A stretch of DNA of 64,000 bases. Source: Myxococcota bacterium (GTDB lineage Bacteria; Myxococcota_A; UBA9160; UBA6930). The translations under genes and the position numbers were made by a program. The stretch spans positions 1,410,582 through 1,474,581 of the forward strand of contig OZ245015.1 in assembly GCA_965223705.1 (NCBI GenBank), read 5' to 3'. Under the pieces are notes generated by a model that was not told where the DNA came from, made no database searches, and saw only the letters and a list, made by a program, of their open reading frames with translations. Positions 1-64,000 of this stretch are shown piece after piece; the first letter of the stretch is position 1; each line of letters begins with the position of its first letter.

Positions 1-1
1 C

Positions 2-577
2 GCTGCCGAGGCGGCTTCTCTCCTCGCGGTGCGAGACGAAGCGCTCAGGCACTTGTTCGAAGGGATTTCCTACGCCCCGATGGCGAGCGTCGCGCTTCCG
101 GTGGACCCCTCTGACTCGCGCGAGCGAATTCACGGATTCGGGTTTCTCGTGCCCCGAGGCGCCGGCCTGCGGCTCTTGGGGGCGCTCTTCCCTGCACGCG
201 TGTTTCCCGACCGCGCGCCCGAGGGCCGCGAGCTCGTCATGGCCATGCTCGGCGGGACGCGCTGGCCCGGCGTGGTCGATGCGACGGACGACGCGCTCCT
301 CGAAAGCGCGACGATCGGGCTCAAGCGCACCCTCGGCGCCGGGGTGAAGCACGCCCCGCTCGCCGTTCATCGTTGGCCCCGTGCGGTTCCGCAACCCGGT
401 CCCGACCACCGTCGGCGAATCGAGGCGCTGCGCAAGGCGACCACCGCGCGTTGGCCCGGCTTACGCCTCGCTGGGTCCTACCTCGACGGCGTCAGCGTCG
501 GCGACACGCTCCTTTCCGGCGTGCGCGCCGCGCGCTCACTGATCGCCGCGAGTGAACCAACCTCCGAGCCACGCTGA
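2..577 (+). CDS. hemY: protoporphyrinogen/coproporphyrinogen oxidase (HemY family), C-terminal part; 5' end outside window
   Basis: The reading frame is open to the window edge. HGFGFLVPRGAGLRLLGALFP...ELVMAMLGG...LRLAGSYLDGVSVGDTLLSG resembles the C-terminal region of HemY-type FAD oxidases. Recognised from memory only. Confidence 0.6.
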   Translation, partial: AAEAASLLAVRDEALRHLFEGISYAPMASVALPVDPSDSRERIHGFGFLVPRGAGLRLLGALFPARVFPDRAPEGRELVMAMLGGTRWPGVVDATDDALLESATIGLKRTLGAGVKHAPLAVHRWPRAVPQPGPDHRRRIEALRKATTARWPGLRLAGSYLDGVSVGDTLLSGVRAARSLIAASEPTSEPR

Positions 578-1258
578 AACGACGAAGTAGTACGCCGGGT
601 AGGCGAGTGAGACGGACATGCAAAGCGCCGCGAGGCGGTGCCCCGCGGTCAAGAGTGCCCCAGTCACCAGCAGGAACCAGACCCCTCCGAGTACGCAACT
701 GATCGTCCGGAGACGCGTCATCCGGCTCGGGTAGATGAAGGGAAGCCGGGGGAAGGTCGCGACCGCGAGGAGAAGGACGAGCGCCGAAGCCACGCCAGCA
801 GGAACGTCGTACCACCACAAGTAGATCGCCACGACGTTCCAGTACGACGGAAAACCGAGAAAGAAGTGGTCCGCGGTCTTCGCGTCGCTTCGGCAGAAAC
901 CGTACGCGCTAGCGAGGACGACGACCGCGGCGATTCCGAGATGCGGGACCGCGCCGCTCCCGAGCATGAAGAACGCCGGAATCACCGTGTAGTTCAGGAA
1001 ATCGACGATATCGTCGAGGCGGCGTCCGTCGATATTCGGGAGCCATCGGCTCACCTCCGCCCGGCGGGCGAGGGCGCCGTCGACCGAATCGATGGCCATC
1101 GCCAGAAGCGACCACAACGCGGCCGCGCGAAAGTCGCCCGCGGCGATCGCCAACAGGCTCGCGACGCCGACGACGGCGCCGCTGGCGGTCAACGCGTGAA
1201 CCGCTCCGGCGGCGATCCGGCGCGCGAAGCGTGTCGTATTGGAGTCGCTATCTTTCAC
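536..1258 (-). CDS. pcs: CDP-alcohol phosphatidyltransferase, phosphatidylcholine synthase-like
   Basis: Polytopic membrane ORF of 240 aa. It carries the CDP-alcohol motif DSVDGALARR...GRRLDDIVDFLNY. The flanking patterns VHALTASG, IPAFF and DHFFLGFPSYWN resemble rhizobial Pcs. Confidence 0.7.
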   Translation of the reverse strand: MKDSDSNTTRFARRIAAGAVHALTASGAVVGVASLLAIAAGDFRAAALWSLLAMAIDSVDGALARRAEVSRWLPNIDGRRLDDIVDFLNYTVIPAFFMLGSGAVPHLGIAAVVVLASAYGFCRSDAKTADHFFLGFPSYWNVVAIYLWWYDVPAGVASALVLLLAVATFPRLPFIYPSRMTRLRTISCVLGGVWFLLVTGALLTAGHRLAALCMSVSLAYPAYYFVVSAWLGGWFTRGDQ

Positions 1259-1881
1259 TCGCCATGCGTTCCTGGAAGCGCCAGACCCCCGAGCGGGCAG
1301 CCTACACCGAACGAGCTTCGCAGGTCTTAACGCGCAGACTTCGAGAGCGCCAAGGGCCGGAATCGTTCATCACCAGCCGGATGGATCGCGCCGTCGCCTG
1401 GGCGCGCAAGTATTCGCTCACCTCGACGCGCTTCTCCGGCTCGTGTTGCGCGCTCGAACTCGACGCGGCGATGGGCCCGCGTTTCGACATGCCGCGCTTC
1501 GGGTGCACCGTGCCGCGGTCGCCGGTGGATGCGGCGGACCTGCTCTTCGTCACCGGCACCGTGACGCAACGCCAGGCGCCGCTGCTCAAGCAAGCCTACG
1601 ACGCGATGCCGGAACCGAAATGGGTCATGGCGATCGGAGCGTGCGGCTGCTCGGGCGGCATGTATGACAACTACGCGGTGGTGCAGGGGGTCGACACGAT
1701 TCTTCCGGTCGACGTCTACGTCGCGGGTTGTCCGCCGACGCCCGAGGCGATTCTCGACGGCCTGCGAAAACTGCAGGCTCGCATCCAGAGCGAGCGCGTG
1801 CCTCGGCACGGGCGCCATGCGGAAGCGGAAGATTTGCCGACACTCGAAGGTCCACGGCCCGGTCCGGGACCCGGCATGTAG
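1231..1881 (+). CDS. nuoB: NADH-quinone oxidoreductase subunit B-like (NuoB/20 kDa family)
   Basis: WARKYSL...FSGSCCALE...MAIGACGCSGGMYDNY...VYVAGCPPTPEAIL gives the four Cys ligands of Fe-S cluster N2. The start is uncertain: 1231, 1264 and 1381 are all in frame. No nuoA lies upstream. Confidence 0.85.
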   Translation: MSYWSRYLSLAMRSWKRQTPERAAYTERASQVLTRRLRERQGPESFITSRMDRAVAWARKYSLTSTRFSGSCCALELDAAMGPRFDMPRFGCTVPRSPVDAADLLFVTGTVTQRQAPLLKQAYDAMPEPKWVMAIGACGCSGGMYDNYAVVQGVDTILPVDVYVAGCPPTPEAILDGLRKLQARIQSERVPRHGRHAEAEDLPTLEGPRPGPGPGM

Positions 1882-1978
1882 TCGCCCTAAGCCCGGGGAA
1901 CACCGCGATGAATCGACCATCAAGCCCGGCGGGCTTCCAGCCGATTTGGAAGGGTATGACAGCGCTAGGAGGGCCTCT

Positions 1979-3382
1979 GTGAGTTCGGCTGTTCGGGCAG
2001 ATCTCGCCGTTCTCGGCGCCGGACCGGGCGGCTACGTCGCCGCGATCCGCGCCGCACAACTCGGACAGAAGGTCGTGATCATCGATCGCGATCGCCCGGG
2101 GGGTGTCTGCCTCAATTGGGGCTGTATTCCTACCAAAGCGTTGCTCACGGGGGCCGAATGGGTGGAGAATCTCCGTAAACACGGGGAGACCTTCGGCATC
2201 GGTGCTTCCGGAATCACGCTCGATTACGCGAAGGCCTTGGCGCACAGTCGAAAAACCTCCGACCGCCTCTGCAAAGGCGTTCAGTCGCTGTTCAAGAAGA
2301 ATCAAATCGAGTGGGTGCAGGGCGACGCGAGGCTCCGAGGTCCCCACGAGATCGACGTCGAAGGCGGCGCGACCTCATCCGTCGAGGCGGCTCAGATCAT
2401 CCTCGCGACCGGTTCCGAGGAGTTTGTCCCACCCGGGGTCGAAGTCGATGGGAGTCGGGTTTTGACGTCGCGCGAGGCCCTCGAATCGCCCGTGATCCCG
2501 GACCGCCTGGTCATCATCGGCGCCGGCGCCGTCGGGGTCGAGTTCGCCTATATCTACGCGACCTACGGCGCGCACGTCACGGTGATCGAGATGGCGGACC
2601 AGGTCTTGCCGGGGGCGGACGTCGAGGTCGGCGCAGCGCTGCAACGAGAATTCCGACGCAAGAACATCGAAGTGCGGTTGGGGACGCGATTTGAGGGCGT
2701 CAAGACGGGGAACGGTTCGGTGCAAGTCGCGGTGAGTCGCGAGGGTGTCGGCGAAGAAATCGAAGCGAACCAGCTGCTGCTCGCTATCGGTCGCCGTCCT
2801 CTCGCGGCCGATCTCGGTCTCGAAGCGGCGGGGGTCGCGACTGACGCCCGTGGCTTCATCGAAGTCGACGCCCAACTAAAGACCAGCGTGCCCAGCATCG
2901 CCGCGGTGGGGGATGTCGCCGGGCCGCCGCTCCTGGCGCACAAAGCCTCCGAGGAAGGGATTGCTGCCGTCGAGTTCGCGGCGGGCCACGACCGCGCGGC
3001 CCTCGACCACCGCAAGATTCCGGGCTGTATCTACGCGCAACCGCAAGTGGCCTGGGTCGGTCTGACCGAAGCGGAGGCGCGCGCGGAATACGGCGACGAC
3101 ATCCGCATCGGAAAATTTCCCTTCACCGCGTCCGGCAAGGCGATCGCATCGACACACACCGCCGGCTTCACGAAAGTCATCGCCGAGCCGCGCTATGGCG
3201 AGATCGTCGGAGCTCACATCATCGGTCACGGCGCGACCGAGCTCATCGCCGAGATCGGTCTCGCGATGACGCTCGAAGCGACGACCGCCGAGATCATCGG
3301 AACCTGTCACGCCCACCCGACCCTGGCGGAAGCGATCCTCGAAGCCACGCTCGCCGCCGAAGGTCGGAGTATTAACTTTTAA
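1979..3382 (+). CDS. lpdA: dihydrolipoyl dehydrogenase (E3)
   Basis: ADLAVLGAGPGGYVAA (FAD-binding), GGVCLNWGCIPTKALL (redox disulfide) and C-terminal HAHPTLAEA are present. I chose the in-frame GTG at 1979, about 9 nt after AGGAGG at 1964-1969. The track's 1664 extension is Arg-rich junk. Confidence 0.9.
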   Translation: MSSAVRADLAVLGAGPGGYVAAIRAAQLGQKVVIIDRDRPGGVCLNWGCIPTKALLTGAEWVENLRKHGETFGIGASGITLDYAKALAHSRKTSDRLCKGVQSLFKKNQIEWVQGDARLRGPHEIDVEGGATSSVEAAQIILATGSEEFVPPGVEVDGSRVLTSREALESPVIPDRLVIIGAGAVGVEFAYIYATYGAHVTVIEMADQVLPGADVEVGAALQREFRRKNIEVRLGTRFEGVKTGNGSVQVAVSREGVGEEIEANQLLLAIGRRPLAADLGLEAAGVATDARGFIEVDAQLKTSVPSIAAVGDVAGPPLLAHKASEEGIAAVEFAAGHDRAALDHRKIPGCIYAQPQVAWVGLTEAEARAEYGDDIRIGKFPFTASGKAIASTHTAGFTKVIAEPRYGEIVGAHIIGHGATELIAEIGLAMTLEATTAEIIGTCHAHPTLAEAILEATLAAEGRSINF

Positions 3383-3401
3383 GCCCTAAAGGGAGCCGTC
3401 C

Positions 3402-4730
3402 ATGTCTATCCCCGTGGAGTTACCGGAACTCGGTGAAAGTGTCGTCGAAGGCACCATCGCCCGTTGGTTGGTGAAGGAAGGCGATCGGGTCGAACTCGAT
3501 CAACCGGTCGTCGAAGTCACCACCGACAAGGTCGATGCGGAAATTCCCGCGCCGAGCGGCGGAGTGATCGAAGCCATCCTCGTGGCGGAGGGAGAGACCG
3601 TGGCCGTGGGTACGGTCCTCGCTCGGATCGACCCCGCTGCCGAGGCGGCCATCGCGAACACCGACGCGGTCGCGCAACCGGTGGCCGCACAAGCGCCCGA
3701 TGCCGCACCGAGTGCGCGGCCCACGCCTGCGGCGGCGCGTATGGCTGCCGAGCAGGGCACCGATCTCACCGGCGTCTCCGGAAGTGGCGTCGGCGGGCGC
3801 ATTACGAAAGACGATGTCGCAGCCCGCGCGGCGATGGAGACTCGCCAACCACCTGCTCCGGCTCCGCCCCCGGTTCAAGCGCAATCCGCACCGGTCGCGC
3901 CGCCGGCTGCGGCGGAAGAACGCCCCGCGCCGCAGGCCGCGTCGAACCAGGCGGACCGTCGTGTCGCCGCCGCCTCGGTGCCCGAACGCGAGCAAAAGCG
4001 CATGCCCTACGCGTCGGTCGATCTCGAAGAGGGGGATCGCGTGATTCCCATGACGCCGATCCGGCGTCTCGTCGCCGAGCACATGGTGTACTCGAAGCGC
4101 ACCAGCCCGCACGTCGGAACGGTTGCGGAGATCGATCTCGGCGGTGTCGTCGCCGTACGCGCCGCGAGCAAGGCGAAGTTTGAGGAGACCCACGGCGTCT
4201 CGTTGACGTACCTCCCGTTCATCGTGCACGCGACCGTGCGCGCGTTGCGCGAACACCCCCGGTTGAACGCTTCCGTGATTGAGGACGCGATTGTCGAGAA
4301 GAGAGATTTGAACATCGGCATCGCCGTCGAGACGGAGAAAGGCCTGGTGGTTCCCGTCGTGCGGAACGCCGACCGCTTGTCGCTCGCAGGCCTCGCCGCT
4401 GCGATCGAAGATCTCTCGACGCGGGCTCGAACGAAAAAGCTCACGGCGGATGATCTCAAGGGTGGGACGTTCACCGTTTCGAACCCGGGCCGGCACGGGA
4501 ACCTCTACGGGTTCGCGATCATCAATCAGCCCCAGGTCGGCATCCTTCGCATGGGAGAGATCGTGAAGCGGCCGGTGGTCCGGACCGTCGACGGTTCCGA
4601 CGCGATCGTCATCCGGCCGATGATGCATCTCGCCCTGTCGTACGATCACCGCGCAGTCGACGGCGCTCCGGCAAACGGATTCCTGTACCGGGTGCGCGAG
4701 ATCCTCGAGGAAGCCGATTTCGACCTCTAG
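3402..4730 (+). CDS. dihydrolipoamide acyltransferase (E2) of a 2-oxoacid dehydrogenase complex
   Basis: Three parts are visible: an N-terminal lipoyl domain (VEVTTDKVDAEIPAP), an Ala/Pro linker with an E3-binding segment (GSGVGGRITKDDV), and a catalytic domain (LALSYDHRAVDGA). Substrate specificity cannot be told from the sequence. Confidence 0.9.
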   Translation: MSIPVELPELGESVVEGTIARWLVKEGDRVELDQPVVEVTTDKVDAEIPAPSGGVIEAILVAEGETVAVGTVLARIDPAAEAAIANTDAVAQPVAAQAPDAAPSARPTPAAARMAAEQGTDLTGVSGSGVGGRITKDDVAARAAMETRQPPAPAPPPVQAQSAPVAPPAAAEERPAPQAASNQADRRVAAASVPEREQKRMPYASVDLEEGDRVIPMTPIRRLVAEHMVYSKRTSPHVGTVAEIDLGGVVAVRAASKAKFEETHGVSLTYLPFIVHATVRALREHPRLNASVIEDAIVEKRDLNIGIAVETEKGLVVPVVRNADRLSLAGLAAAIEDLSTRARTKKLTADDLKGGTFTVSNPGRHGNLYGFAIINQPQVGILRMGEIVKRPVVRTVDGSDAIVIRPMMHLALSYDHRAVDGAPANGFLYRVREILEEADFDL

Positions 4731-4794
4731 GCTCTCCGTCGATTGGCTCGGCGAAGTCGCGTACGACGCCGCGCTGGCCCGACAAGAAGCGGCT

Positions 4795-5382
4795 GTGGCG
4801 CAGCGAAGGGCCGGGGGAGGGCGCGATCGCCTGTTGCTCTTGACCCATCCGCCGGTCATCACGCTGGGGCGCGCTGCGAAACCGGAGAACCTTCTGACGC
4901 CTCGGGACGAGCTCGCGCGCCGCGGCATCGCGGTACACGAAGTCGCGCGGGGAGGCGACGTCACGTTCCACGGGCCGGGCCAGCTGGTTGGCTATCCCAT
5001 CTTCGACTTGAAGTCCCGCGGCGCGGCCGATGTCTACGAGTTCTTGCGCTCCCTGGAGGGGTGCCTCATCGAAGCGCTGGGCGCGATCGGCGTCTCCGGG
5101 GCACGGTGTGAGGGCCGCACCGGGGTGTTCGTCGAGAGCAGCGCGCCGCTGCGGAAGATCGCCTCCATCGGGATCGGAGTCCGTCGCTGGGTCACGTTTC
5201 ACGGATTCGCGCTGAACGTGACCCTCGACCCCGACGCGTTTCGCGACATCGTTCCCTGCGGCCTTCACGACGTCGAAATGACATCGGTGGCACGGGAGCT
5301 CGGGTGTGAGCCGGACGAAAGGCTCTTTACCGCGGTTCGAGACGAGGTCACCGAGGCGTTCCGCCGAGCCTTCGACTCGTAG
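4795..5382 (+). CDS. lipB: octanoyltransferase LipB
   Basis: HPPVITLGR, RGGDVTFHGPGQLVGYPI, KIASIGIGV and IVPCGL are present. LipB-like sequence (DWLGEVAYDAALARQ) continues upstream to about 4741, where there is no ATG, GTG or TTG. The real start may therefore precede 4795. Confidence 0.85.
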   Translation: MAQRRAGGGRDRLLLLTHPPVITLGRAAKPENLLTPRDELARRGIAVHEVARGGDVTFHGPGQLVGYPIFDLKSRGAADVYEFLRSLEGCLIEALGAIGVSGARCEGRTGVFVESSAPLRKIASIGIGVRRWVTFHGFALNVTLDPDAFRDIVPCGLHDVEMTSVARELGCEPDERLFTAVRDEVTEAFRRAFDS

Positions 5383-5436
5383 CGCGCGGCGCCAGACGCC
5401 GGGTCTCTGTCCCAGCCGTTCGTTACTCTGCAGCGC

Positions 5437-5979
5437 GTGGGGGGGCAGGTGATATCGGTAGGCGACCGCGCGAAGCGTCGCGAACCCTCGCTCGTCGGTT
5501 CCTTCCTTCGAGCGCTGTTCGTGGCGCTGCGTCGGGGTTGGCGGGCCCGTGCGAGCGGGCGCGGCGATCGGGGCCAAGCCGGTCTCGACTATCCCGATGA
5601 ATCCCGCACCGGTGCTTGTCTCGCGCGTGGAGTTCCCGTCCTCGTCGCCGGGCCGGCGGGCGCGCCCCGCTGCGTTCCCTGCTCGGCGTGCACCAGCGCG
5701 TGCCCGACCGATTGCATCGTGGTATGGCCCCAGGGTGGGGGCGTCGAAGCACCCGAGCGCTTCGAGATCGACATGTCGCGTTGTATCTACTGCGGCCTCT
5801 GCGAAGCGGTGTGTCCCGAAGAGGCCATCGTGCTGAGCAGCGAAGTCGCCATCGCCGACTACGAGCGGAGGTCGCTGCGTTTCGACCTGGCGAATCTTCT
5901 CGTACCCGAGGAGCTTCTGGACGACTCGCTGTCTCGCGCTCGCGCAACGCGATCCCAGGTCCGGGATCCCGCCGCATGA
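5437..5979 (+). CDS. nuoI: NuoI-like 2x[4Fe-4S] ferredoxin subunit
   Basis: Two CxxCxxCxxxCP motifs are present: CVPCSACTSACP and CIYCGLCEAVCP. The N-terminus follows the NuoI pattern (FLRALFVALRR...LDYPDE). The stop overlaps the next start as ATGA. Confidence 0.8.
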   Translation: MGGQVISVGDRAKRREPSLVGSFLRALFVALRRGWRARASGRGDRGQAGLDYPDESRTGACLARGVPVLVAGPAGAPRCVPCSACTSACPTDCIVVWPQGGGVEAPERFEIDMSRCIYCGLCEAVCPEEAIVLSSEVAIADYERRSLRFDLANLLVPEELLDDSLSRARATRSQVRDPAA

Positions 5980-6455
5980 GAGCGACGCTTGAGGCGCTAC
6001 AAGCCGCGTTGCCCTCCGCGGTCCTCGAGCGCCGCGACGCCCTCGATTGTGTGGAGCTTCGGGTCGCATCGCCGTTCATCGTCCCGCTGACGCGCTTTCT
6101 CCGCGATCGCGCGACTCCGCCCTTCTCAGTCCTCATCGACCTCACGGCCGTGGACTACCCCGAGAGAACGCCGCGGTTCGATCTCATCTATCAGCTCCTT
6201 GCCGTGGAGCCCGGCGTCCGCATTCGGCTCGTGTGTGAAGTCTCCGAGCGACCCGCCGAAGTGGATTCCATCCACGCGGTCTTCCCCGCGGCAAACTGGT
6301 TGGAGCGTGAAGTGTTCGATTTGTACGGCGTGCGCTTCCTGGGTCACCCCGACCTTCGACGGATCCTCCTCGACGCGTCTTTCGACGGTCATCCACTGCG
6401 GAAGGACTACGACAAACGGCGTCGCCAGCCCGTGCGTTCAGGGACGACGCGTTGA
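5976..6455 (+). CDS. nuoC: NuoC-like (30 kDa) subunit
   Basis: DLTAVDYPERTPRFDLIYQLL...ANWLEREVFDLYGVRFLGHPDLRRILL...GHPLRKDY matches the family. The ATG at 5976 overlaps the nuoI stop. The track's 5616 start is an Arg-rich extension. Confidence 0.85.
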   Translation: MRATLEALQAALPSAVLERRDALDCVELRVASPFIVPLTRFLRDRATPPFSVLIDLTAVDYPERTPRFDLIYQLLAVEPGVRIRLVCEVSERPAEVDSIHAVFPAANWLEREVFDLYGVRFLGHPDLRRILLDASFDGHPLRKDYDKRRRQPVRSGTTR

Positions 6456-7552
6456 CCGCGCCTCGTGACGAACTCGTTCTCGACCCGACACATCCCGCGA
6501 CGCACGGCGCTGTCTCTTTTCGCGTCGAGGTCGAAGACGAACACATCGCCGTCCTCGATCTCTCCGTCGGTTTCCTGCATCGCGGCTTTGAAAAAGAATG
6601 CGAAAGTCGTCGCTTCTCCGAGGCGATCCCCTACGCCGATCGCCTGAACTACCAATCTTCGGTGTTGTCGAGTCTCGCCTATTGCCTCGCGGTCGAGCGA
6701 TTGTTCGAAACACCGGTCAGTGAGCGCGCGGTTTGGCTGCGCACGTTCGCGGGTGAGCTCGCCCGAATCGCGGACCACTTGACGCGCCTCGCTGCGACGG
6801 CGGACGCGCTGGGTCTCGCCGCGGCGGTCGCTTACACGACGTCGGCGCGGGAGCTCATCTGGGACGCACTCGAGCTGCTGACGGGCGCGCGGGTGACCCA
6901 TCACTATCTTCGCATCGGCGGCGTCCGTGGGGACCTTACGCAAGCGGCCGACGCGTGCGCGCGATCCGCGCTCGATCGACTCGACGACTTCGTCGGAGAT
7001 TTCGAGCGCCTGACCAGTCGAAATCGCGCTGTGCTCGCTCGCCTGCGAGGGGTGGCTTCGATCGATCGGGACGTCTGCCTTCGCTACGGCGTGACGGGCC
7101 CGATTCTGCGAGCGAGCGGTTGTCCGCGAGATATCCGCAAGGACGAACCGTACCTCGCCTACCGCGACGTCGACTTCGACGTTCCCGTGGGCACGAACGG
7201 TGACAATGCGGACCGACTGCTCGTATGCATCGAAGAAGTGCGCCAGAGTGCCCGGATCGCGCTGCAGTGCCTCGACCGACTAGCCGACCTCGCTCCCGTC
7301 GACGAGAGGCGCCTCGACGAAACGCGAGCGCTACCCGCGGGCCAATGCTACGTCCCGACGGAATCCGCGAACGGTGAGCTCGGTTTCTTTATCGTCTCGA
7401 ACGGCGACGAGATGCCACATCGCGTTCGCTGTCGGGCACCGAGCTTCTTTCATGCGGCGGCGCTCTCGGAGATCCTCCGAGGAGAAGCAATTTCCGAACT
7501 GTCTCCGACGTTCGAGTTGTTGAACGTCGTAAGCGGCGAATGCGATCGATAA
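6452..7552 (+). CDS. nuoD: NuoD-like (49 kDa) subunit, no [NiFe] ligands
   Basis: HPATHGAVSF...VGFLHRGFEKE...YADRLNY...THHYLRIGGV...YVPTESANGELGFFIVS...RVRCRAPSF...VVSGECDR. There are no CxxC pairs at either end, so it is NuoD-type rather than a hydrogenase large subunit. The TTG start overlaps the nuoC stop (TTGA). Confidence 0.85.
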   Translation: MTAPRDELVLDPTHPATHGAVSFRVEVEDEHIAVLDLSVGFLHRGFEKECESRRFSEAIPYADRLNYQSSVLSSLAYCLAVERLFETPVSERAVWLRTFAGELARIADHLTRLAATADALGLAAAVAYTTSARELIWDALELLTGARVTHHYLRIGGVRGDLTQAADACARSALDRLDDFVGDFERLTSRNRAVLARLRGVASIDRDVCLRYGVTGPILRASGCPRDIRKDEPYLAYRDVDFDVPVGTNGDNADRLLVCIEEVRQSARIALQCLDRLADLAPVDERRLDETRALPAGQCYVPTESANGELGFFIVSNGDEMPHRVRCRAPSFFHAAALSEILRGEAISELSPTFELLNVVSGECDR

Positions 7553-8043
7553 TCCCACCGCTACGTCCTTTCGGACTCCGCTTGCATCACGACGGTCGTT
7601 GGACCCACGAGGGCCATCCGATCTTGAACCGCAAGCTTCGCGAAGCGTTCGATCGCGGCGTCGCTTACGCACCGGACGAGGACGTATTCGTCGTCACGTT
7701 GGGGCACTACCGCGGCCAAATCGAGGTCGAAGAAGCTGCGTTCTTCGTGCGCAGCATCGACCTCGAACGCGGAACGGTCACGCTTTCCGACGGAAGTGAA
7801 GAAGCGCTCGACCCGGGGACGCTCGGGTTGTCGGAGCGCGACGGAGCCTTACTCGCCAGTGTCGCGAGACCCGGGACGGACCGTCGCGTCCTCGCGCGCT
7901 TTGACGCCGGAGCGCACGCCGAACTCTTGCTGGCGGTGGAGCCAACCGGCGAGGGATTCGAAATCGCGCTGGGCGGCCGTCGCTACTCGCTCCCCGACGC
8001 GCTCACGCGCGAGGCTTCCGAGAGTCCCAGCGGCCGATTGTGA
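7540..8043 (+). CDS. DUF1285-like protein
   Basis: LRLHHDGRWTHEGHPILNRKLREAFDRGV...FVVTLGHYRGQIEVEEAAFFV resembles the DUF1285 pattern (DG.W.H.G..I.r..L..lF). It overlaps the nuoD 3' end by 13 nt. Confidence 0.5.
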   Translation: MRSIIPPLRPFGLRLHHDGRWTHEGHPILNRKLREAFDRGVAYAPDEDVFVVTLGHYRGQIEVEEAAFFVRSIDLERGTVTLSDGSEEALDPGTLGLSERDGALLASVARPGTDRRVLARFDAGAHAELLLAVEPTGEGFEIALGGRRYSLPDALTREASESPSGRL

Positions 8044-10133
8044 TAGCGCATGTACTTGACGGTCTCGTACGTGGCGAAGGTCTGGGCGGATAGCTCCGCC
8101 GCCACTTCGGGCTCGGCGGCGACTAGGTTGTCGCGCGCGTTCTCACTGTAGATGCGATGCAGCGAAGGCTTCGTTCCGTCGTGCTGGACGGTGAAGTAAT
8201 ACTCGTCCGTCACGAGACCGAGCAGCGGACCGTGCCCTTGGCCGGTGATGGTGAACGCGTACCGCGGCCCCCTCTCGGGCTCGAGCAAGCTCTGACCGAG
8301 TGTTGTCGCGATACCTCCCACGCCGGCCAAGTCGACCAGCGTCGGCATGAGGTCGACCGTGCTTCCGATGCGGTCGCTTTCGCCGGGCGCGATCCATTTG
8401 GGCCCGTATAAAACGAGGGGCACGTGGTAGCGCGTGAGTCGAAGCTGATCTTCTCCCGCCGGCCGATGTCGTGTCGACGCCGGCGATCCGTGATCGCCAA
8501 AGAACGCAAAGATCGTGTCGTCGAAATACCCTTCACGGCGCGCGGCTTCGAAGAACCAGCCCAGGCTGTGGTCCATCAGTCGCATCCCGTCGTACTCCGC
8601 GACGGTGTCGAAACCGTGGGGAACGACTTCGGAATCCGTCAGGTTCGAAGGTTCGAAACCTCGGCTGTCTTCGGGGATCGTAAACGGCTTGTGGTTTCCC
8701 GCGGTGTGGATGAAGGCGACGAAAGGTTCTTCGGTTTCGCGCAGGACGCGATTCGCCTCTTCGAACAAGTGGAGGTCGCTGATCCCCCACACATCGACGC
8801 GGGGCGAGCTGTAATCGCCTTCTTCGTAGATACGGGCGCCCGGGATGTTGTGTTGGAGGAGCGCCCGAATGTTCGCCCAGCTCGCGCTCCCGCCCAAGAA
8901 ATAGAATTTCTCGTACCCGCGAAACGCGTTGTAGAGGGTGTGTTGCTCGACGATCAAGGGGTTTCGGGTGGAGGTCTTCGAGGGTTCGACGTCCGGTAGC
9001 CCGGTGAACGCTGCGAACACAGCTCGCGCCGTCCCACCGTGGGGCGCGTAGAATCGTCGGAACAGCATGCCGTCTCGCGCGATGGCATCGAGGTTCGGCG
9101 AGGGATCGAGTGCGTTGCCGGAGAAGCCGGTCTTGTAGTACGCGAGGGATTCGAGCAACACGATGACGACGTTCGGCTTGCCTTCGCGCTGCCCGCTCGA
9201 TTCGACTGGACGCCGGTAGTTGAGCTCGGAAGCGTCGCGGCCGGGAACCTCCAGGTAGCCCGACATCCGCGGGTACATCGCTCGTGCGGTGTCGACGTCG
9301 AATTCGACGGTTCGATTCTTCACCGTGTCGAGGAAATAGAGCGCGGGGTTCAGGGCGACGGCGGAAGCGAACTCGTGCGTTGAGAAGAACGCGTCGCTCC
9401 AACGCAGCGGATAGTAGGAGAGCTTGCCGTAGATCCCGCCGGCGAAGATGAGCACGCCCAGAGCGGCCGCTGTGAGCTGCGCATTGCGGCTCGCTCGCGC
9501 CGCACCGGCCACGGGAAGGGTTCGCTTGAGGAGGACGACGTAGAGACCCGTGAGAGCTGCGACGCCCAGCAGTGCAGGCACTACGGGGTAGCTCTCCCAA
9601 AGCACGCCGAAGCTCTCGCGCGGGTTGTGGAGAAAGCGGAGTGAGGACGCATCGAGGCGCGCAGCGAGATAGCCGTAGTGACCCAGGTCGAAACCGTGGA
9701 CAAGGGTGAGCAGCACCGTCGCCACCGCGAGATAAGCGATCGACCAAGTTCGCGGTCGTCCCGGGTGCGCGGGGTTCCAGCGCGGAACTGCGCCGATGAG
9801 CGCCAACGGAACGTGGATGCACAACAACAAGCGGAGGTCGAATTTCGCCCCGATGTAGAACGCCTCGAGGATGGAACGGCCGGGTGCGGGATCGAGCGGG
9901 TCGCGGAAGATCCACCAGAACGCCGCGCGGAAGAGGCCGAGCAGGATCCACTGGATCAAGAGGCTCGTCGCGAGAAAGCGGAGGAGGGATGTCACGATGT
10001 GAGGACGCGGAACGCTAGGGAAGCGCCTCGGCGCTGGCGTAGCGCCGCTCGTAGTCGAGGACCATGCGTCCACGCTCATCGTTCCTGCCGAAGCTTCCGA
10101 GTCCCGAACGCCAGAACGCGGATTGGCGCGCAT
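7983..10133 (-). CDS. LTA synthase / phosphoglycerol-transferase family membrane sulfatase-fold enzyme
   Basis: N-terminal TM helices are followed by a sulfatase-fold domain (KPNVVIVLLESL, GGTARAVFAAFTG, HTAGNHKPF, FFGDHG). The start is uncertain: alternatives are ATG 10079 and GTG 9995, and the longest form overlaps the upstream gene. Confidence 0.75.
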   Translation of the reverse strand: MRANPRSGVRDSEASAGTMSVDAWSSTTSGATPAPRRFPSVPRPHIVTSLLRFLATSLLIQWILLGLFRAAFWWIFRDPLDPAPGRSILEAFYIGAKFDLRLLLCIHVPLALIGAVPRWNPAHPGRPRTWSIAYLAVATVLLTLVHGFDLGHYGYLAARLDASSLRFLHNPRESFGVLWESYPVVPALLGVAALTGLYVVLLKRTLPVAGAARASRNAQLTAAALGVLIFAGGIYGKLSYYPLRWSDAFFSTHEFASAVALNPALYFLDTVKNRTVEFDVDTARAMYPRMSGYLEVPGRDASELNYRRPVESSGQREGKPNVVIVLLESLAYYKTGFSGNALDPSPNLDAIARDGMLFRRFYAPHGGTARAVFAAFTGLPDVEPSKTSTRNPLIVEQHTLYNAFRGYEKFYFLGGSASWANIRALLQHNIPGARIYEEGDYSSPRVDVWGISDLHLFEEANRVLRETEEPFVAFIHTAGNHKPFTIPEDSRGFEPSNLTDSEVVPHGFDTVAEYDGMRLMDHSLGWFFEAARREGYFDDTIFAFFGDHGSPASTRHRPAGEDQLRLTRYHVPLVLYGPKWIAPGESDRIGSTVDLMPTLVDLAGVGGIATTLGQSLLEPERGPRYAFTITGQGHGPLLGLVTDEYYFTVQHDGTKPSLHRIYSENARDNLVAAEPEVAAELSAQTFATYETVKYMRYHNRPLGLSEASRVSASGSE

Positions 10134-10617
10134 CTTCCGGGGACCAGCCTTCGAACTCGATGCGATAGAACGCCTCGAACAGGGACGAGCGTCCGACCCC
10201 GTGCTTGCAGTGGATCAGGACCGGCCAGTTGTCCTCGTCCCGCAGTTCGGCCATCACTTCGTCGACGATTTCCGGTTCCGGCGTGATGCCCGACGGGATG
10301 CTCAAGTGGCGGATTCCCGCGCCTTCCAGCGCTTCGCGTTCGCGCCGGACGTCGTCTCGCGGCGTCCGGAGATCGATTACCGTCCGGATCCCGTATTCGC
10401 GGGCCTTCGAAACGACCCGGTCCGGAGACATCGACGCGGAGCGGTAGAGCCGACCTTCGGCAACAGTGAGGAAGCGCTGCTCGACCTGGACCCAGTACTG
10501 ATAGGGTGCCGCGATGAGGGCCAAGGCCAAGCCGGCCCACTTGAGGCGCCGGAACCAGGGTGAGCGGCGGGCGACCTGCCATCGGTCCGAAAGAGATCGG
10601 GGGGGTGTTTCCGTCAC
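10015..10617 (-). CDS. membrane-anchored Cys-based (PTP/dual-specificity-like) phosphatase
   Basis: An N-terminal TM helix (LKWAGLALALIAAPYQYW) is followed by the catalytic loop LIHCKHGVGRSS, which fits HCxxGxxR(S/T). Confidence 0.7.
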   Translation of the reverse strand: MTETPPRSLSDRWQVARRSPWFRRLKWAGLALALIAAPYQYWVQVEQRFLTVAEGRLYRSASMSPDRVVSKAREYGIRTVIDLRTPRDDVRREREALEGAGIRHLSIPSGITPEPEIVDEVMAELRDEDNWPVLIHCKHGVGRSSLFEAFYRIEFEGWSPEDARQSAFWRSGLGSFGRNDERGRMVLDYERRYASAEALP

Positions 10618-10681
10618 GTTTTGCCTCTTCTTCGCAGGTTCGAGGGGTCGGAGCTTTCTAGCATCTCACAGGGGCAGAGGG

Positions 10682-11056
10682 CTACGCGAAGCTTCGGCCG
10701 AGCGCTGCGCCGGCGAAGACCGCCAAAAGGCCCAAGCCGAGATTGCCCACACCGTTGGCGGCCGCCAAACCGGGGTAGCCCGCTTCGAGCAGTCGGAAGG
10801 TGTCGAGTCCAAAAGCCGAGAACGTAGTGAGACCCCCAAGCAACCCGCCCTGGAGGGCCGCTCGCGTCGCCGGAGCCAGAGCGAACCGCGCGTCGGCGGT
10901 CGCCGCGAGCACCCCGATCGCGAAGCAACCCACGGTGTTCACCACGAGCACTCCCCAGGGGAAGGTGCCTTGCGCCCGAAATGCGAGCCCTTCGATCACT
11001 GCGATGCGAGCCACCGCGCCGATTCCGCCCGCCAGAAAGATCCACCACCAAGTCAC
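10682..11056 (-). CDS. crcB: fluoride ion channel CrcB/FluC
   Basis: 124 aa with 4 TM helices. MTWWWIFLAGGIGAVAR...GTFPWGVLVVNTVGCF...GLLGGLTTFSAF is the typical CrcB pattern. Confidence 0.85.
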   Translation of the reverse strand: MTWWWIFLAGGIGAVARIAVIEGLAFRAQGTFPWGVLVVNTVGCFAIGVLAATADARFALAPATRAALQGGLLGGLTTFSAFGLDTFRLLEAGYPGLAAANGVGNLGLGLLAVFAGAALGRSFA

Positions 11057-11114
11057 CGCCCGAACCTAGCCCGATTGACGGGGACGTTCCCCCGCGTTAA
11101 CCACGCCCATCTTC

Positions 11115-11188
11115 GGCGCCGTAGCCAAGTGGTAAGGCACGGGACTGCAAATCCCTGATCCCCGGTTCAAATCCGGGCGGCGCCTCCA
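11115..11188 (+). tRNA. tRNA-Cys (GCA)
   Basis: Hand-folded cloverleaf. The acceptor stem is GGCGCCG/CGGCGCC, the anticodon loop is CUGCAAA and the T arm is CCCGG-TTCAAAT-CCGGG. The 3' CCA is encoded. There is one C-U mismatch at positions 27:43. Confidence 0.85.
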
Positions 11189-11327
11189 ACCGCGCTCCCA
11201 CGAACATGTTCTGCAACGAATCCGAGAGCGTCGGAGCGAACGCCTGCGCCCCGGCTCGCGTTGCGTAGCTGTGTAGAGGGCTAAACGCTACGAACGCTTG
11301 CCGGGGTGAGAGGAAGGGGAGTGGCTG

Positions 11328-11637
11328 GTGGTCTTCGAGGCGAGCGGCCTGACGATCGATTCGTTCGAGACCGTCACGCCGGGCGGGGCAGACTGCGACG
11401 GTCTCAGTACGGCACTTGGGTTCGACGCTCAGTGCGCGTTAATGCCGCTCGTGTCGAGTGCCGTCGTGGCTCGGGTGACGCTGACGGCGACGAACGTCGG
11501 CGGGACGCTGTCGCCTGCGGGTGGCGACGTGACCGACTTCGACACGCTCGAAGTCCTCGCGTTCGGCCGGAGCCTCCGCGTTTTCCGCCTCCGCGGTGCC
11601 GCGCTAGCGTCGGCTCCTGACACGAGGGAGCACCGCT
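11328..11637 (+). pseudogene. orphan coding-like segment (possible gene remnant) next to tRNA-Cys
   Basis: GTG 11328 follows GGAAGGGGAG. About 85 codons have G/C-rich third positions and a non-junk translation (MVFEASGLTIDSFETVTPGG...FDTLEVLAFG). The frame has no stop until 11876, deep inside the cupin gene. No family was recognised. Confidence 0.2.
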
Positions 11638-12003
11638 ATGGGCACGCGACGCCACTACCGCTGGGAAGACCTTCCGAAAGAGGAGCTCAGCCCCGAGATC
11701 GATCGTCGGCTGATCACGGGCGACGACCTGATGCTGGCCCACGTCTATCTCAAGAAAGGAGCGCTGGTTCCCCAGCATCAGCACGAGAACGAGCAGGTGA
11801 CCTACATCCTCGAGGGAGCGCTCCAGTTCTTCCTCGGCGCCGACGAGTCCGAGGTCGTGACCGTTTCCGCGGGTGAGGTGCTGCACATTCCGAGCAACCA
11901 GCCGCACAAAGCGATCGCTCTCGAAGACACGCTCGACGTCGATATTTTTACACCGCCGCGCCAGGACTGGCTGGACGGCACCGACGACTATCTCCGGCGT
12001 TAG
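11638..12003 (+). CDS. cupin domain protein
   Basis: Both cupin motifs are present: GALVPQHQHENEQVTYILEG and GEVLHIPSNQPHKA. Confidence 0.8.
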   Translation: MGTRRHYRWEDLPKEELSPEIDRRLITGDDLMLAHVYLKKGALVPQHQHENEQVTYILEGALQFFLGADESEVVTVSAGEVLHIPSNQPHKAIALEDTLDVDIFTPPRQDWLDGTDDYLRR

Positions 12004-12015
12004 GGAGGGCTCGCA

Positions 12016-13002
12016 GTGATGATGTCTCTCGCGCGATGGTTGACGATCTTGGCGGCTTTGTTTGCGACGGGTTCACTTGCCGACGAAGTGGAAGCTCCGT
12101 GGAAGTGGACCGAAGACGAGATGCGGGAGCGCATCGGTCGCGTACGGGCCGGGCGCGACTTGACGCCACCGTCTTGGCCCGGTGGAGCACGCGTCGCGGT
12201 GGGCCTCTCGTTCGACGTCGATACCGAGCCGGTATGGATCGGGATGGTCGGCCAACTGACGCCTTCCTATATGTCGCGCGGCGAGTACGGTTCCCGCGCC
12301 GGCTTCCGCAGGGTGATGGAGCTCCTCGACGAGGAGAAGATCGACGCGACGTTCTTCATTCCGGCCGCGACCTACATGCTGCACCAAAACGTGGCGGACG
12401 CGCTCAAAGCGCGAACCCGGCACGAAGTGGGGTTTCACTCATTCATTCACGAGAACCCGCTGAAGCTCGACGCCGCAGAAGAGCGCGCCGTCTACGAGAA
12501 AGCCATCGATTACGTAACGAAGGCCGTGGGCCGCCGGCCGGTGGGTTTCCGGTCCGCGGCGTGGGACTTGTCCGGAGCGACGGTCGATATCGTTCGCGAT
12601 CTGGGGTTCCTATACGACAGCAGCTTGATGGCGGACGACTCGCCCTACGAGCTCATCGTCGACGGGAAAGAAACTTCCTTGGTCGAGCTCCCGGTGGAGT
12701 GGATACTCGACGACTGGCCCTATTTTCAGTTGGCGTGGTCGGCGAACCTCCACGGACTGCGCAATCCGGACGATGTCTATGCGATCTGGAAGTCCGAGTT
12801 CGATGAGGCCTACAAAGAGGGCGGGACGTTCATCCTGACGATGCACCCACAGGTGATCGGCCATCGGCACCGGATGGCAATGCTGCGACGCTTGGTTACT
12901 TATATGAAGGGCCGCGAAGGCGTGTGGTTCGCGACCCATGAAGCCATCGTGCGACACGCGCTCGCGGAAGATGCGAAAAAGACGGCTGGGGGAGGAGATT
13001 GA
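12016..13002 (+). CDS. secreted polysaccharide deacetylase (NodB-homology) family protein
   Basis: Signal-peptide-like N-terminus (LARWLTILAALFATGSLA). NodB-type motifs VGLSFDVDTE and GFHSFIHENP are present. Confidence 0.7.
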   Translation: MMMSLARWLTILAALFATGSLADEVEAPWKWTEDEMRERIGRVRAGRDLTPPSWPGGARVAVGLSFDVDTEPVWIGMVGQLTPSYMSRGEYGSRAGFRRVMELLDEEKIDATFFIPAATYMLHQNVADALKARTRHEVGFHSFIHENPLKLDAAEERAVYEKAIDYVTKAVGRRPVGFRSAAWDLSGATVDIVRDLGFLYDSSLMADDSPYELIVDGKETSLVELPVEWILDDWPYFQLAWSANLHGLRNPDDVYAIWKSEFDEAYKEGGTFILTMHPQVIGHRHRMAMLRRLVTYMKGREGVWFATHEAIVRHALAEDAKKTAGGGD

Positions 13003-13868
13003 TCATGGGCTCTTATCGACACGTCGCCGCGTTGGGGCTCGCGTTCGTCGTTCTGGTGTTCGCCGGTGCGACACGTGCGGAGTCTCCGGCGGGGATGAAG
13101 CTCTATCAAGTGAAGAGCGGCAACCTCGAGCTCGACAAAGGCCTCCTCACGGCGAATCGCGACCCGGGCAAGCGGATCAAAGTGCCCGTCGCGATGTACA
13201 TCATCGAGCATCCACGGGGCGTCGTCGTGTTCGATACGGGGAACGCCGACGACGTTTCCGACGGAAACTGCGCCTCCTACTGGGGTGCCAGCATTTGCAA
13301 CGGCTTGATTCCCGACCAAACCCGCGATCAGGTCATCGATCGTTGGCTCGCCAAGTTCGGATACAAGGTCGAGCAAGTGACTCACGTCGTGTACTCGCAC
13401 TTTCATCTCGATCACGCCGGCAACATCGAGCTCTTCCCGAACGCCACCCATGTCGTGCAGAAAGAAGAACTCAAGGCGGCCTGGTGGCCGGAGAAGTGGC
13501 AAGCCGGCGCTTTCGTGATGAAGGATTACGACGAGAGTCGGGACTTCAACTTTCTCGAGCTGAGCGGAGATTTCGATCTCTTCGCCGACGGCTCGATCGT
13601 GGTGCTCGATACGAAGGGGCACACCCAGGGTCATCAGTCACTCTTGGTACGACTTCCCAAGACGGGGAGTCTCGTTCTCGCCGCGGACGCCGTCTACACC
13701 CCGGAGAACGAAGCGGGTGTCATCCCGGGAATCTCGTGGAACACGTTCGAATCGATGGAATCGATCAATCGGTTGAAGCGAATCCGCGACGCAGAGGGCG
13801 GGGAGCTCTGGTACAGCCATCACATGCCCCAGTACGACGCCCACAAGCACGACGCGCCGTACGAATAG
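12999..13868 (+). CDS. secreted MBL-fold hydrolase, N-acyl-homoserine-lactonase-like
   Basis: Signal-peptide-like N-terminus (ALGLAFVVLVFAGATRAES). It has the metallo-beta-lactamase motif YSHFHLDHAGN and later TKGHTQGH. The start may be ATG 13005. Confidence 0.7.
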   Translation: MIMGSYRHVAALGLAFVVLVFAGATRAESPAGMKLYQVKSGNLELDKGLLTANRDPGKRIKVPVAMYIIEHPRGVVVFDTGNADDVSDGNCASYWGASICNGLIPDQTRDQVIDRWLAKFGYKVEQVTHVVYSHFHLDHAGNIELFPNATHVVQKEELKAAWWPEKWQAGAFVMKDYDESRDFNFLELSGDFDLFADGSIVVLDTKGHTQGHQSLLVRLPKTGSLVLAADAVYTPENEAGVIPGISWNTFESMESINRLKRIRDAEGGELWYSHHMPQYDAHKHDAPYE

Positions 13869-13898
13869 TCACGCGCTGACGCGCGCCGCAGACCCCCG

Positions 13899-14810
13899 AT
13901 GTCCCTCGAGCTAACCGGCGTCGAGAAAAACTTCGGCGCCGAGCCGGTGCTGCGGGGCGTGTCGTTGCGTGTCGAAGCCGGCGAACTGACGGCGCTACTC
14001 GGCGCAAACGGCAGCGGAAAAACGACGACGCTCCGAATCGCGGCGGGTTTCCTGCACCCCGATACCGGCACGGTGCGCATCGACGGAGAGGAGCTCGCTT
14101 CACATCCCGAGCTTGCGGCACGGATCGGCTACTTGCCCGAGCGCCCGCCTCTCTACGACGCGTTGACGGTGAAGGCGTTTCTGCGCTTCGTCGCGCGGGC
14201 AAAGTCCGTCCCCGCCGCCAAGCAGCGCAGCGCGATCTCCAAGGTCGCTGAGGCTTGCGCGCTCGGTCCCCTGCTGGCGAAACGCATCGGACGCTTGTCG
14301 AAAGGGCAGCGACAGCGGGTCGGGCTGGCCCAAGCACTCCTCGCAGATCCGGCGGTGCTGCTTCTCGACGAAGCGACCAGCGGGCTCGATCCGCTCCAGG
14401 TTCACGAAGCGCGCGCCACGATTCGCGACGACAGTGAAAAGCGCGCGACACTCTTTAGCACCCACCTCCTCGGTGAGGCCGCGGCACTTTGCTCGCGCGT
14501 CCTGGTGCTCGACAGAGGTCGCATCGCGGCTTCCCACGAGATCGGCAGCGATCGGCCATCATGGTTCGTTGCGCTGCGCGGCGTGACGCCGGAGCGCGCC
14601 GAGGCGCTGTTGCGGGAAGTTCCGGGCGTCACGGGGGTCGAATCGGTCGAGGCCGCCGCACTCGCTTTCCGTTGTGAGGCGAGGCCAGGAGAGGACGTCG
14701 CGGCGGCGCTGGCAACGGCCGTCACGGCACGAGCCGAGCTGCTCGAGTTGCGGCCGGCTCGCATCAACCTGGAGGAGGTCTTCGAACGCGCCACCGCGGG
14801 CTCCCCATGA
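13899..14810 (+). CDS. ABC transporter ATP-binding protein (ABC-2 / GldA-like)
   Basis: Walker A is GANGSGKTT, the ABC signature is LSKGQRQR and Walker B is LLLDEATSGLD. Confidence 0.9.
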   Translation: MSLELTGVEKNFGAEPVLRGVSLRVEAGELTALLGANGSGKTTTLRIAAGFLHPDTGTVRIDGEELASHPELAARIGYLPERPPLYDALTVKAFLRFVARAKSVPAAKQRSAISKVAEACALGPLLAKRIGRLSKGQRQRVGLAQALLADPAVLLLDEATSGLDPLQVHEARATIRDDSEKRATLFSTHLLGEAAALCSRVLVLDRGRIAASHEIGSDRPSWFVALRGVTPERAEALLREVPGVTGVESVEAAALAFRCEARPGEDVAAALATAVTARAELLELRPARINLEEVFERATAGSP

Positions 14811-15520
14811 GGCGCGTTGCTGCGCTCCTCGGCAAGGAGCTCCTCCACGTCTTCGCGACGCCCATCGCATACGTCGTCGTCGCCACGTTCTGGGTCGCGG
14901 CCGGCTATTTCTTCAGCTTCGGCGTCTTCTTCGTCCGGACGCCGCACATGGTCGGGAGCTTTCACAACATGAGCATCTTGTTGTTGCTCATGGCACCGCT
15001 CCTGACCATGCGCGCTTTCGCCGAGGAGCGACGCAACGGGACCCTCGAACTCCTCTTGACCCTTCCGCTCGGCGAGGCGCGTCTCGTGTTGGCGAAGTTT
15101 CTCGCCGCCGAGGCGCTCCTCTTCCTCATGATCGCGGGGACCGGTGCCGCGGTCGTTCCTCTTGTCGCCTTCGGTAAACCCGATCTGGGCCCGATCTTGG
15201 GCGGGTACCTCGGTGTGTTCGGTCTCGGAACGTGTTTCGTGGCGATCGGTGTCGCCGCTTCGAGCTTGACGGCAAATCAAGTCGTCGCCGCCGTCGCGTC
15301 CTGGGGCGTGTTGCTCTCACTCTGGTTCGTCGACTACGTGGCGCAGCTCGGTCTCGAGGGACCGGTGACAACCCTTGCGCGCCACCTGTCTCTGTCGCTC
15401 CACTACCGCGACCTCATCCGGGGCGTGCTTCCACTGGCGACTTTCGTCTACCTCGCGACGCTCACTGTCGGCGCGTTGCTACTCGCGACCCAGGTCCTTC
15501 GCGTGAGGAGGCTCTCGTGA
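14807..15520 (+). CDS. ABC-2 type transporter permease (GldF-like)
   Basis: A polytopic membrane ORF of 237 aa. It overlaps the ATPase stop by 4 nt, and its own stop overlaps the next start (GTGA). Confidence 0.8.
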   Translation: MRRVAALLGKELLHVFATPIAYVVVATFWVAAGYFFSFGVFFVRTPHMVGSFHNMSILLLLMAPLLTMRAFAEERRNGTLELLLTLPLGEARLVLAKFLAAEALLFLMIAGTGAAVVPLVAFGKPDLGPILGGYLGVFGLGTCFVAIGVAASSLTANQVVAAVASWGVLLSLWFVDYVAQLGLEGPVTTLARHLSLSLHYRDLIRGVLPLATFVYLATLTVGALLLATQVLRVRRLS

Positions 15521-16866
15521 AAGTCCGCTTCGGGCTGTTCCTCCCCATCGCCGCATGGTTGCTGGCGAGCATCGCCGCAAGCTTGTGGGCCACGCGTTAC
15601 CCAGCGCGCCTCGATCTCACACGTCACAACGTCTACTCGCTTTCCGAAGCGTCTCGGGAGATCGCGGCGGCCGTTCCACGGCCGGTCGAGATCACGTTCT
15701 TTCACGACGCGCGAAGTCAGGCGATGCGCGACGCGCGGCATCTGCTCGAACAACTCGCCGCCGCGTCTTCCAAGATCACCCTACGGGTGTCCGATCCGGT
15801 CAAGCACCCCGCGCTCGCCGAAGCCTTCGACGTTCGCTTCGCCGGCACGACCGTTCTCGATTCAGGGGGGCGCCGTGTCACGGTATACGGCGCGACGGAA
15901 ACGGAGTTCGTCAACGGGCTCATCCGCGCAACGCGCTCCGGTGCGGTCCGGCTTTGTGCGACGACGGGTCACGTTGAAAGCGATCCCTATAGTCTCGAAT
16001 CGCACGATCACAGCGAGGCCGGGGGCCACGCGCATCACGACCACTCTAGCGGGGGTCGCGCGCTCCGAATTCACGAACGACACGGGCTCGGTATGGCTCG
16101 ACGCGCCCTCGAAACGCTGGGCTACACGGTCGAAGACCGGCGACTCACGGAAGGGGAGGAGCCCCTGCGAGGCTGCTCCATCGCGCTCGTGGCGTCGCCC
16201 CAAGTGCGGTTCTTGCCCGAGGAAGTCGCCCACCTGGAGCGTTTTCTCGCGGCAGGCCACGGCGCGCTGTTGTTGCTCGAGCCCGGAATCGAGTCCGGGC
16301 TCGAGTCGATCTTGGCGAACTACGGGCTCGAGCTGTCGACAACGCCGGTTCGCGATCCCGCGCGCCACTACGGAACCGACCCCGCGACCCCGGCGGTGTC
16401 GGATTACCCCCGGCACCGAATCACCCGGAACTTGCCGCTCACGTTCTTTCCCGGTGTCGCGGCGCTCGCGCCCACCGACAACTATCGGGAGCAACGGGTG
16501 TCGGTGGCACCCTTGCTCGAGTCGAGCCCAGAATCGCGTCTCGCCGGAGACCCTGCGCCGGCGGCGCGTACCCTTGGCGTCTCGGTCCGAACAAACGACG
16601 GACGCGGCCCGATCGTCGTAACCGGAGACGGGGACTTCGCGACGAACACCTACTTCCATGTTCTCGGAAACGGTCAGCTGTTCTTGAACGCGGTCAACGC
16701 GTTAGCGGAAAACGAGGACCTCATCGATCTCGTCCCGCGTCACTACCAGGACGCCACGATCGAACTGACGAACCGCCAAATGCTCGCCACGTTTCTGGTG
16801 GCCACCGTGGCGTTGCCCAGCGTTCTGCTTCTCATCGGCGGCTTCGTCTGGTGGCGAGGCCGGTGA
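15517..16866 (+). CDS. GldG-like ABC transporter auxiliary component
   Basis: In-frame GTG at 15517, preceded by GAGGAGG. An N-terminal TM helix is followed by ARLDLTRHNVYSLSEAS, and there is a C-terminal TM helix (ATFLVATVALPSVLLLIGGFVWW). The track's 15232 extension was rejected. Confidence 0.7.
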   Translation: MKVRFGLFLPIAAWLLASIAASLWATRYPARLDLTRHNVYSLSEASREIAAAVPRPVEITFFHDARSQAMRDARHLLEQLAAASSKITLRVSDPVKHPALAEAFDVRFAGTTVLDSGGRRVTVYGATETEFVNGLIRATRSGAVRLCATTGHVESDPYSLESHDHSEAGGHAHHDHSSGGRALRIHERHGLGMARRALETLGYTVEDRRLTEGEEPLRGCSIALVASPQVRFLPEEVAHLERFLAAGHGALLLLEPGIESGLESILANYGLELSTTPVRDPARHYGTDPATPAVSDYPRHRITRNLPLTFFPGVAALAPTDNYREQRVSVAPLLESSPESRLAGDPAPAARTLGVSVRTNDGRGPIVVTGDGDFATNTYFHVLGNGQLFLNAVNALAENEDLIDLVPRHYQDATIELTNRQMLATFLVATVALPSVLLLIGGFVWWRGR

Positions 16867-17378
16867 GCGCGCGGGGCGCATCGCTCGCTTGGACGATCGT
16901 CGCTCTCGCGTCGGGGGTCGCGATCGTCGCCTGGTTTCAAACGGAGGATCGCGTTCGCGTCGAGCACGCCGCCGAAACCGAGTTGCCGCTGGTGTTTCGG
17001 ATGTCGCCCTCGGAGATTTTCGCGTTCGAAGTCGAGAGCCAAACCGCGACGGAGCGCTTCGAAAGAGCCGAAAGCGGAGCGTTCGCGTCAATAGAAGTCG
17101 AAAGCGCCCTCTCGACGCTACTGCGGGCGCGGGTCGAGAGAAGGTTTCCGCTCGATGCGGAGGCGTTGCAGCGGTTTGGGCTCGACGAGCCGGTCCTCAC
17201 GGTGAGGCTCTACCGCGTCATCGCGGAAAACGCGCTCGCGTTCACCATGGGTGATCGTTCCCCCGACGGTTTCAGCCGCTACGCGACGGTCGACGGGAGC
17301 CCCGAGATCATCACGGTCCCGGACTATCACCGAGAAAACCTCGAGCACCTACTCCACGGTGAGGAGGCGCACCACTAG
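16851..17378 (+). CDS. DUF4340-like protein (usual partner of GldG-type components)
   Basis: One N-terminal TM helix, and the usual position downstream of the gldG-like gene. The call is by context and weak motif memory. An alternative GTG at 16863 forms a GTGA overlap. Confidence 0.45.
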   Translation: MARPVSARGASLAWTIVALASGVAIVAWFQTEDRVRVEHAAETELPLVFRMSPSEIFAFEVESQTATERFERAESGAFASIEVESALSTLLRARVERRFPLDAEALQRFGLDEPVLTVRLYRVIAENALAFTMGDRSPDGFSRYATVDGSPEIITVPDYHRENLEHLLHGEEAHH

Positions 17379-18274
17379 GGCGACAGGACGATGTTGTCGA
17401 AACACACGATGGTTGGGCTCGGGGGGCGCGGTACGAACAAGATCAACTCGTGGACGCGGTCGAGCGCGAGTTCGCGCTCTCGGGGGCCGGTCCGAATCGC
17501 GTCCATCGGAATCGACACGCGCGCGGGGCCCGCGTCGAGCTTCAGCGTGCGGTTGAAACGGTCGGCGTGTCGGCCGTCGTGATCGAGGTCGTGGATGCGG
17601 ATGACGACCTCGGTGGGAGTCGACGCCACGAGATCGAGGTCGAGTCGCGCGTAGCCCCGCCAGTCTGAGGGAACCCTTCGCGCGACACCGGGATAGTTTC
17701 CGCGTGAGAACTCGCCGCAGAGCTCGGTGCCGTCGGCGCCCGGCTGAAAATCGAAGTCGGCGCCGGTGCTGCGCCACAGCGGGCGTTGCAAGCGATTCTC
17801 GAACGAATCGAGGACGGGGAAATGCTCGTCGGCGCTCCACCAAGCGAGGGATTCGGTGATCGAGGGGAGGCACCCCCCGACCAACAGCCCAGCCGCGACA
17901 CCCGTGAGCAGCAGCCGATCGCGATGGCTGGCCACGGCGAGTACCGCCGCAACGGCTATGCCGGCACCGGTACCGACCAGGTCTCGCCCGATGTCGCCCC
18001 AGTCGGCGTCGCGAGACGTCGCGATCTGCGCCGCCTCTCCCAGGAGTCCCAGACCCAGGCTGATGGCGAGTGTCAGCAGAGCGGCGGGCCACCACCCGAG
18101 GCCGCGGCGCGCCCGCAAACTACGGACGACGAAAAAGCCGATCAGCGCGAAAGCGAACACGTGAAATACGTCGGTGCCGAGACGCGGGCGCGTCCAACCC
18201 GACACATCGATGACGTGAGCGAGAATCACCGCGATGACGCACAGGATGACGAGCCGTAGCTCACGCCCCGTCAC
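17375..18274 (-). CDS. VanZ-like membrane protein with C-terminal beta-rich (CBM-like) domain
   Basis: GTG 18274 overlaps the upstream stop (GTGA). The TM region has VanZ-like patterns (TDVFHVFAFALIG, SRDADWGDIGRDLVGTGAG). The C-terminal ~150 aa are soluble. The track's 490-aa form is an Arg-rich extension running antisense-like through the neighbour. Confidence 0.5.
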   Translation of the reverse strand: MTGRELRLVILCVIAVILAHVIDVSGWTRPRLGTDVFHVFAFALIGFFVVRSLRARRGLGWWPAALLTLAISLGLGLLGEAAQIATSRDADWGDIGRDLVGTGAGIAVAAVLAVASHRDRLLLTGVAAGLLVGGCLPSITESLAWWSADEHFPVLDSFENRLQRPLWRSTGADFDFQPGADGTELCGEFSRGNYPGVARRVPSDWRGYARLDLDLVASTPTEVVIRIHDLDHDGRHADRFNRTLKLDAGPARVSIPMDAIRTGPRERELALDRVHELILFVPRPPSPTIVCFDNIVLSP

Positions 18275-19611
18275 GAAGGACTCTTCGTCTCTTGGAAGCG
18301 CACCGCTCGTCCGCTCGGCTTCCCCACCAGCTCTCCGTCCCGCATGACGAACCGACCGCGCACGATGGTTGCGGTCGGCCGCCCGACGAACCAGCGCCCG
18401 TGGAAGGGCGACCAACGACAATGGCTCGCGATCAGTTCGTCCCGCACTTGGTGGCGCGCACCGAGGTCGACGACCGCGAGATCCGCGTCGAACCCGGGCG
18501 CGAGTTCGCCTTTGCCGATGGTGCCGTAGACGCGCGCCGGGCCGCGCGCCAGAAGCTCGACAACGCGCGGAAGCGAGAGCTCGCCGCGGTTCACGTGGTC
18601 GAGCATCACCGGAAGCATGGTCTGGACGCCCGGCATTCCGGATGGACTCTCGGGGTAACGCAGCGACTTCTCCGCCAGGGTGTGGGGAGCATGATCGGAT
18701 CCCAGCGCATCGAGATGTCCGCGATGGAGCGCCCGCCAAAGCGCCGTTCGATGCCTCGCGGATCGTATCGGCGGATTCATTTGAGCGCGCGTTCCCAGTT
18801 CGCTGTAGCAGCGCGGCGCAGCGAGCGTCAGGTGCTGCGGAGTGCATTCGAAAGTGGCGATATCGCGGTTTTTCGAGAGGAGTTCGGTTTCTTCTTCAGT
18901 CGTTACGTGAAGGACATGCACCCGACGGCCAGCCTTCCGCGCCAATGCCAGCAGGCGTTCCGTCGCGAGTCGTGCGGTCTCTGCGTCCCGCCATGTGGCA
19001 TGCGTCGCGACGTCTCCCGCGCGAATCCTGTCCGCTCGACTCGCGAGGCGATCCTCGTCCTCAGCGTGCACCGCGACCCGTCGTGTCCCGCTCCGCAGGA
19101 CCCGTGCCAGGTCTTCGTCGCGGTGGACGAGGAGATTCCCCGTGCTCTTGCCCATGAAGATCTTGACGCCCGCGCAGCCGGGACGCGCCTCCAAGTGGCC
19201 GAGCTCGTCCGCGTTCTCCGGGGTCGCGCCGACGAAGAAGGCCACGTCGCACCAGACGCGATCCTTGGTGCGCCGCCACTTATCTTGAAAGGCTTCCGCC
19301 GAAGTGGTCGGCGGAAGTGTGTTCGGCATCTCGAAGACGCTGGTCACGCCCCCCAGCACAGCGGCTCGTGTTCCGGATTCGAGGTCTTCCTTGTCCGGGA
19401 AGCCCGGCTCGCGGAAGTGGACTTGCGGGTCGATCGCGCCGGGGAGGATGTAGAGACCGCGCGCATCGACGGAATGTTCGGCCTCGTGAGCGCGCAGGTC
19501 GCCGAGCGCGGCGATGCGCTCCCCGACGATCCCCACGTCGGCGTCCACGACCCCTTCCGGAGTCACGCAGCGCCCGCCGCGAAGGGCGAGGCTGAAACGG
19601 TCTGCGGCCAT
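18271..19611 (-). CDS. dihydroorotase-like cyclic amidohydrolase (second copy)
   Basis: ILPGAIDPQVHFREPG, AGVKIFMGKSTGN, VAVHAEDE, VHVLHVTT and LGSDHAPH are present. The first His of the usual HxH is Gln here. Confidence 0.75.
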   Translation of the reverse strand: MAADRFSLALRGGRCVTPEGVVDADVGIVGERIAALGDLRAHEAEHSVDARGLYILPGAIDPQVHFREPGFPDKEDLESGTRAAVLGGVTSVFEMPNTLPPTTSAEAFQDKWRRTKDRVWCDVAFFVGATPENADELGHLEARPGCAGVKIFMGKSTGNLLVHRDEDLARVLRSGTRRVAVHAEDEDRLASRADRIRAGDVATHATWRDAETARLATERLLALARKAGRRVHVLHVTTEEETELLSKNRDIATFECTPQHLTLAAPRCYSELGTRAQMNPPIRSARHRTALWRALHRGHLDALGSDHAPHTLAEKSLRYPESPSGMPGVQTMLPVMLDHVNRGELSLPRVVELLARGPARVYGTIGKGELAPGFDADLAVVDLGARHQVRDELIASHCRWSPFHGRWFVGRPTATIVRGRFVMRDGELVGKPSGRAVRFQETKSPS

Positions 19612-19726
19612 CGGCCGAGGCTAGGCCGTAACGCGACCCTCGGCGAGAACCCCCTCGGAACCCCTCGGGACCTTTCGCTCGCTTGACCCGGTTCTTTCGG
19701 TGCTTACGGTTCTTTGTGAGGAGGTC

Positions 19727-20155
19727 ATGATGATGAGAACCACCATCCACCCGATGCTACGTCACCGTTCCCCGCTGTGGGCTTTCGCAGCCAACGAATT
19801 GAACGCGAACCGAGGAGAGGCACAGACCGCTCCGCGGCTTGGCGTGGACGCCTACGAAACCGACGATCGCTACGAGTTGCACATCGATGTGCCGGGCGTA
19901 GCGAAAGAGAACGTCGAAGTGGAGTACACGGACGGTTGGCTGTCGGTGAAGGGCACCCGCAGTGTCGACGTGCCCGAGGGGGCTCGCGTCTTGCGATCGG
20001 GTCGGCGATCGGGCGATTTTCACACCCGAATCTCCGTCGGCGAAGACGTCGATGTCCCCGGCATCACGGCGGAAGTTCGGGAAGGTGTCCTGTACGTCAC
20101 AGTCCCGAAGAGCGACCGCGTGAAGCCGCGGCAGATTCCGATCACGGTCAACTAG
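19727..20155 (+). CDS. small heat shock protein, Hsp20/alpha-crystallin family
   Basis: The alpha-crystallin domain reads VDAYETDDRYELHIDVPGVAKENVEVEY...GVLYVTVPK. I chose ATG 19727, which follows GAGGAGG at 19718-19724. Confidence 0.85.
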   Translation: MMMRTTIHPMLRHRSPLWAFAANELNANRGEAQTAPRLGVDAYETDDRYELHIDVPGVAKENVEVEYTDGWLSVKGTRSVDVPEGARVLRSGRRSGDFHTRISVGEDVDVPGITAEVREGVLYVTVPKSDRVKPRQIPITVN

Positions 20156-20175
20156 CCGAGTGGAACAGCTATCCT

Positions 20176-20198
20176 GGGCCGTCGGTTACCGACGGCCC
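20176..20198 (+). terminator. GC-rich hairpin after hsp20 (terminator-like, no U-tract)
   Basis: GGGCCGTCGG-tta-CCGACGGCCC forms a perfect 10-bp stem. It lies 20 nt after the hsp20 stop and overlaps the first 4 nt of tRNA-Leu. Confidence 0.35.
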
Positions 20199-20276
20199 GG
20201 GTGGCGAAACTGGTAAACGCGGGCGACTTAAAATCGCCTGGCTTCGGCCGTGCGGGTTCGAATCCCGCCCCGGGCA
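20195..20276 (+). tRNA. tRNA-Leu (TAA)
   Basis: Acceptor stem GCCCGGG/CCCGGGC, anticodon loop CUUAAAA, long variable arm and T arm GCGGG-TTCGAAT-CCCGC. CCA is not encoded. Confidence 0.85.
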
Positions 20277-20284
20277 CCGCCCCC

Positions 20285-20677
20285 TCAGCTGAGGTGCGAT
20301 GATCCCGAAAAGCGCGCCCGCACGTCGTCGTAGGCGAGTAGCTCTTCCAAAATGTCGCGTTCGAGCAGCGTGACGCGCTGATAGCCGAGTTCGGGAAGTT
20401 CGATTTCGACGCGGTAGACCTCGCGCGGTTCGGAGAGAATCTTGCGGACACGAAGCGTGTCGGGGCCGTCGCCTTGCAGGATTTGGTCTCGGAGCGATTC
20501 GATGATCCGCTGCACCCGTCGCTCGCTCCGCATGTGGGGCTGAACGTACGGCTCGAGAGAGCGGGAGCGGTTCGCGATCTTGTACGTGCCGTGTCGCTTC
20601 ATCAACCCGATGATAGTTGCGTGTTGCTCCGAGCGGCAACTTGCCCCTGCTTCACTCACGCGTTTTTCGTCCTCCAC
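20285..20677 (-). CDS. hypothetical protein
   Basis: A 130-aa ORF with normal composition (…YKIANRSRSLEPYVQPHMRSERRVQRIIESLRDQILQG…ERDILEELLAYDD). No family was recognised and the start is uncertain. Confidence 0.4.
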   Translation of the reverse strand: MEDEKRVSEAGASCRSEQHATIIGLMKRHGTYKIANRSRSLEPYVQPHMRSERRVQRIIESLRDQILQGDGPDTLRVRKILSEPREVYRVEIELPELGYQRVTLLERDILEELLAYDDVRARFSGSSHLS

Positions 20678-20775
20678 ACCCCCATCGATCGGCCACCAAG
20701 AGGGCCAATCTTGAGGCCTGCATCGCGCTCAAGGCGACGCGCTGAGACGTCGAAGTACGCTTCGCGAGGGGGGCC

Positions 20776-21936
20776 ATGTCCGACGAGCACGACGCGAAAT
20801 CCCAGGGCTTTTCCGCCGACGGTGCGACGGGAGCTCCTCACCTCTCCGTCGATCTCGCGGCCTTCGGTCTGACCGAGACGTTCGAATGGCTTCAAAGACG
20901 AAAGAAATCCGGCCGCGTCGAGTTTCTGTGCGAAAACTCGGAGAAGCAGGCTTACTTGCACGACGGCGAAATCGTCTTCGCCGCCTCGAACCAATCGATC
21001 GACCGTCTGGGTGAATGCTTGTTGCGCGCGGGCGTGATCGGGCTCGAGCAATTGCGCGAGGCCGAGCGCTGCTACCGACCGCCGGCGCGTTTCGGACGGG
21101 TTCTCGTGGAGCGGGGGTTCCTGACCCCACGCGAGTTGTGGAACGGCGTGAAGTACCAGGTCGAGGAAATCGTCCGCTCCCTGTTTACCTACGACGCTGG
21201 CCGAGTCGATTTTTTCGAGGGGGCCGCACAGCCCGACAACGTCGTCCGACTGGCTCTCAGTGCGTCGCGACTGGCCCAAGAGGGCACGATGCGCCGGGAG
21301 GAGATTTCGAAGTTTCGCGAGTTGCTCGCACGAGAGGAAGTCTCCCTTTCCCCCGACACCGCCGTTCGCTCGCGACTTTCGCCAGCGGAAAAAGAGATCA
21401 CCGACCGAATCGGAGACGGTGTTCGGCTCGCTGAGCTGGTCGCCGAGTTGCCCTTCGCAGAGAACGAGCTGCTCCGTCAACTGCAGCTTCTGCGACTCGT
21501 AGGCGCCATCGACGTGACGCGCACCGAGACCGCCAGCCAGGTCGTGGGCGTCGCCGACATCGAGGCGTTCGAACGGGACGAACTCGAGCGCACGGCGGCG
21601 AGCGGCGGCAAGCTGATCGCCGCGTTGGCGAGCGAGATCGCGGAAGTCGAGGGAGAAGACGCGGTTCGCGAACGCCTCGAGCGCACGCTGGAGGACGCGG
21701 CAGCGCAGTGCCCCGAAATTCTTGGAGGCCTCGCGTTGACGGCCGAATTGTCCGTCGACGCCGGGGAACTGGTGTCGCGCGCGCTGCGCGGTGCCGCCGA
21801 TCCCGAGGAGCAGCTCCGCGCCGCACTCGGCGAAGTCATCGCGTACCTCGAGTTCGAGCTCAAAAACCATCCCGGGATCGACGACCCGGATCAGGTCCTT
21901 TCGAGGGCACGCTCGAGCTGTCCCTGGGAAGCGTGA
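20776..21936 (+). CDS. DUF4388 (PATAN-like) domain protein
   Basis: The N-terminal pattern resembles DUF4388: LTETFEWLQRRKKSGRVEFLCENSEKQAYLHDGEIVFAASNQSIDRLGECLLRAGVIGLEQL. The C-terminal half is acidic and helical. Confidence 0.6.
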   Translation: MSDEHDAKSQGFSADGATGAPHLSVDLAAFGLTETFEWLQRRKKSGRVEFLCENSEKQAYLHDGEIVFAASNQSIDRLGECLLRAGVIGLEQLREAERCYRPPARFGRVLVERGFLTPRELWNGVKYQVEEIVRSLFTYDAGRVDFFEGAAQPDNVVRLALSASRLAQEGTMRREEISKFRELLAREEVSLSPDTAVRSRLSPAEKEITDRIGDGVRLAELVAELPFAENELLRQLQLLRLVGAIDVTRTETASQVVGVADIEAFERDELERTAASGGKLIAALASEIAEVEGEDAVRERLERTLEDAAAQCPEILGGLALTAELSVDAGELVSRALRGAADPEEQLRAALGEVIAYLEFELKNHPGIDDPDQVLSRARSSCPWEA

Positions 21937-21987
21937 CGCCAGGGCTCCACAACCGAAGCGTTGCCCGTCCGGGCTACGCTGCACAGG

Positions 21988-22722
21988 ATGTCCCGAGAAT
22001 ATTTGGCCGGCTCCCATGCGGTGCGCGAGGCCCTTCGGGCGGGTCGCCGCGAACACGTCGCGCTCCTGCTGGCCGAGCGTTCCGGCGGACAGGCCGAGAT
22101 CGAAACCCTGGCCCGCGAGGCTCGGATCCCCGTGCGCCACGTCGCGGCGGAGGAATTGAACCGCCGCCTTCCCGGAGTCCGGCATCAGGGCGCGATTCTC
22201 GAAACCGGCCCGCTTCCGATCGCCTCGCTCGATTCACTCCTCGCCGCGGAGGCGCCCAATCTGCTCGTCGCGCTGGACGGGATCGAGGATCCGCAGAATT
22301 TGGGGGCCTTGCTCCGGGTCGCCGATGGAGCAGGTGTCAATGGGGTGATCTTGCCCCAGCGACGCTCGGCTCCTCTCGGGGTGGGTGTCGCCAGGGCCAG
22401 TGCGGGGGCCCTTGAGCATGTTCCTCTGGCCCGGCCGACCAACCTCGCGAGGGCGCTCCAAGAAGCGCGGCGGGAGGGGTGCTGGCTGGTCGGAGCCGAT
22501 GCGGGTGCCGAGATGGGCGTCTACGACGCGGCCGCGACCCGGATCTTCCGCGAGTCGATGGTTCTCGTGCTCGGCAGCGAAGAGAGGGGAATTCGACCCG
22601 GGGTCCGGAAGCATCTCGACACCACGGTTGCCTTGCCCGGCCGCGGGCGGGTGGCGTCGCTCAATGTCGCGGCGGCTGGGGCGGCCATCCTGTACGAGGT
22701 GCTGCGAGTTCGGATGAGTTGA
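21988..22722 (+). CDS. rlmB: 23S rRNA (guanosine-2'-O)-methyltransferase RlmB (SpoU/TrmH family)
   Basis: MSREYLAGSHAVREAL, LDGIEDPQNLGALLRVADGAG, LVLGSEERGI and SLNVAAAGAILLYE are present. The track's TTG at 21961 is an alternative start. Confidence 0.8.
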   Translation: MSREYLAGSHAVREALRAGRREHVALLLAERSGGQAEIETLAREARIPVRHVAAEELNRRLPGVRHQGAILETGPLPIASLDSLLAAEAPNLLVALDGIEDPQNLGALLRVADGAGVNGVILPQRRSAPLGVGVARASAGALEHVPLARPTNLARALQEARREGCWLVGADAGAEMGVYDAAATRIFRESMVLVLGSEERGIRPGVRKHLDTTVALPGRGRVASLNVAAAGAAILYEVLRVRMS

Positions 22723-22784
22723 TTATCACCCATTTCGCGACCTTGCCCTGGCTTCGGCTCTGTGGGTATCGTCCCCGGCCAGGT

Positions 22785-22860
22785 GCTGGCGTAGCTCAAT
22801 TGGTAGAGCAGCGGTTTTGTAAACCGCAGGTTGCGGGTTCGAGTCCCATCGCCAGCTCCA
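22785..22860 (+). tRNA. tRNA-Thr (TGT)
   Basis: Acceptor stem GCTGGCG/CGCCAGC, anticodon stem-loop GCGGT-TTTGTAA-ACCGC, and encoded CCA. The T stem has one C-A mismatch. Confidence 0.8.
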
Positions 22861-23194
22861 GCGACCCGCACAAACCCTAGTATTTTCGGGCAGATTCGGT
22901 AATCTCCCGCGCCTGAGTCAAGAGCTTGATCGGTTGGCGTGACGGAGCAGTTTTGCTGCGTATAGCGAGTCACCCGAAGGCACGTCGAAAGCGTTGTCCG
23001 ACAATTTCGATGCCCCGGGGAAGGCCCGCCGTGCGCTCGTGTTTAGTTTCAGGTGGAGCTTTTCAATCGACGCGACGCTCATCGGTGTCGGTTGCAGGTC
23101 GTAACACAGTCTGGTGTCCAGTCGAGCATCGGGCAGGAGGACATGATGAGTGCGACGAACCGTTCGCGGTTCGAGCGCATTCGGTGAATCGAGC

Positions 23195-23280
23195 GGAGAG
23201 GTACCGAAGCGGCCAAACGGGGCAGACTGTAAATCTGCTGGAGTATTCCTTCGGAGGTTCGAATCCTCCCCTCTCCACCA
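23195..23280 (+). tRNA. tRNA-Tyr (GTA)
   Basis: Acceptor stem GGAGAGG/CCTCTCC, anticodon loop CTGTAAA, long variable arm, T arm GGAGG-TTCGAAT-CCTCC, and encoded CCA. Confidence 0.9.
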
Positions 23281-23332
23281 CGGACGCGAAGAAAGCGTGC
23301 CGTGAATTCGCGTATAGAGCGCTCACGGTCGA

Positions 23333-23409
23333 GCGGGAGTAGCTCAGTTGGCTAGAGCACGAGCCTTCCAAGCTCGGGGTCGCGGGTTCGAATCCCGTCT
23401 CCCGCTCCA
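23333..23409 (+). tRNA. tRNA-Gly (TCC)
   Basis: Acceptor stem GCGGGAG/CTCCCGC, anticodon stem-loop CGAGC-CTTCCAA-GCTCG, and encoded CCA. Confidence 0.9.
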
Positions 23410-23461
23410 CGTTCGCGAGTTCGGCGCGCTGCGCGCAAGAGCAGAAGGACAGAAGCGTTAG

Positions 23462-23537
23462 GCCCACGTAGCTCAGTTGGTAGAGCACGTCCTTGGTAAG
23501 GACGAGGTCAGCGGTTCAATCCCGCTCGTGGGCTCCA
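23462..23537 (+). tRNA. tRNA-Thr (GGT)
   Basis: Acceptor stem GCCCACG/CGTGGGC, anticodon stem-loop CGTCC-TTGGTAA-GGACG, and encoded CCA. Confidence 0.9.
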
Positions 23538-23605
23538 GATCGAGAAAACCGGAGTCGGCCCAGAAAGGCCGCCTCGAGTGAAAGACACGGGACAGAGAGG
23601 AAGGC

Positions 23606-24796
23606 ATGGCGAAGGAGAAGTTCGAGCGGACGAAGCCTCACGTAAACGTGGGGACGATTGGTCACGTAGACCATGGGAAGACGACGTTGACGGCGGCGAT
23701 CACGTCGCGCCAGGCGCACAAGAACCTGGCGGAGAAGGTGGACTTCGCAAACATCGACAAGGCTCCGGAGGAGCGCGAGCGCGGGATCACGATCGCGACG
23801 GCCCACGTGGAGTACCAGACGGACAGCCGTCACTACGCGCACGTGGATTGCCCGGGCCACGCGGACTACGTGAAGAACATGATCACGGGCGCGGCTCAGA
23901 TGGACGGAGCGATCCTGGTGGTGTCGGCGGCCGACGGCCCGATGCCTCAGACACGCGAGCACGTGTTGCTGGCTCGCCAGGTGAACGTTCCCCACATCGT
24001 GGTGTTCATGAACAAAGTGGACCAGGTGGATGACGAGGAGTTGCTGGAGCTTGTGGAGCTCGAGGTACGTGAGCTGTTGTCGAACTACGAGTTCCCTGGG
24101 GACGACATCCCGATCATCAAGGGGTCGGCGCTGAAGGCTGGCGAGGACCCGAGCAACGATGAGGCGAACCAGTGCATCGACGAGTTGATGGATGCGCTGG
24201 ACGCGACGATCCCGGAGCCTGAGCGGGCGCTCGACAAGGACTTCCTGATGCCGATCGAGGACGTGTTCTCGATTACGGGCCGCGGGACGGTTGTGACGGG
24301 TCGCGTGGAGCAGGGGATCATCCACACGGGCGACGAAGTGGAGATCGTTGGGATCCGAGACACGACGAAGACGGTGTGCACGGGCGTGGAGATGTTCCGC
24401 AAGATTCTCGACGAGGGTCAGGCGGGGGACAACGTGGGCTGCCTGTTGCGCGGGACGGACAAAGAGGACGTGGAGCGTGGTCAGGTGCTGGCGAAGCCGG
24501 GTTCGATTACGCCTCACACGAAGTTCAAGGGTCAGGCGTATGTGCTGACGAAGGAAGAGGGGGGTCGTCATACGCCCTTCTTCACGGGCTATCGGCCTCA
24601 GTTCTACTTCCGGACGACGGATGTGACGGGTGTCGCGAACCTTCCGGACGGAACGGAGATGGTGATGCCCGGAGACAACATCGAGATGACGATCGAGCTG
24701 ATCACGCCGATCGCGATGGACCCGGAGCTTCGCTTCGCGATCCGCGAGGGCGGTCGCACGGTGGGTGCCGGCGTCGTCTCGGAGATTATCGAGTAG
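23606..24796 (+). CDS. tuf: elongation factor Tu (copy 1)
   Basis: [23 protein letters not shown] and NKVD are present. The ORF is 396 aa, and a near-identical second copy lies at 39717-40907. Confidence 0.97.
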
Positions 24797-24834
24797 CGCG
24801 CGAGCTGAGAGAGAAACGGCAACGCAAACGAGAG

Positions 24835-24941
24835 GGCGTCAGAGGTAAACCGAAGGTTTGCCGCGGAATGCTCAAAAGAAACTTAGGGGCGACAGAGGCA
24901 GACCGAAGGTCTGCCGTGCGAGCAGCCGGGCTTAGCCCGGC
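24835..24941 (+). repeat. two copies of a conserved hairpin unit plus a third hairpin in the tuf/tRNA-Trp spacer
   Basis: The first unit is GGCGtCAGAGG-tAaACC-GAA-GGTtTGCC-G (hairpin at 24844-24862). The second is GGCGaCAGAGG-cAgACC-GAA-GGTcTGCC-G (hairpin at 24897-24915). An A-U to G-C double change preserves pairing. A third hairpin, GCCGGGC-tta-GCCCGGC, lies at 24925-24941. Confidence 0.6.
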
Positions 24942-24956
24942 GATAACTCGCGATGA

Positions 24957-25033
24957 AGGCGCGTAGCACAATTGGCTAGTGCACCGGACTCCAAATCCGG
25001 AGGTTGGGGGTTCGAGTCCCTCCGCGCCTGCCA
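24957..25033 (+). tRNA. tRNA-Trp (CCA)
   Basis: Acceptor stem AGGCGCG/CGCGCCT, anticodon stem-loop CCGGA-CTCCAAA-TCCGG, T arm GGGGG-TTCGAGT-CCCTC, and encoded CCA. Confidence 0.9.
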
Positions 25034-25054
25034 CTGCAGCAAGGTTGGAATTCA

Positions 25055-25240
25055 GTGCTTGGCAGTACACGACAGTATCTCTCGGAAGTCCGGGGCGAGT
25101 TCAACAAGATCACGTGGCCGGCGCAAAAAGAGTACGTGGGTGGAACCACGGGAGTGCTCGTCATCATCGGAATTGTCGCGGTCGTGCTCGGACTGATCGA
25201 TCTGGGCCTGGCGCAAGTCATGAAATTGATCGTTTCCTGA
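25055..25240 (+). CDS. secE: preprotein translocase subunit SecE (single-TM form)
   Basis: In-frame GTG at 25055, downstream of tRNA-Trp; the track's 25004 start lies inside the tRNA. YLSEVRGEFNKITWP is followed by one TM helix. The position upstream of nusG is canonical. Confidence 0.85.
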   Translation: MLGSTRQYLSEVRGEFNKITWPAQKEYVGGTTGVLVIIGIVAVVLGLIDLGLAQVMKLIVS

Positions 25241-25247
25241 GAGGTGA

Positions 25248-25799
25248 ATGATGGAGGCAGCCCCCGTGTCGAAGCATCATTGGTACATCGTTCATACGTA
25301 CTCGGGTCACGAGTCACGAGCGAAACAATCTCTTCTCGAACGGGCCAAGGCGTTCGGGCATCAGGACAAGTTCGAAGAAATCCTGATCCCGGAAGAACAG
25401 GTCGTCGAGATGGTGAAGGGCGAAAAGCGCACGTCGAAGCGGAAGTTCTTCCCGGGCTACATCCTGGTTCGCATGGAGTTGACCGACGAGACCTGGCACA
25501 TCGTGAAAGACACGCCGAAGGTCACGGGCTTCGTCGGCGGCGGCGAACGCCCGACGCCCATCGACGACGACGAAGTCGCTCGGATGACGCAGCAGATCAA
25601 AGAGGGCGCGTCGAAGCCGAAACCGAAGATTCACTTCGAGGAAGGTGAGAGCGTGCGCGTGATCAGCGGGCCCTTCGCGAATTTCTCCGGCTTCGTTGAC
25701 GAAGTGCTTCCCGACAAAGAGAAGGTCCGTGTGATGGTGCAAGTGTTCGGACGCGCCACGCCGGTGATGGTCGACTACTCGAACTTGGAAAAGGCGTAG
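25248..25799 (+). CDS. nusG: transcription termination/antitermination factor NusG
   Basis: WYIVHTYSGHE (NGN domain) and the C-terminal KOW motif (GESVRVISGPFANFSG) are present. Confidence 0.95.
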   Translation: MMEAAPVSKHHWYIVHTYSGHESRAKQSLLERAKAFGHQDKFEEILIPEEQVVEMVKGEKRTSKRKFFPGYILVRMELTDETWHIVKDTPKVTGFVGGGERPTPIDDDEVARMTQQIKEGASKPKPKIHFEEGESVRVISGPFANFSGFVDEVLPDKEKVRVMVQVFGRATPVMVDYSNLEKA

Positions 25800-25805
25800 C
25801 GGCAG

Positions 25806-26234
25806 ATGGCCAAGAAGGTAATCGCGCAAATCAAGTTGCAGTGCCCTGCAGGCCAGGCGAATCCGTCGCCGCCGGTCGGCCCCGCGCTCGGTCAGCACGG
25901 CCTCAACATCATGGAGTTCTGCAAAGCGTTCAACGCACGAACGCAGGATCAGCAGGGCTTGATCATTCCGGCCATCATCACGGTCTACGCGGATCGCACG
26001 TTTACGTTCGATCTCAAGACACCGCCGGCGGCCGTGTTGCTGAAGCGCGCCGTGAAGATCGACAAGGGTTCGGGCGAACCGAACCGCAACAAGGTCGGGA
26101 CGGTGACCTCCGCCCAGCTGCGCGAGATCGCCGAAATCAAGATGCCGGATCTAAACGCCTACGACATCGAGGCCGCGATGAAAATCGTCGCGGGGACGGC
26201 TCGGTCGATGGGTCTCGACGTCGAGGGGAAGTGA
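25806..26234 (+). CDS. rplK: 50S ribosomal protein L11
   Basis: [36 protein letters not shown]. Confidence 0.97.
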
Positions 26235-26235
26235 C

Positions 26236-26940
26236 ATGCCGAAGCGCGGTAAACGCTACAACAGTGGTTCTGGAGCCATCGATCAGAACAAGTCCTATCC
26301 GCTCGCTGAAGCCGTGGAACTCTTGAAGGGGCTCGACGGCGCGAAGTTCGACGAGACCGTCGACCTCGCGATGAACCTGGGAGTCGATCCTCGTCACGCA
26401 GACCAAATGGTTCGCGGTGCACTCGTTCTGCCGCACGGGTTGGGAAAGAGCGTTCGCGTCGTGGTGTTTGCCAAAGGCGACAAGGAGACCGAGGCGCGCG
26501 AGGCGGGCGCGGACTTTGTCGGCGCGGACGACCTCGCGAAAAAAATCCAGGATGAAGGTTGGCTCGAGTTTGATCAGGTCGTCGCGACGCCCGACATGAT
26601 GAGCGTCGTCGGGCGCTTGGGTAAGGTGCTCGGCCCGCGCGGCCTGATGCCGAACCCGAAACTCGGGACCGTCACGATGGACGTCGGACGCGCCGTGTCC
26701 GAGAGCAAGTCGGGCAAGGTCGAATATCGCGTCGACAAAGCGGGCAACATCCACGCTTCGATCGGCAAGCGATCGTTCGAGGCTTCCCAGCTTGTCGAAA
26801 ACGCCGCGGCGTTGATCGACGCGGTCGTGAAAGCCAAGCCCGCCGCGGCGAAGGGCACGTACTTAAAGAAGCTGTCCATGTCGACGACCATGGGCCCCGG
26901 CATTCGCATCGATCCCGCTGCGACGGATCGAGCGGCTTAG
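26236..26940 (+). CDS. rplA: 50S ribosomal protein L1
   Basis: [24 protein letters not shown] and VRVVVFAKG are present, and the position after rplK is canonical. Confidence 0.97.
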
Positions 26941-26949
26941 GAGAAGAGC

Positions 26950-27486
26950 GTGTTAACGCGAGCGCAAAAAGAAGAAGCCGTCGCCTCGCTCCGCGACAAG
27001 TTCGAACGCGCGTCGAGTGTGTTCGTCGCGGACTACCGGGGCCTCAGTGTTTCGGACGTGAACACCCTGCGCGGAAAGCTGCGGGAAGCTGGCGACGGTT
27101 ACGAATACCAGGTCGCCAAGAACACGCTGCTTCGTCGGGCCGTCGACGGAACCGATGCCGCCGAACTCAAGGGCCATTTCGAAGGGCCGACGGCCGTGGC
27201 GTTTTCCTTCACCGACCCGGTGGGGATCGCGAAGGCTCTCGTCGGTTACGCGAAAGAAAACGAAGCCCTCGAGCTGCGCGGCGGAATGGTTGACGGGAAG
27301 CCCGTCGACACCGGCGAGATCGCGACGCTGGCGACGCTCCCCGGACTCGACGAACTCCGCGGAAAACTGATCGGGCTCCTGCAAGCGCCCGCTCAGCAGC
27401 TGGCTTCTATCGTGCAGGCGCCGGGCGGGCAGCTCGCACGGTTGATCGAGGCTCGCCGAGCACAACTCGGCGAGGCGGGCGAGTAG
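26950..27486 (+). CDS. rplJ: 50S ribosomal protein L10
   Basis: VFVADYRGLSVSDVNTLR is present, and the position between rplA and rplL is canonical. Confidence 0.95.
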   Translation: MLTRAQKEEAVASLRDKFERASSVFVADYRGLSVSDVNTLRGKLREAGDGYEYQVAKNTLLRRAVDGTDAAELKGHFEGPTAVAFSFTDPVGIAKALVGYAKENEALELRGGMVDGKPVDTGEIATLATLPGLDELRGKLIGLLQAPAQQLASIVQAPGGQLARLIEARRAQLGEAGE

Positions 27487-27613
27487 CCGCCCGCGAAAAC
27501 CGGCGCCGAGCCGGAAAGTGACACGCGGCGTGGAAGCGCCGCGAGATTGAGAACACTGTGCGGGTCGCCTGGCACCCGCCGCGACTGCCCCGAAATGGGG
27601 AAAAGGAAAAGAC

Positions 27614-27991
27614 ATGGCCGACTTGAACGCAATCGTCGAACAGCTCTCTGGACTCACCGTGATGGAGGCCGCAGAACTCGCGAAGCTGCTCGAGGAAAGT
27701 TGGGGCGTCTCAGCCGCTGCACCGGTCGCCGTGGCCGCGGCAGCGCCGGGCGCTGGCGGCGAGGCGGCCGCGGAGGCGAAGGACGAATTCGACGTCATCC
27801 TCGTCGCCGCGGGTGACAAGAAGATCCAGGTGATTAAGGAAGTTCGTGCGATTACCGGCTTGGGCCTGAAAGAGGCCAAGGAGTTGGTCGAAGGTGCACC
27901 GAAGCCGATCAAGGAAGGCGTTGCGAAGGACGAGGCCGACAAGCTCAAAGAGCAGATCGAGGGTGCCGGGGGTCAAGTGGACGTGAAGTAG
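27614..27991 (+). CDS. rplL: 50S ribosomal protein L7/L12
   Basis: An Ala-rich hinge is followed by [27 protein letters not shown]. Confidence 0.97.
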
Positions 27992-28046
27992 ACACCGCGC
28001 CGGTGTCTCTGCTGGGCTGGCCGAGAGGCCCCGTAGCAAGCCCAGC
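27990..28046 (+). terminator. two hairpins in the rplL-rpoB spacer (attenuator-like)
   Basis: AGACACCG-cgc-CGGTGTCT lies at 27990-28008, and GCTGGGCT...AGCCCAGC at 28011-28046. A partial terminator at this position is well known in E. coli. No U-tract is present here. Confidence 0.4.
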
Positions 28047-28078
28047 CGATCGTTCATACCCCCAACCCGGAGGCTCTC

Positions 28079-31000
28079 TTGGCCGACATTCAGTTTTGTG
28101 AAAACGCTCCGCGCTTGCGCAAAGAGTTCTCGAAGATTCCTCGAATCCTCGAGATCCCGAACCTGATCGAGATTCAGAAAGAATCCTTCGAAGGATTTCT
28201 GCAGACCCGCATCGAGCCCGAAAAACGCGAGAGCGTGGGGCTTCAGGCGGTGTTCAACTCCGTGTTCCCGATCAAGGATTTCAACGACACCGCTTCGCTC
28301 GAGTTCGTTGGCTACACCTTGGAGGAACCGAAGTACGACGTCGAAGAATGTCTCCAGCGGGGGATGACATACGCAGCGCCGTTCAAGGTCACGATTCGGC
28401 TCGTGGCTTGGGACGACGCGGGTGGTTCTCAGACGATTCGCGACGTCAAGGAACAAGAGGTCTACTTCGGCGAAATCCCGATCATGACGGACAACGGAAC
28501 GTTCATCGTGAACGGAACCGAACGCGTGATCGTCTCCCAGCTACACCGATCGCCCGGCATCTTTTTCGACACGACGCGTTCGACAACGGTCAGCGCCGCG
28601 GGCAAGAAGATCTTTTCCTGCCGAATCATTCCCTATCGCGGTTCCTGGCTCGACCTCGAGTTCGATCACAAGGATCTCCTGCACGCGCGCATCGACCGCC
28701 GGCGGAAGATTCTGGTCACGGTGCTTCTGAAGGCGCTCGGCTACACGGCCGAGGACATGCTGTCCTACTTCTATACCCCGGAGAAGATTCGCCTCGACGG
28801 GAAGAAGATCATGAAGGCCGTGGTCCCCGAGATCCTCGTGGGCCAGCGCTGCACGAAGGAGGTCAAGTCCGACGACGGAACGGTGCTGGTTCGCAAGGAC
28901 CGGAAATTCACCGCCGCAGCGGTACGCCGCATCGGTGAGGCCGGCATCGAATGGATCCAGGTCGGCGAAGACGACGTGATTCGAGACGACTCCATCAAGC
29001 GCGCCGTGCCGGTCGATATCGTCGACGAGAGCACAGGCGAAGTCGTGATCGAGTGCAACGAAGAGTTCACGGCAGAGCACCTCGAGGAGCTCCGTGCGCG
29101 GGGAATCAGCGAGATTCCGCTCCTTTACCTCGACCCGCTGACAAGCGGCGCGGCGTTGCGGGATACCTTGCTCGCCGACAAGACGGTGACGCGCGAAGAA
29201 GCGATCATCGATATCTATCGCCGTCTACGCCCGGGAGACCCGCCGACCCTCGATACGGCGACGAACCTCTTCCACAACTTGTTCTTCAACCCGGAGCGCT
29301 ACGACCTCTCGCGGGTCGGTCGGCTGAAGCTCAATCACAAGCTGGCGTTCGATCCCGAAGAGCGTGTGCTGATCAAACCGCAGAGCGACGAGGGGCAGGC
29401 GGAAGAAGTGCCCCTGGGTGAGTTGTTGACGTTGCGTCCCGAGGACATCCTCGCCGCCGTCAAGTACCTCGTCGATCTGAAGAACGGCTCGGATCCGAAC
29501 AAGCGCGTCGACGACATCGACCATCTGGGAAATCGCCGCGTCCGGGTCGTCGGGGAGTTGCTCGAGAACCAGTACCGGATCGGTCTCGTTCGGATGGAGC
29601 GCGCGATCAAGGAGCGGATGTCGCTCCAAGAGATCGAGACCTTGATGCCGCACGATTTGATCAATTCGAAGCCTGTCTCGGCCGTGATCAAAGAATTCTT
29701 CGGTTCGAGCCAGCTGTCGCAGTTCATGGATCAGACGAATCCGCTGTCGGCGGTGACGCACAAACGGCGACTGTCGGCCCTCGGGCCGGGCGGTTTGACG
29801 CGTGAGCGGGCGGGGTTCGAAGTCCGCGATGTGCATCCGACGCACTACGGTCGCATTTGCCCGATCGAGACTCCGGAGGGTCCGAACATCGGACTCATCG
29901 CTTCGCTCTCGACGTATGCCCGGGTGAACGAGTTCGGGTTCATCGAGACGCCGTATCGCGTGGTCGATGAGAGTCGCGTCAGCAACGAGGTGAAGTACCT
30001 CTCTGCGCTCGAGGAAGAGCAGCTGTCGATCGCCCAGGCGAACGCACCGCTGGATGATTCGGGAGTCTTCCAACGCGATACGGTATCCGCCCGCAAGACC
30101 GGCGAGTTCCAGATGGTCGAGCCCAAGGAACTCCACATGATGGACGTTTCGCCGAACCAGCTGGTGTCGGTCGCGGCATCGCTCATTCCCTTCCTGGAGA
30201 ACGACGACGCGAACCGGGCCCTGATGGGCTCGAACATGCAGCGCCAGGCCGTTCCGCTCTTGCGAACTCAGGCACCGCTCGTCGGCACCGGCATGGAAGC
30301 GGTCGTCGCACGCGATTCTGGCGTCACGGTCGTTGCGAAACGAGACGGCACGGTGGTGTCCGTCGACGCCGGCCGGATCGTCATCAAACCCGATGACGAC
30401 GACGGCACGGGTTCGAACGTCGACATCGTCAACCTGATCAAGTACCAGCGTTCGAACCAGAACACGTGCATCAATCAGAAGCCGATCGTCCGGGTCGGCG
30501 ACCACGTCCTGCGCGGGCAGGTCGTCGCGGATGGGCCCGCTACCGAGCGCGGCGAACTCGCGCTGGGCCGCAACGTGCTCGTCGCGTTCATGCCCTGGGG
30601 TGGTTACAACTTCGAGGACTCCATCCTCATCTCTGAGAAGATGGTGAAGGACGACCTCTTCACTTCGGTGCACATCGAGGAGTTCGAGTGTGTCGCGCGC
30701 GACACGAAGCTCGGTCGCGAAGAGATCACCCGCGACATCCCGAATGTCGGCGAGGAAGCGCTGCGCGATCTCGACGAGTCGGGGATCGTGCGCATCGGCG
30801 CGGAAGTGAAGCCCGACGATATTCTGGTTGGGAAGATCACACCGAAGGGCGAGACGCAACTCTCGCCCGAAGAGCGTCTGCTCCGCGCGATCTTCGGCGA
30901 GAAAGCCGGCGATGTCCGCGACACGTCACTTCGCGTGCCGCCGGGAGAGTCCGGCGTCGTCATCGGAGCTCAGGTGTTTTCGCGCCGAGGCGTCGAGAAG

Positions 31001-32266
31001 GATGAGCGGGCGCGCGCCATCGAGGAGGCCGAGGTCGAGCGTCTCCGCAAGGACCAGGAAGACGAGACGGCGATCATTCGCGACAACGCGATGGAGAAGG
31101 TGCGCGAGCTGCTGGTCGGCAAGCAGGCCGCCAACCGCGTGGGCGACGAGCGGCGCAACGAGGAATGGTTGCAGAGCGGTGACACGATCACGGCCGAGAT
31201 CCTGCAGCAAATCCCGAAGCGCAAGTGGTCGGACATCCAGGTTCGCGAATCCGACACGCAGGCTCAGGTCGACCGCGTCTTCGCAAGCGTCGATGAGCAA
31301 GCGGCCGTCATCAAGAACGTCTTCGACGAGAAGATTGCGCGACTGAAGAAGGGCGATGAGTTGCCGCCCGGCGTCTTCAAGATGGTCAAGGTGTACGTGG
31401 CCATCAAGCGCAAGCTGTCGGTCGGAGACAAGATGGCCGGGCGCCACGGCAACAAGGGCGTCATTTCGCGCATCCTTCCCGAAGAAGACATGCCCTACAC
31501 CGTGGAAGGTCGACCGGTCGACATCGTGTTGAACCCGCTCGGCGTACCTTCGCGCATGAACATCGGGCAGATCCTCGAGACCCACCTCGGGTGGGCTGCC
31601 ATGGGGCTCGGAGCGCAGGTCAACCGCTTGATCGAAGAGCACGCCGGAACACCGGTGCTTCGTCAGAAGCTCAAAGACGTCTACAACAACGAACGTCTCT
31701 CCAAGATCCTGGATGACGCCTCGGACGAAGCGATCCGCAATCTGGCGGTGAACGTCCAAACGGGCGTCCACGTCTCGACGGCCGTGTTCGACGGCGCGAA
31801 CGAGGCCGAGATCAAGCAAGAACTGGTGCGCGCCGGCTTGCCGGGAAGCGGGCAGACGGTGCTCTTCGACGGACGCACAGGGGATCCGTTCGACAGCAAT
31901 GTCACCGTCGGGATCCTCTACATGCTCAAGCTTCATCACTTGGCGGATGACAAAATCCACGCTCGGAGCATCGGCCCCTACAGCTTGGTCACCCAGCAGC
32001 CGCTGGGCGGCAAAGCGCAGTTCGGTGGGCAGCGGCTCGGCGAGATGGAAGTGTGGGCGATGGAGGCCTACGGCGCGGCGCATTGCCTGCAGGAATTCCT
32101 CACCGTCAAGTCCGACGACGTGCAGGGTAGAACGCGGATGTATGAGTCGATCGTCAAGGGCGAGTGCCAGCTCGAGCCGGGCTTGCCCGAGGCCTTCAAC
32201 GTCATCGTCAAAGAACTACGAGCTCTCGGTTTGAACGTCGAGCTCGTCGAAGACAAGAACAACTAA
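28079..32266 (+). CDS. rpoB: DNA-directed RNA polymerase subunit beta
   Basis: A 1395-aa ORF with TTG start, carrying [43 protein letters not shown] and [12 protein letters not shown]. Confidence 0.98.
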
Positions 32267-32275
32267 GGGGTTTTT

Positions 32276-35200
32276 ATGCGCGATCTCTACAATCTATTCG
32301 AGAAGCCGAAAGACCCGCTCGCGTTTAACGCGATTCGTATCGGCATCGCCTCTCCGGAGCAGATCCGGGAGTGGTCGTTCGGCGAAGTCAAGAAGCCCGA
32401 GACGATCAACTACCGGACGTTCAAGCCGGAGAAGGACGGACTCTTCTGCGGTCGGATCTTCGGGCCGGTCAAAGACTACGAGTGCAGCTGCGGCAAGTAC
32501 AAGCGGATGAAGTACCGCGGCATCGTCTGCGAGAAGTGCGGCGAAGAGATCATCCAGAGCAAGGTGCGGCGCGAGCGCATGGGTCACATCACCCTGGCGA
32601 CGCCCGTGGCACACATCTGGTTCCTGAAGTCGCTGCCGTCGCGCATCGGGAACATCCTCGAGGTCACGCTGCGCGACCTCGAAAAAGTGCTCTACTTCGA
32701 AGCCTACGTTGTCACCGATCCGGGTGACACCGAATTGCGTCAAGGCGAGCTTCTCTCGGAGGAGCAGCTCATCGAGGCGCGTGAGCAATATGGTCGCGAC
32801 GCATTCGATTACGGGATTGGCGCGGAGGCCGTGCGCGAAATGCTGGCCGGTCTCGACGTCGAGCAGGAGAGCAAGCAGCTGCGCGTCGAGATGAAGGAGG
32901 CGACCAGCGAGGCGAAGCGCAAGAAGCTCGCGAAACGCCTCAAGGTTCTCGATGCGTTCCGAGAGTCCGGCAACAACCCCGAGTTCATGATCCTCGAGGT
33001 GATCCCTGTATTGCCGCCGGATCTTCGACCCCTGGTGCCTCTCGACGGCGGACGTTTCGCGACGAGCGACCTGAACGATTTGTACCGGCGCGTCTTGAAC
33101 CGGAACAACCGTCTGAAGCGTCTCCTCGAGCTCAACGCGCCGGAAGTCATTATCCGGAACGAAAAGCGAATGCTCCAAGAAGCGGTGGACGCACTGTTCG
33201 ACAACGGACGCCGCGGTCGGGTCATCACCGGGCCGAGCAAGCGGCCTCTCAAATCCCTCTCCGACATGCTGAAGGGCAAGTCGGGGCGGTTCCGGCAGAA
33301 CCTCCTCGGAAAGCGCGTCGACTATTCGGGCCGCTCCGTCATCGTCGCCGGCCCCGAGCTCAGGCTCCACCAGTGCGGCTTGCCGAGTCGGATGGCACTC
33401 GAGCTGTTCAAGCCTTTCATCTACTCGAAGCTCGAGCAGCGCGGCTACGTCACGACGATCAAGGCCGCCAAGAAGATGGTCGAGCGCGAACGGCCCGAGG
33501 TTTGGGACATCCTGGCCGAGGTGATCCAAGAGCACCCGGTGATTCTCAACCGGGCGCCCACGCTTCACCGACTGGGGATGCAGGCCTTCGAGCCGTCGCT
33601 GATCGACGGCAAGGCGATTCAGCTGCACCCGTTGGTGTGCAAGGCCTTCAACGCGGATTTCGACGGCGACCAGATGGCGGTCCACGTGCCGCTATCGGTC
33701 GAGGCGCAGATCGAAGCGCGCGTCTTGATGATGTCGACGAACAACATCCTGAGCCCGGCGACGGGCCGGCCGATCATCGACCCCAGTCAGGACATCGTCC
33801 TCGGTTGCTACTACATGACGCGCGAGCGCCTGGGCGTCCGCGGCCAAGGCATGCGTTTCTCGAGCCCCGAAGAAGTGCGGATGGCGTACGACTCCGGGGA
33901 AATCGATATCCACGCGGGAATCCATGTGCGCATGGATGGCGAAACCGTGGAAACGACCGTCGGTCGCGTGCTGCTCTCTGAGATCGTCCCGAGCGAGATC
34001 CCGTTCGAGGTGATCAATCAGGTGATGGACAAGAAAGCGCTGGGCGAGCTGATCGACCAGGCTTATCGGCGACTCGGCAACAAGGCCACGGTCATTTTGT
34101 CGGATCAGCTGCGGACCCTGGGCTACCAGAACGCGACCCGCGCTGGGATCTCGATCTGCGTGGACGACATGCAGATTCCGGGGAACAAGGAGACCCACAT
34201 CTCGTCGGCGAACAACCAGGTCTCGGAAGTCCAGGACCAATATCTGGACGGCCTGATCAGCGACGGCGAGCGGTACAACAAGGTGATCGACATCTGGGCG
34301 GACGCGACGGAGCGGATCGCCGGCGAGTTGCTCGACAACCTGGGTACCGATGTCACGCTCGACACCGAAGGCAACGAAGTTCGGGTGCCGAGCTTCAATC
34401 CCATCTACATGATGGCCGATTCGGGTGCTCGCGGTTCCGCGCAGCAGATTCGGCAGCTCGCCGGGATGCGCGGTCTGATGGCCAAACCGTCCGGTGAGAT
34501 CATCGAGACGCCGATCACGTCGAACTTCCGCGAAGGACTGTCCGTTCTTCAGTACTTCATTTCGACGCACGGCGCGCGAAAGGGTCTCGCCGATACCGCG
34601 CTCAAGACCGCGAATTCGGGCTATTTGACCCGTCGGCTCGTCGACGTCGCGCAGGACATGATCGTCCGCGAGGAAGATTGTGGAACACGGCGCGGCATCT
34701 TGATGGAGCCGCTGTATGAGGGCGGCGACATCATCGAATCGATCGGCGAGCGCATCCTCGGCCGTGTGGCGCTCGATGACGTGCGCGACACGATCGACAA
34801 TCGTGTGCTGGTCGCCGCCGGCGAAGAGATCGACGAAGAAAAGGTTCGCGCGATCGAAGAGGCCGGAATCGAGCAGGTCATGATCCGCTCGGTGTTGACG
34901 TGCGAGACCCGTCGCGGCATCTGCGTCCTGTGTTATGGCCGCGACCTGTCCCGCGGCGAGATGGTGAACCTCGGCGAGGCGGTCGGCGTGATTGCGGCCC
35001 AGTCGATCGGGGAACCCGGCACCCAGTTGACGATGCGCACCTTCCACATCGGCGGAACGGCGACCCGACGCGTCGAGCAGTCCCACCACGAAGCGGTGAG
35101 CGAAGGCGAAGTGCGCTTCAGCAACATCCGGACGGTTCGGGACCGCGAAGGCCGCCACGTCTGCGTCAACCGCAACGGGGAAGTGGGCATCTACGATGTC

Positions 35201-36481
35201 AGCGGCCGAGAGCGCGAGCGCTATCCGGTGGTCTACGGCGCGCACATCAAGGTCGAAGACGGGCAGCAGGTCGCGCAGGGTGACATGCTGCTCGAGTGGG
35301 ATCCCTTCGCGAATCCGATCCTCACAGAGATCGGAGGGACGATCAAATTCGGCGACATCCAAGAAGGCGTCAACATGCAGGAGCAGGTGGACGAGTTCAC
35401 CGGCATGTCGTCGAAAGTGATCATCGAGTCGAAAGATCCGGAACTTCGGCCTCGGGTTTCCGTCAAGAACGAGGCGGGTGAGACCGTGTCCCGGGCGCTC
35501 CTGCCCGTCGGTGCCTACCTGTCGGTGAGCGAGCGCGAAGAGGTCGCTGCCGGCGACGTTGTCGCGAAGATTCCCCGGGAGACGTCCAAGACGAAAGACA
35601 TCACCGGTGGTCTTCCCCGGGTGGTGGAGCTCTTCGAGGCCCGCAAGCCGAAGGAGCACGCGATCGTCAGCGAAATCAACGGGATCGTGAGCTTCGGCTC
35701 GGACTCCCGCGGCAAGCGCCGGGTTTTGGTGACGCCCGATGACGACGGTGAGCAACGCGAATACCTGATCCCGAAGGGCAAGCACATCAGCGTGCACGAG
35801 GGAGATCGGGTGCGCGCCGGCGAAGCGCTGATGGACGGTTCTTCGAACCCGCACGATATCCTGCGCATCAAGGGTGAGCGGGAACTCGCGAAGTACCTGG
35901 TCGATGAGGTTCAGGAGGTCTACCGACTTCAGGGCGTGAAGATCAACGACAAGCACATCGAGATCATCGTGCGTCAGATGCTCCGCAAGGTTCGGATCAC
36001 CGACGCCGGCGATACCGATCTCCTGCTGGGCGAACAGGTCGACGCGACGACCGTGGCCGAGGTCAACGCCGCCATGGCTGAAGAGGGCAAAGAGCTCGCT
36101 CAGGTCGAACCGCTGCTCCTCGGCATCACGAAGGCGTCGCTCTCGACCGAGTCGTTCATCTCGGCGGCTTCGTTCCAAGAGACCACGAAGGTGCTGACCG
36201 AAGCCGCCATCTGGGGCAAGACGGACAACCTCTTCGGGCTCAAAGAGAACGTGATCATGGGCCGGCTCATCCCGGCGGGCACCGGCCTGGCGAAGTACCA
36301 GACGATCGGCGTCCAGATCGAGGCCCCGGAGGGGATGTTGGCCGAATTCTCCAGCGAGTCCGAGCTGCCGACGGCGTTCCCGGAGACAGACGGCGCGGGT
36401 TCGGGTGGAAGCGATCCCGCGTCCGAGCCCTCGCCGGTCCACGTGGCACCGTCGCCGTTTGACGACGAGGTGCAGACCTGA
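32276..36481 (+). CDS. rpoC: DNA-directed RNA polymerase subunit beta'
   Basis: A 1401-aa ORF with an N-terminal zinc motif (CSCGKY...CEKCG) and the catalytic [14 protein letters not shown]. Confidence 0.98.
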
Positions 36482-36519
36482 TCTCCGTTCCCCCTTGGGG
36501 AGTGGCGCTCAGGAGTACG

Positions 36520-36547
36520 TTGACAGAGCACGCAAGCTGGCTAGGCT
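36520..36547 (+). promoter_or_regulatory. candidate sigma70-type promoter for the rpsL (str) operon
   Basis: TTGACA at 36520-36525, a 16-nt spacer, then TAGGCT at 36542-36547. It sits in the 270-nt rpoC-rpsL spacer. This is a pattern match only. Confidence 0.3.
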
Positions 36548-36658
36548 ACTGAGGTTTTTGGCTCCAGGAAAGCTGCCGCTGCAGACGGATCGGGCCGCGA
36601 TGAGACCCGCCTAGGGAACCGCTGTTCCCCGCCCTCCTCGCGATCGGTCACGGACTGA

Positions 36659-36738
36659 CAGGGGCGACTTGTCCTTTGGAGAAGCCGAGCCCAGGGGCGA
36701 CTCGTCTCTGGAATACCCGAGCCGTTTTGGAAAACGGC
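36659..36738 (+). repeat. tandem 33/32-nt direct repeat followed by an RBS-proximal hairpin in the rpsL leader
   Basis: R1 (36659-36691) is CAGGGGCGACTTGTCCTTTGGAGAAGCCGAGCC. R2 (36692-36723) is CAGGGGCGACTCGTCTCTGGAATACCCGAGCC. The hairpin GCCGTTTT-gg-AAAACGGC at 36721-36738 lies just upstream of the RBS GGAGGG and ATG 36752. Confidence 0.6.
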
Positions 36739-36751
36739 ATCGGAGGGAAGA

Positions 36752-37123
36752 ATGCCGACCGTACAGCAGCTGGTCCGCCGCGGCCGAAACCGACAGCGCA
36801 AGAAGTCGAAGTCCCCCGACTTGGACGCGTGTCCCCAGCGCCGTGGTGTGTGCGTTCGCGTTGCGACACAAACACCGAAGAAGCCGAACTCCGCGCTTCG
36901 AAAAGTTGCACGCGTGCGTCTGACCAACGGAAAAGAAGTCTGGGCCTACATCCCGGGCGTCGGTCACAACTTGCAGGAACACTCCGTCGTGTTGGTCCGC
37001 GGCGGCCGCGTAAAGGACTTGCCCGGCGTCCGTTACCACGTCGTGCGCGGAACGCTCGACACCATGGGTGTCGCAGACCGGAACCAGAGCCGTTCGAAGT
37101 ACGGCGCAAAGAAGCCGAAGTAG
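36752..37123 (+). CDS. rpsL: 30S ribosomal protein S12
   Basis: [12 protein letters not shown]...[19 protein letters not shown]. Confidence 0.98.
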
Positions 37124-37139
37124 GCGGACGGGGAGCGCC

Positions 37140-37610
37140 ATGCCCAGACGACGAGAAGTACCGAAGCGCCGGATCGACCCCGATCCGAAGTACGGCGACC
37201 GCATGGTCGCCCGCTTTACGTCGGTCTTGATGCTCGACGGAAAAAAGAGCGTCGCCGAACACATCGTATACGGTGCGTTCCACGAAATCGAAAGCAAGAC
37301 GCGGAACGATCCGTTGGCGATGTTCCGGCGGGCGATGGACAACGTGCGTCCCCGGGTCGAAGTGAAGTCCCGCCGCGTCGGTGGCGCCACGTACCAGGTG
37401 CCGATCGAAGTTCGACCGGAGCGAGCGAACAGCCTGGCCATGCGTTGGCTCGCGCAGTCCGCGAGAAGCCGCTCGGGAAAGAGTATGCGCGAGAAGCTTG
37501 CCAGCGAGTTGATCGACGCGGCGAACGAGCGCGGCGAGGCGGTGAAGAAGCGCGAAGATACCCACCGAATGGCCGAGGCCAACAAGGCCTTCTCGCACTA
37601 CCGCTGGTAG
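37140..37610 (+). CDS. rpsG: 30S ribosomal protein S7
   Basis: The in-frame ATG at 37140 gives [20 protein letters not shown]...[15 protein letters not shown]. The track's 37068 start was rejected. Confidence 0.97.
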
Positions 37611-37625
37611 GCGAAGCGTAACGTC

Positions 37626-39698
37626 ATGGATCGTCAAACCCCGCTCGAAAGGACGCGCAACATCGGCATCATGGCCCACATCGATGCCGGTAAGACGACG
37701 ACCACCGAGCGGGTCCTGTTCTACACCGGCGTGAACTACAAGATGGGTGAAGTCCATCACGGTGCCGCCACGATGGACTGGATGGAGCAGGAGCAAGAGC
37801 GCGGTATCACGATCACGTCCGCTGCGACGACCTGCTTCTGGAACGATCACCGGATCAACATCATCGACACCCCTGGCCACGTGGATTTCACCGTCGAGGT
37901 CGAGCGCTCGCTGCGAGTGCTCGACGGCGCCGTGGCGGTTTTTTGCGGCGTCGGCGGCGTCGAACCGCAATCGGAAACGGTCTGGCGACAGGCGGACAAG
38001 TATCGTGTTCCGCGGATCGCGTTCGTCAACAAGATGGATCGCACGGGCGCCGATTTCGCTCGTGTCATCGAGATGATGGTCGATCGGCTCGGCGCGAAGG
38101 CGGTCGCGATTCAACTGCCCATCGGCGCCGAGGACACTTTTGAGGGTGTTGTCGACCTGCTCGAACAGCACGCGGTGTATTGGGATCAAGACACGGAAGG
38201 CACCGAGTTCCGCGTCGGGCCGATCCCGGATGCCCTTGCGGAAGCCGCGAACCATCATCGCGATCAGATCATCGAAGCGGTGGCCGACTACGACGAAGAG
38301 CTGCTGACCCGCTACCTCGAAGGCGAGTCCGTCTCCGCGGAAGAACTGCGCAAGGCGCTGCGGGAAGCGACGCTCCAGCTCGGCGTCGTGCCGGTGCTGT
38401 GCGGTTCCGCGTTTCGGAACAAAGGCGTGCAGCCGCTCCTCGACGCCATCGTCAACTATTTGCCGTCACCGCTCGATGTCCCTCCGGTGGAAGCCACCGT
38501 CGTCGGCAAGGAAGAGGTCGTCCAGCGCAAGGCCGACGACAGCGCGCCGTTCTCCGCGCTCGTTTTCAAGTTGATGAGCGACAAGCATGTCGGGCACTTG
38601 ACCTACGTGCGCGTGTACTCCGGATCGATCGAGACCGGCGACCAGGTCCTGAACGCGACGCGCGGTAAGAAAGAACGTCTGGGACGCGTGCTCCAGATGC
38701 ACGCGAACAAGCGACAAGAGATCGATGCCCTTCACGCCGGGGATATCGCGGCGGTCGTCGGGCTGAAACACGTCACGACGGGCGACACGCTGTGTCACCC
38801 CCGCCATCCTGTGACACTCGAATCGATCGACTTCCCGGATCCGGTGATCTCTATCGCGGTGGAGCCGAAGACGAAGGCGGACATGGACCGTCTCGGTCAA
38901 TCCCTCGACCGGCTCGCGGCCGAAGACCCGACGTTCCGAGTGACGACCGACCCCGAGACCGGACAGACCATCGTGTCGGGCATGGGCGAGCTTCACCTGG
39001 AGATCATCACGGATCGCTTGGTTCGGGAGTTCGGCGTTCAGGCCAACGTCGGTCGGCCCCAGGTGGCTTACAAGGAAACGATTCGCGAGGCCGTCCGGGT
39101 CGAGGGTCGCTACATCAAGCAATCCGGCGGCTCTGGTGATTACGGCGTGGTGTGGCTCGAAGTCGAACCCGCTCCTGCCGGCGAGGGCTTCTCGTTCGAA
39201 GACGCGGTCAAGGGTGGAGCCGTTCCGAAAGAGTTCATTCCCGCGGTGGAGCAGGGCGCACGAGAAGCGCTCGAGAGCGGAGAGCTCGCCGGGTATCCCG
39301 TCGTCGACATCCGCGTGCGGCTGGTCGACGGGCAGACCCACGACGTCGATTCTTCGGAGCGCTCTTTCAAGATCGCGGGGTCTATCGCGATGAAGGAAGG
39401 GCTTCGCAAGGGAAAGCCCGTCCTCCTCGAGCCGATCATGGCCGTCGAGGTCGTCACGCCGGAAGAATTCCTCGGCGCTGTACAGGGCGATCTCAACAGT
39501 CGCCGGGGTCGCGTGCAGGGTCTCGAAGCGCGCGCTGCGGCGCAAGCGATTACGGCGGAAGTTCCGCTCGCTTCGATGTTCGGTTACGTCAATTCACTGC
39601 GCTCCATGTCACAGGGGCGCGCCAATTACACGATGCAGTTCTCCCACTACGCCGAAGTACCGGCGGACGTCGCGGGGAATCTGGTCCGCATCTATTAG
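37626..39698 (+). CDS. fusA: elongation factor G
   Basis: [21 protein letters not shown] and DTPGHVDFT are present in a 690-aa ORF. Confidence 0.98.
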
Positions 39699-39716
39699 GT
39701 AGGGGAGCTCGCGGAG

Positions 39717-40907
39717 ATGGCGAAGGAGAAGTTCGAGCGGACGAAGCCTCACGTAAACGTGGGGACGATTGGTCACGTAGACCATGGGAAGACGACGTTG
39801 ACGGCGGCGATCACGTCGCGCCAGGCGCATAAGAGCCTGGCCGAGAAGGTGGACTTCGCGAACATCGACAAGGCACCGGAGGAGCGAGAGCGCGGGATCA
39901 CGATCGCGACGGCCCACGTGGAGTACCAGACGGACAGCCGTCACTACGCGCACGTGGATTGCCCGGGCCACGCGGACTACGTGAAGAACATGATCACGGG
40001 CGCGGCACAGATGGACGGAGCGATTTTGGTGGTGTCGGCTGCGGACGGCCCGATGCCTCAGACGCGCGAGCACGTGTTGCTGGCGCGCCAGGTGAACGTT
40101 CCCCACATCGTGGTGTTCATGAACAAAGTGGACCAGGTGGATGACGAGGAGTTGCTGGAGCTTGTGGAGCTCGAGGTACGTGAGCTGTTGTCGAACTACG
40201 AGTTTCCTGGGGACGACATTCCGATCATCAAGGGTTCGGCGCTGAAGGCTGGCGAGGACCCGAGCAACGATGAGGCGAACCAGTGCATCGACGAGTTGAT
40301 GGATGCGCTGGACGCGACGATCCCGGAGCCTGAGCGGGCGCTCGACAAGGACTTCCTGATGCCGATCGAGGACGTGTTCTCGATTACGGGCCGCGGGACG
40401 GTTGTGACGGGTCGCGTGGAGCAGGGGATCATCCACACGGGCGACGAAGTGGAGATCGTTGGGATCCGAGACACGACGAAGACGGTGTGCACGGGCGTGG
40501 AGATGTTCCGCAAGATTCTGGATGAGGGTCAGGCGGGAGACAACGTGGGTTGTCTGCTGCGCGGGACGGACAAAGAGGACGTGGAGCGTGGTCAGGTCCT
40601 GGCGAAGCCCGGGTCGATCACGCCGCACACGAAGTTCAAGGGTCAGGCGTACGTGCTGACGAAGGAGGAGGGAGGTCGCCATACGCCCTTCTTCACGGGC
40701 TATCGGCCTCAGTTCTACTTCCGAACGACGGACGTGACGGGTGTTGCGAACCTTCCGGAGGGTACGGAGATGGTGATGCCCGGTGACAACATCGAGATGA
40801 CGATCGAGCTGATCACGCCGATCGCGATGGATCCGGAGCTTCGCTTCGCGATCCGCGAGGGCGGTCGCACGGTGGGTGCCGGCGTCGTCTCGGAGATTAT
40901 CGAGTAA
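39717..40907 (+). CDS. tuf: elongation factor Tu (copy 2)
   Basis: Same length as copy 1. The translations differ at two residues (HKSLAEK vs HKNLAEK; NLPEGTE vs NLPDGTE). The flanks are unrelated. Confidence 0.97.
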
Positions 40908-40909
40908 TC

Positions 40910-41227
40910 GTGGCTGACTTAAATTCCCCGAAGATCCGCATTCGTATGAAAGCGTATGACCACAAGCTTCTCGACCAGAGCGTCGGAGAGATCGTGGATA
41001 CGGCGATGCGCACTGGTGCCCGCGTGGTCGGGCCGATCCCGCTGCCGACGGCGATCAACAAGTACACGGTGCTCCGCGGGCCGCACATCGACAAGAAGTC
41101 TCGGGAGCAATTCGAGATGCGAACGCACAAGCGCTTGATCGACATTCTCGATCCGACGCCCCAGACCGTCGACGCTTTGATGAAGCTCGAGCTGGCTGCG
41201 GGCGTCGACGTAGAGATCAAACTCTGA
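40910..41227 (+). CDS. rpsJ: 30S ribosomal protein S10
   Basis: [16 protein letters not shown]...IPLPT...[28 protein letters not shown]. Confidence 0.97.
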
Positions 41228-41868
41228 TGGCGACCATCGATCTACGGAACAGCCAGAACCAGAGCGCAGGGAGCGTGGAGCTCTCCTCCGCTGTGTTCGA
41301 AACCAAGGTCTCGCCCGGCCTGTTGCACGCGGAAGTGCGTCGCCAGTTGGCAGCGCGCCGTTCGGGCAACGCCTCGACGAAGAACCGTCACGCGGTTTCC
41401 GGCGGCGGCGCCAAACCGTACCGCCAGAAAGGGACGGGGCGAGCCCGTCAGGGATCGATACGGTCTCCCCAGTACCAAGGCGGTGGTGTCGTGTTCGGTC
41501 CGGTGCCGCGGAACTACGCCCATAAGCTGCCGAAGAAAATGCGTCGCAAGGCGCTGTGTTCCGCCTTGTCGCTGCGGCGCGAAGAAGGCGATCTCGCGGT
41601 GGTCGACAGCATCGAGCTCAACGCCTGTAAGACAAAGAAGGTCGTTGAGCTCCTCCGCGGGCTCGAGCTCTCGGGCAGTTCCGTCCTCATCGTCATCGAC
41701 GGCGCCGATGAGACGTTGTCGAAGGCGGCGAGGAACCTGCCGGGTGTCGATGTGCTCCAGGCGTCGGGGCTCAACGTATACGACGTGTTGGGGCACCAAA
41801 AGCTCCTGATGACCCGAGCGGGCCTCGATGCAGTCACGGCGAGGCTGTCGGTCGGGGGTGCGTCATGA
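41227..41868 (+). CDS. rplD: 50S ribosomal protein L4
   Basis: [34 protein letters not shown]. The start shares one nucleotide with the rpsJ stop (TGATG), so no rplC lies between them. Confidence 0.95.
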
Positions 41869-42152
41869 ACCTCCACGAGGTGATTCGGCGTCCGCTTGTG
41901 ACGGAGAAGAGCACCATCGCGCGCGAAGAACTCAACATTGTGACCTTTGCGGTGGATCCGCGCGCGAGCAAGTTCGACGTGAAGAGCGCCGTTGAGCGCC
42001 TGTTTGAAGTCAGCGTTCTCGAGGTGAGGACGATGCGCATGCCTCGGAAGTCCCGACGGCTCGGGCGTTTCATCGGCAGGCGACCGGAATGGAAGAAAGC
42101 CATCGTGCGATTGGCAGAAGGCCAATCGATCGAGTTCTTCGAGGGGGTCTAG
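41865..42152 (+). CDS. rplW: 50S ribosomal protein L23
   Basis: [12 protein letters not shown]...[26 protein letters not shown]. Confidence 0.95.
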
Positions 42153-42158
42153 GCGGCC

Positions 42159-42989
42159 GTGGCAGTTCGAGTCTACAAACCGACTTCGGCGGGGCGGCGC
42201 AAGATGAGCGTCTCCGACTTCGGCGAAGTGACGAGCAAGAAGCCCGAGCGATCTCTCCTCGGAGGCCGTGTCAGCAAGAGCGGCGGGCGAAACAACAACG
42301 GTCGGGTCACGTCGTGGCAGCGCGGAGGCGGTCACAAACGCCGCTATCGCAAGATCGACTTTCGGCGCGAGAAGCACGGCGTACCCGCAAAGGTCGCCGC
42401 CGTCGAGTACGATCCGAATCGTTCCGCGAACATCGCGTTGCTCCACTACCGAGACGGTGAAAAGCGCTACATCCTGGCCCCGGTCGGTGTCACCGTCGGA
42501 ACCGTTTTGATGTCGGGGCCCGATGCTGACTTCCGACCGGGAAATGCCATGCCGCTCTCCCAGATCCCGCTCGGGACGGTCGTCCACGCGATCGAAATGA
42601 AGGAAGGAAAAGGCGCGCAAATGGTGCGGGCCGCCGGCGGCGGAGCGCAGCTCATGGCCCGCGAAGGTCAATACGCCACGTTGCGGATGCCGAGCGGCGA
42701 AAACCGCCAGATCCACATCCGCTGTCAGGCGACGATCGGTCAGGTGGGCAACCTCGATCACGAGAACCGGCGGATCGGGAAAGCGGGTCGTTCCCGTTGG
42801 CTCGGCAAGCGTCCGAACGTTCGCGGCGTCGCCATGAATCCGGTGGACCACCCGATGGGTGGCGGCGAGGGCAAGAGTTCGGGCGGTCGTCACCCGTGCA
42901 CGCCGTGGGGAAAGCCGACGAAGGGACACAAGACGCGCAAGAAGGGTCGCTCCGACAAGTACATCGTGAAGCGGCGAGGGAAGAAATAA
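42159..42989 (+). CDS. rplB: 50S ribosomal protein L2
   Basis: [22 protein letters not shown] and [21 protein letters not shown]. Confidence 0.98.
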
Positions 42990-43264
42990 TGGCGCGTTCA
43001 CTGAGGAAAGGGCCGTACGTCGAAACGAGCTTGCAGCGTAAGGTCGCTCAGCAGGTCGAAAGCGGTTCGAAGCAAGTCATCAAGACATGGTCGCGCCGCT
43101 CCATGATCACGCCGGAGATGATCGGCATTACGTTCCACGTCCACAACGGGAAGCTCTTTATGCCCGTCTACGTGACGGAGAACATGGTCGGGCACCGCCT
43201 CGGAGAATTCGCGCCGACGCGCAAGTTCACCGGGCACGCGACGGACAAGAAAGTGAAGCGCTGA
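42989..43264 (+). CDS. rpsS: 30S ribosomal protein S19
   Basis: The in-frame ATG at 42989 gives [11 protein letters not shown]...[31 protein letters not shown]. It overlaps the rplB stop (TAATG). Confidence 0.97.
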
Positions 43265-43611
43265 TGGCGGTTTCGGCATCCCTGCAGAACACGCGGATCA
43301 GCCCGCAGAAGGCGCGACTTCTCGCCGATCAAGTGCGCGGGCTCGGTATCGAAGACGCTTTGACGATCCTCGAGATGTCGCCGAAGCGTTTTGCCGGGCC
43401 GCTCGCGAAACTGTTGCGATCGGCTGTCGCGAACGCGGAAGACAAGAACAACCGCGACAAGGCGGGTATCGACATCGACAACTTGTACGTCCAAACCATC
43501 ACGGTCGACCAAGGGGCCAGCATGTGGCGAATTCGCGCCCGCGCTCAGGGTCGCGCCGCCTGGATCCAAAAGAAGACCAGCCACGTGGCCGTGGTTCTGG
43601 AAGAGCGATAG
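43264..43611 (+). CDS. rplV: 50S ribosomal protein L22
   Basis: The in-frame ATG at 43264 gives [26 protein letters not shown]...RIRARAQGRAAWIQKKTSH. Confidence 0.95.
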   Translation: MAVSASLQNTRISPQKARLLADQVRGLGIEDALTILEMSPKRFAGPLAKLLRSAVANAEDKNNRDKAGIDIDNLYVQTITVDQGASMWRIRARAQGRAAWIQKKTSHVAVVLEER

Positions 43612-43626
43612 GACGTCGGAGAGATC

Positions 43627-44307
43627 ATGGGACAAAAAGTACACCCCTACGGTTTTCGCTTGGGCGTCCTCTACGGATGGAAATCGAACTGGTTCGGCGA
43701 TCGACGCTACGCGGACCAGGTCCAAGAAGACCACGCGATTCGCAAGTTCATCAAGAAGAAGCTCTACCACGCGGGGATTTCGAAGGTCGTTATCGACCGG
43801 ACCGGCGAAAAGGTCGTCGTGAACATCCACACCGCGCGGCCGGGGATCCTCATCGGAAAGCGCGGTGCGGAGGTCGAGGTTCTCCGAGGTGAGCTCGCCT
43901 CGAAAACTTCCGGCGAGGTGTTCATCAACATCAAAGAGATTCGCAAAGCCGAACTCGATGCCCAGCTCGTGGCGGAGAACATCGCGCTCCAGCTCGAACG
44001 CCGCGTCGCGTTCCGGCGGGCGATGAAAAAGGCCCTGACTTCCACGATGAAGTTCGGCGCCGAAGGCATCCGCATCGAGTGTGCGGGTCGGCTCGGCGGT
44101 GCCGAGATGGGCCGACGCGAGCGCTACCTCGAAGGCCGCGTGCCGCTACACACGCTCCGCGCCGACATCGACTTCGGCATGGCCGAAGCGAAGACCACTT
44201 ACGGCGTGATCGGTGTGAAGTGCTGGATCTTCCGCGGTGATGTGCCGGACAAAGAGATCCGCGGCTCCTCATTGGCCGAACGCGGCCAGGAACAGGCGGC
44301 GAGGTAG
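43627..44307 (+). CDS. rpsC: 30S ribosomal protein S3
   Basis: [13 protein letters not shown] is followed by a KH domain and [12 protein letters not shown]. Confidence 0.97.
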
Positions 44308-44309
44308 TC

Positions 44310-44723
44310 ATGCTTCAGCCGAAGAAAGTCAAGCATCGCAAGATCATGAAGGGTCGCATGAAGGGGAAGGCCTATCGCGGAAGCACGGTCTCCTTCGGCG
44401 AGTTCGGATTACAGGCGACGACGCGCGGGCGGATGACCGCGCGCCAGATCGAAGCCGCTCGTATCGCCATGACCCGTCACGTCAAGCGCGGTGGCAAGGT
44501 TTGGATTCGCGTGTTCCCGGACAAGCCGATTACGAAGAAGCCCGCGGAAACCCGGATGGGTAAAGGTAAGGGCAACCCGGAAGAGTGGGTGGCGATCGTT
44601 AAGCCGGGGAAGATCCTCTACGAAATGGAAGGCGTTCAGCCCGAGGTCGCACGCGAAGCGTTCCGCCTGGCGGCCCACAAGCTGCCGTTCCGGACGCGCT
44701 TTGTGCAGCGAGAGGAGCTCTAG
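44310..44723 (+). CDS. rplP: 50S ribosomal protein L16
   Basis: [19 protein letters not shown]...[19 protein letters not shown]. Confidence 0.97.
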
Positions 44724-44920
44724 TGAAGGTCAAGGAACTCCTCGATCTGTCGGCCGAGGAACTACACGCCAAGGGCGAGGAGCTGCGGGGCGAGCTGTTC
44801 AGCGTCAACGTGAAGCACGCAACCGGGCAACTCGAAGACACGGCTCGACTCAAGCGGTTGCGCCGCGATATCGCGCGCGTCGAAACCGCGACGCAGCAAA
44901 AGCGGGAGGCCAATTCGTGA
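44723..44920 (+). CDS. rpmC: 50S ribosomal protein L29
   Basis: A 65-aa ORF ([37 protein letters not shown]) in the canonical position. Confidence 0.93.
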
Positions 44921-45177
44921 AACGCGGTCACCGGAGAACTCTCGTCGGAACCGTTGTCGGCGATCAGATGGACAAGACGGTGGTCGTCCGGGTCGAGCGG
45001 CTCGTGAAAGACACGTCCTACAAGAAATACGTCCGGCGTTACTCGCGGTTTATGGCGCACGACGAAGAGAACGCGTGCTCGGTCGGAGATCGCGTTCAAA
45101 TCATCGAGCATCGACCGCTGTCCAAACGCAAGCGCTGGAAGGTTCGGGCCACCGTTGGAAAGGCCGGGGGGGCCTAG
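44917..45177 (+). CDS. rpsQ: 30S ribosomal protein S17
   Basis: GTG 44917 overlaps the rpmC stop (GTGA). [32 protein letters not shown]...[18 protein letters not shown]. Confidence 0.95.
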
Positions 45178-45186
45178 GGGACCGGC

Positions 45187-45555
45187 ATGATTCAAACCGA
45201 ATCCAAGCTCGAAGTCGCAGACAATTCGGGGGCGCGCAAGGTGGCCTGCATCCGCGTCCTCGGAGGGTCTCGGCGACGCTACGCCTCGGTGGGGGACATC
45301 ATCGTGGTCGCGGTGAAAGACGCGATTCCGAACGCCCGGGTCAAGAAAGGCGAGGTCAGGAAAGCGGTGGTCGTCCGGACCAAGAAAGGGATCGGACGCC
45401 CCGACGGTTCCTATATCAAATTCGACGACAACGCCGCGGTGATCCTCGACAACCAGCGAGAGCCGGTGGGAACCCGGATCTTCGGGCCGGTCGCTCGCGA
45501 GCTCCGGGGAAAGCAATTCATGAAGATCATCTCCCTCGCACCGGAGGTGTTGTGA
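45187..45555 (+). CDS. rplN: 50S ribosomal protein L14
   Basis: [27 protein letters not shown]. Confidence 0.98.
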
Positions 45556-46097
45556 TGCTGCCGCGATTGCAGGTTCGTTATCGGGATACGGTACGCGCGA
45601 AGCTGACCGAAGAATTCTCGTACAAGAACATTCATCAAGTTCCCAGTTTGACCAAGGTCGTCGTCAATATCGGCCTCGGCGAAGCGACGGAGAACGCGAA
45701 GCTGCTCGAGCGTGCCAGCGAAGAGCTCGGCCAGATCGCAGGCCAGCGTCCGGTGATCCGAAAGGCAAAGAAGTCCGTCGCGGCGTTCAAGCTCCGAGAA
45801 GGACAATCGATCGGTTGCATGGTGACGCTCCGCGGCGCCCGTATGTGGGAGTTCTACGACCGCTTGACCAACGTCGCGCTCCCGCGTGTTCGCGACTTCA
45901 AAGGCGTGTCGCCGAAGTCGTTCGACGGGCGGGGGAACTACACGCTCGGAATTCGAGAACAGATTATTTTTCCGGAAGTCGACTACGACAAGGTCGAGAA
46001 GATTACCGGGATGAACGTGACGGTTTGCACGACGGCCGAGACGGACGCCGAAGCGAGGGCGCTTCTCGGGCACCTCGGCATGCCGTTCCGCCAATAG
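45555..46097 (+). CDS. rplE: 50S ribosomal protein L5
   Basis: ATG 45555 shares one nucleotide with the rplN stop. [21 protein letters not shown]...[11 protein letters not shown]...[19 protein letters not shown]. No rplX lies between rplN and rplE. Confidence 0.95.
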
Positions 46098-46107
46098 GTG
46101 ACGCGTT

Positions 46108-46503
46108 ATGATGACTGACCCGCTTGGAGACATGTTGACCCGGATCCGCAACGCGTGTCGCGCCGGACACTCGGGGACGCACTGTCCGCCCTCCCGATTG
46201 AAGATTGCGGTCGCTGAAGCGATGAAAATGGAGGGATTTCTCGAGAGCGTCGAGGTCGACGCGGGCGATGGGAAGCCGGAACTCAAGATCGAGATCCGCT
46301 ACGGCGGCGACGGCGAGGCCATTCTCGACGGGCTTCGCCGTGTCAGTCGGCCGAGCCGACGTGTTTACGTGGGCGTCGCCGAGATTCCGAAGGTCCGCAA
46401 CGGTCTCGGAGTTGCGATCTTGTCGACGCCGAAGGGGATTTTGTCGGACCGGGCCGCCCGCGAAGCGAACGTGGGCGGCGAAGTCCTGTGTGAGGTCTGG
46501 TAG
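46108..46503 (+). CDS. rpsH: 30S ribosomal protein S8
   Basis: MTDPLGDMLTRIRNA...GVAILSTPKGILSDRAAREANVGGEVLCEVW. It starts only 10 nt after rplE, so no rpsN fits between them. Confidence 0.97.
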   Translation: MMTDPLGDMLTRIRNACRAGHSGTHCPPSRLKIAVAEAMKMEGFLESVEVDAGDGKPELKIEIRYGGDGEAILDGLRRVSRPSRRVYVGVAEIPKVRNGLGVAILSTPKGILSDRAAREANVGGEVLCEVW

Positions 46504-46505
46504 GC

Positions 46506-47042
46506 ATGTCGCGAATCGGCCGACAAGTGATCGCGCTACCGAGTGGCGTCGAAGTGACCATCGGCGACGGGGAAGTCCACGTCAAAGGGCCGAAGGGCAG
46601 CCTGTCCGAGCGCTTTCCAAACGTCGTTACGATCGAGCTCGCCGACGGTGAGATCCGTGTGACGCGCGGGGACGACAAGAAGTTCTCGAAGTCCGCCCAC
46701 GGCCTCGTGCGCTCCCTGATTGCGAACATGGTTCAGGGTGTCACCGAGGGTTTTTCGCGAGAGCTCGAGATTCAAGGCGTGGGTTACCGGGCCGAGGCGG
46801 CGGGAAAGACCTTGAAGTTGTCTCTCGGTTTCTCGCACCCAGTCGACGTGCCGGTTCCCGAGGGCTTGAGCGTTTCGGTTCAAGACAACCGCGTGAAGGT
46901 CGAGGGAATCTCGAAACACGCGGTTGGTCAGTTCTCCGCAGAGATTCGCGGGTTGCGCCCGCCCGAACCGTACAAGGGGAAGGGCGTGCGCTACGTCGAC
47001 GAATACGTTCGCCGCAAGGTGGGCAAGGCTGGCGCCGCGTAG
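46506..47042 (+). CDS. rplF: 50S ribosomal protein L6
   Basis: [17 protein letters not shown]...GVGYRA...[11 protein letters not shown]. Confidence 0.97.
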
Positions 47043-47047
47043 AGGTT

Positions 47048-47422
47048 TTGATGCGAAAGAAGGTTCGAAACAACGTTCGAGGCAACTGGCTGGGTCGCAA
47101 GCAGCGCGTCAGTCGCCGCCTGTCCAACACGGATCGGGTTCGCCTGACGGTTTTTCGCAGCGCGAAGCATATCTATGCGCAGCTCGACGACCCGATCTCG
47201 GGCAAGACCCTGGGCTCGGTATCCACGCGCAAGAGCGGCGTGGTCAGCGGCGATGCGTCGACCGGCGGCATCGAGGCGGCGAAGCAGGTCGGTGCGGCAA
47301 TCGCCGGTCTCGCAAAAGAGAAATCCATCGAAGAAGTCGTCTTCAATCGGAATGGCTTCCACTACCACGGGCGCATCAAGGCTTTGGCCGACGCTGCGCG
47401 CGAAGCGGGTCTCAGGTTCTAA
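47048..47422 (+). CDS. rplR: 50S ribosomal protein L18
   Basis: [17 protein letters not shown]...[29 protein letters not shown] 47051 is an alternative start. Confidence 0.95.
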
Positions 47423-47424
47423 GC

Positions 47425-47919
47425 ATGTCGAATCTCGCACGCCTCAACGCGAACGAATACGAATTGGCCGATCGCGTCATCCACATCAACCGGGTGGCCA
47501 AGGTGGTGAAGGGCGGCCGGCGCTTCAGCTTCTCTGCGCTCGTCGTCGTGGGCGACGGAGACGGCGTCGTCGGCGTCGGCATGGGCAAGGCCGGAGAAGT
47601 CCCCGAGGCGATTCGCAAAGGTGTGGAGCGAGCGCGCAAGCAGCTCCTCCGGGTTCCGTTGGTCGAGGGCACCCTGCCCCACGAGATCGTGGGTCGCTTC
47701 GGCGCCGGCCGCGTGTTGCTGCGCCCCGCGTCTTCCGGAACCGGTGTCATCGCAGGCGGGGGCGTTCGCGCCGTCGTCGAAGCGGCGGGGGTCCGCGACG
47801 TTTTGACCAAGACCCTGGGAACGAACAATCCCCACAATGTCGTTCGTGCGACGGTCGCTGCCCTTTTGGAGTTGCGCGATCCCGAAGAGCGACTCGCCGA
47901 GTTGGGACGCACGCAATGA
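47425..47919 (+). CDS. rpsE: 30S ribosomal protein S5
   Basis: In-frame ATG at 47425. [39 protein letters not shown]. Confidence 0.97.
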
Positions 47920-48098
47920 GTGGAAAAGTTCGGATCACACAGGTGCGCAGCGCCATCGGGTACAACCGGAAGCAGCGCCAAACGCTGCGCGGTCTGGGGA
48001 TTCGCCGCATGAACCACACCGTCGAGCTGACGGCGACCCCCCCGGTTCTCGGCATGATTCGAAAGGTGAGCCACCTGGTCAAGGTGGAGGAGATCTAA
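47916..48098 (+). CDS. rpmD: 50S ribosomal protein L30
   Basis: ATG 47916 overlaps the rpsE stop (ATGA). [33 protein letters not shown]. Confidence 0.95.
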
Positions 48099-48100
48099 CG

Positions 48101-48567
48101 ATGCTCGATCGCCTATCTCCCGATCCGGGTTCACGCCGTCCGCCGAAGCGCGTCGGGCGCGGTCCCGGTTCGACGGTTGGGAAGACCGCCGGTCGCGGAA
48201 TCAAAGGACAGGGTCACCGTTCGGCGGGCGAGGAAGTGCCGCTCTACTTCGAGGGCGGTCAGAACTCGCTCGTCCGTCGCATTCCGAAGCGCGGTTTTCA
48301 CAATATCCACGCCGTTCCCGTCGCTGCGGTGAACGTGCGCGATCTAGCTCGGTTGGGTGACGGCGCCAGCGTCGATCTCGAATCCCTGGTCGCCCGCCGC
48401 CTGGTCCGCCGCGGGTCGACGATCGTGAAGATTCTCGGCGAAGGCGAGTCGCCGAAGAATTTGAACGTGAAGGTGCATCGCGTGAGCGCATCCGCTCGAC
48501 AAAAGATCGAGGCAGCCGGCGGAACCGTCGAGCTTGTGCCGGTCCCGAAGAAGAAGGGACGTTCCGC

Positions 48568-48571
<4 letters not shown>
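48101..48571 (+). CDS. rplO: 50S ribosomal protein L15
   Basis: In-frame ATG at 48101. KRVGRGPGSTVGKTAGRGIKGQGHRSAGEEVPLYFEGGQ. Confidence 0.95.
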
Positions 48572-49877
<1,306 letters not shown>

Positions 49878-49881
<4 letters not shown>

Positions 49882-50459
49882 CCGCGAAGCGCCTCCTGCT
49901 TCTCGGCCCGCCGGGGGCCGGCAAGGGAACTCAGGCGCAGCGCCTGATCGACGACCTTGGCGTGCCCCAGGTGTCCACCGGCGACATGCTCCGCGCGGCC
50001 GTCGCCGCCGGCACGCCTGTCGGGAAGCGTGCACAGGCACAGATGGAAGCGGGTGAGCTCGTTTCCGACGAAGTCGTCATCGGTGTTGCGAAGGAACGCC
50101 TGATGCAGCCGGATGCGGCGGAGGGGTTCATTCTCGACGGCTTCCCGCGAACCGTCGCGCAGGCGGAAGCCCTCGATGGCTTGCTCGAGGAACTCGGCGT
50201 GAAGCTCGAGCGCTGCGTTGCGCTCGTCGTCGACGAAGAAGAGCTCGTCAAACGGCTCCTCAAACGCGCAGAAATCGAGGGTCGCGCCGACGACAACGAA
50301 GTATCGATTCGAACCCGAATGCAGGAGTACCGAGAAAAGACGGCGCCCCTGCTCACTTACTACCGCGAGCGCGGCGTGCTCAGCGAAGTCGACGGTCTCG
50401 GAACCGTGGACGAAATCGCCGAACGCATCGGCGCCGCGATCGGAGGCTCTACGGCGTGA
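49878..50459 (+). CDS. adk: adenylate kinase (short-lid form)
   Basis: [17 protein letters not shown] and [15 protein letters not shown] are present. The lid region has no Zn-finger Cys residues. Confidence 0.95.
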
Positions 50460-50569
50460 AAGTCCGCGCATCCGTCAAGAAGCTTTGTGAGAAGTGTCGC
50501 ATCATCCGCCGTCGCGGTGTGTTGCGCGTGATCTGCGAAAACCCCAAGCACAAGCAGAAGCAGGGGTAG
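50456..50569 (+). CDS. rpmJ: 50S ribosomal protein L36
   Basis: Not in the ORF track because it is under 60 aa. GTG 50456 overlaps the adk stop (GTGA). It translates to [37 protein letters not shown], with TAG at 50567. Confidence 0.92.
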
Positions 50570-50579
50570 GAGCTCCCTT

Positions 50580-50963
50580 ATGGCACGAATCGCAGGTATC
50601 GACCTGCCGCGAAACAAACGAATCGATGTGGCTCTGACCTATATCTACGGGATCGGATCGACTCGAGCGCTGGCGATTTGCGAGAAGGCAGCCGTCGATC
50701 GTTCGACCAATACCGATCACCTGGGCGAAGGCGAAGTGATCAAGCTTCGCGAGATCGTCGAGCGGGAATACCAAGTCGAGGGCGATTTGCGACGCGAGAC
50801 GTCGCAGAACATCAAGCTCTTGATGGATATCGGTTGCTACCGAGGGCTGCGCCACCGGCGGGGGCTTCCCGCACGCGGCCAGCGGACACACACGAACGCG
50901 CGTACCCGCAAGGGCAAGCGCAAGACGGTGGCCGGCAAGAAGAAGCCGCCGACGAAGAAGTAG
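50580..50963 (+). CDS. rpsM: 30S ribosomal protein S13
   Basis: [26 protein letters not shown]. Confidence 0.97.
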
Positions 50964-50970
50964 TTAGGTT

Positions 50971-51354
50971 ATGGTCAAAAAAGGCGGCAAGAAAAAGATC
51001 AAGAAGAACGTCCAGACGGGTGTGGCGCACATTCAGTCCACGTTCAACAACACCATCATCACGATTACCGATCCGGCGGGTGGAGCGCTGGCCTGGGCGA
51101 CGGCAGGGCAACAGGGCTTCAAGGGCTCCCGCAAGTCCACTCCCTTCGCCGCTCAGGTCGCAGCGGAAGAGTGCGCAAAGCGCGCGATGGAACACGGCGT
51201 CCGAACGCTCAGCGTGTACGTCAAAGGACCGGGCGCGGGCCGCGAATCGGCGCTCCGTGCACTTCAAAACGCGGGTCTGCGCGTTTCGATGATTCGAGAC
51301 GTCACTCCCGTTCCTCACAACGGTTGCCGCCCTCCGAAGCGGCGTCGCGTTTAG
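50971..51354 (+). CDS. rpsK: 30S ribosomal protein S11
   Basis: [18 protein letters not shown]...[14 protein letters not shown]...[18 protein letters not shown]. Confidence 0.97.
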
Positions 51355-51369
51355 GGCTAGAGGAAGGAA

Positions 51370-52401
51370 TTGATGCAACAAGAACTCGTTGTACGGAATT
51401 GGCGTGAACTCATTCGTCCTCGGCGTCTCGAGGTCGAAGACGAAACGCAGGGATCGACTTATGGCCGCTTCTCTTGCGAGCCGCTCGAGCGAGGTTTCGG
51501 GCAAACCCTGGGCAACGCGCTGCGTCGGGTTTTGCTGTCTTCGCTGCAAGGTGCCGCGATCACATCGGTCAAGATCGAAGGCGTCTTGCACGAGTTTTCC
51601 ACGATGCCGGGTGTGCTCGAGGACGTCAGCGACATCATCCTGAACCTCAAGGACGTTCGCCTGCGCCTACACTCGGAAGGACCGAAAACCCTGCGCGTGC
51701 AGCGGAGCGGAGAAGGCGTGATCACGGCCGGTGATCTCGTGTCGGACGACGGCACCATCGAGGTCATGAACACGGACCTGAAAATCGCGACGCTGTCGGC
51801 CGACGGCGATTTCGATCTGCTCGCCACGGTCAATCTCGGCAAGGGTTACGCTGCCGCGGAGAAAAACAAAACCGAGGAAATGCCGATCGGCACAATCCCG
51901 ATCGATTCCGCGTTTTCTCCCGTCCGGCGTGTCAACTACAGCGTTACGCCGGCGCGCGTCGGCCGAGAGACGGACTTCGACCGACTCAATCTCGAGGTCT
52001 GGACCGATGGGTCGATCGAGCCCGCAGACGCGGTGGCTTTCGCTGCGAAGATTCTGAAGGATCAGCTCGCGATCTTCATCAACTTCGACGAACCCGAGGA
52101 GTCCGCGATCGCGGCGCCGGAAGAGCCGGAATCCCTCAATCCGAATCTCTTCCGCTCCGTGGACGAGCTCGAGCTCTCGGTGCGCTCAGCGAACTGTCTC
52201 CAGAACGCGAACATTCGCTACATCGGTGAGCTGGTGCAGAAGACCGAAGGCGAGATGCTGAAAACGAAGAACTTCGGACGAAAATCGCTCAACGAGATCA
52301 AGGACGTGTTGGCGTCGATGGATCTGCACTTGGGCATGACGCTCGACGCATTCCCGTCGCGAATGGAACTCGAGCAGCGCGCCCGCGAGCGCGAGGGGTA
52401 A
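51370..52401 (+). CDS. rpoA: DNA-directed RNA polymerase subunit alpha
   Basis: [27 protein letters not shown] is present, with a C-terminal domain reading [24 protein letters not shown]. It starts 15 nt after rpsK, so no rpsD fits between them. ATG 51373 is an alternative start. Confidence 0.97.
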
Positions 52402-52405
52402 ACCG

Positions 52406-52789
52406 GTGCGTCACCGCAAGCGCCACGGAAAACTGAACCGCACGAGCGCGCACCGCAAAGCCATGTTGCGCAATATGGTGACGTCGCTTCTCGATCACGA
52501 GAGGATCGAGACGACTGATGCGAAGGCGAAAGAAGTGCGCCGTCTGGCCGAGCGGATGATCACGCTCGGTAAGCGCGGCACGCTACACGCGCGGCGGCAA
52601 GCCCTGTCCGTCATTCGCAGCAAGCCCGTCGCGACGAAGGTGTTCGACGAGCTTGCCGACCGCTATCGCGATCGCGCCGGAGGCTACACCCGCGTGCTCA
52701 AGCTTCGGCAGCGCACCGGGGACGCGGCTCCGCTATCGCTCGTCGAACTCGTCGACGCGCAACTCACGGCCCCCAACACGGACGACTAA
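52406..52789 (+). CDS. rplQ: 50S ribosomal protein L17
   Basis: [37 protein letters not shown]. Confidence 0.97.
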
Positions 52790-53311
52790 GTGCCGTCGCG
52801 ACGAGGGCCGGCGACCCTCTTGGCTTGCGCGGCCGTGGGAATCGCGGCCGTCCTCTACTTCACTGCCGAGCGCGAAGACGAGACCATCGCGACCGGACGT
52901 GCGGCGCCCGACTTCCAGCTCGCGTCGATCGACGGCGGGACCGTCTCGCTCGCCGCACAGCGCGGGCGGCTGGTCTTTCTCAACTTCTGGGCAACGTGGT
53001 GCAAGCCCTGCGAGGAAGAGATGCCCGCAATGGAGCGCCTCTATCGAGACTTGCGAGGCGACCGGTTCGAGATGATCGCCGTGGCCGTCGGCGATCAGGC
53101 CGATGATGTCCGCGCGTTTCGGGATCGGCTCGGCTTGTCGTTCCCGATCGTCCTCGATCCGGATCGCTCCCTAGCGACCGAGTACCAGAGCTTTCGTTTC
53201 CCCGAGACGTATTGGATCGACGAAGACGGAGTGCTCGTCGCCCGCTTTATCGGCCCGCGAGAGTGGGACGGAGAAGACTACGTGAAGCGGCTCCGAGCGG
53301 AACTCCCGTGA
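52790..53311 (+). CDS. TlpA/ResA-like thiol:disulfide oxidoreductase (thioredoxin fold), membrane-anchored
   Basis: An N-terminal anchor is followed by LVFLNFWATWCKPCEEEMP, which contains the CxxC motif. Confidence 0.8.
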   Translation: MPSRRGPATLLACAAVGIAAVLYFTAEREDETIATGRAAPDFQLASIDGGTVSLAAQRGRLVFLNFWATWCKPCEEEMPAMERLYRDLRGDRFEMIAVAVGDQADDVRAFRDRLGLSFPIVLDPDRSLATEYQSFRFPETYWIDEDGVLVARFIGPREWDGEDYVKRLRAELP

Positions 53312-53619
53312 GTGATCGCCTCCGCCAAGCGCTCCGCGTCGCACCGGCTTTTCTACTGGTGGCGATCTGTATTGCCGCTGCCAGTCGCGACTCCGGAATT
53401 CCGGCGTTGCTGCGGCTCGAGGCCGATCGCCGCGAGGCCGAGCACCGAATCGCCTTGGCGAGCCGATCGGTCGCCGATCTCGAAGCGCGCGCGACCGCCC
53501 TTCGAGACAGCGAATTCGAGCTCGAGCGGGCGATCCGCAACGACTTGCGGTTGGCCAAACCCGGCGAGATCGTGGTCATCGTTCCGGGACGAGAACGCGG
53601 CGAGCTGGCTCTCCCTTGA
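53308..53619 (+). CDS. ftsB: septum formation initiator (FtsB/DivIC family)-like
   Basis: GTG 53308 overlaps the upstream stop (GTGA). One TM helix, a coiled coil, and the terminal RNDLRLAKPGEIVV pattern are present. Confidence 0.6.
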   Translation: MSDRLRQALRVAPAFLLVAICIAAASRDSGIPALLRLEADRREAEHRIALASRSVADLEARATALRDSEFELERAIRNDLRLAKPGEIVVIVPGRERGELALP

Positions 53620-53664
53620 TTCTCATTCCTTGACGTTGCGACGGATGCCCGCGAGTCTCGCCTT

Positions 53665-55398
53665 ATGAAAGATCGTCTGGAAGAAGTGCTGCGCGCGGCC
53701 GTGGCCGAGCTCCTGGCCGGCGACCCCGACGGTACAGAAGTCGCCGGACTACAGGTCGAAGTACCGCGCGAAGCGAGCCATGGCGATTTCGCTTGCAATG
53801 CGGCCATGCTCTTGGCGAAGCGGCTCCGGAAACCTCCTCGGGAAATTGCCGGCCAGCTCGTCGACGCGTTGGCCGCGCACGGCGATCTCGTCGAGCGGGC
53901 GGAAATCGCCGGACCGGGTTTCGTCAACATTTGGCTCGCCACGGATCGGTTCCGCGACCAGCTCGTCTCGCTTCTCGCCGCTGGCCCCGACTTCGGCCGG
54001 TCGGCCGACGCCGCGGGGACCAAGGTTCAAGTCGAATTCGTCTCGGCGAACCCGACGGGCCCGCTCAGTCTGGGGCATGGTCGGCAGGCGGTTCTGGGCG
54101 ACTGCATTGCGCGCTTGCTCGACGCCACCGGGCACGACGTCACGCGTGAGTACTACTTCAACAACGGCGGCCGGCAAATGAGGGTTCTCGGCCAGTCGGT
54201 CCGCGCGCGTTACTTGGAAGCCCTGGGGCTCGCTGCGCCCCCGCGCGAGGAAGAGCTCAAGGACAAAGAGCTCCCGTGGCCCGAGACGATCAACGGCTTG
54301 CCCGTCGAGTTCCCGAGAGACGGCTACCAGGGGGACTACATCGCGGACATCGCAGCGGGGCTCCGCGAGAGTCACGGCGATTCACTCGTGGACGAGCCCG
54401 CAGAGGGGTTGTTCCGCGAACGGGCCGAGGAGACGATCTTCGCAGGCATCCGGCGGACCACCGATTCCCTGGGCATCGCCTTCGACGTCTACTTCAACGA
54501 GACGACGCTTTACGAAGAGGGCAGGCTCGACGAAGCGATCCGCGATCTGTCGGCGGACCAGCTCGTCTACGAAAAGGACGGTGCGACTTGGTTGCGAGCC
54601 ACGCAACTCGGGCTGGCACGTGACCGCGTCCTGATCAAAAGTACCGGAGAGCCGACCTATCTGTTGCCCGATATCGCGTACCACCGCGAGAAGTTCCGGC
54701 GCGGCTTCGACACCGTCATCGATCTCCAGGGCGCGGACCATATCGATCAGTTTCCCTACGTCCGAGCGGCGGCCGCGGCACTCGGCTGCGACGGCAACCG
54801 CATCGAGCTCGTGATGAACCAGTTCGTCACGCTGCGCGCCGGCGGTCGCTCAGTGAAACAGTCGACGCGCGCCGCGACCTTCGTCACGGTGGACGAACTC
54901 GTCGAGGACGTGGGCGTCGACGTTTTCCGCTTCTTCATGATCCAGCGAAAACCCGAGGGACACCTCGATTTCGACCTCGATCTCGCGAAGGAGACCGACT
55001 GGACGAAGAATCCGGCGTACTACCTCCAGTACACCCATGCGCGAACTTGCGGAATCGAGCGCGAAGCCGAAGCCCGGGGGCTGCGCTGCCCGGCACCGGA
55101 AGCGCTCGATGTCTCGCCGCTGGTGCTGCCCGAGGAGCTCGCGCTCGTTCGCCAGCTGGCGTCGCTCCCCGAGGTTGTGGCGGAAGCGGCTACGAGTCGC
55201 GAACCGCACCACATCGCGTATTTCCTTCGCGACGTCGCCGGCCTGTGGAATCCCTACCTGCAAGACGGGAAGCGACACCGCATTCTCGGGGACGATGAAG
55301 CGTTGTCGGTGGCTCGCCTCGCGCTGGCCGCGGCCGTTCGCGTGGTGATGGCGAACGGCCTCGCGCTACTCGGAATGAGCGCACCGGAGCGGATGTGA
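53665..55398 (+). CDS. argS: arginine--tRNA ligase
   Basis: EFVSANPTGPLSLGHGR is the class I HIGH region. A 577-aa ORF with a C-terminal anticodon-binding domain. Confidence 0.95.
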   Translation: MKDRLEEVLRAAVAELLAGDPDGTEVAGLQVEVPREASHGDFACNAAMLLAKRLRKPPREIAGQLVDALAAHGDLVERAEIAGPGFVNIWLATDRFRDQLVSLLAAGPDFGRSADAAGTKVQVEFVSANPTGPLSLGHGRQAVLGDCIARLLDATGHDVTREYYFNNGGRQMRVLGQSVRARYLEALGLAAPPREEELKDKELPWPETINGLPVEFPRDGYQGDYIADIAAGLRESHGDSLVDEPAEGLFRERAEETIFAGIRRTTDSLGIAFDVYFNETTLYEEGRLDEAIRDLSADQLVYEKDGATWLRATQLGLARDRVLIKSTGEPTYLLPDIAYHREKFRRGFDTVIDLQGADHIDQFPYVRAAAAALGCDGNRIELVMNQFVTLRAGGRSVKQSTRAATFVTVDELVEDVGVDVFRFFMIQRKPEGHLDFDLDLAKETDWTKNPAYYLQYTHARTCGIEREAEARGLRCPAPEALDVSPLVLPEELALVRQLASLPEVVAEAATSREPHHIAYFLRDVAGLWNPYLQDGKRHRILGDDEALSVARLALAAAVRVVMANGLALLGMSAPERM

Positions 55399-55862
55399 CG
55401 AGTCGGAGTCAGGTCTCTGTGAGTTCGTGGTTCACCACGCTCGTGGGCGCGGCCTTGCTGCTCGGCTTGGGGTTTGGGGCCGGGCTCGTTGCGGGCGTGG
55501 TGACCGAAGATCCCGGTTTGGTGTGGGCGCATATGTCGGGAGATTCCGTCGAGGCGCCGCTCCCGGCCGTCGCCGCCCAGGGCGGGCATCCGAAAGAGCC
55601 CGACCGACGCGAAACCGCGGTGCCGTCGAACGTTTTGCTTTCCGGGTTTTCCGTGCAGGTCGGCGCGTTCAACGAGGCGGGCCAGGCGGAAGCGCTGCGC
55701 GCGGAGCTCGTCTCCCAGGGCTTCGCCGCCTACGTCCACGAGTCGGGCGGCACACACCGCGTCCGCGTGGGCCCCGTCGAAGAGCGACCCGAGGCGGATG
55801 CGCTCGCCCGCGCTCTGGCGGATCAGCAGCTACCGACCTGGGTCCTCCGCGAAGGCGAGTAG
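55395..55862 (+). CDS. SPOR domain protein
   Basis: One TM helix, then a C-terminal FSVQVGAFNEAGQAEALRAEL...RVRVGPVEERPEADAL. GTG 55395 overlaps the argS stop (GTGA). Confidence 0.8.
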   Translation: MTSRSQVSVSSWFTTLVGAALLLGLGFGAGLVAGVVTEDPGLVWAHMSGDSVEAPLPAVAAQGGHPKEPDRRETAVPSNVLLSGFSVQVGAFNEAGQAEALRAELVSQGFAAYVHESGGTHRVRVGPVEERPEADALARALADQQLPTWVLREGE

Positions 55863-55869
55863 GAACGCC

Positions 55870-56775
55870 GTGCGGGTCATCATCACCGGCGCCGACGGCC
55901 AACTCGGCCGGGCTCTGATGGAAGGGCTTTCGGCGCGTCGCGCTTCCGTGACCGCTCTGGGTCGCACGTGCGACATTACCGATCCCACGAGCGTCGCTCG
56001 GGCGATCCCGGCTTCGTTCGATGTCTGGTTCAACGCCGCAGCCGCCACGGACGTCGATCGCTGCGAGCGCGAGCCCGACTGGGCTTTTGCGGTGAACGCC
56101 GCGGCTCCCGAAGCCCTCGCCCGGCGTTGCCGGGAGGCCGGGGGCCGATTTGTCCACGTTTCTACGGATTTCGTGTTCTCGGGAGCGGCGTCGAGGCCCT
56201 ATCGGGAATCGGACCCCACTAGCCCCCTGAACGTCTACGGGGCTTCGAAGCTCGAGGGGGAGGAGAGGGTGCTCTCGGCCGACCGGTCCGCTCTGGTGGT
56301 TCGGACGAGCTGGGTTTTCGGGGTCACGGGCCGCAATTTTCTCCATACCGTCCTCGTGCGAGCCCGTCGCGGCGAGGCTGTCCGGGCCGCAACCGACCAA
56401 GTCGGCTCGCCGACCTTCGCCCCGGACTTGGCTGCGGGCTTGATCGCCTCGGTGGAGGGTGAGCTGTCCGGTCTCTATCATCTCGCGAACGAGGGAGCGG
56501 CCTCGCGATGGGCCCTGGCGCGAGCGGCGCTCGAGGCAGCTAGTCTCCGGGCAGACGTTGTGGCGGAAGCCCGATTGGCCGACTTCCCGGCGGAGGCGGC
56601 GCGGCCAATGTGCACTGCTCTCGACTGCGGGCTGGCGGCCTCGAAGAACATCCGCCTTCGCCCATGGGAGCCGGCTGTACATGAGTTCGTCGCCCGGTTG
56701 CCCGCTGCCTCGGATCCCCTGGCCGCTGGTCTACCCGCGCCCCAGTCGTCGGATGGAGTGAGATGCGAAGACTGA
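55870..56775 (+). CDS. rfbD: dTDP-4-dehydrorhamnose reductase
   Basis: In-frame GTG at 55870. [34 protein letters not shown] and YGASKLEGE are present. Confidence 0.8.
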
Positions 56776-57728
56776 ACCGAGTACTGGTGACCGGCGGTGC
56801 CGGCTTTCTGGGGTCCCATTTGTGTCGGGAACTCCTCGACGCGGGCAGCGAGGTCATCGCTTTCGACAACCTCCTGACCGGGCGCATGGAGAACATCGAA
56901 GACCTCCTCGGTCATCCGCGTTTTTCCTTCGAGCACTACGACGTCACGAACTATCTGTTCGTGACGGGTGAGCTCGACGCGATCCTGCACTTCGCTTCCC
57001 CGGCGAGCCCCGCGGATTTCGAGCGACTGCCGATCGAGATTCTCAAGGTCGGTTCGCTCGGTACGCACAAGGCGCTCGGCCTCGCGAAGGAGAAGGGCGC
57101 CAGGTTCTTGCTCGCGAGCACGTCGGAATGCTACGGCGATCCGAACGTTGTCCCGCAACCCGAGTCGTATTGGGGCAACGTCAACCCGGTCGGTATTCGC
57201 GGTGTCTACGACGAAGCGAAACGCTTCGCCGAGGCCATGACGATGGCCTACCACCGCCACCACGGTGTCGAAGTTCGCATCGTTCGAATCTTCAACACGT
57301 TCGGTCCGCGGATGCAGATCAACGACGGGCGTGCGATCCCGAATTTCTTTTCCCAAGCGATCCGAGGCGAAGACGTCACCGTGTTTGGCGACGGTTCGCA
57401 AACCCGCTCGATCTGCTACGTCGACGACCTGATCGCCGGCATCCTTGCGCTTCTCCGTTCCGACTACGTCGGTCCGATGAATATCGGTAGCCAGGCGGAG
57501 ATCTCGATGCGTGAGCTCGCGGAGAAGATCATCGATATCGCGAAATCATCGAGCAAAATCGTCAGTCGCCCGCTGCCGCCCGACGACCCGAAAGTTCGTC
57601 GGCCCGATACCACCCTGGCCGAACGCGAGTTGGGCTGGTCGACGAAGGTCTCGGTCGAGGAAGGACTCCGCCGCACCTACGACTACTTCGTCGCTGAGCT
57701 CAAACGGCAGGGTTCTGTTCAGTCCTAA
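56763..57728 (+). CDS. UDP-glucuronate decarboxylase (UDP-xylose synthase)-like SDR
   Basis: [48 protein letters not shown] and [12 protein letters not shown] are present. Confidence 0.8.
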
Positions 57729-59527
57729 TGGACATCCAGCGGATCCGGAATTTCTGCATCATTGCGCACATCGACCACGGGAAGAGTACGCTCGCGGATC
57801 GATTGCTCGAAGTGACCGGCGCCTTGGGAGAGCGCGAGAAACGCAACCAGTTTCTCGACAAGATGGATCTCGAGCGCGAACGCGGCATCACCATCAAAGC
57901 CCAGACCGCACGGATGCGGTACACAGCGTCCGACGGCAACGAGTATCTGCTGAACCTGATCGACACGCCGGGTCATGTGGATTTCTCGTACGAAGTCTCC
58001 CGCGCGCTGCAAGCGTGCGAGGGCGCGGTCTTGGTCGTCGACGCGGCGCAGGGCATCGAAGCACAGACCTTGGCGAACGCGTACCTCGCCGTCGACGCGG
58101 ATCTCGAACTCATCCCCATTGCGAACAAGATCGATCTTCCGTCGGCCGATCCGCTCGCGGTCGCCCAGGAAGTCGAGGATGTCATCGGTCTCGACGCGGC
58201 CGATGTGTTGCCCGTCTCGGCGAAAGAGGGGAAGGGGATCGAGGATCTTCTCGAGCGAATCGTCGAACGCGTACCGCCGCCGAAAGGGGATCCCGAAGCT
58301 CCGGCGCGCGCGTTGATCTTCGACGCTTGGTTTGATTCCTACGTGGGCGTCGCGGCGTTGGTACGGGTCGTCGACGGTCGCCTCGAACGGCGCCAACGCG
58401 TCAAGTTCATGGCGAAGGGTCAGGAACACGAAATTCAGGAGCTCCACGTCGTCGATCCGCACCCGCGCCGCGTCGAAAGCCTCGGCCCGGGAGAGGTGGG
58501 TGTGGCGATCACCGGCGTGAAATCTCTCGATCAGGTCCAGATCGGCGACACGCTCACGACCGTGAGTCGGCCCGCTCCCGAACCTCTGCCCGGTTTTCGC
58601 GAAGTCAAACCGATGGTCTTCAGCGGGCTCTATCCGGTCGACGCCGAAGACTACGAGGCGCTCAAGACCGCGCTCGAGAAGTTGCGCCTGAATGACGCGT
58701 CGTTCCGCTACGAACCGGAGACCAGCGCCGCGCTGGGTTTCGGTTTTCGTTGCGGTTTTCTCGGGTTCCTCCACTGCGAGATCATTCAGGAGCGACTCGA
58801 GCGCGAATACGATCTACAGCTCGTGACCACGGCCCCCACCGTGCGCTATCGGGTCGTGCGGACGGATGGCGAGACGATCGAGATCGAGACGCCCGCCGCG
58901 CTTCCTCCGACGACCGAAGTGAACCGGATCGAGGAGCCCCTCATTCTCGCGACCATTCATGTGCCGCAGGAATTCGTCGGCAACGTCTTGTCCCTTTGCC
59001 AGGACCGACGCGGGGTCCAGCGGGACATGTCGATGCATGGAAGTCGCGCGCAGGTCCGCTATGAAATCCCCTTGGCCGAGGTCGTCGCCGACTTTCACGA
59101 TCGAGTGAAGAGCGCGACGCGGGGCTACGGTTCCTACGATTATGATTTCACCGGTTACGCCGCCGCCGATCTCGTGAAACTCGACGTCCTGGTCAACGGC
59201 GATCCGGTCGACGCCCTTTCGTTGATCGTCCATCGCGACATGGCTCAGCGTCGCGGCTCCGAGCTCACGAGAAAACTGAAGGAGTTCATTCCCCGTCAGA
59301 TGTACGAGGTCGCGATTCAGGCCGCCATCGGTTCCAAGGTCATCGCCCGGACGACGGTCAAGGCCCTTCGCAAGAACGTGACGGCCAAGTGCTACGGCGG
59401 TGATATCACCCGCAAGCGCAAGCTTCTCGAGCGCCAGAAAGAAGGCAAGAAGCGGATGAAGCGGGTCGGCTCGGTAGAGATCCCCCAAGAGGCGTTCCTC
59501 GCAGCGTTGAAACTCGACGACGGCTAG
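57728..59527 (+). CDS. lepA: elongation factor 4 (LepA)
   Basis: [23 protein letters not shown] and [14 protein letters not shown] are present, with the LepA-specific C-terminal domain. Confidence 0.97.
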
Positions 59528-59545
59528 TCGGCCCCGGGGATTTCA

Positions 59546-60340
59546 TTGTCGGAAGAAACGACCGAAGAGAAAAAGAAGCGCGGTTTAAAGGAAGACATTC
59601 CCGCCTTGGCGGTGGCGATCGTGATCGCCCTGCTGATCCGCACGTTCTTGTTCCAGAGCTTCTACGTCCCGTCCGATTCGATGCTTCCGACGCTCCTCGT
59701 CGGCGATCACGTGTTTGTGACAAAGTTCATGTTCGGTGCGCGGATTCCGTTTACGAACGTCCAACTGCCCCCGGTTCGAGACCCGAAACGGGGAGACATC
59801 GTCGTATTTCGTTTGGCGAGAGACGGGCGAAAAGTGTTCCCGCCGGACCAGCGCCCGAAGCTTCCCACCGACGCCTTCATCAAGCGCCTGGTGGGCCTTC
59901 CGGGTGATACGGTCGAGGTTCGCGACGGTCGCCTGATCCTGAACGGCGAGGAAGTCCCCCGACGCGATACCGGGGAGACATTCACCGATAGCACCGGTCG
60001 CTCATTCAAGGTGCTCGAGGAACGACTCGAGGGTTGCCGTCACTTGATTCTCGACGATCCGGGCAGTGCCGACCTCAACATGAAAGCCCGCCGGATCGAG
60101 CCCGGCCGCTATTTCTTCCTCGGCGACAACCGCGACAACTCCCTCGACAGCAGGCGCTGGGGCACCGTCGACCGCGCGGCGATGCACGGGCCGGCCGGGC
60201 TTCTCTACTGGTCCTGGGATTGGAACGGCAGCTGGCTCGAGCTCGCGAACCCGCTGACGTGGTGGCGAAATCTGACCCAGAAGACGCGTTGGAGTCGGAT
60301 GGGAGGCTTCGTCGGCTGCGAGGACGAGGAGGCCTCCTAA
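59546..60340 (+). CDS. lepB: signal peptidase I
   Basis: SDSMLPTL (catalytic Ser), KRLVGLPGD (catalytic Lys) and GDNRDNSLDSRRWG are present. Confidence 0.93.
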   Translation: MSEETTEEKKKRGLKEDIPALAVAIVIALLIRTFLFQSFYVPSDSMLPTLLVGDHVFVTKFMFGARIPFTNVQLPPVRDPKRGDIVVFRLARDGRKVFPPDQRPKLPTDAFIKRLVGLPGDTVEVRDGRLILNGEEVPRRDTGETFTDSTGRSFKVLEERLEGCRHLILDDPGSADLNMKARRIEPGRYFFLGDNRDNSLDSRRWGTVDRAAMHGPAGLLYWSWDWNGSWLELANPLTWWRNLTQKTRWSRMGGFVGCEDEEAS

Positions 60341-60413
60341 GGCGGGCTGCGCACCGTTGGCGACGCGCAGGGGCCGCGCTACGTTCCGCCCCGCACAACA
60401 CGAGTTGGCCATT

Positions 60414-60446
60414 CCTTTTAAGTCCGTCCGGAGAGGCGGGAAAAGG
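60414..60446 (+). promoter_or_regulatory. candidate PyrR-binding hairpin overlapping the pyrR RBS
   Basis: CCUUUU-AAGUCCGUCCGGAGAGGCGGG-AAAAGG. The outer stem is CCUUUU/AAAAGG and the inner stem CCGUC/GGCGG. GUCCGGAGAGGCG resembles the PyrR binding-loop consensus as I recall it (RUCCAGAGAGGYU). It ends 4 nt before ATG 60451. Confidence 0.5.
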
Positions 60447-60450
60447 CAGC

Positions 60451-61038
60451 ATGGCGCGAAACACCGCACCCCTCACATCGGCGGCCACCGCCCCGCGCGT
60501 CATCCTCGACAGCCCGGCGATTCAACGTGCGCTCACTCGGATCGCGCATGAGTTGCTCGAGCGGAACTCCGACCCGTCGGCCCTCTACCTCGTAGGCGTA
60601 CCGAACGGCGGCGTACCCCTCGCCCGTTTTCTCGCCGATTCCCTCCACGAGATCTGCGGTGAGGAAGTCGTGGTCGGGGTCCTCGACACGACTCTCTATC
60701 GAGACGACCTGTCCCGGGCCGGAGCGCGGCCGATGCTGCGCCCGACCGAAATGCCCTCGGCGGTCGATGAGCGGGTGGTCGTCCTGGTGGATGACGTGGT
60801 CAGCACGGGTCGCACGATCCGCGCCGCAATGGATGCGTTAATGGACTTTGGGCGGCCCAAGGCCGTGCAGCTGGTTGGTCTCGTCGACCGCGGGCACCGC
60901 GAGCTACCGATCAAGATCGACTACGTCGGCAAGAACATTCCGACGGAACGTCGCGAACTGGTGGAGTTGCGGCGCGTCCGCGAGGGCGCCGACTGGCCCC
61001 TCGAAATGGTGCTCTGGCCCGAAGGGGGGCTCGCATGA
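60451..61038 (+). CDS. pyrR: bifunctional pyrimidine operon regulator / uracil phosphoribosyltransferase PyrR
   Basis: In-frame ATG at 60451. LVGVPNGGVPLARFLA, the PRPP motif VVLVDDVVSTGRTIRAA, and VDRGHRELPI are present. Confidence 0.92.
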   Translation: MARNTAPLTSAATAPRVILDSPAIQRALTRIAHELLERNSDPSALYLVGVPNGGVPLARFLADSLHEICGEEVVVGVLDTTLYRDDLSRAGARPMLRPTEMPSAVDERVVVLVDDVVSTGRTIRAAMDALMDFGRPKAVQLVGLVDRGHRELPIKIDYVGKNIPTERRELVELRRVREGADWPLEMVLWPEGGLA

Positions 61039-61976
61039 TCGGCCGAGATCTACTGGCCATCGAGGATCTGGAACGCTCCGATATCGAGGCGATTCTCGAG
61101 ACCGCGCACCGCATGCAGGAAGTCGGCGATCGCGACGTCAAGAAGGTCCCGGCACTCCGCGGTCGCACCGTGATCAACCTCTTTTTCGAGCCGTCGACGC
61201 GCACGCGCACGAGTTTCGAGATCGCGGGGAAGCGGTTGTCGGCGGATGTCATCAACTTTTCCCCGGGAAGCTCGAGCCTCTCGAAATCGGAGAGCATTCT
61301 CGACACGGCCAAAACCCTCGACGCGATGGATCCGGATGCTGTCGTCGTCCGGCATGGCGTCGCGGGGGTGCCGAAGCAAATCGCCGACGTGCTCCGGGCT
61401 CCGGTCATCAACGCGGGCGATGGCGCCCACGAACACCCGACCCAGGCGCTACTCGATTTGCTGACGGTTCTCGAGGAGAAGGGCCGACTCGACGGGCTGA
61501 CCGTCACGATCGTGGGAGACATCGTGCACTCTCGCGTCGCCCGATCGAACATCAGCGCTTTTCAAAAGATGGGAGCAGAAGTTCGGCTCGTCGCGCCGCC
61601 GACCATGCTCCCCGCGGATGTCGCGAGCCTCGGCGCGAAAACCACGGACTCACTCCGCGAGGCGCTCGACGGCGCGGACGTCGTGATGGCGCTGCGGATT
61701 CAGAACGAGCGACTCGAGGGAGCGTTCGTCCCGAGCATCCGCGAGTATGCGGCGACCTTCGGAATCGACCGGGAAAAGCTGCGACACGCGAAGGACGACG
61801 CCATCGTGATGCATCCCGGACCGGTCAACCGCGGCGTCGAATTGGCCCACGACTTGGCTGACCGTCGGCCTGGGGTCGTTCTCAATCAAGTGCGCAACGG
61901 CGTCGCGCTTCGCATGGCCGTGCTCTACATGGTGGCCGGACGCGCTCCCGCCACCCCCTCGGAGTCTTCCTCGTGA
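61035..61976 (+). CDS. pyrB: aspartate carbamoyltransferase catalytic subunit
   Basis: NLFFEPSTRTRTSFE, HPTQALLD and MHPGPVNRG are present. Confidence 0.96.
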   Translation: MIGRDLLAIEDLERSDIEAILETAHRMQEVGDRDVKKVPALRGRTVINLFFEPSTRTRTSFEIAGKRLSADVINFSPGSSSLSKSESILDTAKTLDAMDPDAVVVRHGVAGVPKQIADVLRAPVINAGDGAHEHPTQALLDLLTVLEEKGRLDGLTVTIVGDIVHSRVARSNISAFQKMGAEVRLVAPPTMLPADVASLGAKTTDSLREALDGADVVMALRIQNERLEGAFVPSIREYAATFGIDREKLRHAKDDAIVMHPGPVNRGVELAHDLADRRPGVVLNQVRNGVALRMAVLYMVAGRAPATPSESSS

Positions 61977-63268
61977 GCCGAATTCTCCTACACGGCGGTC
62001 GCGTGCTGGATCCCGGTTCCGACCGCGACGAGGTCCTCGATGTCTTGATCGAAGACGGCCAGGTCGCCGAAGTGGGACCCGACCTTCGGGCCGCGGACTC
62101 GGAGCGCATCGATGCGACGGGGCTGTGGGTGACGCCCGGCTTCGTCGACCTGCACACGCACTTGCGAGAGCCCGGGCAGGAATACAAGGAAGACATCGCA
62201 TCGGGTGCGCGCGCGGCGGCGGCCGGCGGTTTCACCACGATCGCATGCATGGCGAATACCCTGCCCGTGAACGACGACCCGTCGGTCACGGATTTCATCC
62301 TCGACCGGGCGCGTCACGACGCTCCCGTACATGTCCTGCCTATCGCCGCGGCGACGAAAGGTCTCGCCGGGGAGACGATGACCGAAATGGACGCCCTCGT
62401 GCGTTCGGGTGCCGTGGCCTTCAGTGACGACGGCAAGACGGTGATGAACGGTGGCACCATGCGCCGCGTACTCGAATACTCGAAGCTGGTCTCGAAGCCG
62501 ATCATCGTCCATGCCGAGGACCGAACCCTCGTCGGAGACGGCGTCATCAACGAAGGCGCGGTTTCGACGCGGCTGGGCTTGCCCGGCAACCCGTCGGTGG
62601 CCGAAGTATCGCTCGTTGCCCGAGATCTCATGTTGGCGGAGATCACCGGAGCGCATTTGCACGTCGCTCACGTTTCGACCGCGGGGGCCGTCGAGCTGAT
62701 CCGCGAAGCGCGTGCACGCGGTGTCCACGTGACGAGTGAAGTCACTCCGCATCACCTCATGCTCACCGATGAAGCCAGCCTCGGTTACGACACGAACACG
62801 AAGGTGGCGCCGCCGCTCCGCGGAGCGGCCGACCGCGACGCCCTGCGGATCGCTTTGGCGGAAGGCATCATCGACGCCATCGCAACGGACCACGCGCCGC
62901 ATGCGGAGCACGAGAAGGAGAGCGACTTCCGAAGTGCTCCGCCCGGAATGATCGGACTGGAAACGGCTTTCTCCGTGGTGAGCGAACTCGTTCGCTCGGG
63001 AACGCTTTCGCCGCTCGATCTCGTGCGCCGCCTCTCGACCGAGCCGGCCCGGGTGCTGGGCCTGGCCGCCGGGAAGCTCGCCCTGGGAGAGCCGGCCGAC
63101 ATCACGGTCATCGATCCGGAAGTCTCGTGGACCTACGACCCGGCGAAGGGCTATTCGAAGAGCCGCAACTCGCCGTGGGCCGGAGAGACGCTGCGAGGTC
63201 GGGTCTGCAAGACAATCGTCGCAGGTCAATGCATCTATGACGCAGAGCGGGGAGTGCTTTACCCATGA
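61973..63268 (+). CDS. pyrC: dihydroorotase (operon copy, intact HxH)
   Basis: [31 protein letters not shown] and ATDHAPH are present. Confidence 0.92.
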
Positions 63269-64000
63269 GCGGATTCGCTGAGCGGAAACCGGCGAAACTC
63301 GCCCTCGCGGATGGCACCGTCTTTCGCGGCACCGCCTTCGGAGCATCAGCGACGCAAGTCGGAGAAGTTTGCTTCAACACGAGCATGACGGGATACCAAG
63401 AGATCGTCACCGATCCGTCCTACGCGGAGCAGATCGTGACGATGACGTACACGCAAATCGGCAACGTGGGCGTGAATGCGCTCGATTGCGAGGCCGCGTT
63501 GGCTCACCTCAACGGATTCGTCGTGAAAGAGCTCTGTCACGAGCCGTCCAACTGGAGGGCGGAAGGCACGCTCGACGACTTCTTGCGCGAGGCCGGTGTC
63601 CCCGGAATCGAAGGCCTGGACACCCGAGCGCTCGTGCGCAGGATCCGCGACGGCGGTTTCCAGATGGGCGTGCTCTCGACAGCCCCGGACGCCCAGAACG
63701 AAGACGAGCTCGTTCGGTTGGCTCAGGCGGCATCTCCCCTCGACGGACGCGATCTCGTGGCGGGCGTGACATGCGCCGCGCCGTACAACTTCGACGCCGG
63801 GTTGTGGAAAGGCGTCGAGGGCGAGCTCCCGCGCCAACCGCGTCCCGACAAACGTCTGCGTTGTGTCGCGTTCGACTTCGGTGTGAAGCGCAACATTCTG
63901 CGACTCCTGGTCGAGCACGGTTTCGAGGTGGTCGTGGTTCCCGCACAGACGTCCGCAGAGGCGGTGGACGCGATGCACCCCGACGCCGTTTTCTTCTCGA
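63265..64000 (+). CDS. carA: carbamoyl-phosphate synthase small (glutaminase) subunit; 3' end outside window
   Basis: Not in the ORF track because it has no stop inside the window. ATG 63265 overlaps the pyrC stop (ATGA). My own translation gives [27 protein letters not shown]...[24 protein letters not shown]...[13 protein letters not shown]. Confidence 0.9.

Follow-up and report, generated by a model that had tools for sequence, protein, structure and literature searches.

Do four complex I genes that stand in a row with genes for lipoyl enzymes specify one novel enzyme, part of an ordinary one, or the leavings of one that has been lost? The window, by which we mean the whole 64-kb stretch of DNA analysed here, raises this question through eight tightly packed plus-strand genes, from which a first-pass annotation had suggested a dihydrolipoamide-linked, Q-module-like oxidoreductase with LpdA, a lipoyl-E2 and LipB as its electron-input module, or at least a paralogous soluble B/C/D/I module. 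An ORF check bears out the eight frames as real at the coordinates that the annotation had claimed, and the same holds for its junctions: ATGA at nuoI/nuoC, TTGA at nuoC/nuoD, and a 13-nt overlap between nuoD and the DUF1285-fold gene. The features are as follows.

536..1258, minus strand: CDP-alcohol phosphatidyltransferase-like membrane protein, divergent from nuoB (Pfam PF01066, 23 bits vs 22)
1231..1881, plus strand: nuoB-like gene, N2-cluster subunit (Pfam Oxidored_q6; NF005012, 191 bits vs a cutoff of 116)
1979..3382, plus strand: lpdA, dihydrolipoyl dehydrogenase, E3 (TIGR01350, 522 bits vs a cutoff of 409)
3402..4730, plus strand: E2 acyltransferase, SucB-like (Pfam Biotin_lipoyl, E3_binding and 2-oxoacid_dh: lipoyl, E3-binding and catalytic domains)
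4795..5382, plus strand: lipB, octanoyl/lipoyl transferase (TIGR00214, 150 bits vs 84)
5437..5979, plus strand: nuoI-like gene, two 4Fe-4S clusters (best matches NuoI models, below cutoffs; TIGR01971, 83 bits vs 113)
5976..6455, plus strand: nuoC-like gene, 30-kDa subunit (Pfam Complex1_30kDa; TIGR01961, 127 bits vs 122)
6452..7552, plus strand: nuoD-like gene, 49-kDa subunit, with a 26-aa deletion (NF004739, 362 bits vs 360)
7540..8043, plus strand: DUF1285-fold gene, conserved partner downstream of nuoD (DUF1285_N below threshold, 20 bits vs 29.3; matched by fold)

Profile assignment with Pfam and NCBIfam gives NuoB, NuoC and NuoD as best models, which makes these proteins complex I subunits and not hydrogenase subunits, and we regard the identities of all eight genes as established. 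The diagnostic residues are present as first described, including the cysteine pattern of NuoB (CC, GACGCSGG and GCPP), two CxxCxxCxxxCP motifs in NuoI, and HPATHG and DRLNY in NuoD, which has no CxxC pairs. The start of nuoB may be GTG 1231, ATG 1264 or ATG 1381, the last being the public-record call; homology with relatives extends upstream to ~1351, so that either of the first two is likelier than ATG 1381. The NuoI N-terminus, MGGQVISV, agrees with the family start, and AGGAGG precedes the lpdA start at GTG 1979. For lipB, the conserved N-terminus WLGEVAYDAALARQ is encoded upstream of GTG 4795, from ~4717, in an open frame that holds no ATG, GTG or TTG and has an in-frame ATT at 4717.

The 64 kb hold no further nuo gene and no E1 gene, as had been claimed: tblastn with 13 E. 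coli Nuo proteins, E. coli SucA and AceE, and the E1α, E1β and LipA proteins of relatives returned no additional match. Nor does any of the eight products contain a TM-like 19-residue Kyte-Doolittle window, in a scan that finds 38 such windows in E. coli NuoA and 75 in NuoH, and the earlier claim that they lack TM segments is upheld. The product of the divergent minus-strand gene has 35 of these windows; its family lies upstream of nuoB in ~40 loci and is a conserved neighbour, not a nuo gene.

Recurrence of this neighbourhood in relatives was a question that the first-pass annotation had raised. Among the 80 best GTDB species genomes the layout is found again in 78 (Myxococcota, ~78 species), as it is in ~66 of 80 metagenome loci, and across these ~150 loci the cluster is a conserved unit, beyond chance, a point that we take as demonstrated. 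Its constant part is nuoB … nuoI-nuoC-nuoD-f14-DUF1285-fold gene, where f14 denotes an ORF of ~80 aa between nuoD and the DUF1285-fold gene that is present in most relatives and has been lost in the window lineage. Comparison of the loci establishes that the lipoyl genes are a variable cassette (lpdA, sucB-like E2, with or without E1αβ-E2', lipB, with or without lipA), which at its fullest, lpdA-sucB-E1α-E1β-E2'-lipB-lipA, is a self-sufficient dehydrogenase and lipoate set with E1α, E1β, a second E2 and lipA, and which is absent, nuoB abutting nuoI, from L003/L024 (one contig), L006, L040, L061, L102 and L125. A literature search found no description of such a cluster. The part of the original interpretation that stands is that of a real conserved unit, of a composition for which no description was found; the part that lacks support is the role given to LpdA, E2 and LipB.

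That role had some claim to attention. Most loci have the lipoyl genes in the interval from nuoB to nuoI, and the operon encodes no NuoE, F or G. In the sister clade of the NuoD tree, where nuoB-G-I-C-D-E-F-f14 forms a whole peripheral-arm operon (L085, L158-L170), nuoG separates nuoB from nuoI, with nuoE-F after nuoD; the lipoyl genes therefore do occupy the input-module gene slot of these relatives, and in the Binatia-type locus L085 E1αβ-E2 genes adjoin the nuo cluster too. We nevertheless consider the input-module model very improbable. The cassette varies in content and is missing from the loci just named, and the B-G-I-C-D-E-F relatives have an ordinary NADH-oxidising module. All motifs are standard: LpdA is an NAD-linked E3 with the redox disulfide CLNWGC, HAHPTLAE, and both FAD and NAD GxGxxG motifs, the latter in full, and the E2, which scores highest with the SucB models of NCBIfam, though below cutoff, carries TDKV (residue 41) and DHRAVDG (residue 415) and is regular in both its E3-binding domain and its catalytic core. 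The two sets of genes have also evolved at different rates. In the window sublineage, identity ratios to relatives are 0.61-0.76 for NuoB, I, C and D, as against 0.99 for LpdA, 1.03 for E2 and 0.95 for the DUF1285-fold protein, all neighbours, LipB included, lying at 0.95-1.03. This acceleration specific to the four Nuo proteins is a new finding, and its absence from LpdA, E2 and LipB argues against a tight physical complex. Furthermore, we know of no precedent for transfer from lipoamide to Fe-S into NuoI.

The reading that we favour, if by no wide step above an even chance, is that the cluster supplies the Q-module of an ordinary respiratory enzyme, a complex I with its operon split and the parts dispersed over the genome. 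In such an enzyme, nuoB, nuoI, nuoC and nuoD would encode the iron-sulfur Q-module, in which electrons are predicted to pass from N6a/N6b in NuoI to N2 in NuoB, adjoining the NuoD pocket. The membrane arm of this Myxococcota lineage would have its genes at another place in the genome, as would an NADH-oxidising module if there is one. The genes of the cluster would be co-expressed and their products would assemble into a complex I-like enzyme. As for lpdA, the SucB-like E2 and lipB, their products would serve ordinary 2-oxoacid dehydrogenase complexes and the attachment of lipoate. Inserted after nuoB and before nuoI, these genes would probably share expression with the respiratory genes, and their products would have no electron link to the Fe-S chain.

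Several lines of comparison count in favour of a split operon. Outside the window subclade, B, I, C and D are extremely conserved, with a median of 1-2 deviations over 61-225 columns of at least 90% conservation, and they keep YPF, SPRQ and CPPRPE in NuoB as well as the His, the Tyr and the MEELIQQFK segment in NuoD, all marks of a functional quinone pocket, which requires NuoH. The NuoD substitutions D86N, R350N and D401N are common to the window-type layout and to L084, a canonical nuoA-B-C-D-G-H-I cluster, and are typical of Myxococcales complex I (PMC4758237). The nearest clade encodes the whole peripheral arm, and its flanks are free of membrane genes (L085, L158-L170); the cassette, as described, is variable or absent, self-sufficient when fullest, canonical in its motifs and decoupled in rate. 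On the other side, no membrane-arm nuo gene lies within ±10 kb at any of the ~150 loci; no N-module genes lie near clusters of the window layout, and this operon lacks those that the sister clade has; and 2-oxoacid dehydrogenase genes are linked to this nuo cluster in two phyla (L085), which makes their linkage more than a trivial accident.

A standard quinone reductase is a poor fit for the window subclade, in which universal features of the quinone pocket are eroded. Of the 110 NuoB columns with conservation of 90% or more, the window protein deviates at 36, and it alone among 53 NuoB sequences lacks SPRQ; NuoI deviates at 38 of 88 conserved columns, and NuoD at 81 of 225, as well as at 17 of 84 universal ones. 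A universally conserved 26-aa segment of NuoD, which includes MEELIQQFK, decays step by step across the subclade until it is deleted. These motif losses are firmly documented. In subclade relatives the quinone-site His is replaced by Q, G or R, and the Tyr by Pro in L171, while the window NuoD itself retains both; the Fe-S cysteines are kept in 83 of 83 NuoI and 53 of 53 NuoB sequences. In the window sublineage, constraint on the region around the quinone pocket has probably been relaxed or shifted in the four Nuo proteins, with the Fe-S ligands kept. From the window sequence alone, the strong derivation of these proteins relative to their orthologues is not visible.

At least in this subclade, B, I, C, D and the DUF1285-fold protein might therefore be an orphan or paralogous module that is no longer the quinone-reducing head of complex I and now transfers electrons through its Fe-S clusters either in soluble form or with another kind of anchor, a possibility that we judge unlikely but credible. 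The limitation of the acceleration to the four Nuo proteins, the loss of SPRQ and of the NuoD segment, the replacements of His and Tyr, the lack of TM segments and of nearby membrane genes, and the retention of intact ORFs, overlapping junctions and Fe-S cysteines all accord with it, and the mean column identity of 83% that the three nearest NuoD sequences still share points to selection for a function of some kind. However, the very tight conservation of quinone-pocket residues outside the subclade indicates a canonical function for the family as a whole, the window NuoD has its His and Tyr, and no alternative partner or acceptor is identifiable. Rapid divergence at otherwise invariant positions, the stepwise degradation of the NuoD segment before its deletion, and the loss of f14 could also be signs of decay, in which case the four nuo genes of the window lineage would be a functionless remnant, not yet pseudogenes, left after loss of the remaining complex I. 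This we hold to be improbable: frameshifts and stop codons are absent, codon-position GC is normal, the overlapping junctions and 16 of 16 Fe-S cysteines are retained, and the genes are intact in all subclade members even though these are only 50-65% identical, which implies long-term purifying selection.

For a split complex I operon, the DUF1285-fold protein and f14 would be lineage-specific partners of the predicted complex I-type enzyme. The DUF1285 assignment made at first pass is borne out by fold: an AF2 model (pLDDT 91.7) has the DUF1285 structures 2re3 and 2ra9 as its top Foldseek matches (E = 4.5e-9, probability 1.0, TM 0.57-0.62). The window protein shares the two-domain fold of that family (PF06938), while its sequence similarity lies below the Pfam threshold, as does the DUF1285_N match in 29 of 37 homologues. 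The family has been described as mainly proteobacterial and adjoining Nudix hydrolases, with a nucleotide ligand and a signalling role suggested (PMC2954208). The gene follows nuoD in most loci, and no DUF1285-nuoD linkage is known to have been described.

Among known systems, the closest are split nuo operons. The ndh genes of cyanobacteria are scattered. Cultured myxobacteria have split nuoIHGDBA and nuoEFJKLMN (PMC2330069), and in Chloroflexi 2M complex I nuoBCDI lie apart from the remaining operon (PMC7117926). Like the window layout, these arrangements place Q-module genes away from membrane-arm genes and keep the full Fe-S ligand set in the subunits. The window-type layout differs in its order, B…I-C-D and not B-C-D…I, in having no N-module gene, in the f14 and DUF1285-fold genes that follow nuoD, in the lipoyl-enzyme cassette between nuoB and nuoI, and in that no complementary membrane-arm cluster was seen at ~150 loci. 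The Binatia-type nuoB-G-I-C-D-E-F-f14 operons have the same B…I-C-D order, f14 and lack of membrane genes nearby, and L085 has the adjacent E1αβ-E2, but they retain nuoG, nuoE and nuoF and have no DUF1285-fold gene, whereas in the window-type layout the lipoyl cassette fills the nuoG slot and nuoE/F are missing. The 11-subunit complex I-like enzymes (NDH-1, Fpo-like, NUO11), which use non-NADH donors, likewise have B/C/D/I without NuoE/F/G in the operon, and lineage-specific small accessory proteins are encoded beside their core genes (PMC3144371). Their membrane subunits are known and their donor-docking accessory subunits have been tested experimentally, whereas the window-type cluster has a predicted membrane arm and putative partners in f14 and the DUF1285-fold protein. 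Ehr complexes keep the fold without the NiFe and quinone-site hallmarks, and their operons encode their own membrane subunits. The subclade NuoD, which has no NiFe ligands and is losing its quinone-site hallmarks beside intact Fe-S subunits, resembles them in this, but the window proteins are by sequence clearly of complex I type, with NuoB, NuoC and NuoD as their best models.

The eight plus-strand open reading frames that the first-pass annotation had placed between 1231 and 8043 are all present in the window, the short gaps and overlaps at their junctions are borne out on the sequence, and Pfam and NCBIfam models assign their products, in order, to NuoB, LpdA, E2, LipB, a NuoI-like two-cluster ferredoxin, NuoC, NuoD and, weakly, DUF1285_N. 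NuoB exceeds the cutoffs of NF005012 (191 bits vs 116) and TIGR01957 (169 vs 143) and NuoC that of TIGR01961 (127 bits vs 122); NuoD lies marginally above the cutoff on NF004739 (362 bits vs 360) and below it on TIGR01962 (323 vs 459), and NuoI falls below that of TIGR01971 (83 bits vs 113). The motifs described earlier also stood up to checking: NuoB carries its N2 ligands as a tandem CC at 22, GACGCSGG at 86 and GCPP at 116, NuoI has two CxxCxxCxxxCP motifs (at 79 and 116), and the NuoD of the window possesses both the quinone-site His of the β1-β2 loop (HPATHG) and the quinone-site Tyr (DRLNY). A hydropathy scan in which the E. coli NuoA and NuoH controls scored strongly detected no TM-like segment in any of the eight products, as had been proposed, and tblastn of the 64-kb window with all E. 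coli Nuo proteins, SucA, AceE and the E1α, E1β and LipA of relatives found nothing beyond the cluster, which confirms that no other nuo gene and no E1 gene lies in the window. Identity as a [NiFe] hydrogenase, Ech or Mbh was rejected, since NuoD lacks CxxC pairs, has the C-terminus SGECDR and is matched best by NuoD and FpoD models.

The starts of two of the genes are less straightforward than their order. The public record begins nuoB at ATG 1381, yet homology extends upstream: the residues RQGPESFITS (1351-1380) are homologous to the N-termini of NuoB in relatives, which makes a start at ATG 1264 or GTG 1231 likelier; with the latter, nuoB would share sequence with the divergent gene upstream, whose end lies at 1258. 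For LipB, the first canonical start is GTG 4795, but the codons for the conserved N-terminus WLGEVAYDAALARQEAA precede it (window 4624-4800, plus strand), in a frame that remains open through the 3' end of the E2 gene and is devoid of ATG, GTG and TTG; the in-frame ATT at 4717 would overlap with the stop codon of E2. Judged from the reading frame, lipB may use a non-canonical start or encode an N-terminally truncated protein. A promoter and terminator scan returned nothing above shuffled controls and was uninformative on operon breaks at 1882-1978 or 5383-5436. In one metagenome contig (L117:3286-3761; L-numbers denote loci from the genome and metagenome scans) the NuoB match consists of two pieces in different frames with a 4-nt overlap, perhaps through a frameshift or through faulty assembly. 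The immediate neighbours of the cluster are as follows.

29-577, plus strand: 3' end of a protoporphyrinogen-oxidase-like gene, beside the phosphatidyltransferase-like gene
536-1258, minus strand: CDP-alcohol phosphatidyltransferase-like membrane protein, divergent from nuoB
7983-10133, minus strand: sulfatase-family membrane protein of 716 aa, converging on the DUF1285-fold gene, with 3' ends that overlap by 61 nt

The upstream membrane protein was considered as a candidate NuoA and rejected because it is CDP-alcohol phosphatidyltransferase-like; about 40 related loci have this gene and the protoporphyrinogen-oxidase-like gene, often with a ferrochelatase gene, ahead of nuoB. On the other side, L001 has kept the sulfatase-family neighbour too, with genes for a PTP-like phosphatase and CrcB next in line. 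The rest of the window looks like housekeeping sequence, including an rpoBC and ribosomal-protein region: a long co-directional run on the plus strand (about 23600-53300) contains two ORFs of about 1,400 aa that by size and order resemble rpoB and rpoC, and others that on the same grounds resemble translation-factor and ribosomal-protein genes.

The gene order of the cluster is not peculiar to the window, and its recurrence, which the first-pass annotation had left as a check, is widespread among uncultured Myxococcota. The closest relatives of the window have the order E2-lipB-nuoI-nuoC-nuoD-DUF and more distant Myxococcota MAGs have the full nuoB-lpdA-E2-lipB-nuoI-C-D-DUF order; in a scan of GTDB species genomes the window-type layout was present in 78 of the 80 best loci, all 78 from uncultured Myxococcota and none from the window's own genome, and a metagenome scan added about 66 further loci. 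The part that stays constant across these loci is nuoB, then nuoI-nuoC-nuoD after an interval of variable content, then a small gene that we call f14, then the DUF1285-fold gene. None of nuoA, H, J, K, L, M, N, E, F or G occurs within ±10 kb of any window-type locus (about 150 loci). When a Bradymonadales NuoH was used as a protein query, the matches listed were only Bradymonadia-like, at 63% identity or more, and the two that were inspected both belong to canonical nuoA-B-C-D-G-H-I clusters. The component families and split nuo operons are already known; a literature search turned up no account of this layout, the f14 gene or a linkage between DUF1285 and nuoD.

What varies is the interval between nuoB and nuoI, a cassette of lipoyl-enzyme genes. 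It is empty, with nuoB abutting nuoI, in L003/L024 (one contig), L006, L040, L061, L102 and L125, and in its largest form it reads lpdA-sucB-E1α-E1β-E2'-lipB-lipA, which covers the whole housekeeping complement of 2-oxoacid dehydrogenases and lipoate synthesis. Among related genome loci, 18 of window-type layout (19 with the Binatia-type L085) have genes for E1α/β inside the cassette, as do a few metagenome loci. In the window, LpdA and E2 have the full set of standard motifs: LpdA qualifies as an E3 (TIGR01350, 522 bits vs 409), with the redox-active disulfide in CLNWGC at 44, the His-Glu pair in HAHPTLAE at 444 and the FAD/NAD folds GAGPGG and GAGAVG, and E2 has its lipoyl, E3-binding and catalytic domains and their motifs, with scores below the SucB equivalog cutoffs.

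In a neighbour-joining tree of NuoD, the sister clade to the window-type layout is a nuoB-G-I-C-D-E-F-f14 arrangement, found in one Binatia MAG (L085) and nine metagenome loci, in which nuoG stands where the window-type layout has its lipoyl genes; membrane nuo genes are absent from the flanks of these operons, over up to 10 kb.

L085:6749-16745: peripheral-arm-only operon nuoB-nuoG-nuoI-nuoC(D)-nuoE-nuoF-f14, also in L158, L160-L162, L164, L167, L169 and L170

The occupied slot bears on the earlier proposal that LpdA, E2 and LipB form the input module of a lipoamide-linked enzyme. In its favour, nuoG holds the same position in the sister clade and E1α-E1β-E2 genes directly follow the nuo operon in L085; the linkage of lipoyl and nuo genes is therefore conserved, and it may reflect co-regulation. 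The input-module role itself is unsupported, because the cassette is variable, its enzymes are standard and their rates of divergence do not follow those of the Nuo proteins, and we regard a lipoamide-linked enzyme as highly improbable.

The two genes at the 3' end of the layout are more constant companions. By sequence, the product of the last gene scores 20 bits against a Pfam gathering threshold of 29.3 for DUF1285, and 29 of its 37 homologues are likewise sub-threshold, and a profile search of the family against PDB sequences gave nothing significant. Its assignment to DUF1285 is upheld by structure: an AlphaFold2 model built with the 37 homologues (pLDDT 91.7) has as its only significant PDB matches two DUF1285 structures, the better being 2re3 (E = 4.5e-9, probability 1.0). 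A nucleotide-type ligand has been suggested for the DUF1285 fold (PMC2954208), and the present association would be the first consistent link of the family to a respiratory enzyme. The f14 product is about 80 aa long with the motifs GSVNEPR, WNEKWVY and LWNRYDL (for example, L006:11155-11388) and belongs to no Pfam family. In 72 of 84 genome loci and most metagenome loci the gene stands between nuoD and the DUF1285-fold gene; the nuoB-G-I-C-D-E-F loci have it after nuoF. L001, L002 and the window lack it; in the window, nuoD ends at 7552 and the DUF1285-fold gene starts at 7540.

The window belongs to a sublineage with L001, L002 and L171 (and the aligned homologues P0002 and P0052) in which the Nuo proteins have diverged in a distinctive manner. 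As a measure of rate we divided the median identity of each window protein to its relatives by the median identity of the relatives to each other.

Identity ratios of the eight proteins of the cluster
LpdA: 0.99
E2: 1.03
LipB: 0.98
DUF1285-fold protein: 0.95
NuoB: 0.67
NuoI: 0.61
NuoC: 0.76
NuoD: 0.62

Each of the four Nuo values is lower than that of the most divergent among all other members; a generally fast-evolving genome was rejected as the cause, since adjacent genes show normal rates. Over the positions that do not vary between E. coli and any of the three Myxococcota/Binatia layouts, the window deviates at 7 of 51 in NuoB, 5 of 34 in NuoI, 2 of 29 in NuoC and 17 of 84 in NuoD, against a median of 0 in other members. 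Its NuoB reads SPVDA for SPRQA and is the sole sequence among 53 that lacks PRQ, and its NuoD has a 26-aa deletion of a universally conserved segment aligned to E. coli PKERTLQHIETLITHF. In the NuoD tree the window, L001, L171 and L002 group on long branches, and the loss of this segment is graded: L002 and P0052 have it in degenerate form, L171 has lost part of it, and the window, P0002 and L001 have lost all of it. In the relatives within the subclade the quinone-site His is replaced by Q, G or R. The metagenome scan aimed at this subclade yielded one likely member.

L171:422-1543: NuoD of a subclade-related metagenome locus, with HPLTRA for HPATHG, GRLNP for DRLNY (Tyr to Pro) and the conserved segment partly gone; ORF intact

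Despite these changes in the pocket, all Fe-S cysteines are kept, the nuo ORFs of the window are unbroken and still overlap at their junctions, their codon-position GC is normal, and mean column identity among the three closest NuoD sequences is 83%. That the nuo genes of the subclade are a decaying remnant is, in the face of this retention, quite unlikely; the loss of pocket residues alongside it indicates instead that constraint on the quinone-pocket region has been relaxed or changed in the subclade, with the nuo genes still under selection. The subclade thereby offers a natural experiment, in which the evolution of four interacting subunits sped up in concert and universal pocket elements were lost while every Fe-S ligand was kept, and it could show which parts of the Q-module serve electron transfer and which serve quinone chemistry, or could reveal a repurposed module. 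That B/I/C/D would be such an orphan or repurposed module, mainly in the window's subclade, we hold to be unlikely on the sequence comparisons. A more specific and more doubtful version is that the subclade's B/I/C/D may have been released from the canonical quinone-reductase role, with the pocket remodelled or lost, three Fe-S clusters kept and selection maintained together with the DUF1285-fold protein, next to lipoyl enzymes; it would then be a new complex-I-derived electron-transfer module, possibly soluble, and a bacterial, complex-I-side counterpart of Ehr.

For the layout as a whole, we consider that the cluster is, on balance, probably the Q-module portion of a complex I operon that has been split, with a co-located lipoyl cassette. 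This reading draws on substitutions shared by NuoD, on the sister peripheral-arm operon, on precedents in cultured myxobacteria and Chloroflexi and on the quinone-pocket residues of NuoB and NuoD, which outside the subclade are almost perfectly kept. If it is true, uncultured Myxococcota possess a widespread, undescribed complex I gene layout, whose operon includes two conserved accessory genes, f14 and that for the DUF1285-fold protein, and lacks N-module genes; this bears on how electron-input modules are exchanged on a conserved Q-module. The substitutions D86N, R350N and D401N, described for the NuoD of Myxococcales complex I (PMC4758237), are common to the window-type layout and the canonical A-B-C-D-G-H-I cluster, which was seen in L084, L087, L089 and L166. 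By sequence, the window-type B/I/C/D are nearer to the nuoB-G-I-C-D-E-F-f14 arrangement than to that canonical cluster, and compared with this sister clade the window-type operon is one minus the N-module genes and plus the DUF1285-fold gene, as if the former had left the operon and the latter had joined it. Division of complex I genes has parallels elsewhere: in cultured myxobacteria they are split into nuoIHGDBA and nuoEFJKLMN clusters (PMC2330069), and for the 2M complex I of Chloroflexi a separate nuoBCDI cluster has been reported (PMC7117926).

Follow-up and report, generated by a model that had tools for sequence, protein, structure and literature searches.

The S10, spc and alpha clusters of ribosomal protein genes are among the most stable pieces of bacterial gene order. 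In cyanobacteria and plastids, rpsJ is grouped with the str genes, and rplC heads a cluster of its own. A survey of 204 genomes recorded 48 single-gene deletions from the cluster, of which those of rpmJ, rpsN, rplJL and secY were analyzed in depth and attributed to pre-existing homologues or to new duplications followed by deletion (PMC8046335). Deletions of rpsD from the cluster of the Bacilli and of rpsN in the Leuconostocaceae were also recorded, the essential genes then lying elsewhere in the chromosome, while the main text of that study does not mention rplC or rplX as deleted genes (PMC8046335). Location of rpsD outside the alpha operon has thus been described in the Bacilli (PMC8046335) and in the spirochaetes Borrelia and Treponema (PMC2481283). 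For its part, S14 exists as a short zinc-binding form (type Z) encoded inside the spc operon and as a long form encoded outside it, and repeated loss of the in-cluster gene is expected where there is a second S14 gene (PMC8046335).

Here we describe a myxococcotal cluster, contained in a 64-kb stretch of DNA (the window), in which rplC, rplX, rpsN and rpsD are all missing. As in the single-gene deletions of the survey, at each of the four sites one gene is gone, and the neighbours and the operon-to-operon concatenation are intact; the ancestral layout of tRNA-Thr/Tyr/Gly/Thr, tufB, tRNA-Trp and secE is kept as well (PMC8046335). Unlike in those cases, a single lineage has lost as many as five genes from the cluster through nested steps, and no copies of the L3, L24, S14 or S4 genes outside the cluster were found in the window or in the loci of relatives (at most about 20 kb each). 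As in cyanobacteria and plastids, the rpsJ-rplC link is broken, but instead of a whole rplC-led cluster being split from rpsJ, rplC alone is gone and rpsJ adjoins rplD. As in the Bacilli, Borrelia and Treponema, where S4 is encoded elsewhere, rpsK is followed directly by rpoA; whereas in those groups this is an old, clade-wide trait, here the rpsD gap belongs to one lineage, and 120 of the 123 covered sites carry rpsD.

Organization of the cluster

From rpsJ to rplQ (40910 to 52789), 25 genes follow one another on one strand in canonical relative order (rpsJ-rplD-…-rplN-rplE-rpsH-…-rpsK-rpoA-rplQ), contiguous with the str genes. This order, lacking rplC, rplX, rpsN and rpsD, had been proposed from the sequence alone and was confirmed by the ORFs and by tblastn. 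According to the ORF coordinates the block is unbroken from the tRNAs through rplQ, and all gaps from tuf to rplQ are of 18 nt or less. The ancestral order is also kept upstream, with four tRNAs, tuf, tRNA-Trp, secE, nusG, rplKAJL, rpoBC and rpsL-rpsG-fusA-tuf preceding the S10, spc and alpha clusters. Both map and infA are absent between adk and rpmJ in the window. Downstream, the order from the redoxin gene to lepA is identical in two relatives (L162 and L170).

22785..25240, plus strand: upstream segment (ARAGORN, Rfam, ORFs)
25248..39698, plus strand: upstream segment (map of ORFs and third-position GC, coordinates)
37140-37610: rpsG (S7), retained in place
39717..40907, plus strand: second copy of tuf, separated from rpsJ by 2 nt; matches copy 1 at 1152 of 1191 nt
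40910..41227, plus strand: rpsJ (S10), 105 aa; Pfam PF00338, 4.7e-38; tblastn, 1.4e-41
41227..41868, plus strand: rplD (L4), 213 aa; Pfam PF00573, 8.3e-69, profile positions 1-189 of 190
41865..45177, plus strand: rplW, rplB, rpsS (42989-43264), rplV (43264-43611), rpsC, rplP, rpmC, rpsQ (44917-45177)
45187..45555, plus strand: rplN (L14), 122 aa; Pfam PF00238, 1.8e-56
45555..46097, plus strand: rplE (L5), 180 aa; Pfam PF00281 and PF00673
46108..46503, plus strand: rpsH (S8), 131 aa; Pfam PF00410, 2.5e-42
46506..50569, plus strand: rplF, rplR, rpsE (47425-47919), rpmD (47916-48098), rplO (48101-48571), secY, adk, rpmJ
50580..51354, plus strand: rpsM (S13) and rpsK (S11, 50971-51354); tblastn; Pfam PF00411, 3.1e-50 (S11)
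51373..52789, plus strand: rpoA (51373-52401) and rplQ (52406-52789); Pfam, tblastn
52790..59527, plus strand: AhpC/TSA redoxin, DivIC-like protein, argS, SPOR protein, epimerase, lepA; conserved downstream neighbours

No promoter-like or terminator-like excess was observed on the plus strand between 36400 and 54000, and no Rfam ribosomal-protein leader reached the gathering score in the window. Leaders of the E. coli type (S10 leader/L4, spc/S8, alpha/S4) were not encountered, the corresponding gaps being of 2 nt (tuf-rpsJ), 9 nt (rpsQ-rplN) and 10 nt (rpmJ-rpsM).

Searches for L3, L24, S14 and S4

The slots of rplC, rplX, rpsN and rpsD in the canonical cluster were all tested, and all four were empty. 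When E. coli L3, L24, S14 and S4 were used as tblastn queries over the 64 kb, the best E value was 0.16, for a match that falls on tRNA-Tyr/tRNA-Gly; ten control proteins matched the window at 3e-13 to 2e-84. Profiles made from 36 to 58 homologues of related loci gave zero matches at an E value of 1 or less in six-frame ORFs of at least 25 aa. The earlier claim that the window holds no L3-, L24-, S14- or S4-like translation is upheld by these searches and their strong controls. S10, L4, L14, L5, S8, S11 and RpoA are full-length, of normal size and without any additional domain in Pfam; therefore, the missing proteins are not fused to their neighbours.

The four junctions

41225..41229, plus strand: junction 1, empty rplC (L3) slot; overlap of rpsJ stop and rplD start (cTGATGg); same adjacency in 30 related loci
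45553..45557, plus strand: junction 2, empty rplX (L24) slot; overlap of rplN stop and rplE start (gTGATGc); same in 27 related loci
46098..46107, plus strand: junction 3, empty rpsN (S14) slot; rplE and rpsH 10 nt apart; shared by 25 other loci
51355..51372, plus strand: junction 4, empty rpsD (S4) slot; 18-nt spacer between rpsK and rpoA with ribosome-binding site GAGGAAGGA; within the clade, in the window only

Three of these junctions were as described in the sequence-only reading, namely, the TGATG shared by rpsJ and rplD, the overlap of rplN with rplE, and the 10 nt separating rplE (stop codon TAG ending at 46097) from rpsH (ATG beginning at 46108). At the fourth, the adjacency of rpsK and rpoA was correct, but the reported distance of 15 nt was not. 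The rpsK stop codon (TAG) ends at 51354, and the candidate rpoA starts are TTG at 51370 and ATG at 51373; the latter was chosen because RpoA of the relatives begins MQQE..., which gives 18 nt. This spacer resembles the rpsK/rpsD spacer of the relatives fused straight to the rpoA start, and the flanking ORFs are intact.

Tight junctions had been taken as an argument against an assembly gap. Tightness is, however, not peculiar to the four sites but common across the whole tuf-rplQ stretch, with TGATG or TAATG overlaps at rplB/rpsS and rpsS/rplV too. For rplC, rplX and rpsN an assembly gap is excluded, because the same junctions recur in 25 to 30 independently assembled relatives from different studies. 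The junction lacking rpsD is known from a single assembly within the clade.

Distribution among relatives

The nearest relatives are uncultured Myxococcota genomes, with 71 to 82% identity over eight ribosomal proteins, and a neighbour-joining tree without support values was made from the eight concatenated proteins. The gene rplC was missing, with rpsJ adjoining rplD, at 31 of 65 covered sites, 29 of these 31 belonging to one Myxococcota group in the tree. Absence of rplX (28 of 109 covered sites) coincided exactly with the clade of the window; these loci form a single clade in the tree, and its sister group lacks rplC only. Gaps at rpsN (26 of 108) were patchy inside the window's clade, where 23 loci besides the window showed them. 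Scattered retention of rpsN could in part reflect tree error. Loci without map sit in the window's subclade, and their secY-rpmJ distance is about 600 to 720 nt versus about 1400. As for rpsD, it was missing at only 3 of 123 covered sites, those of the window, L055 and L156, the last two being unrelated loci. The order rpsK-rpsD-rpoA was kept in 38 of the 38 clade relatives that reach the site, leaving the window as the sole clade member without rpsD. The closest relatives covering this site (L084 and L170/L171; RpoA 77 to 80% identical) keep the gene, and the closest contigs overall (L002, L009 and L168) stop short of rpsK/rpoA.

Further assemblies (L162, L163, L164, L167 and L172/L173), with genes called independently and labelled by Pfam, had these adjacencies as well, and the spacing at empty sites across the relatives ranged from 5 to 262 nt. 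Independently assembled relatives that group together in the tree thus share the empty slots of rplC (30 other loci), rplX (27) and rpsN (23 in the window's clade), and no clade relative shares that of rpsD. Accordingly, the four absences are not a single feature of one genome, as first supposed, since the tree and the site counts indicate events of different ages; the caveat, raised in the same reading, that the layout might be a common lineage trait applies to rplC, rplX and rpsN and not to rpsD. We found no publication describing a layout without rplC, rplX and rpsN as a lineage trait.

Proposed history of the cluster

The locus is quite probably an unusual but genuine lineage-specific variant of the conserved translation-gene block, produced by stepwise removal of single genes, with the missing genes most likely elsewhere in the genome. 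Since the removals occurred at different times, a single joint move is excluded. The first gene to leave would have been rplC, in the ancestor of a broad Myxococcota group, followed by rplX in the ancestor of the window's clade; inside this clade rpsN would then have been removed repeatedly, map in the window's subclade, and rpsD most recently, so far in the window's lineage only. Every removal appears to extend approximately between successive start codons. The neighbours are left overlapping or 10 to 18 nt apart with a ribosome-binding site, and translational coupling would therefore be kept along what appears to be a single long transcription unit. The probable route, as in other single-gene deletions from the cluster, is deletion of the in-cluster copy once a second copy is present at another locus, whether a duplicate, an older paralogue or an acquired gene. 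To our knowledge, every bacterium studied has L3, S4 and S14 and depends on them; as they are indispensable, their genes most likely persist at other loci.

It is very improbable that the gaps are artefacts of assembly or binning, the four genes having been skipped through chimeric joining or sequence collapse. Such an origin would suit the rpsD gap, seen within the clade in the window only, as well as the records of the window itself, whose exact L4 and L14 are not on record and whose exact L36 is otherwise seen in just a single short contig, that of another relative (L168). Moreover, the duplicated tuf breaks or collapses assemblies in this group, many relatives' contigs beginning at rpsJ and L167 reading SpoU-tuf-rpsJ directly. 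However, the adjacencies at the rplC, rplX and rpsN gaps are the same in 25 to 30 assemblies made independently in many studies, from short as well as long reads; all four junctions have an intact stop, start and ribosome-binding site between full-length ORFs, which an assembler has no reason to yield; and no repeat flanking rpsD was evident by inspection of the relatives' intergenic spacers. True loss of one or more of the proteins from the ribosome of the lineage, or replacement by a nonhomologous or unrecognizably divergent protein, is also highly unlikely. L24, which is dispensable in E. coli mutants, would be the most plausible case. Such a loss would agree with the zero out-of-cluster copies in any examined locus, with the rarity of type-Z S14 in the clade, and with the L24 profile search, in which the matches listed were only 103-aa proteins, those checked being all in-cluster copies of sister lineages. 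Among the matches listed for L24 and S4, all those with checked context were likewise in-cluster copies. Against it stand the universality and essentiality of L3, S4 and S14, and failure to find copies weighs little when the best 120 database matches and at most about 20 kb per relative were covered.

In E. coli, L3 and L24 are the assembly initiators of the 50S subunit and S4 is one of those of the 30S subunit, the other being S7. That the removals were adaptive and linked, the initiators having been moved out for earlier synthesis or synthesis under their own control, perhaps into a shared new operon or beside the rRNA genes, seems unlikely. L3, L24 and S4 do account for three of the five genes removed between rpsJ and rplQ, the random chance of all three being among 5 of about 32 genes being about 0.002 in a post hoc calculation, and regulatory leaders of the E. 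coli type would not fit into the cluster. Nevertheless, the removals have differing dates and so were not made in one joint move, map has also gone, as has S14, which binds late, S7 stays in place, and relocations of rpsD and rpsN are common in other bacteria without such a rationale (PMC8046335). We give rather little credence to the stepwise version, in which L3, L24 and then S4 were removed by selection to uncouple assembly initiators from the bulk ribosomal operon. If it were true, the relocated genes would be under shared new control, maybe next to rRNA operons or within one regulon, and this Myxococcota group would have a differently ordered ribosome-assembly programme.

With stepwise single-gene removal as the preferred reading, the core cluster can erode gene by gene with tight translational coupling retained. 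Removal of rplC or rplX is unusual, and reports of either gene leaving the cluster are at best rare. L3, L24, S14 and S4 are widely used as markers in phylogenomics and for genome completeness, and in such genomes they would fall on contigs other than that of the main cluster; a gap will be flagged in error where annotation or quality control relies on synteny. Should a common new location or control emerge for the removed genes, they would be informative on how the order of ribosome assembly relates to gene organization.

In-cluster S14 of the relatives is the 61-aa type-Z form with CxxC...CxxC, and its repeated loss in the clade is as expected with a second S14 gene elsewhere, presumably of the long form; neither the window nor the relatives' loci examined yielded a long-form gene. 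At 75% identity or more, there were about 8 database matches to type-Z S14 near the clade's in-cluster form and more than 120 to S4 from the same clade. This scarcity of S14 fits the use of a different S14 gene, located elsewhere, by most members of the clade.

Layout of the cluster

The translation genes formed an unbroken block on the + strand of the window, and a direct reading bore out the gene order and the four empty slots, those of rplC (L3), rplX (L24), rpsN (S14) and rpsD (S4), that the sequence-only reading had described.

Genes of the S10-spc-alpha cluster in the window
40910-41227, +, rpsJ
41227-41868, +, rplD
between rplD and rpsS, +, rplW and rplB, in that order
42989-43264, +, rpsS
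43264-43611, +, rplV
between rplV and rpsQ, +, rpsC, rplP and rpmC, in that order
44917-45177, +, rpsQ
45187-45555, +, rplN
45555-46097, +, rplE
46108-46503, +, rpsH
between rpsH and rpmJ, +, rplF, rplR, rpsE, rpmD, rplO, secY and adk, in that order
50456-50569, +, rpmJ
between rpmJ and rpsK, +, rpsM
50971-51354, +, rpsK
51373-52401, +, rpoA (start, ATG at 51373)
52406-52789, +, rplQ

The G+C content was 61 to 64% in the cluster and 60 to 68% in the window. The cluster (40907-52789) was extremely compact, with no intergenic gap longer than 18 nt and with frequent overlaps. One-base stop/start overlaps were observed as TGATG at rpsJ/rplD (41225-41229), rpsS/rplV and rplN/rplE (45553-45557) and as TAATG at rplB/rpsS, while adk and rpmJ overlapped by 4 nt (49878-50569), with neither map nor infA between them. 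The + strand showed no excess of promoter-like or terminator-like sequences between 36400 and 54000, and an Rfam scan of the window returned tRNAs only, with no ribosomal-protein leader, the region upstream of rplJ included. The block is most likely one long translationally coupled unit devoid of E. coli-type leaders.

The overlaps reported earlier at two empty slots (rpsJ/rplD and rplN/rplE) and the 10-nt spacer between rplE and rpsH were found as described, and the spacer between rpsK and rpoA, previously put at 15 nt, had to be corrected. The rpsK stop codon, TAG, ends at 51354 and is followed by GGCTAGAGGAAGGAATTG and then by an ATG; since the RpoA proteins of relatives start with MQQE..., this ATG at 51373 is the rpoA start and the spacer measures 18 nt. 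Given that overlaps and gaps of up to 18 nt are the rule throughout the cluster, the tightness of the four sites reflects general compaction and is nothing special.

Absence of L3, L24, S14 and S4 from the window

The earlier failure to find any of the four proteins in the window was confirmed by two kinds of search. When the E. coli proteins (from NC_000913.3) were compared with the 64-kb window by tblastn, the best E value for L3, L24, S14 or S4 was 0.16, ten other proteins of the E. coli cluster, used as positive controls, matching at 3e-13 to 2e-84. Similarly, profiles built from related loci (36 L3, 56 L24, 56 S14 and 58 S4 sequences) gave no match at an E value of 1 or less among the six-frame open reading frames of at least 25 amino acids in the whole window. 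A weak S4-like match at 23217-23375 (E = 0.16) overlies the tRNA-Tyr and tRNA-Gly genes and was attributed to chance. Nor was any of the missing proteins fused to a neighbour, as shown by the protein lengths and by the Pfam domains of S10, L4, L14, L5, S8, S11 and RpoA, which covered the full profile lengths with no extra domain.

Distribution of the empty slots among relatives

Each slot was scored in 80 loci found by scanning one genome per species with the L5 protein of the window, in 80 metagenome loci found with its RpoA and in 13 loci from context look-ups (related loci are designated L plus a number). The best matches were uncultured Myxococcota or "Deltaproteobacteria" metagenome assemblies (UBA6930, UBA9160 and the OFTM, Meg19 and MFD series), which shared 71 to 82% identity with the window across a concatenation of eight ribosomal proteins; Acidobacteriota and Actinomycetota followed at about 58 to 62%.

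Occupancy of the four slots (slot; sites covered; gene present; gene absent)
rplC; 65; 34; 31 (the window and 30 loci)
rplX; 109; 81; 28 (exactly the window's clade)
rpsN; 108; 82; 26 (24 in the window's clade, plus L097 and L113)
rpsD; 123; 120; 3 (the window, plus L055 and L156, from unrelated lineages)

The gaps between alignment ends at empty slots were 10 to 262 nt for rplC, 5 to 47 nt for rplX and 15 to 37 nt for rpsN. A locus-by-locus profile search was in agreement with this scoring, and independent gene calls that carry precomputed Pfam labels revealed the same adjacencies on further assemblies, among them L162, a long-read contig of 1.03 Mb. S10 and L4 as well as L14 and L5 were adjacent in L163, which retained S14, and S10 and L4 were adjacent in L164, L167 and L172/L173, all of which retained L24, S14, map and S4. 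L3 was missing from every Myxococcota locus in the sample. All but two of the rplC absences (29 of 31) fell in one Myxococcota group; the others, L064 and L073, lie outside it in the tree, so rplC may have gone more than once.

The view that the slots are not assembly gaps therefore held for rplC, rplX and rpsN, whose junctions recur in relatives as lineage traits. The rpsD gap is not such a trait and, within the clade, appeared in the window's assembly alone. Each of the four genes thus left the cluster in an event of its own. Across bacteria, rpsD (L055 and L156) and rpsN (L097 and L113) leave the cluster repeatedly.

The rpsK-rpoA gaps of L055 and L156 measured 179 and 133 nt, respectively, and the rplE-rpsH gap of L097 and L113 was 21 nt. 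The L24 proteins of L064 (4830-5195) and L073 (9627-9959) carried a zinc ribbon-like CxxC...CxxC tail, unlike those of the Myxococcota sister lineages, which end in ...RWSKKHDEAIDG. Two database L24 proteins, P0328 (177 amino acids) and P0343 (151 amino acids), looked as if the KOW/L24 unit had been tandemly duplicated within them.

Order of the removals

When a neighbour-joining tree was built from eight ribosomal proteins, the absences proved to be nested. The loci without rplX made up a single clade that included the window, with L002/UBA6930 (82.5%), L009 (81%) and L011 (78%) nearest to it, and the sister group of this clade (L026, L072, L074, L077 and L164) lacked rplC alone. Within the clade, rpsN persisted in the cluster in L003, L005, L016 and L163, whose scattered positions imply repeated rpsN loss. 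The methionine aminopeptidase gene map, usually placed between adk and rpmJ, was kept by most clade members and was missing from the window's subclade (L004, L007, L008, L012, L014, L022, L170 and the window), in which secY and rpmJ lay some 600 to 720 nt apart, versus about 1,400 nt elsewhere; map brings the number of genes removed from the cluster to five.

Within its clade, only the window lacked rpsD, an absence seen in one assembly. The order rpsK-rpsD-rpoA was found in all of the closest relatives reaching the site (L170/L171, L084, L011, L012, L007 and L169), RpoA identity to the window being 80% for L170/L171 and 77% for L084, in which the C terminus of S4 alone was visible. The closest contigs, L002, L009 and L168, all end before the site; L168 (1.8 kb, 81% DNA identity) ends inside rpsK and was the sole exact match to the L36 protein of the window; for the L4 and L14 proteins no identical sequence was on record. 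A second junction without S4 was sought among the 80 metagenome loci found with RpoA, and all close loci carried rpsD. The nested pattern indicates that rplC was removed first and rplX next, followed by rpsN (on several occasions) and map, with rpsD last.

The spacers suggest how two of these genes might have left. In relatives, the spacer between rpsK and rpsD is 10 to 20 nt long and contains a ribosome-binding site of the GAGGA type, and that between rpsD and rpoA spans 13 to 91 nt; the rpsK/rpoA spacer of the window resembles the former fused directly to the rpoA ATG, as would be expected of an excision running from the start codon of rpsD to that of rpoA. Removal of rplX may likewise have run from start to start: in the sister lineages L14 overlaps L24 by 1 nt and L24 overlaps L5 by 8 nt, and in the window's clade L14 overlaps L5 by 1 nt.

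Search for copies elsewhere and role of the removed proteins

No copy of L3, L24, S14 or S4 outside the cluster was found in any relative's locus (about 20 kb or less each). In the protein database, an S4 profile matched more than 120 clade members, and all three matches whose gene context was inspected (P0094, P0078 and P0073) lay in the operon, as rpsK-rpsD-rpoA. An L24 profile from the sister lineages returned 103-amino-acid proteins among the matches listed; the three contexts checked (P0266, P0358 and P0348) were in-cluster copies from lineages lacking rplC alone. The type-Z S14 of the clade gave only about eight matches at 75% identity or more, which suggests that a different S14 gene serves most of the clade; one of the matches, P0125, was an in-cluster copy. 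Viral contigs scanned with an L3 profile gave no match. To our knowledge L3, S4 and S14 are universally required and, given this and precedent, the missing genes are probably located elsewhere in the genome.

The sequence-only reading is partly supported: the layout is real, and the slots of rplC, rplX and rpsN are not assembly gaps; the move of early-assembly genes to another locus is a probable explanation. L3 and L24 for the 50S subunit and S4 for the 30S subunit are reportedly assembly initiators in the E. coli reconstitution work of Nowotny and Nierhaus, and these account for three of the five genes removed; a random draw of five from about 32 genes would give this with a probability of about 0.002, a figure calculated post hoc. 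Nevertheless, we consider it improbable that the removals were linked and adaptive through this role, since they differ in age and also took out S14 and map, S7 kept its place, and relocations of rpsD and rpsN are frequent in other bacteria.

Comparison with published cluster changes

Brandis (2021) reconstructed the cluster in 204 genomes and reports 48 "deletions", that is, removals of single genes with the concatenation intact (PMC8046335). Those studied in depth there concern rpmJ (three events in Gammaproteobacteria), rpsN (Leuconostocaceae), rplJL and secY, and deletion of rpsD from the Bacilli cluster is also on record (PMC8046335); rpsD is dispersed in Borrelia and Treponema too (PMC2481283). 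Essential deleted genes were found elsewhere: either a homologue had existed beforehand, or the gene had been newly duplicated and then deleted from the cluster (PMC8046335). The changes in the window are of the same kind, but rplC and rplX, absent from the main text of that study (PMC8046335), are unusual targets, and the build-up of as many as five removals in one lineage is also unusual. Our literature search gave no usable report of rplC or rplX relocation in Myxococcota.

Neighbouring genes

Three further features flank or precede the cluster:
23606-24796, +, tuf copy 1 (1,152 of 1,191 nt identical to copy 2)
39717-40907, +, tuf copy 2
52790-59527, downstream of rplQ, genes for an AhpC/TSA-type redoxin, a DivIC-like protein, ArgRS, a SPOR protein, epimerase(s), LepA and a signal peptidase

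The first tuf copy lies in the ancestral arrangement tRNA-Thr/Tyr/Gly/Thr, tuf, tRNA-Trp, secE. In many bacteria rpmG sits between tuf and tRNA-Trp; no L33 frame was evident by eye in three-frame translations of 24797-24956, between tuf copy 1 and tRNA-Trp. The contigs of many relatives begin exactly at rpsJ, probably because the tuf repeat breaks assemblies. In the window, the nusG-rplKAJL-rpoBC-rpsLG-fusA block lies between the two tuf genes; in L167 (2772-5757) a SpoU methylase gene, tuf and rpsJ are contiguous and this block is skipped, an order that is due either to assembly collapse over the tuf repeat or to a genuine rearrangement. At the other end of the cluster, the start codon of the redoxin gene lies immediately 3' of the rplQ stop codon, and the genes that follow rplQ are conserved throughout the Myxococcota group (L162, L164, L167 and L170).
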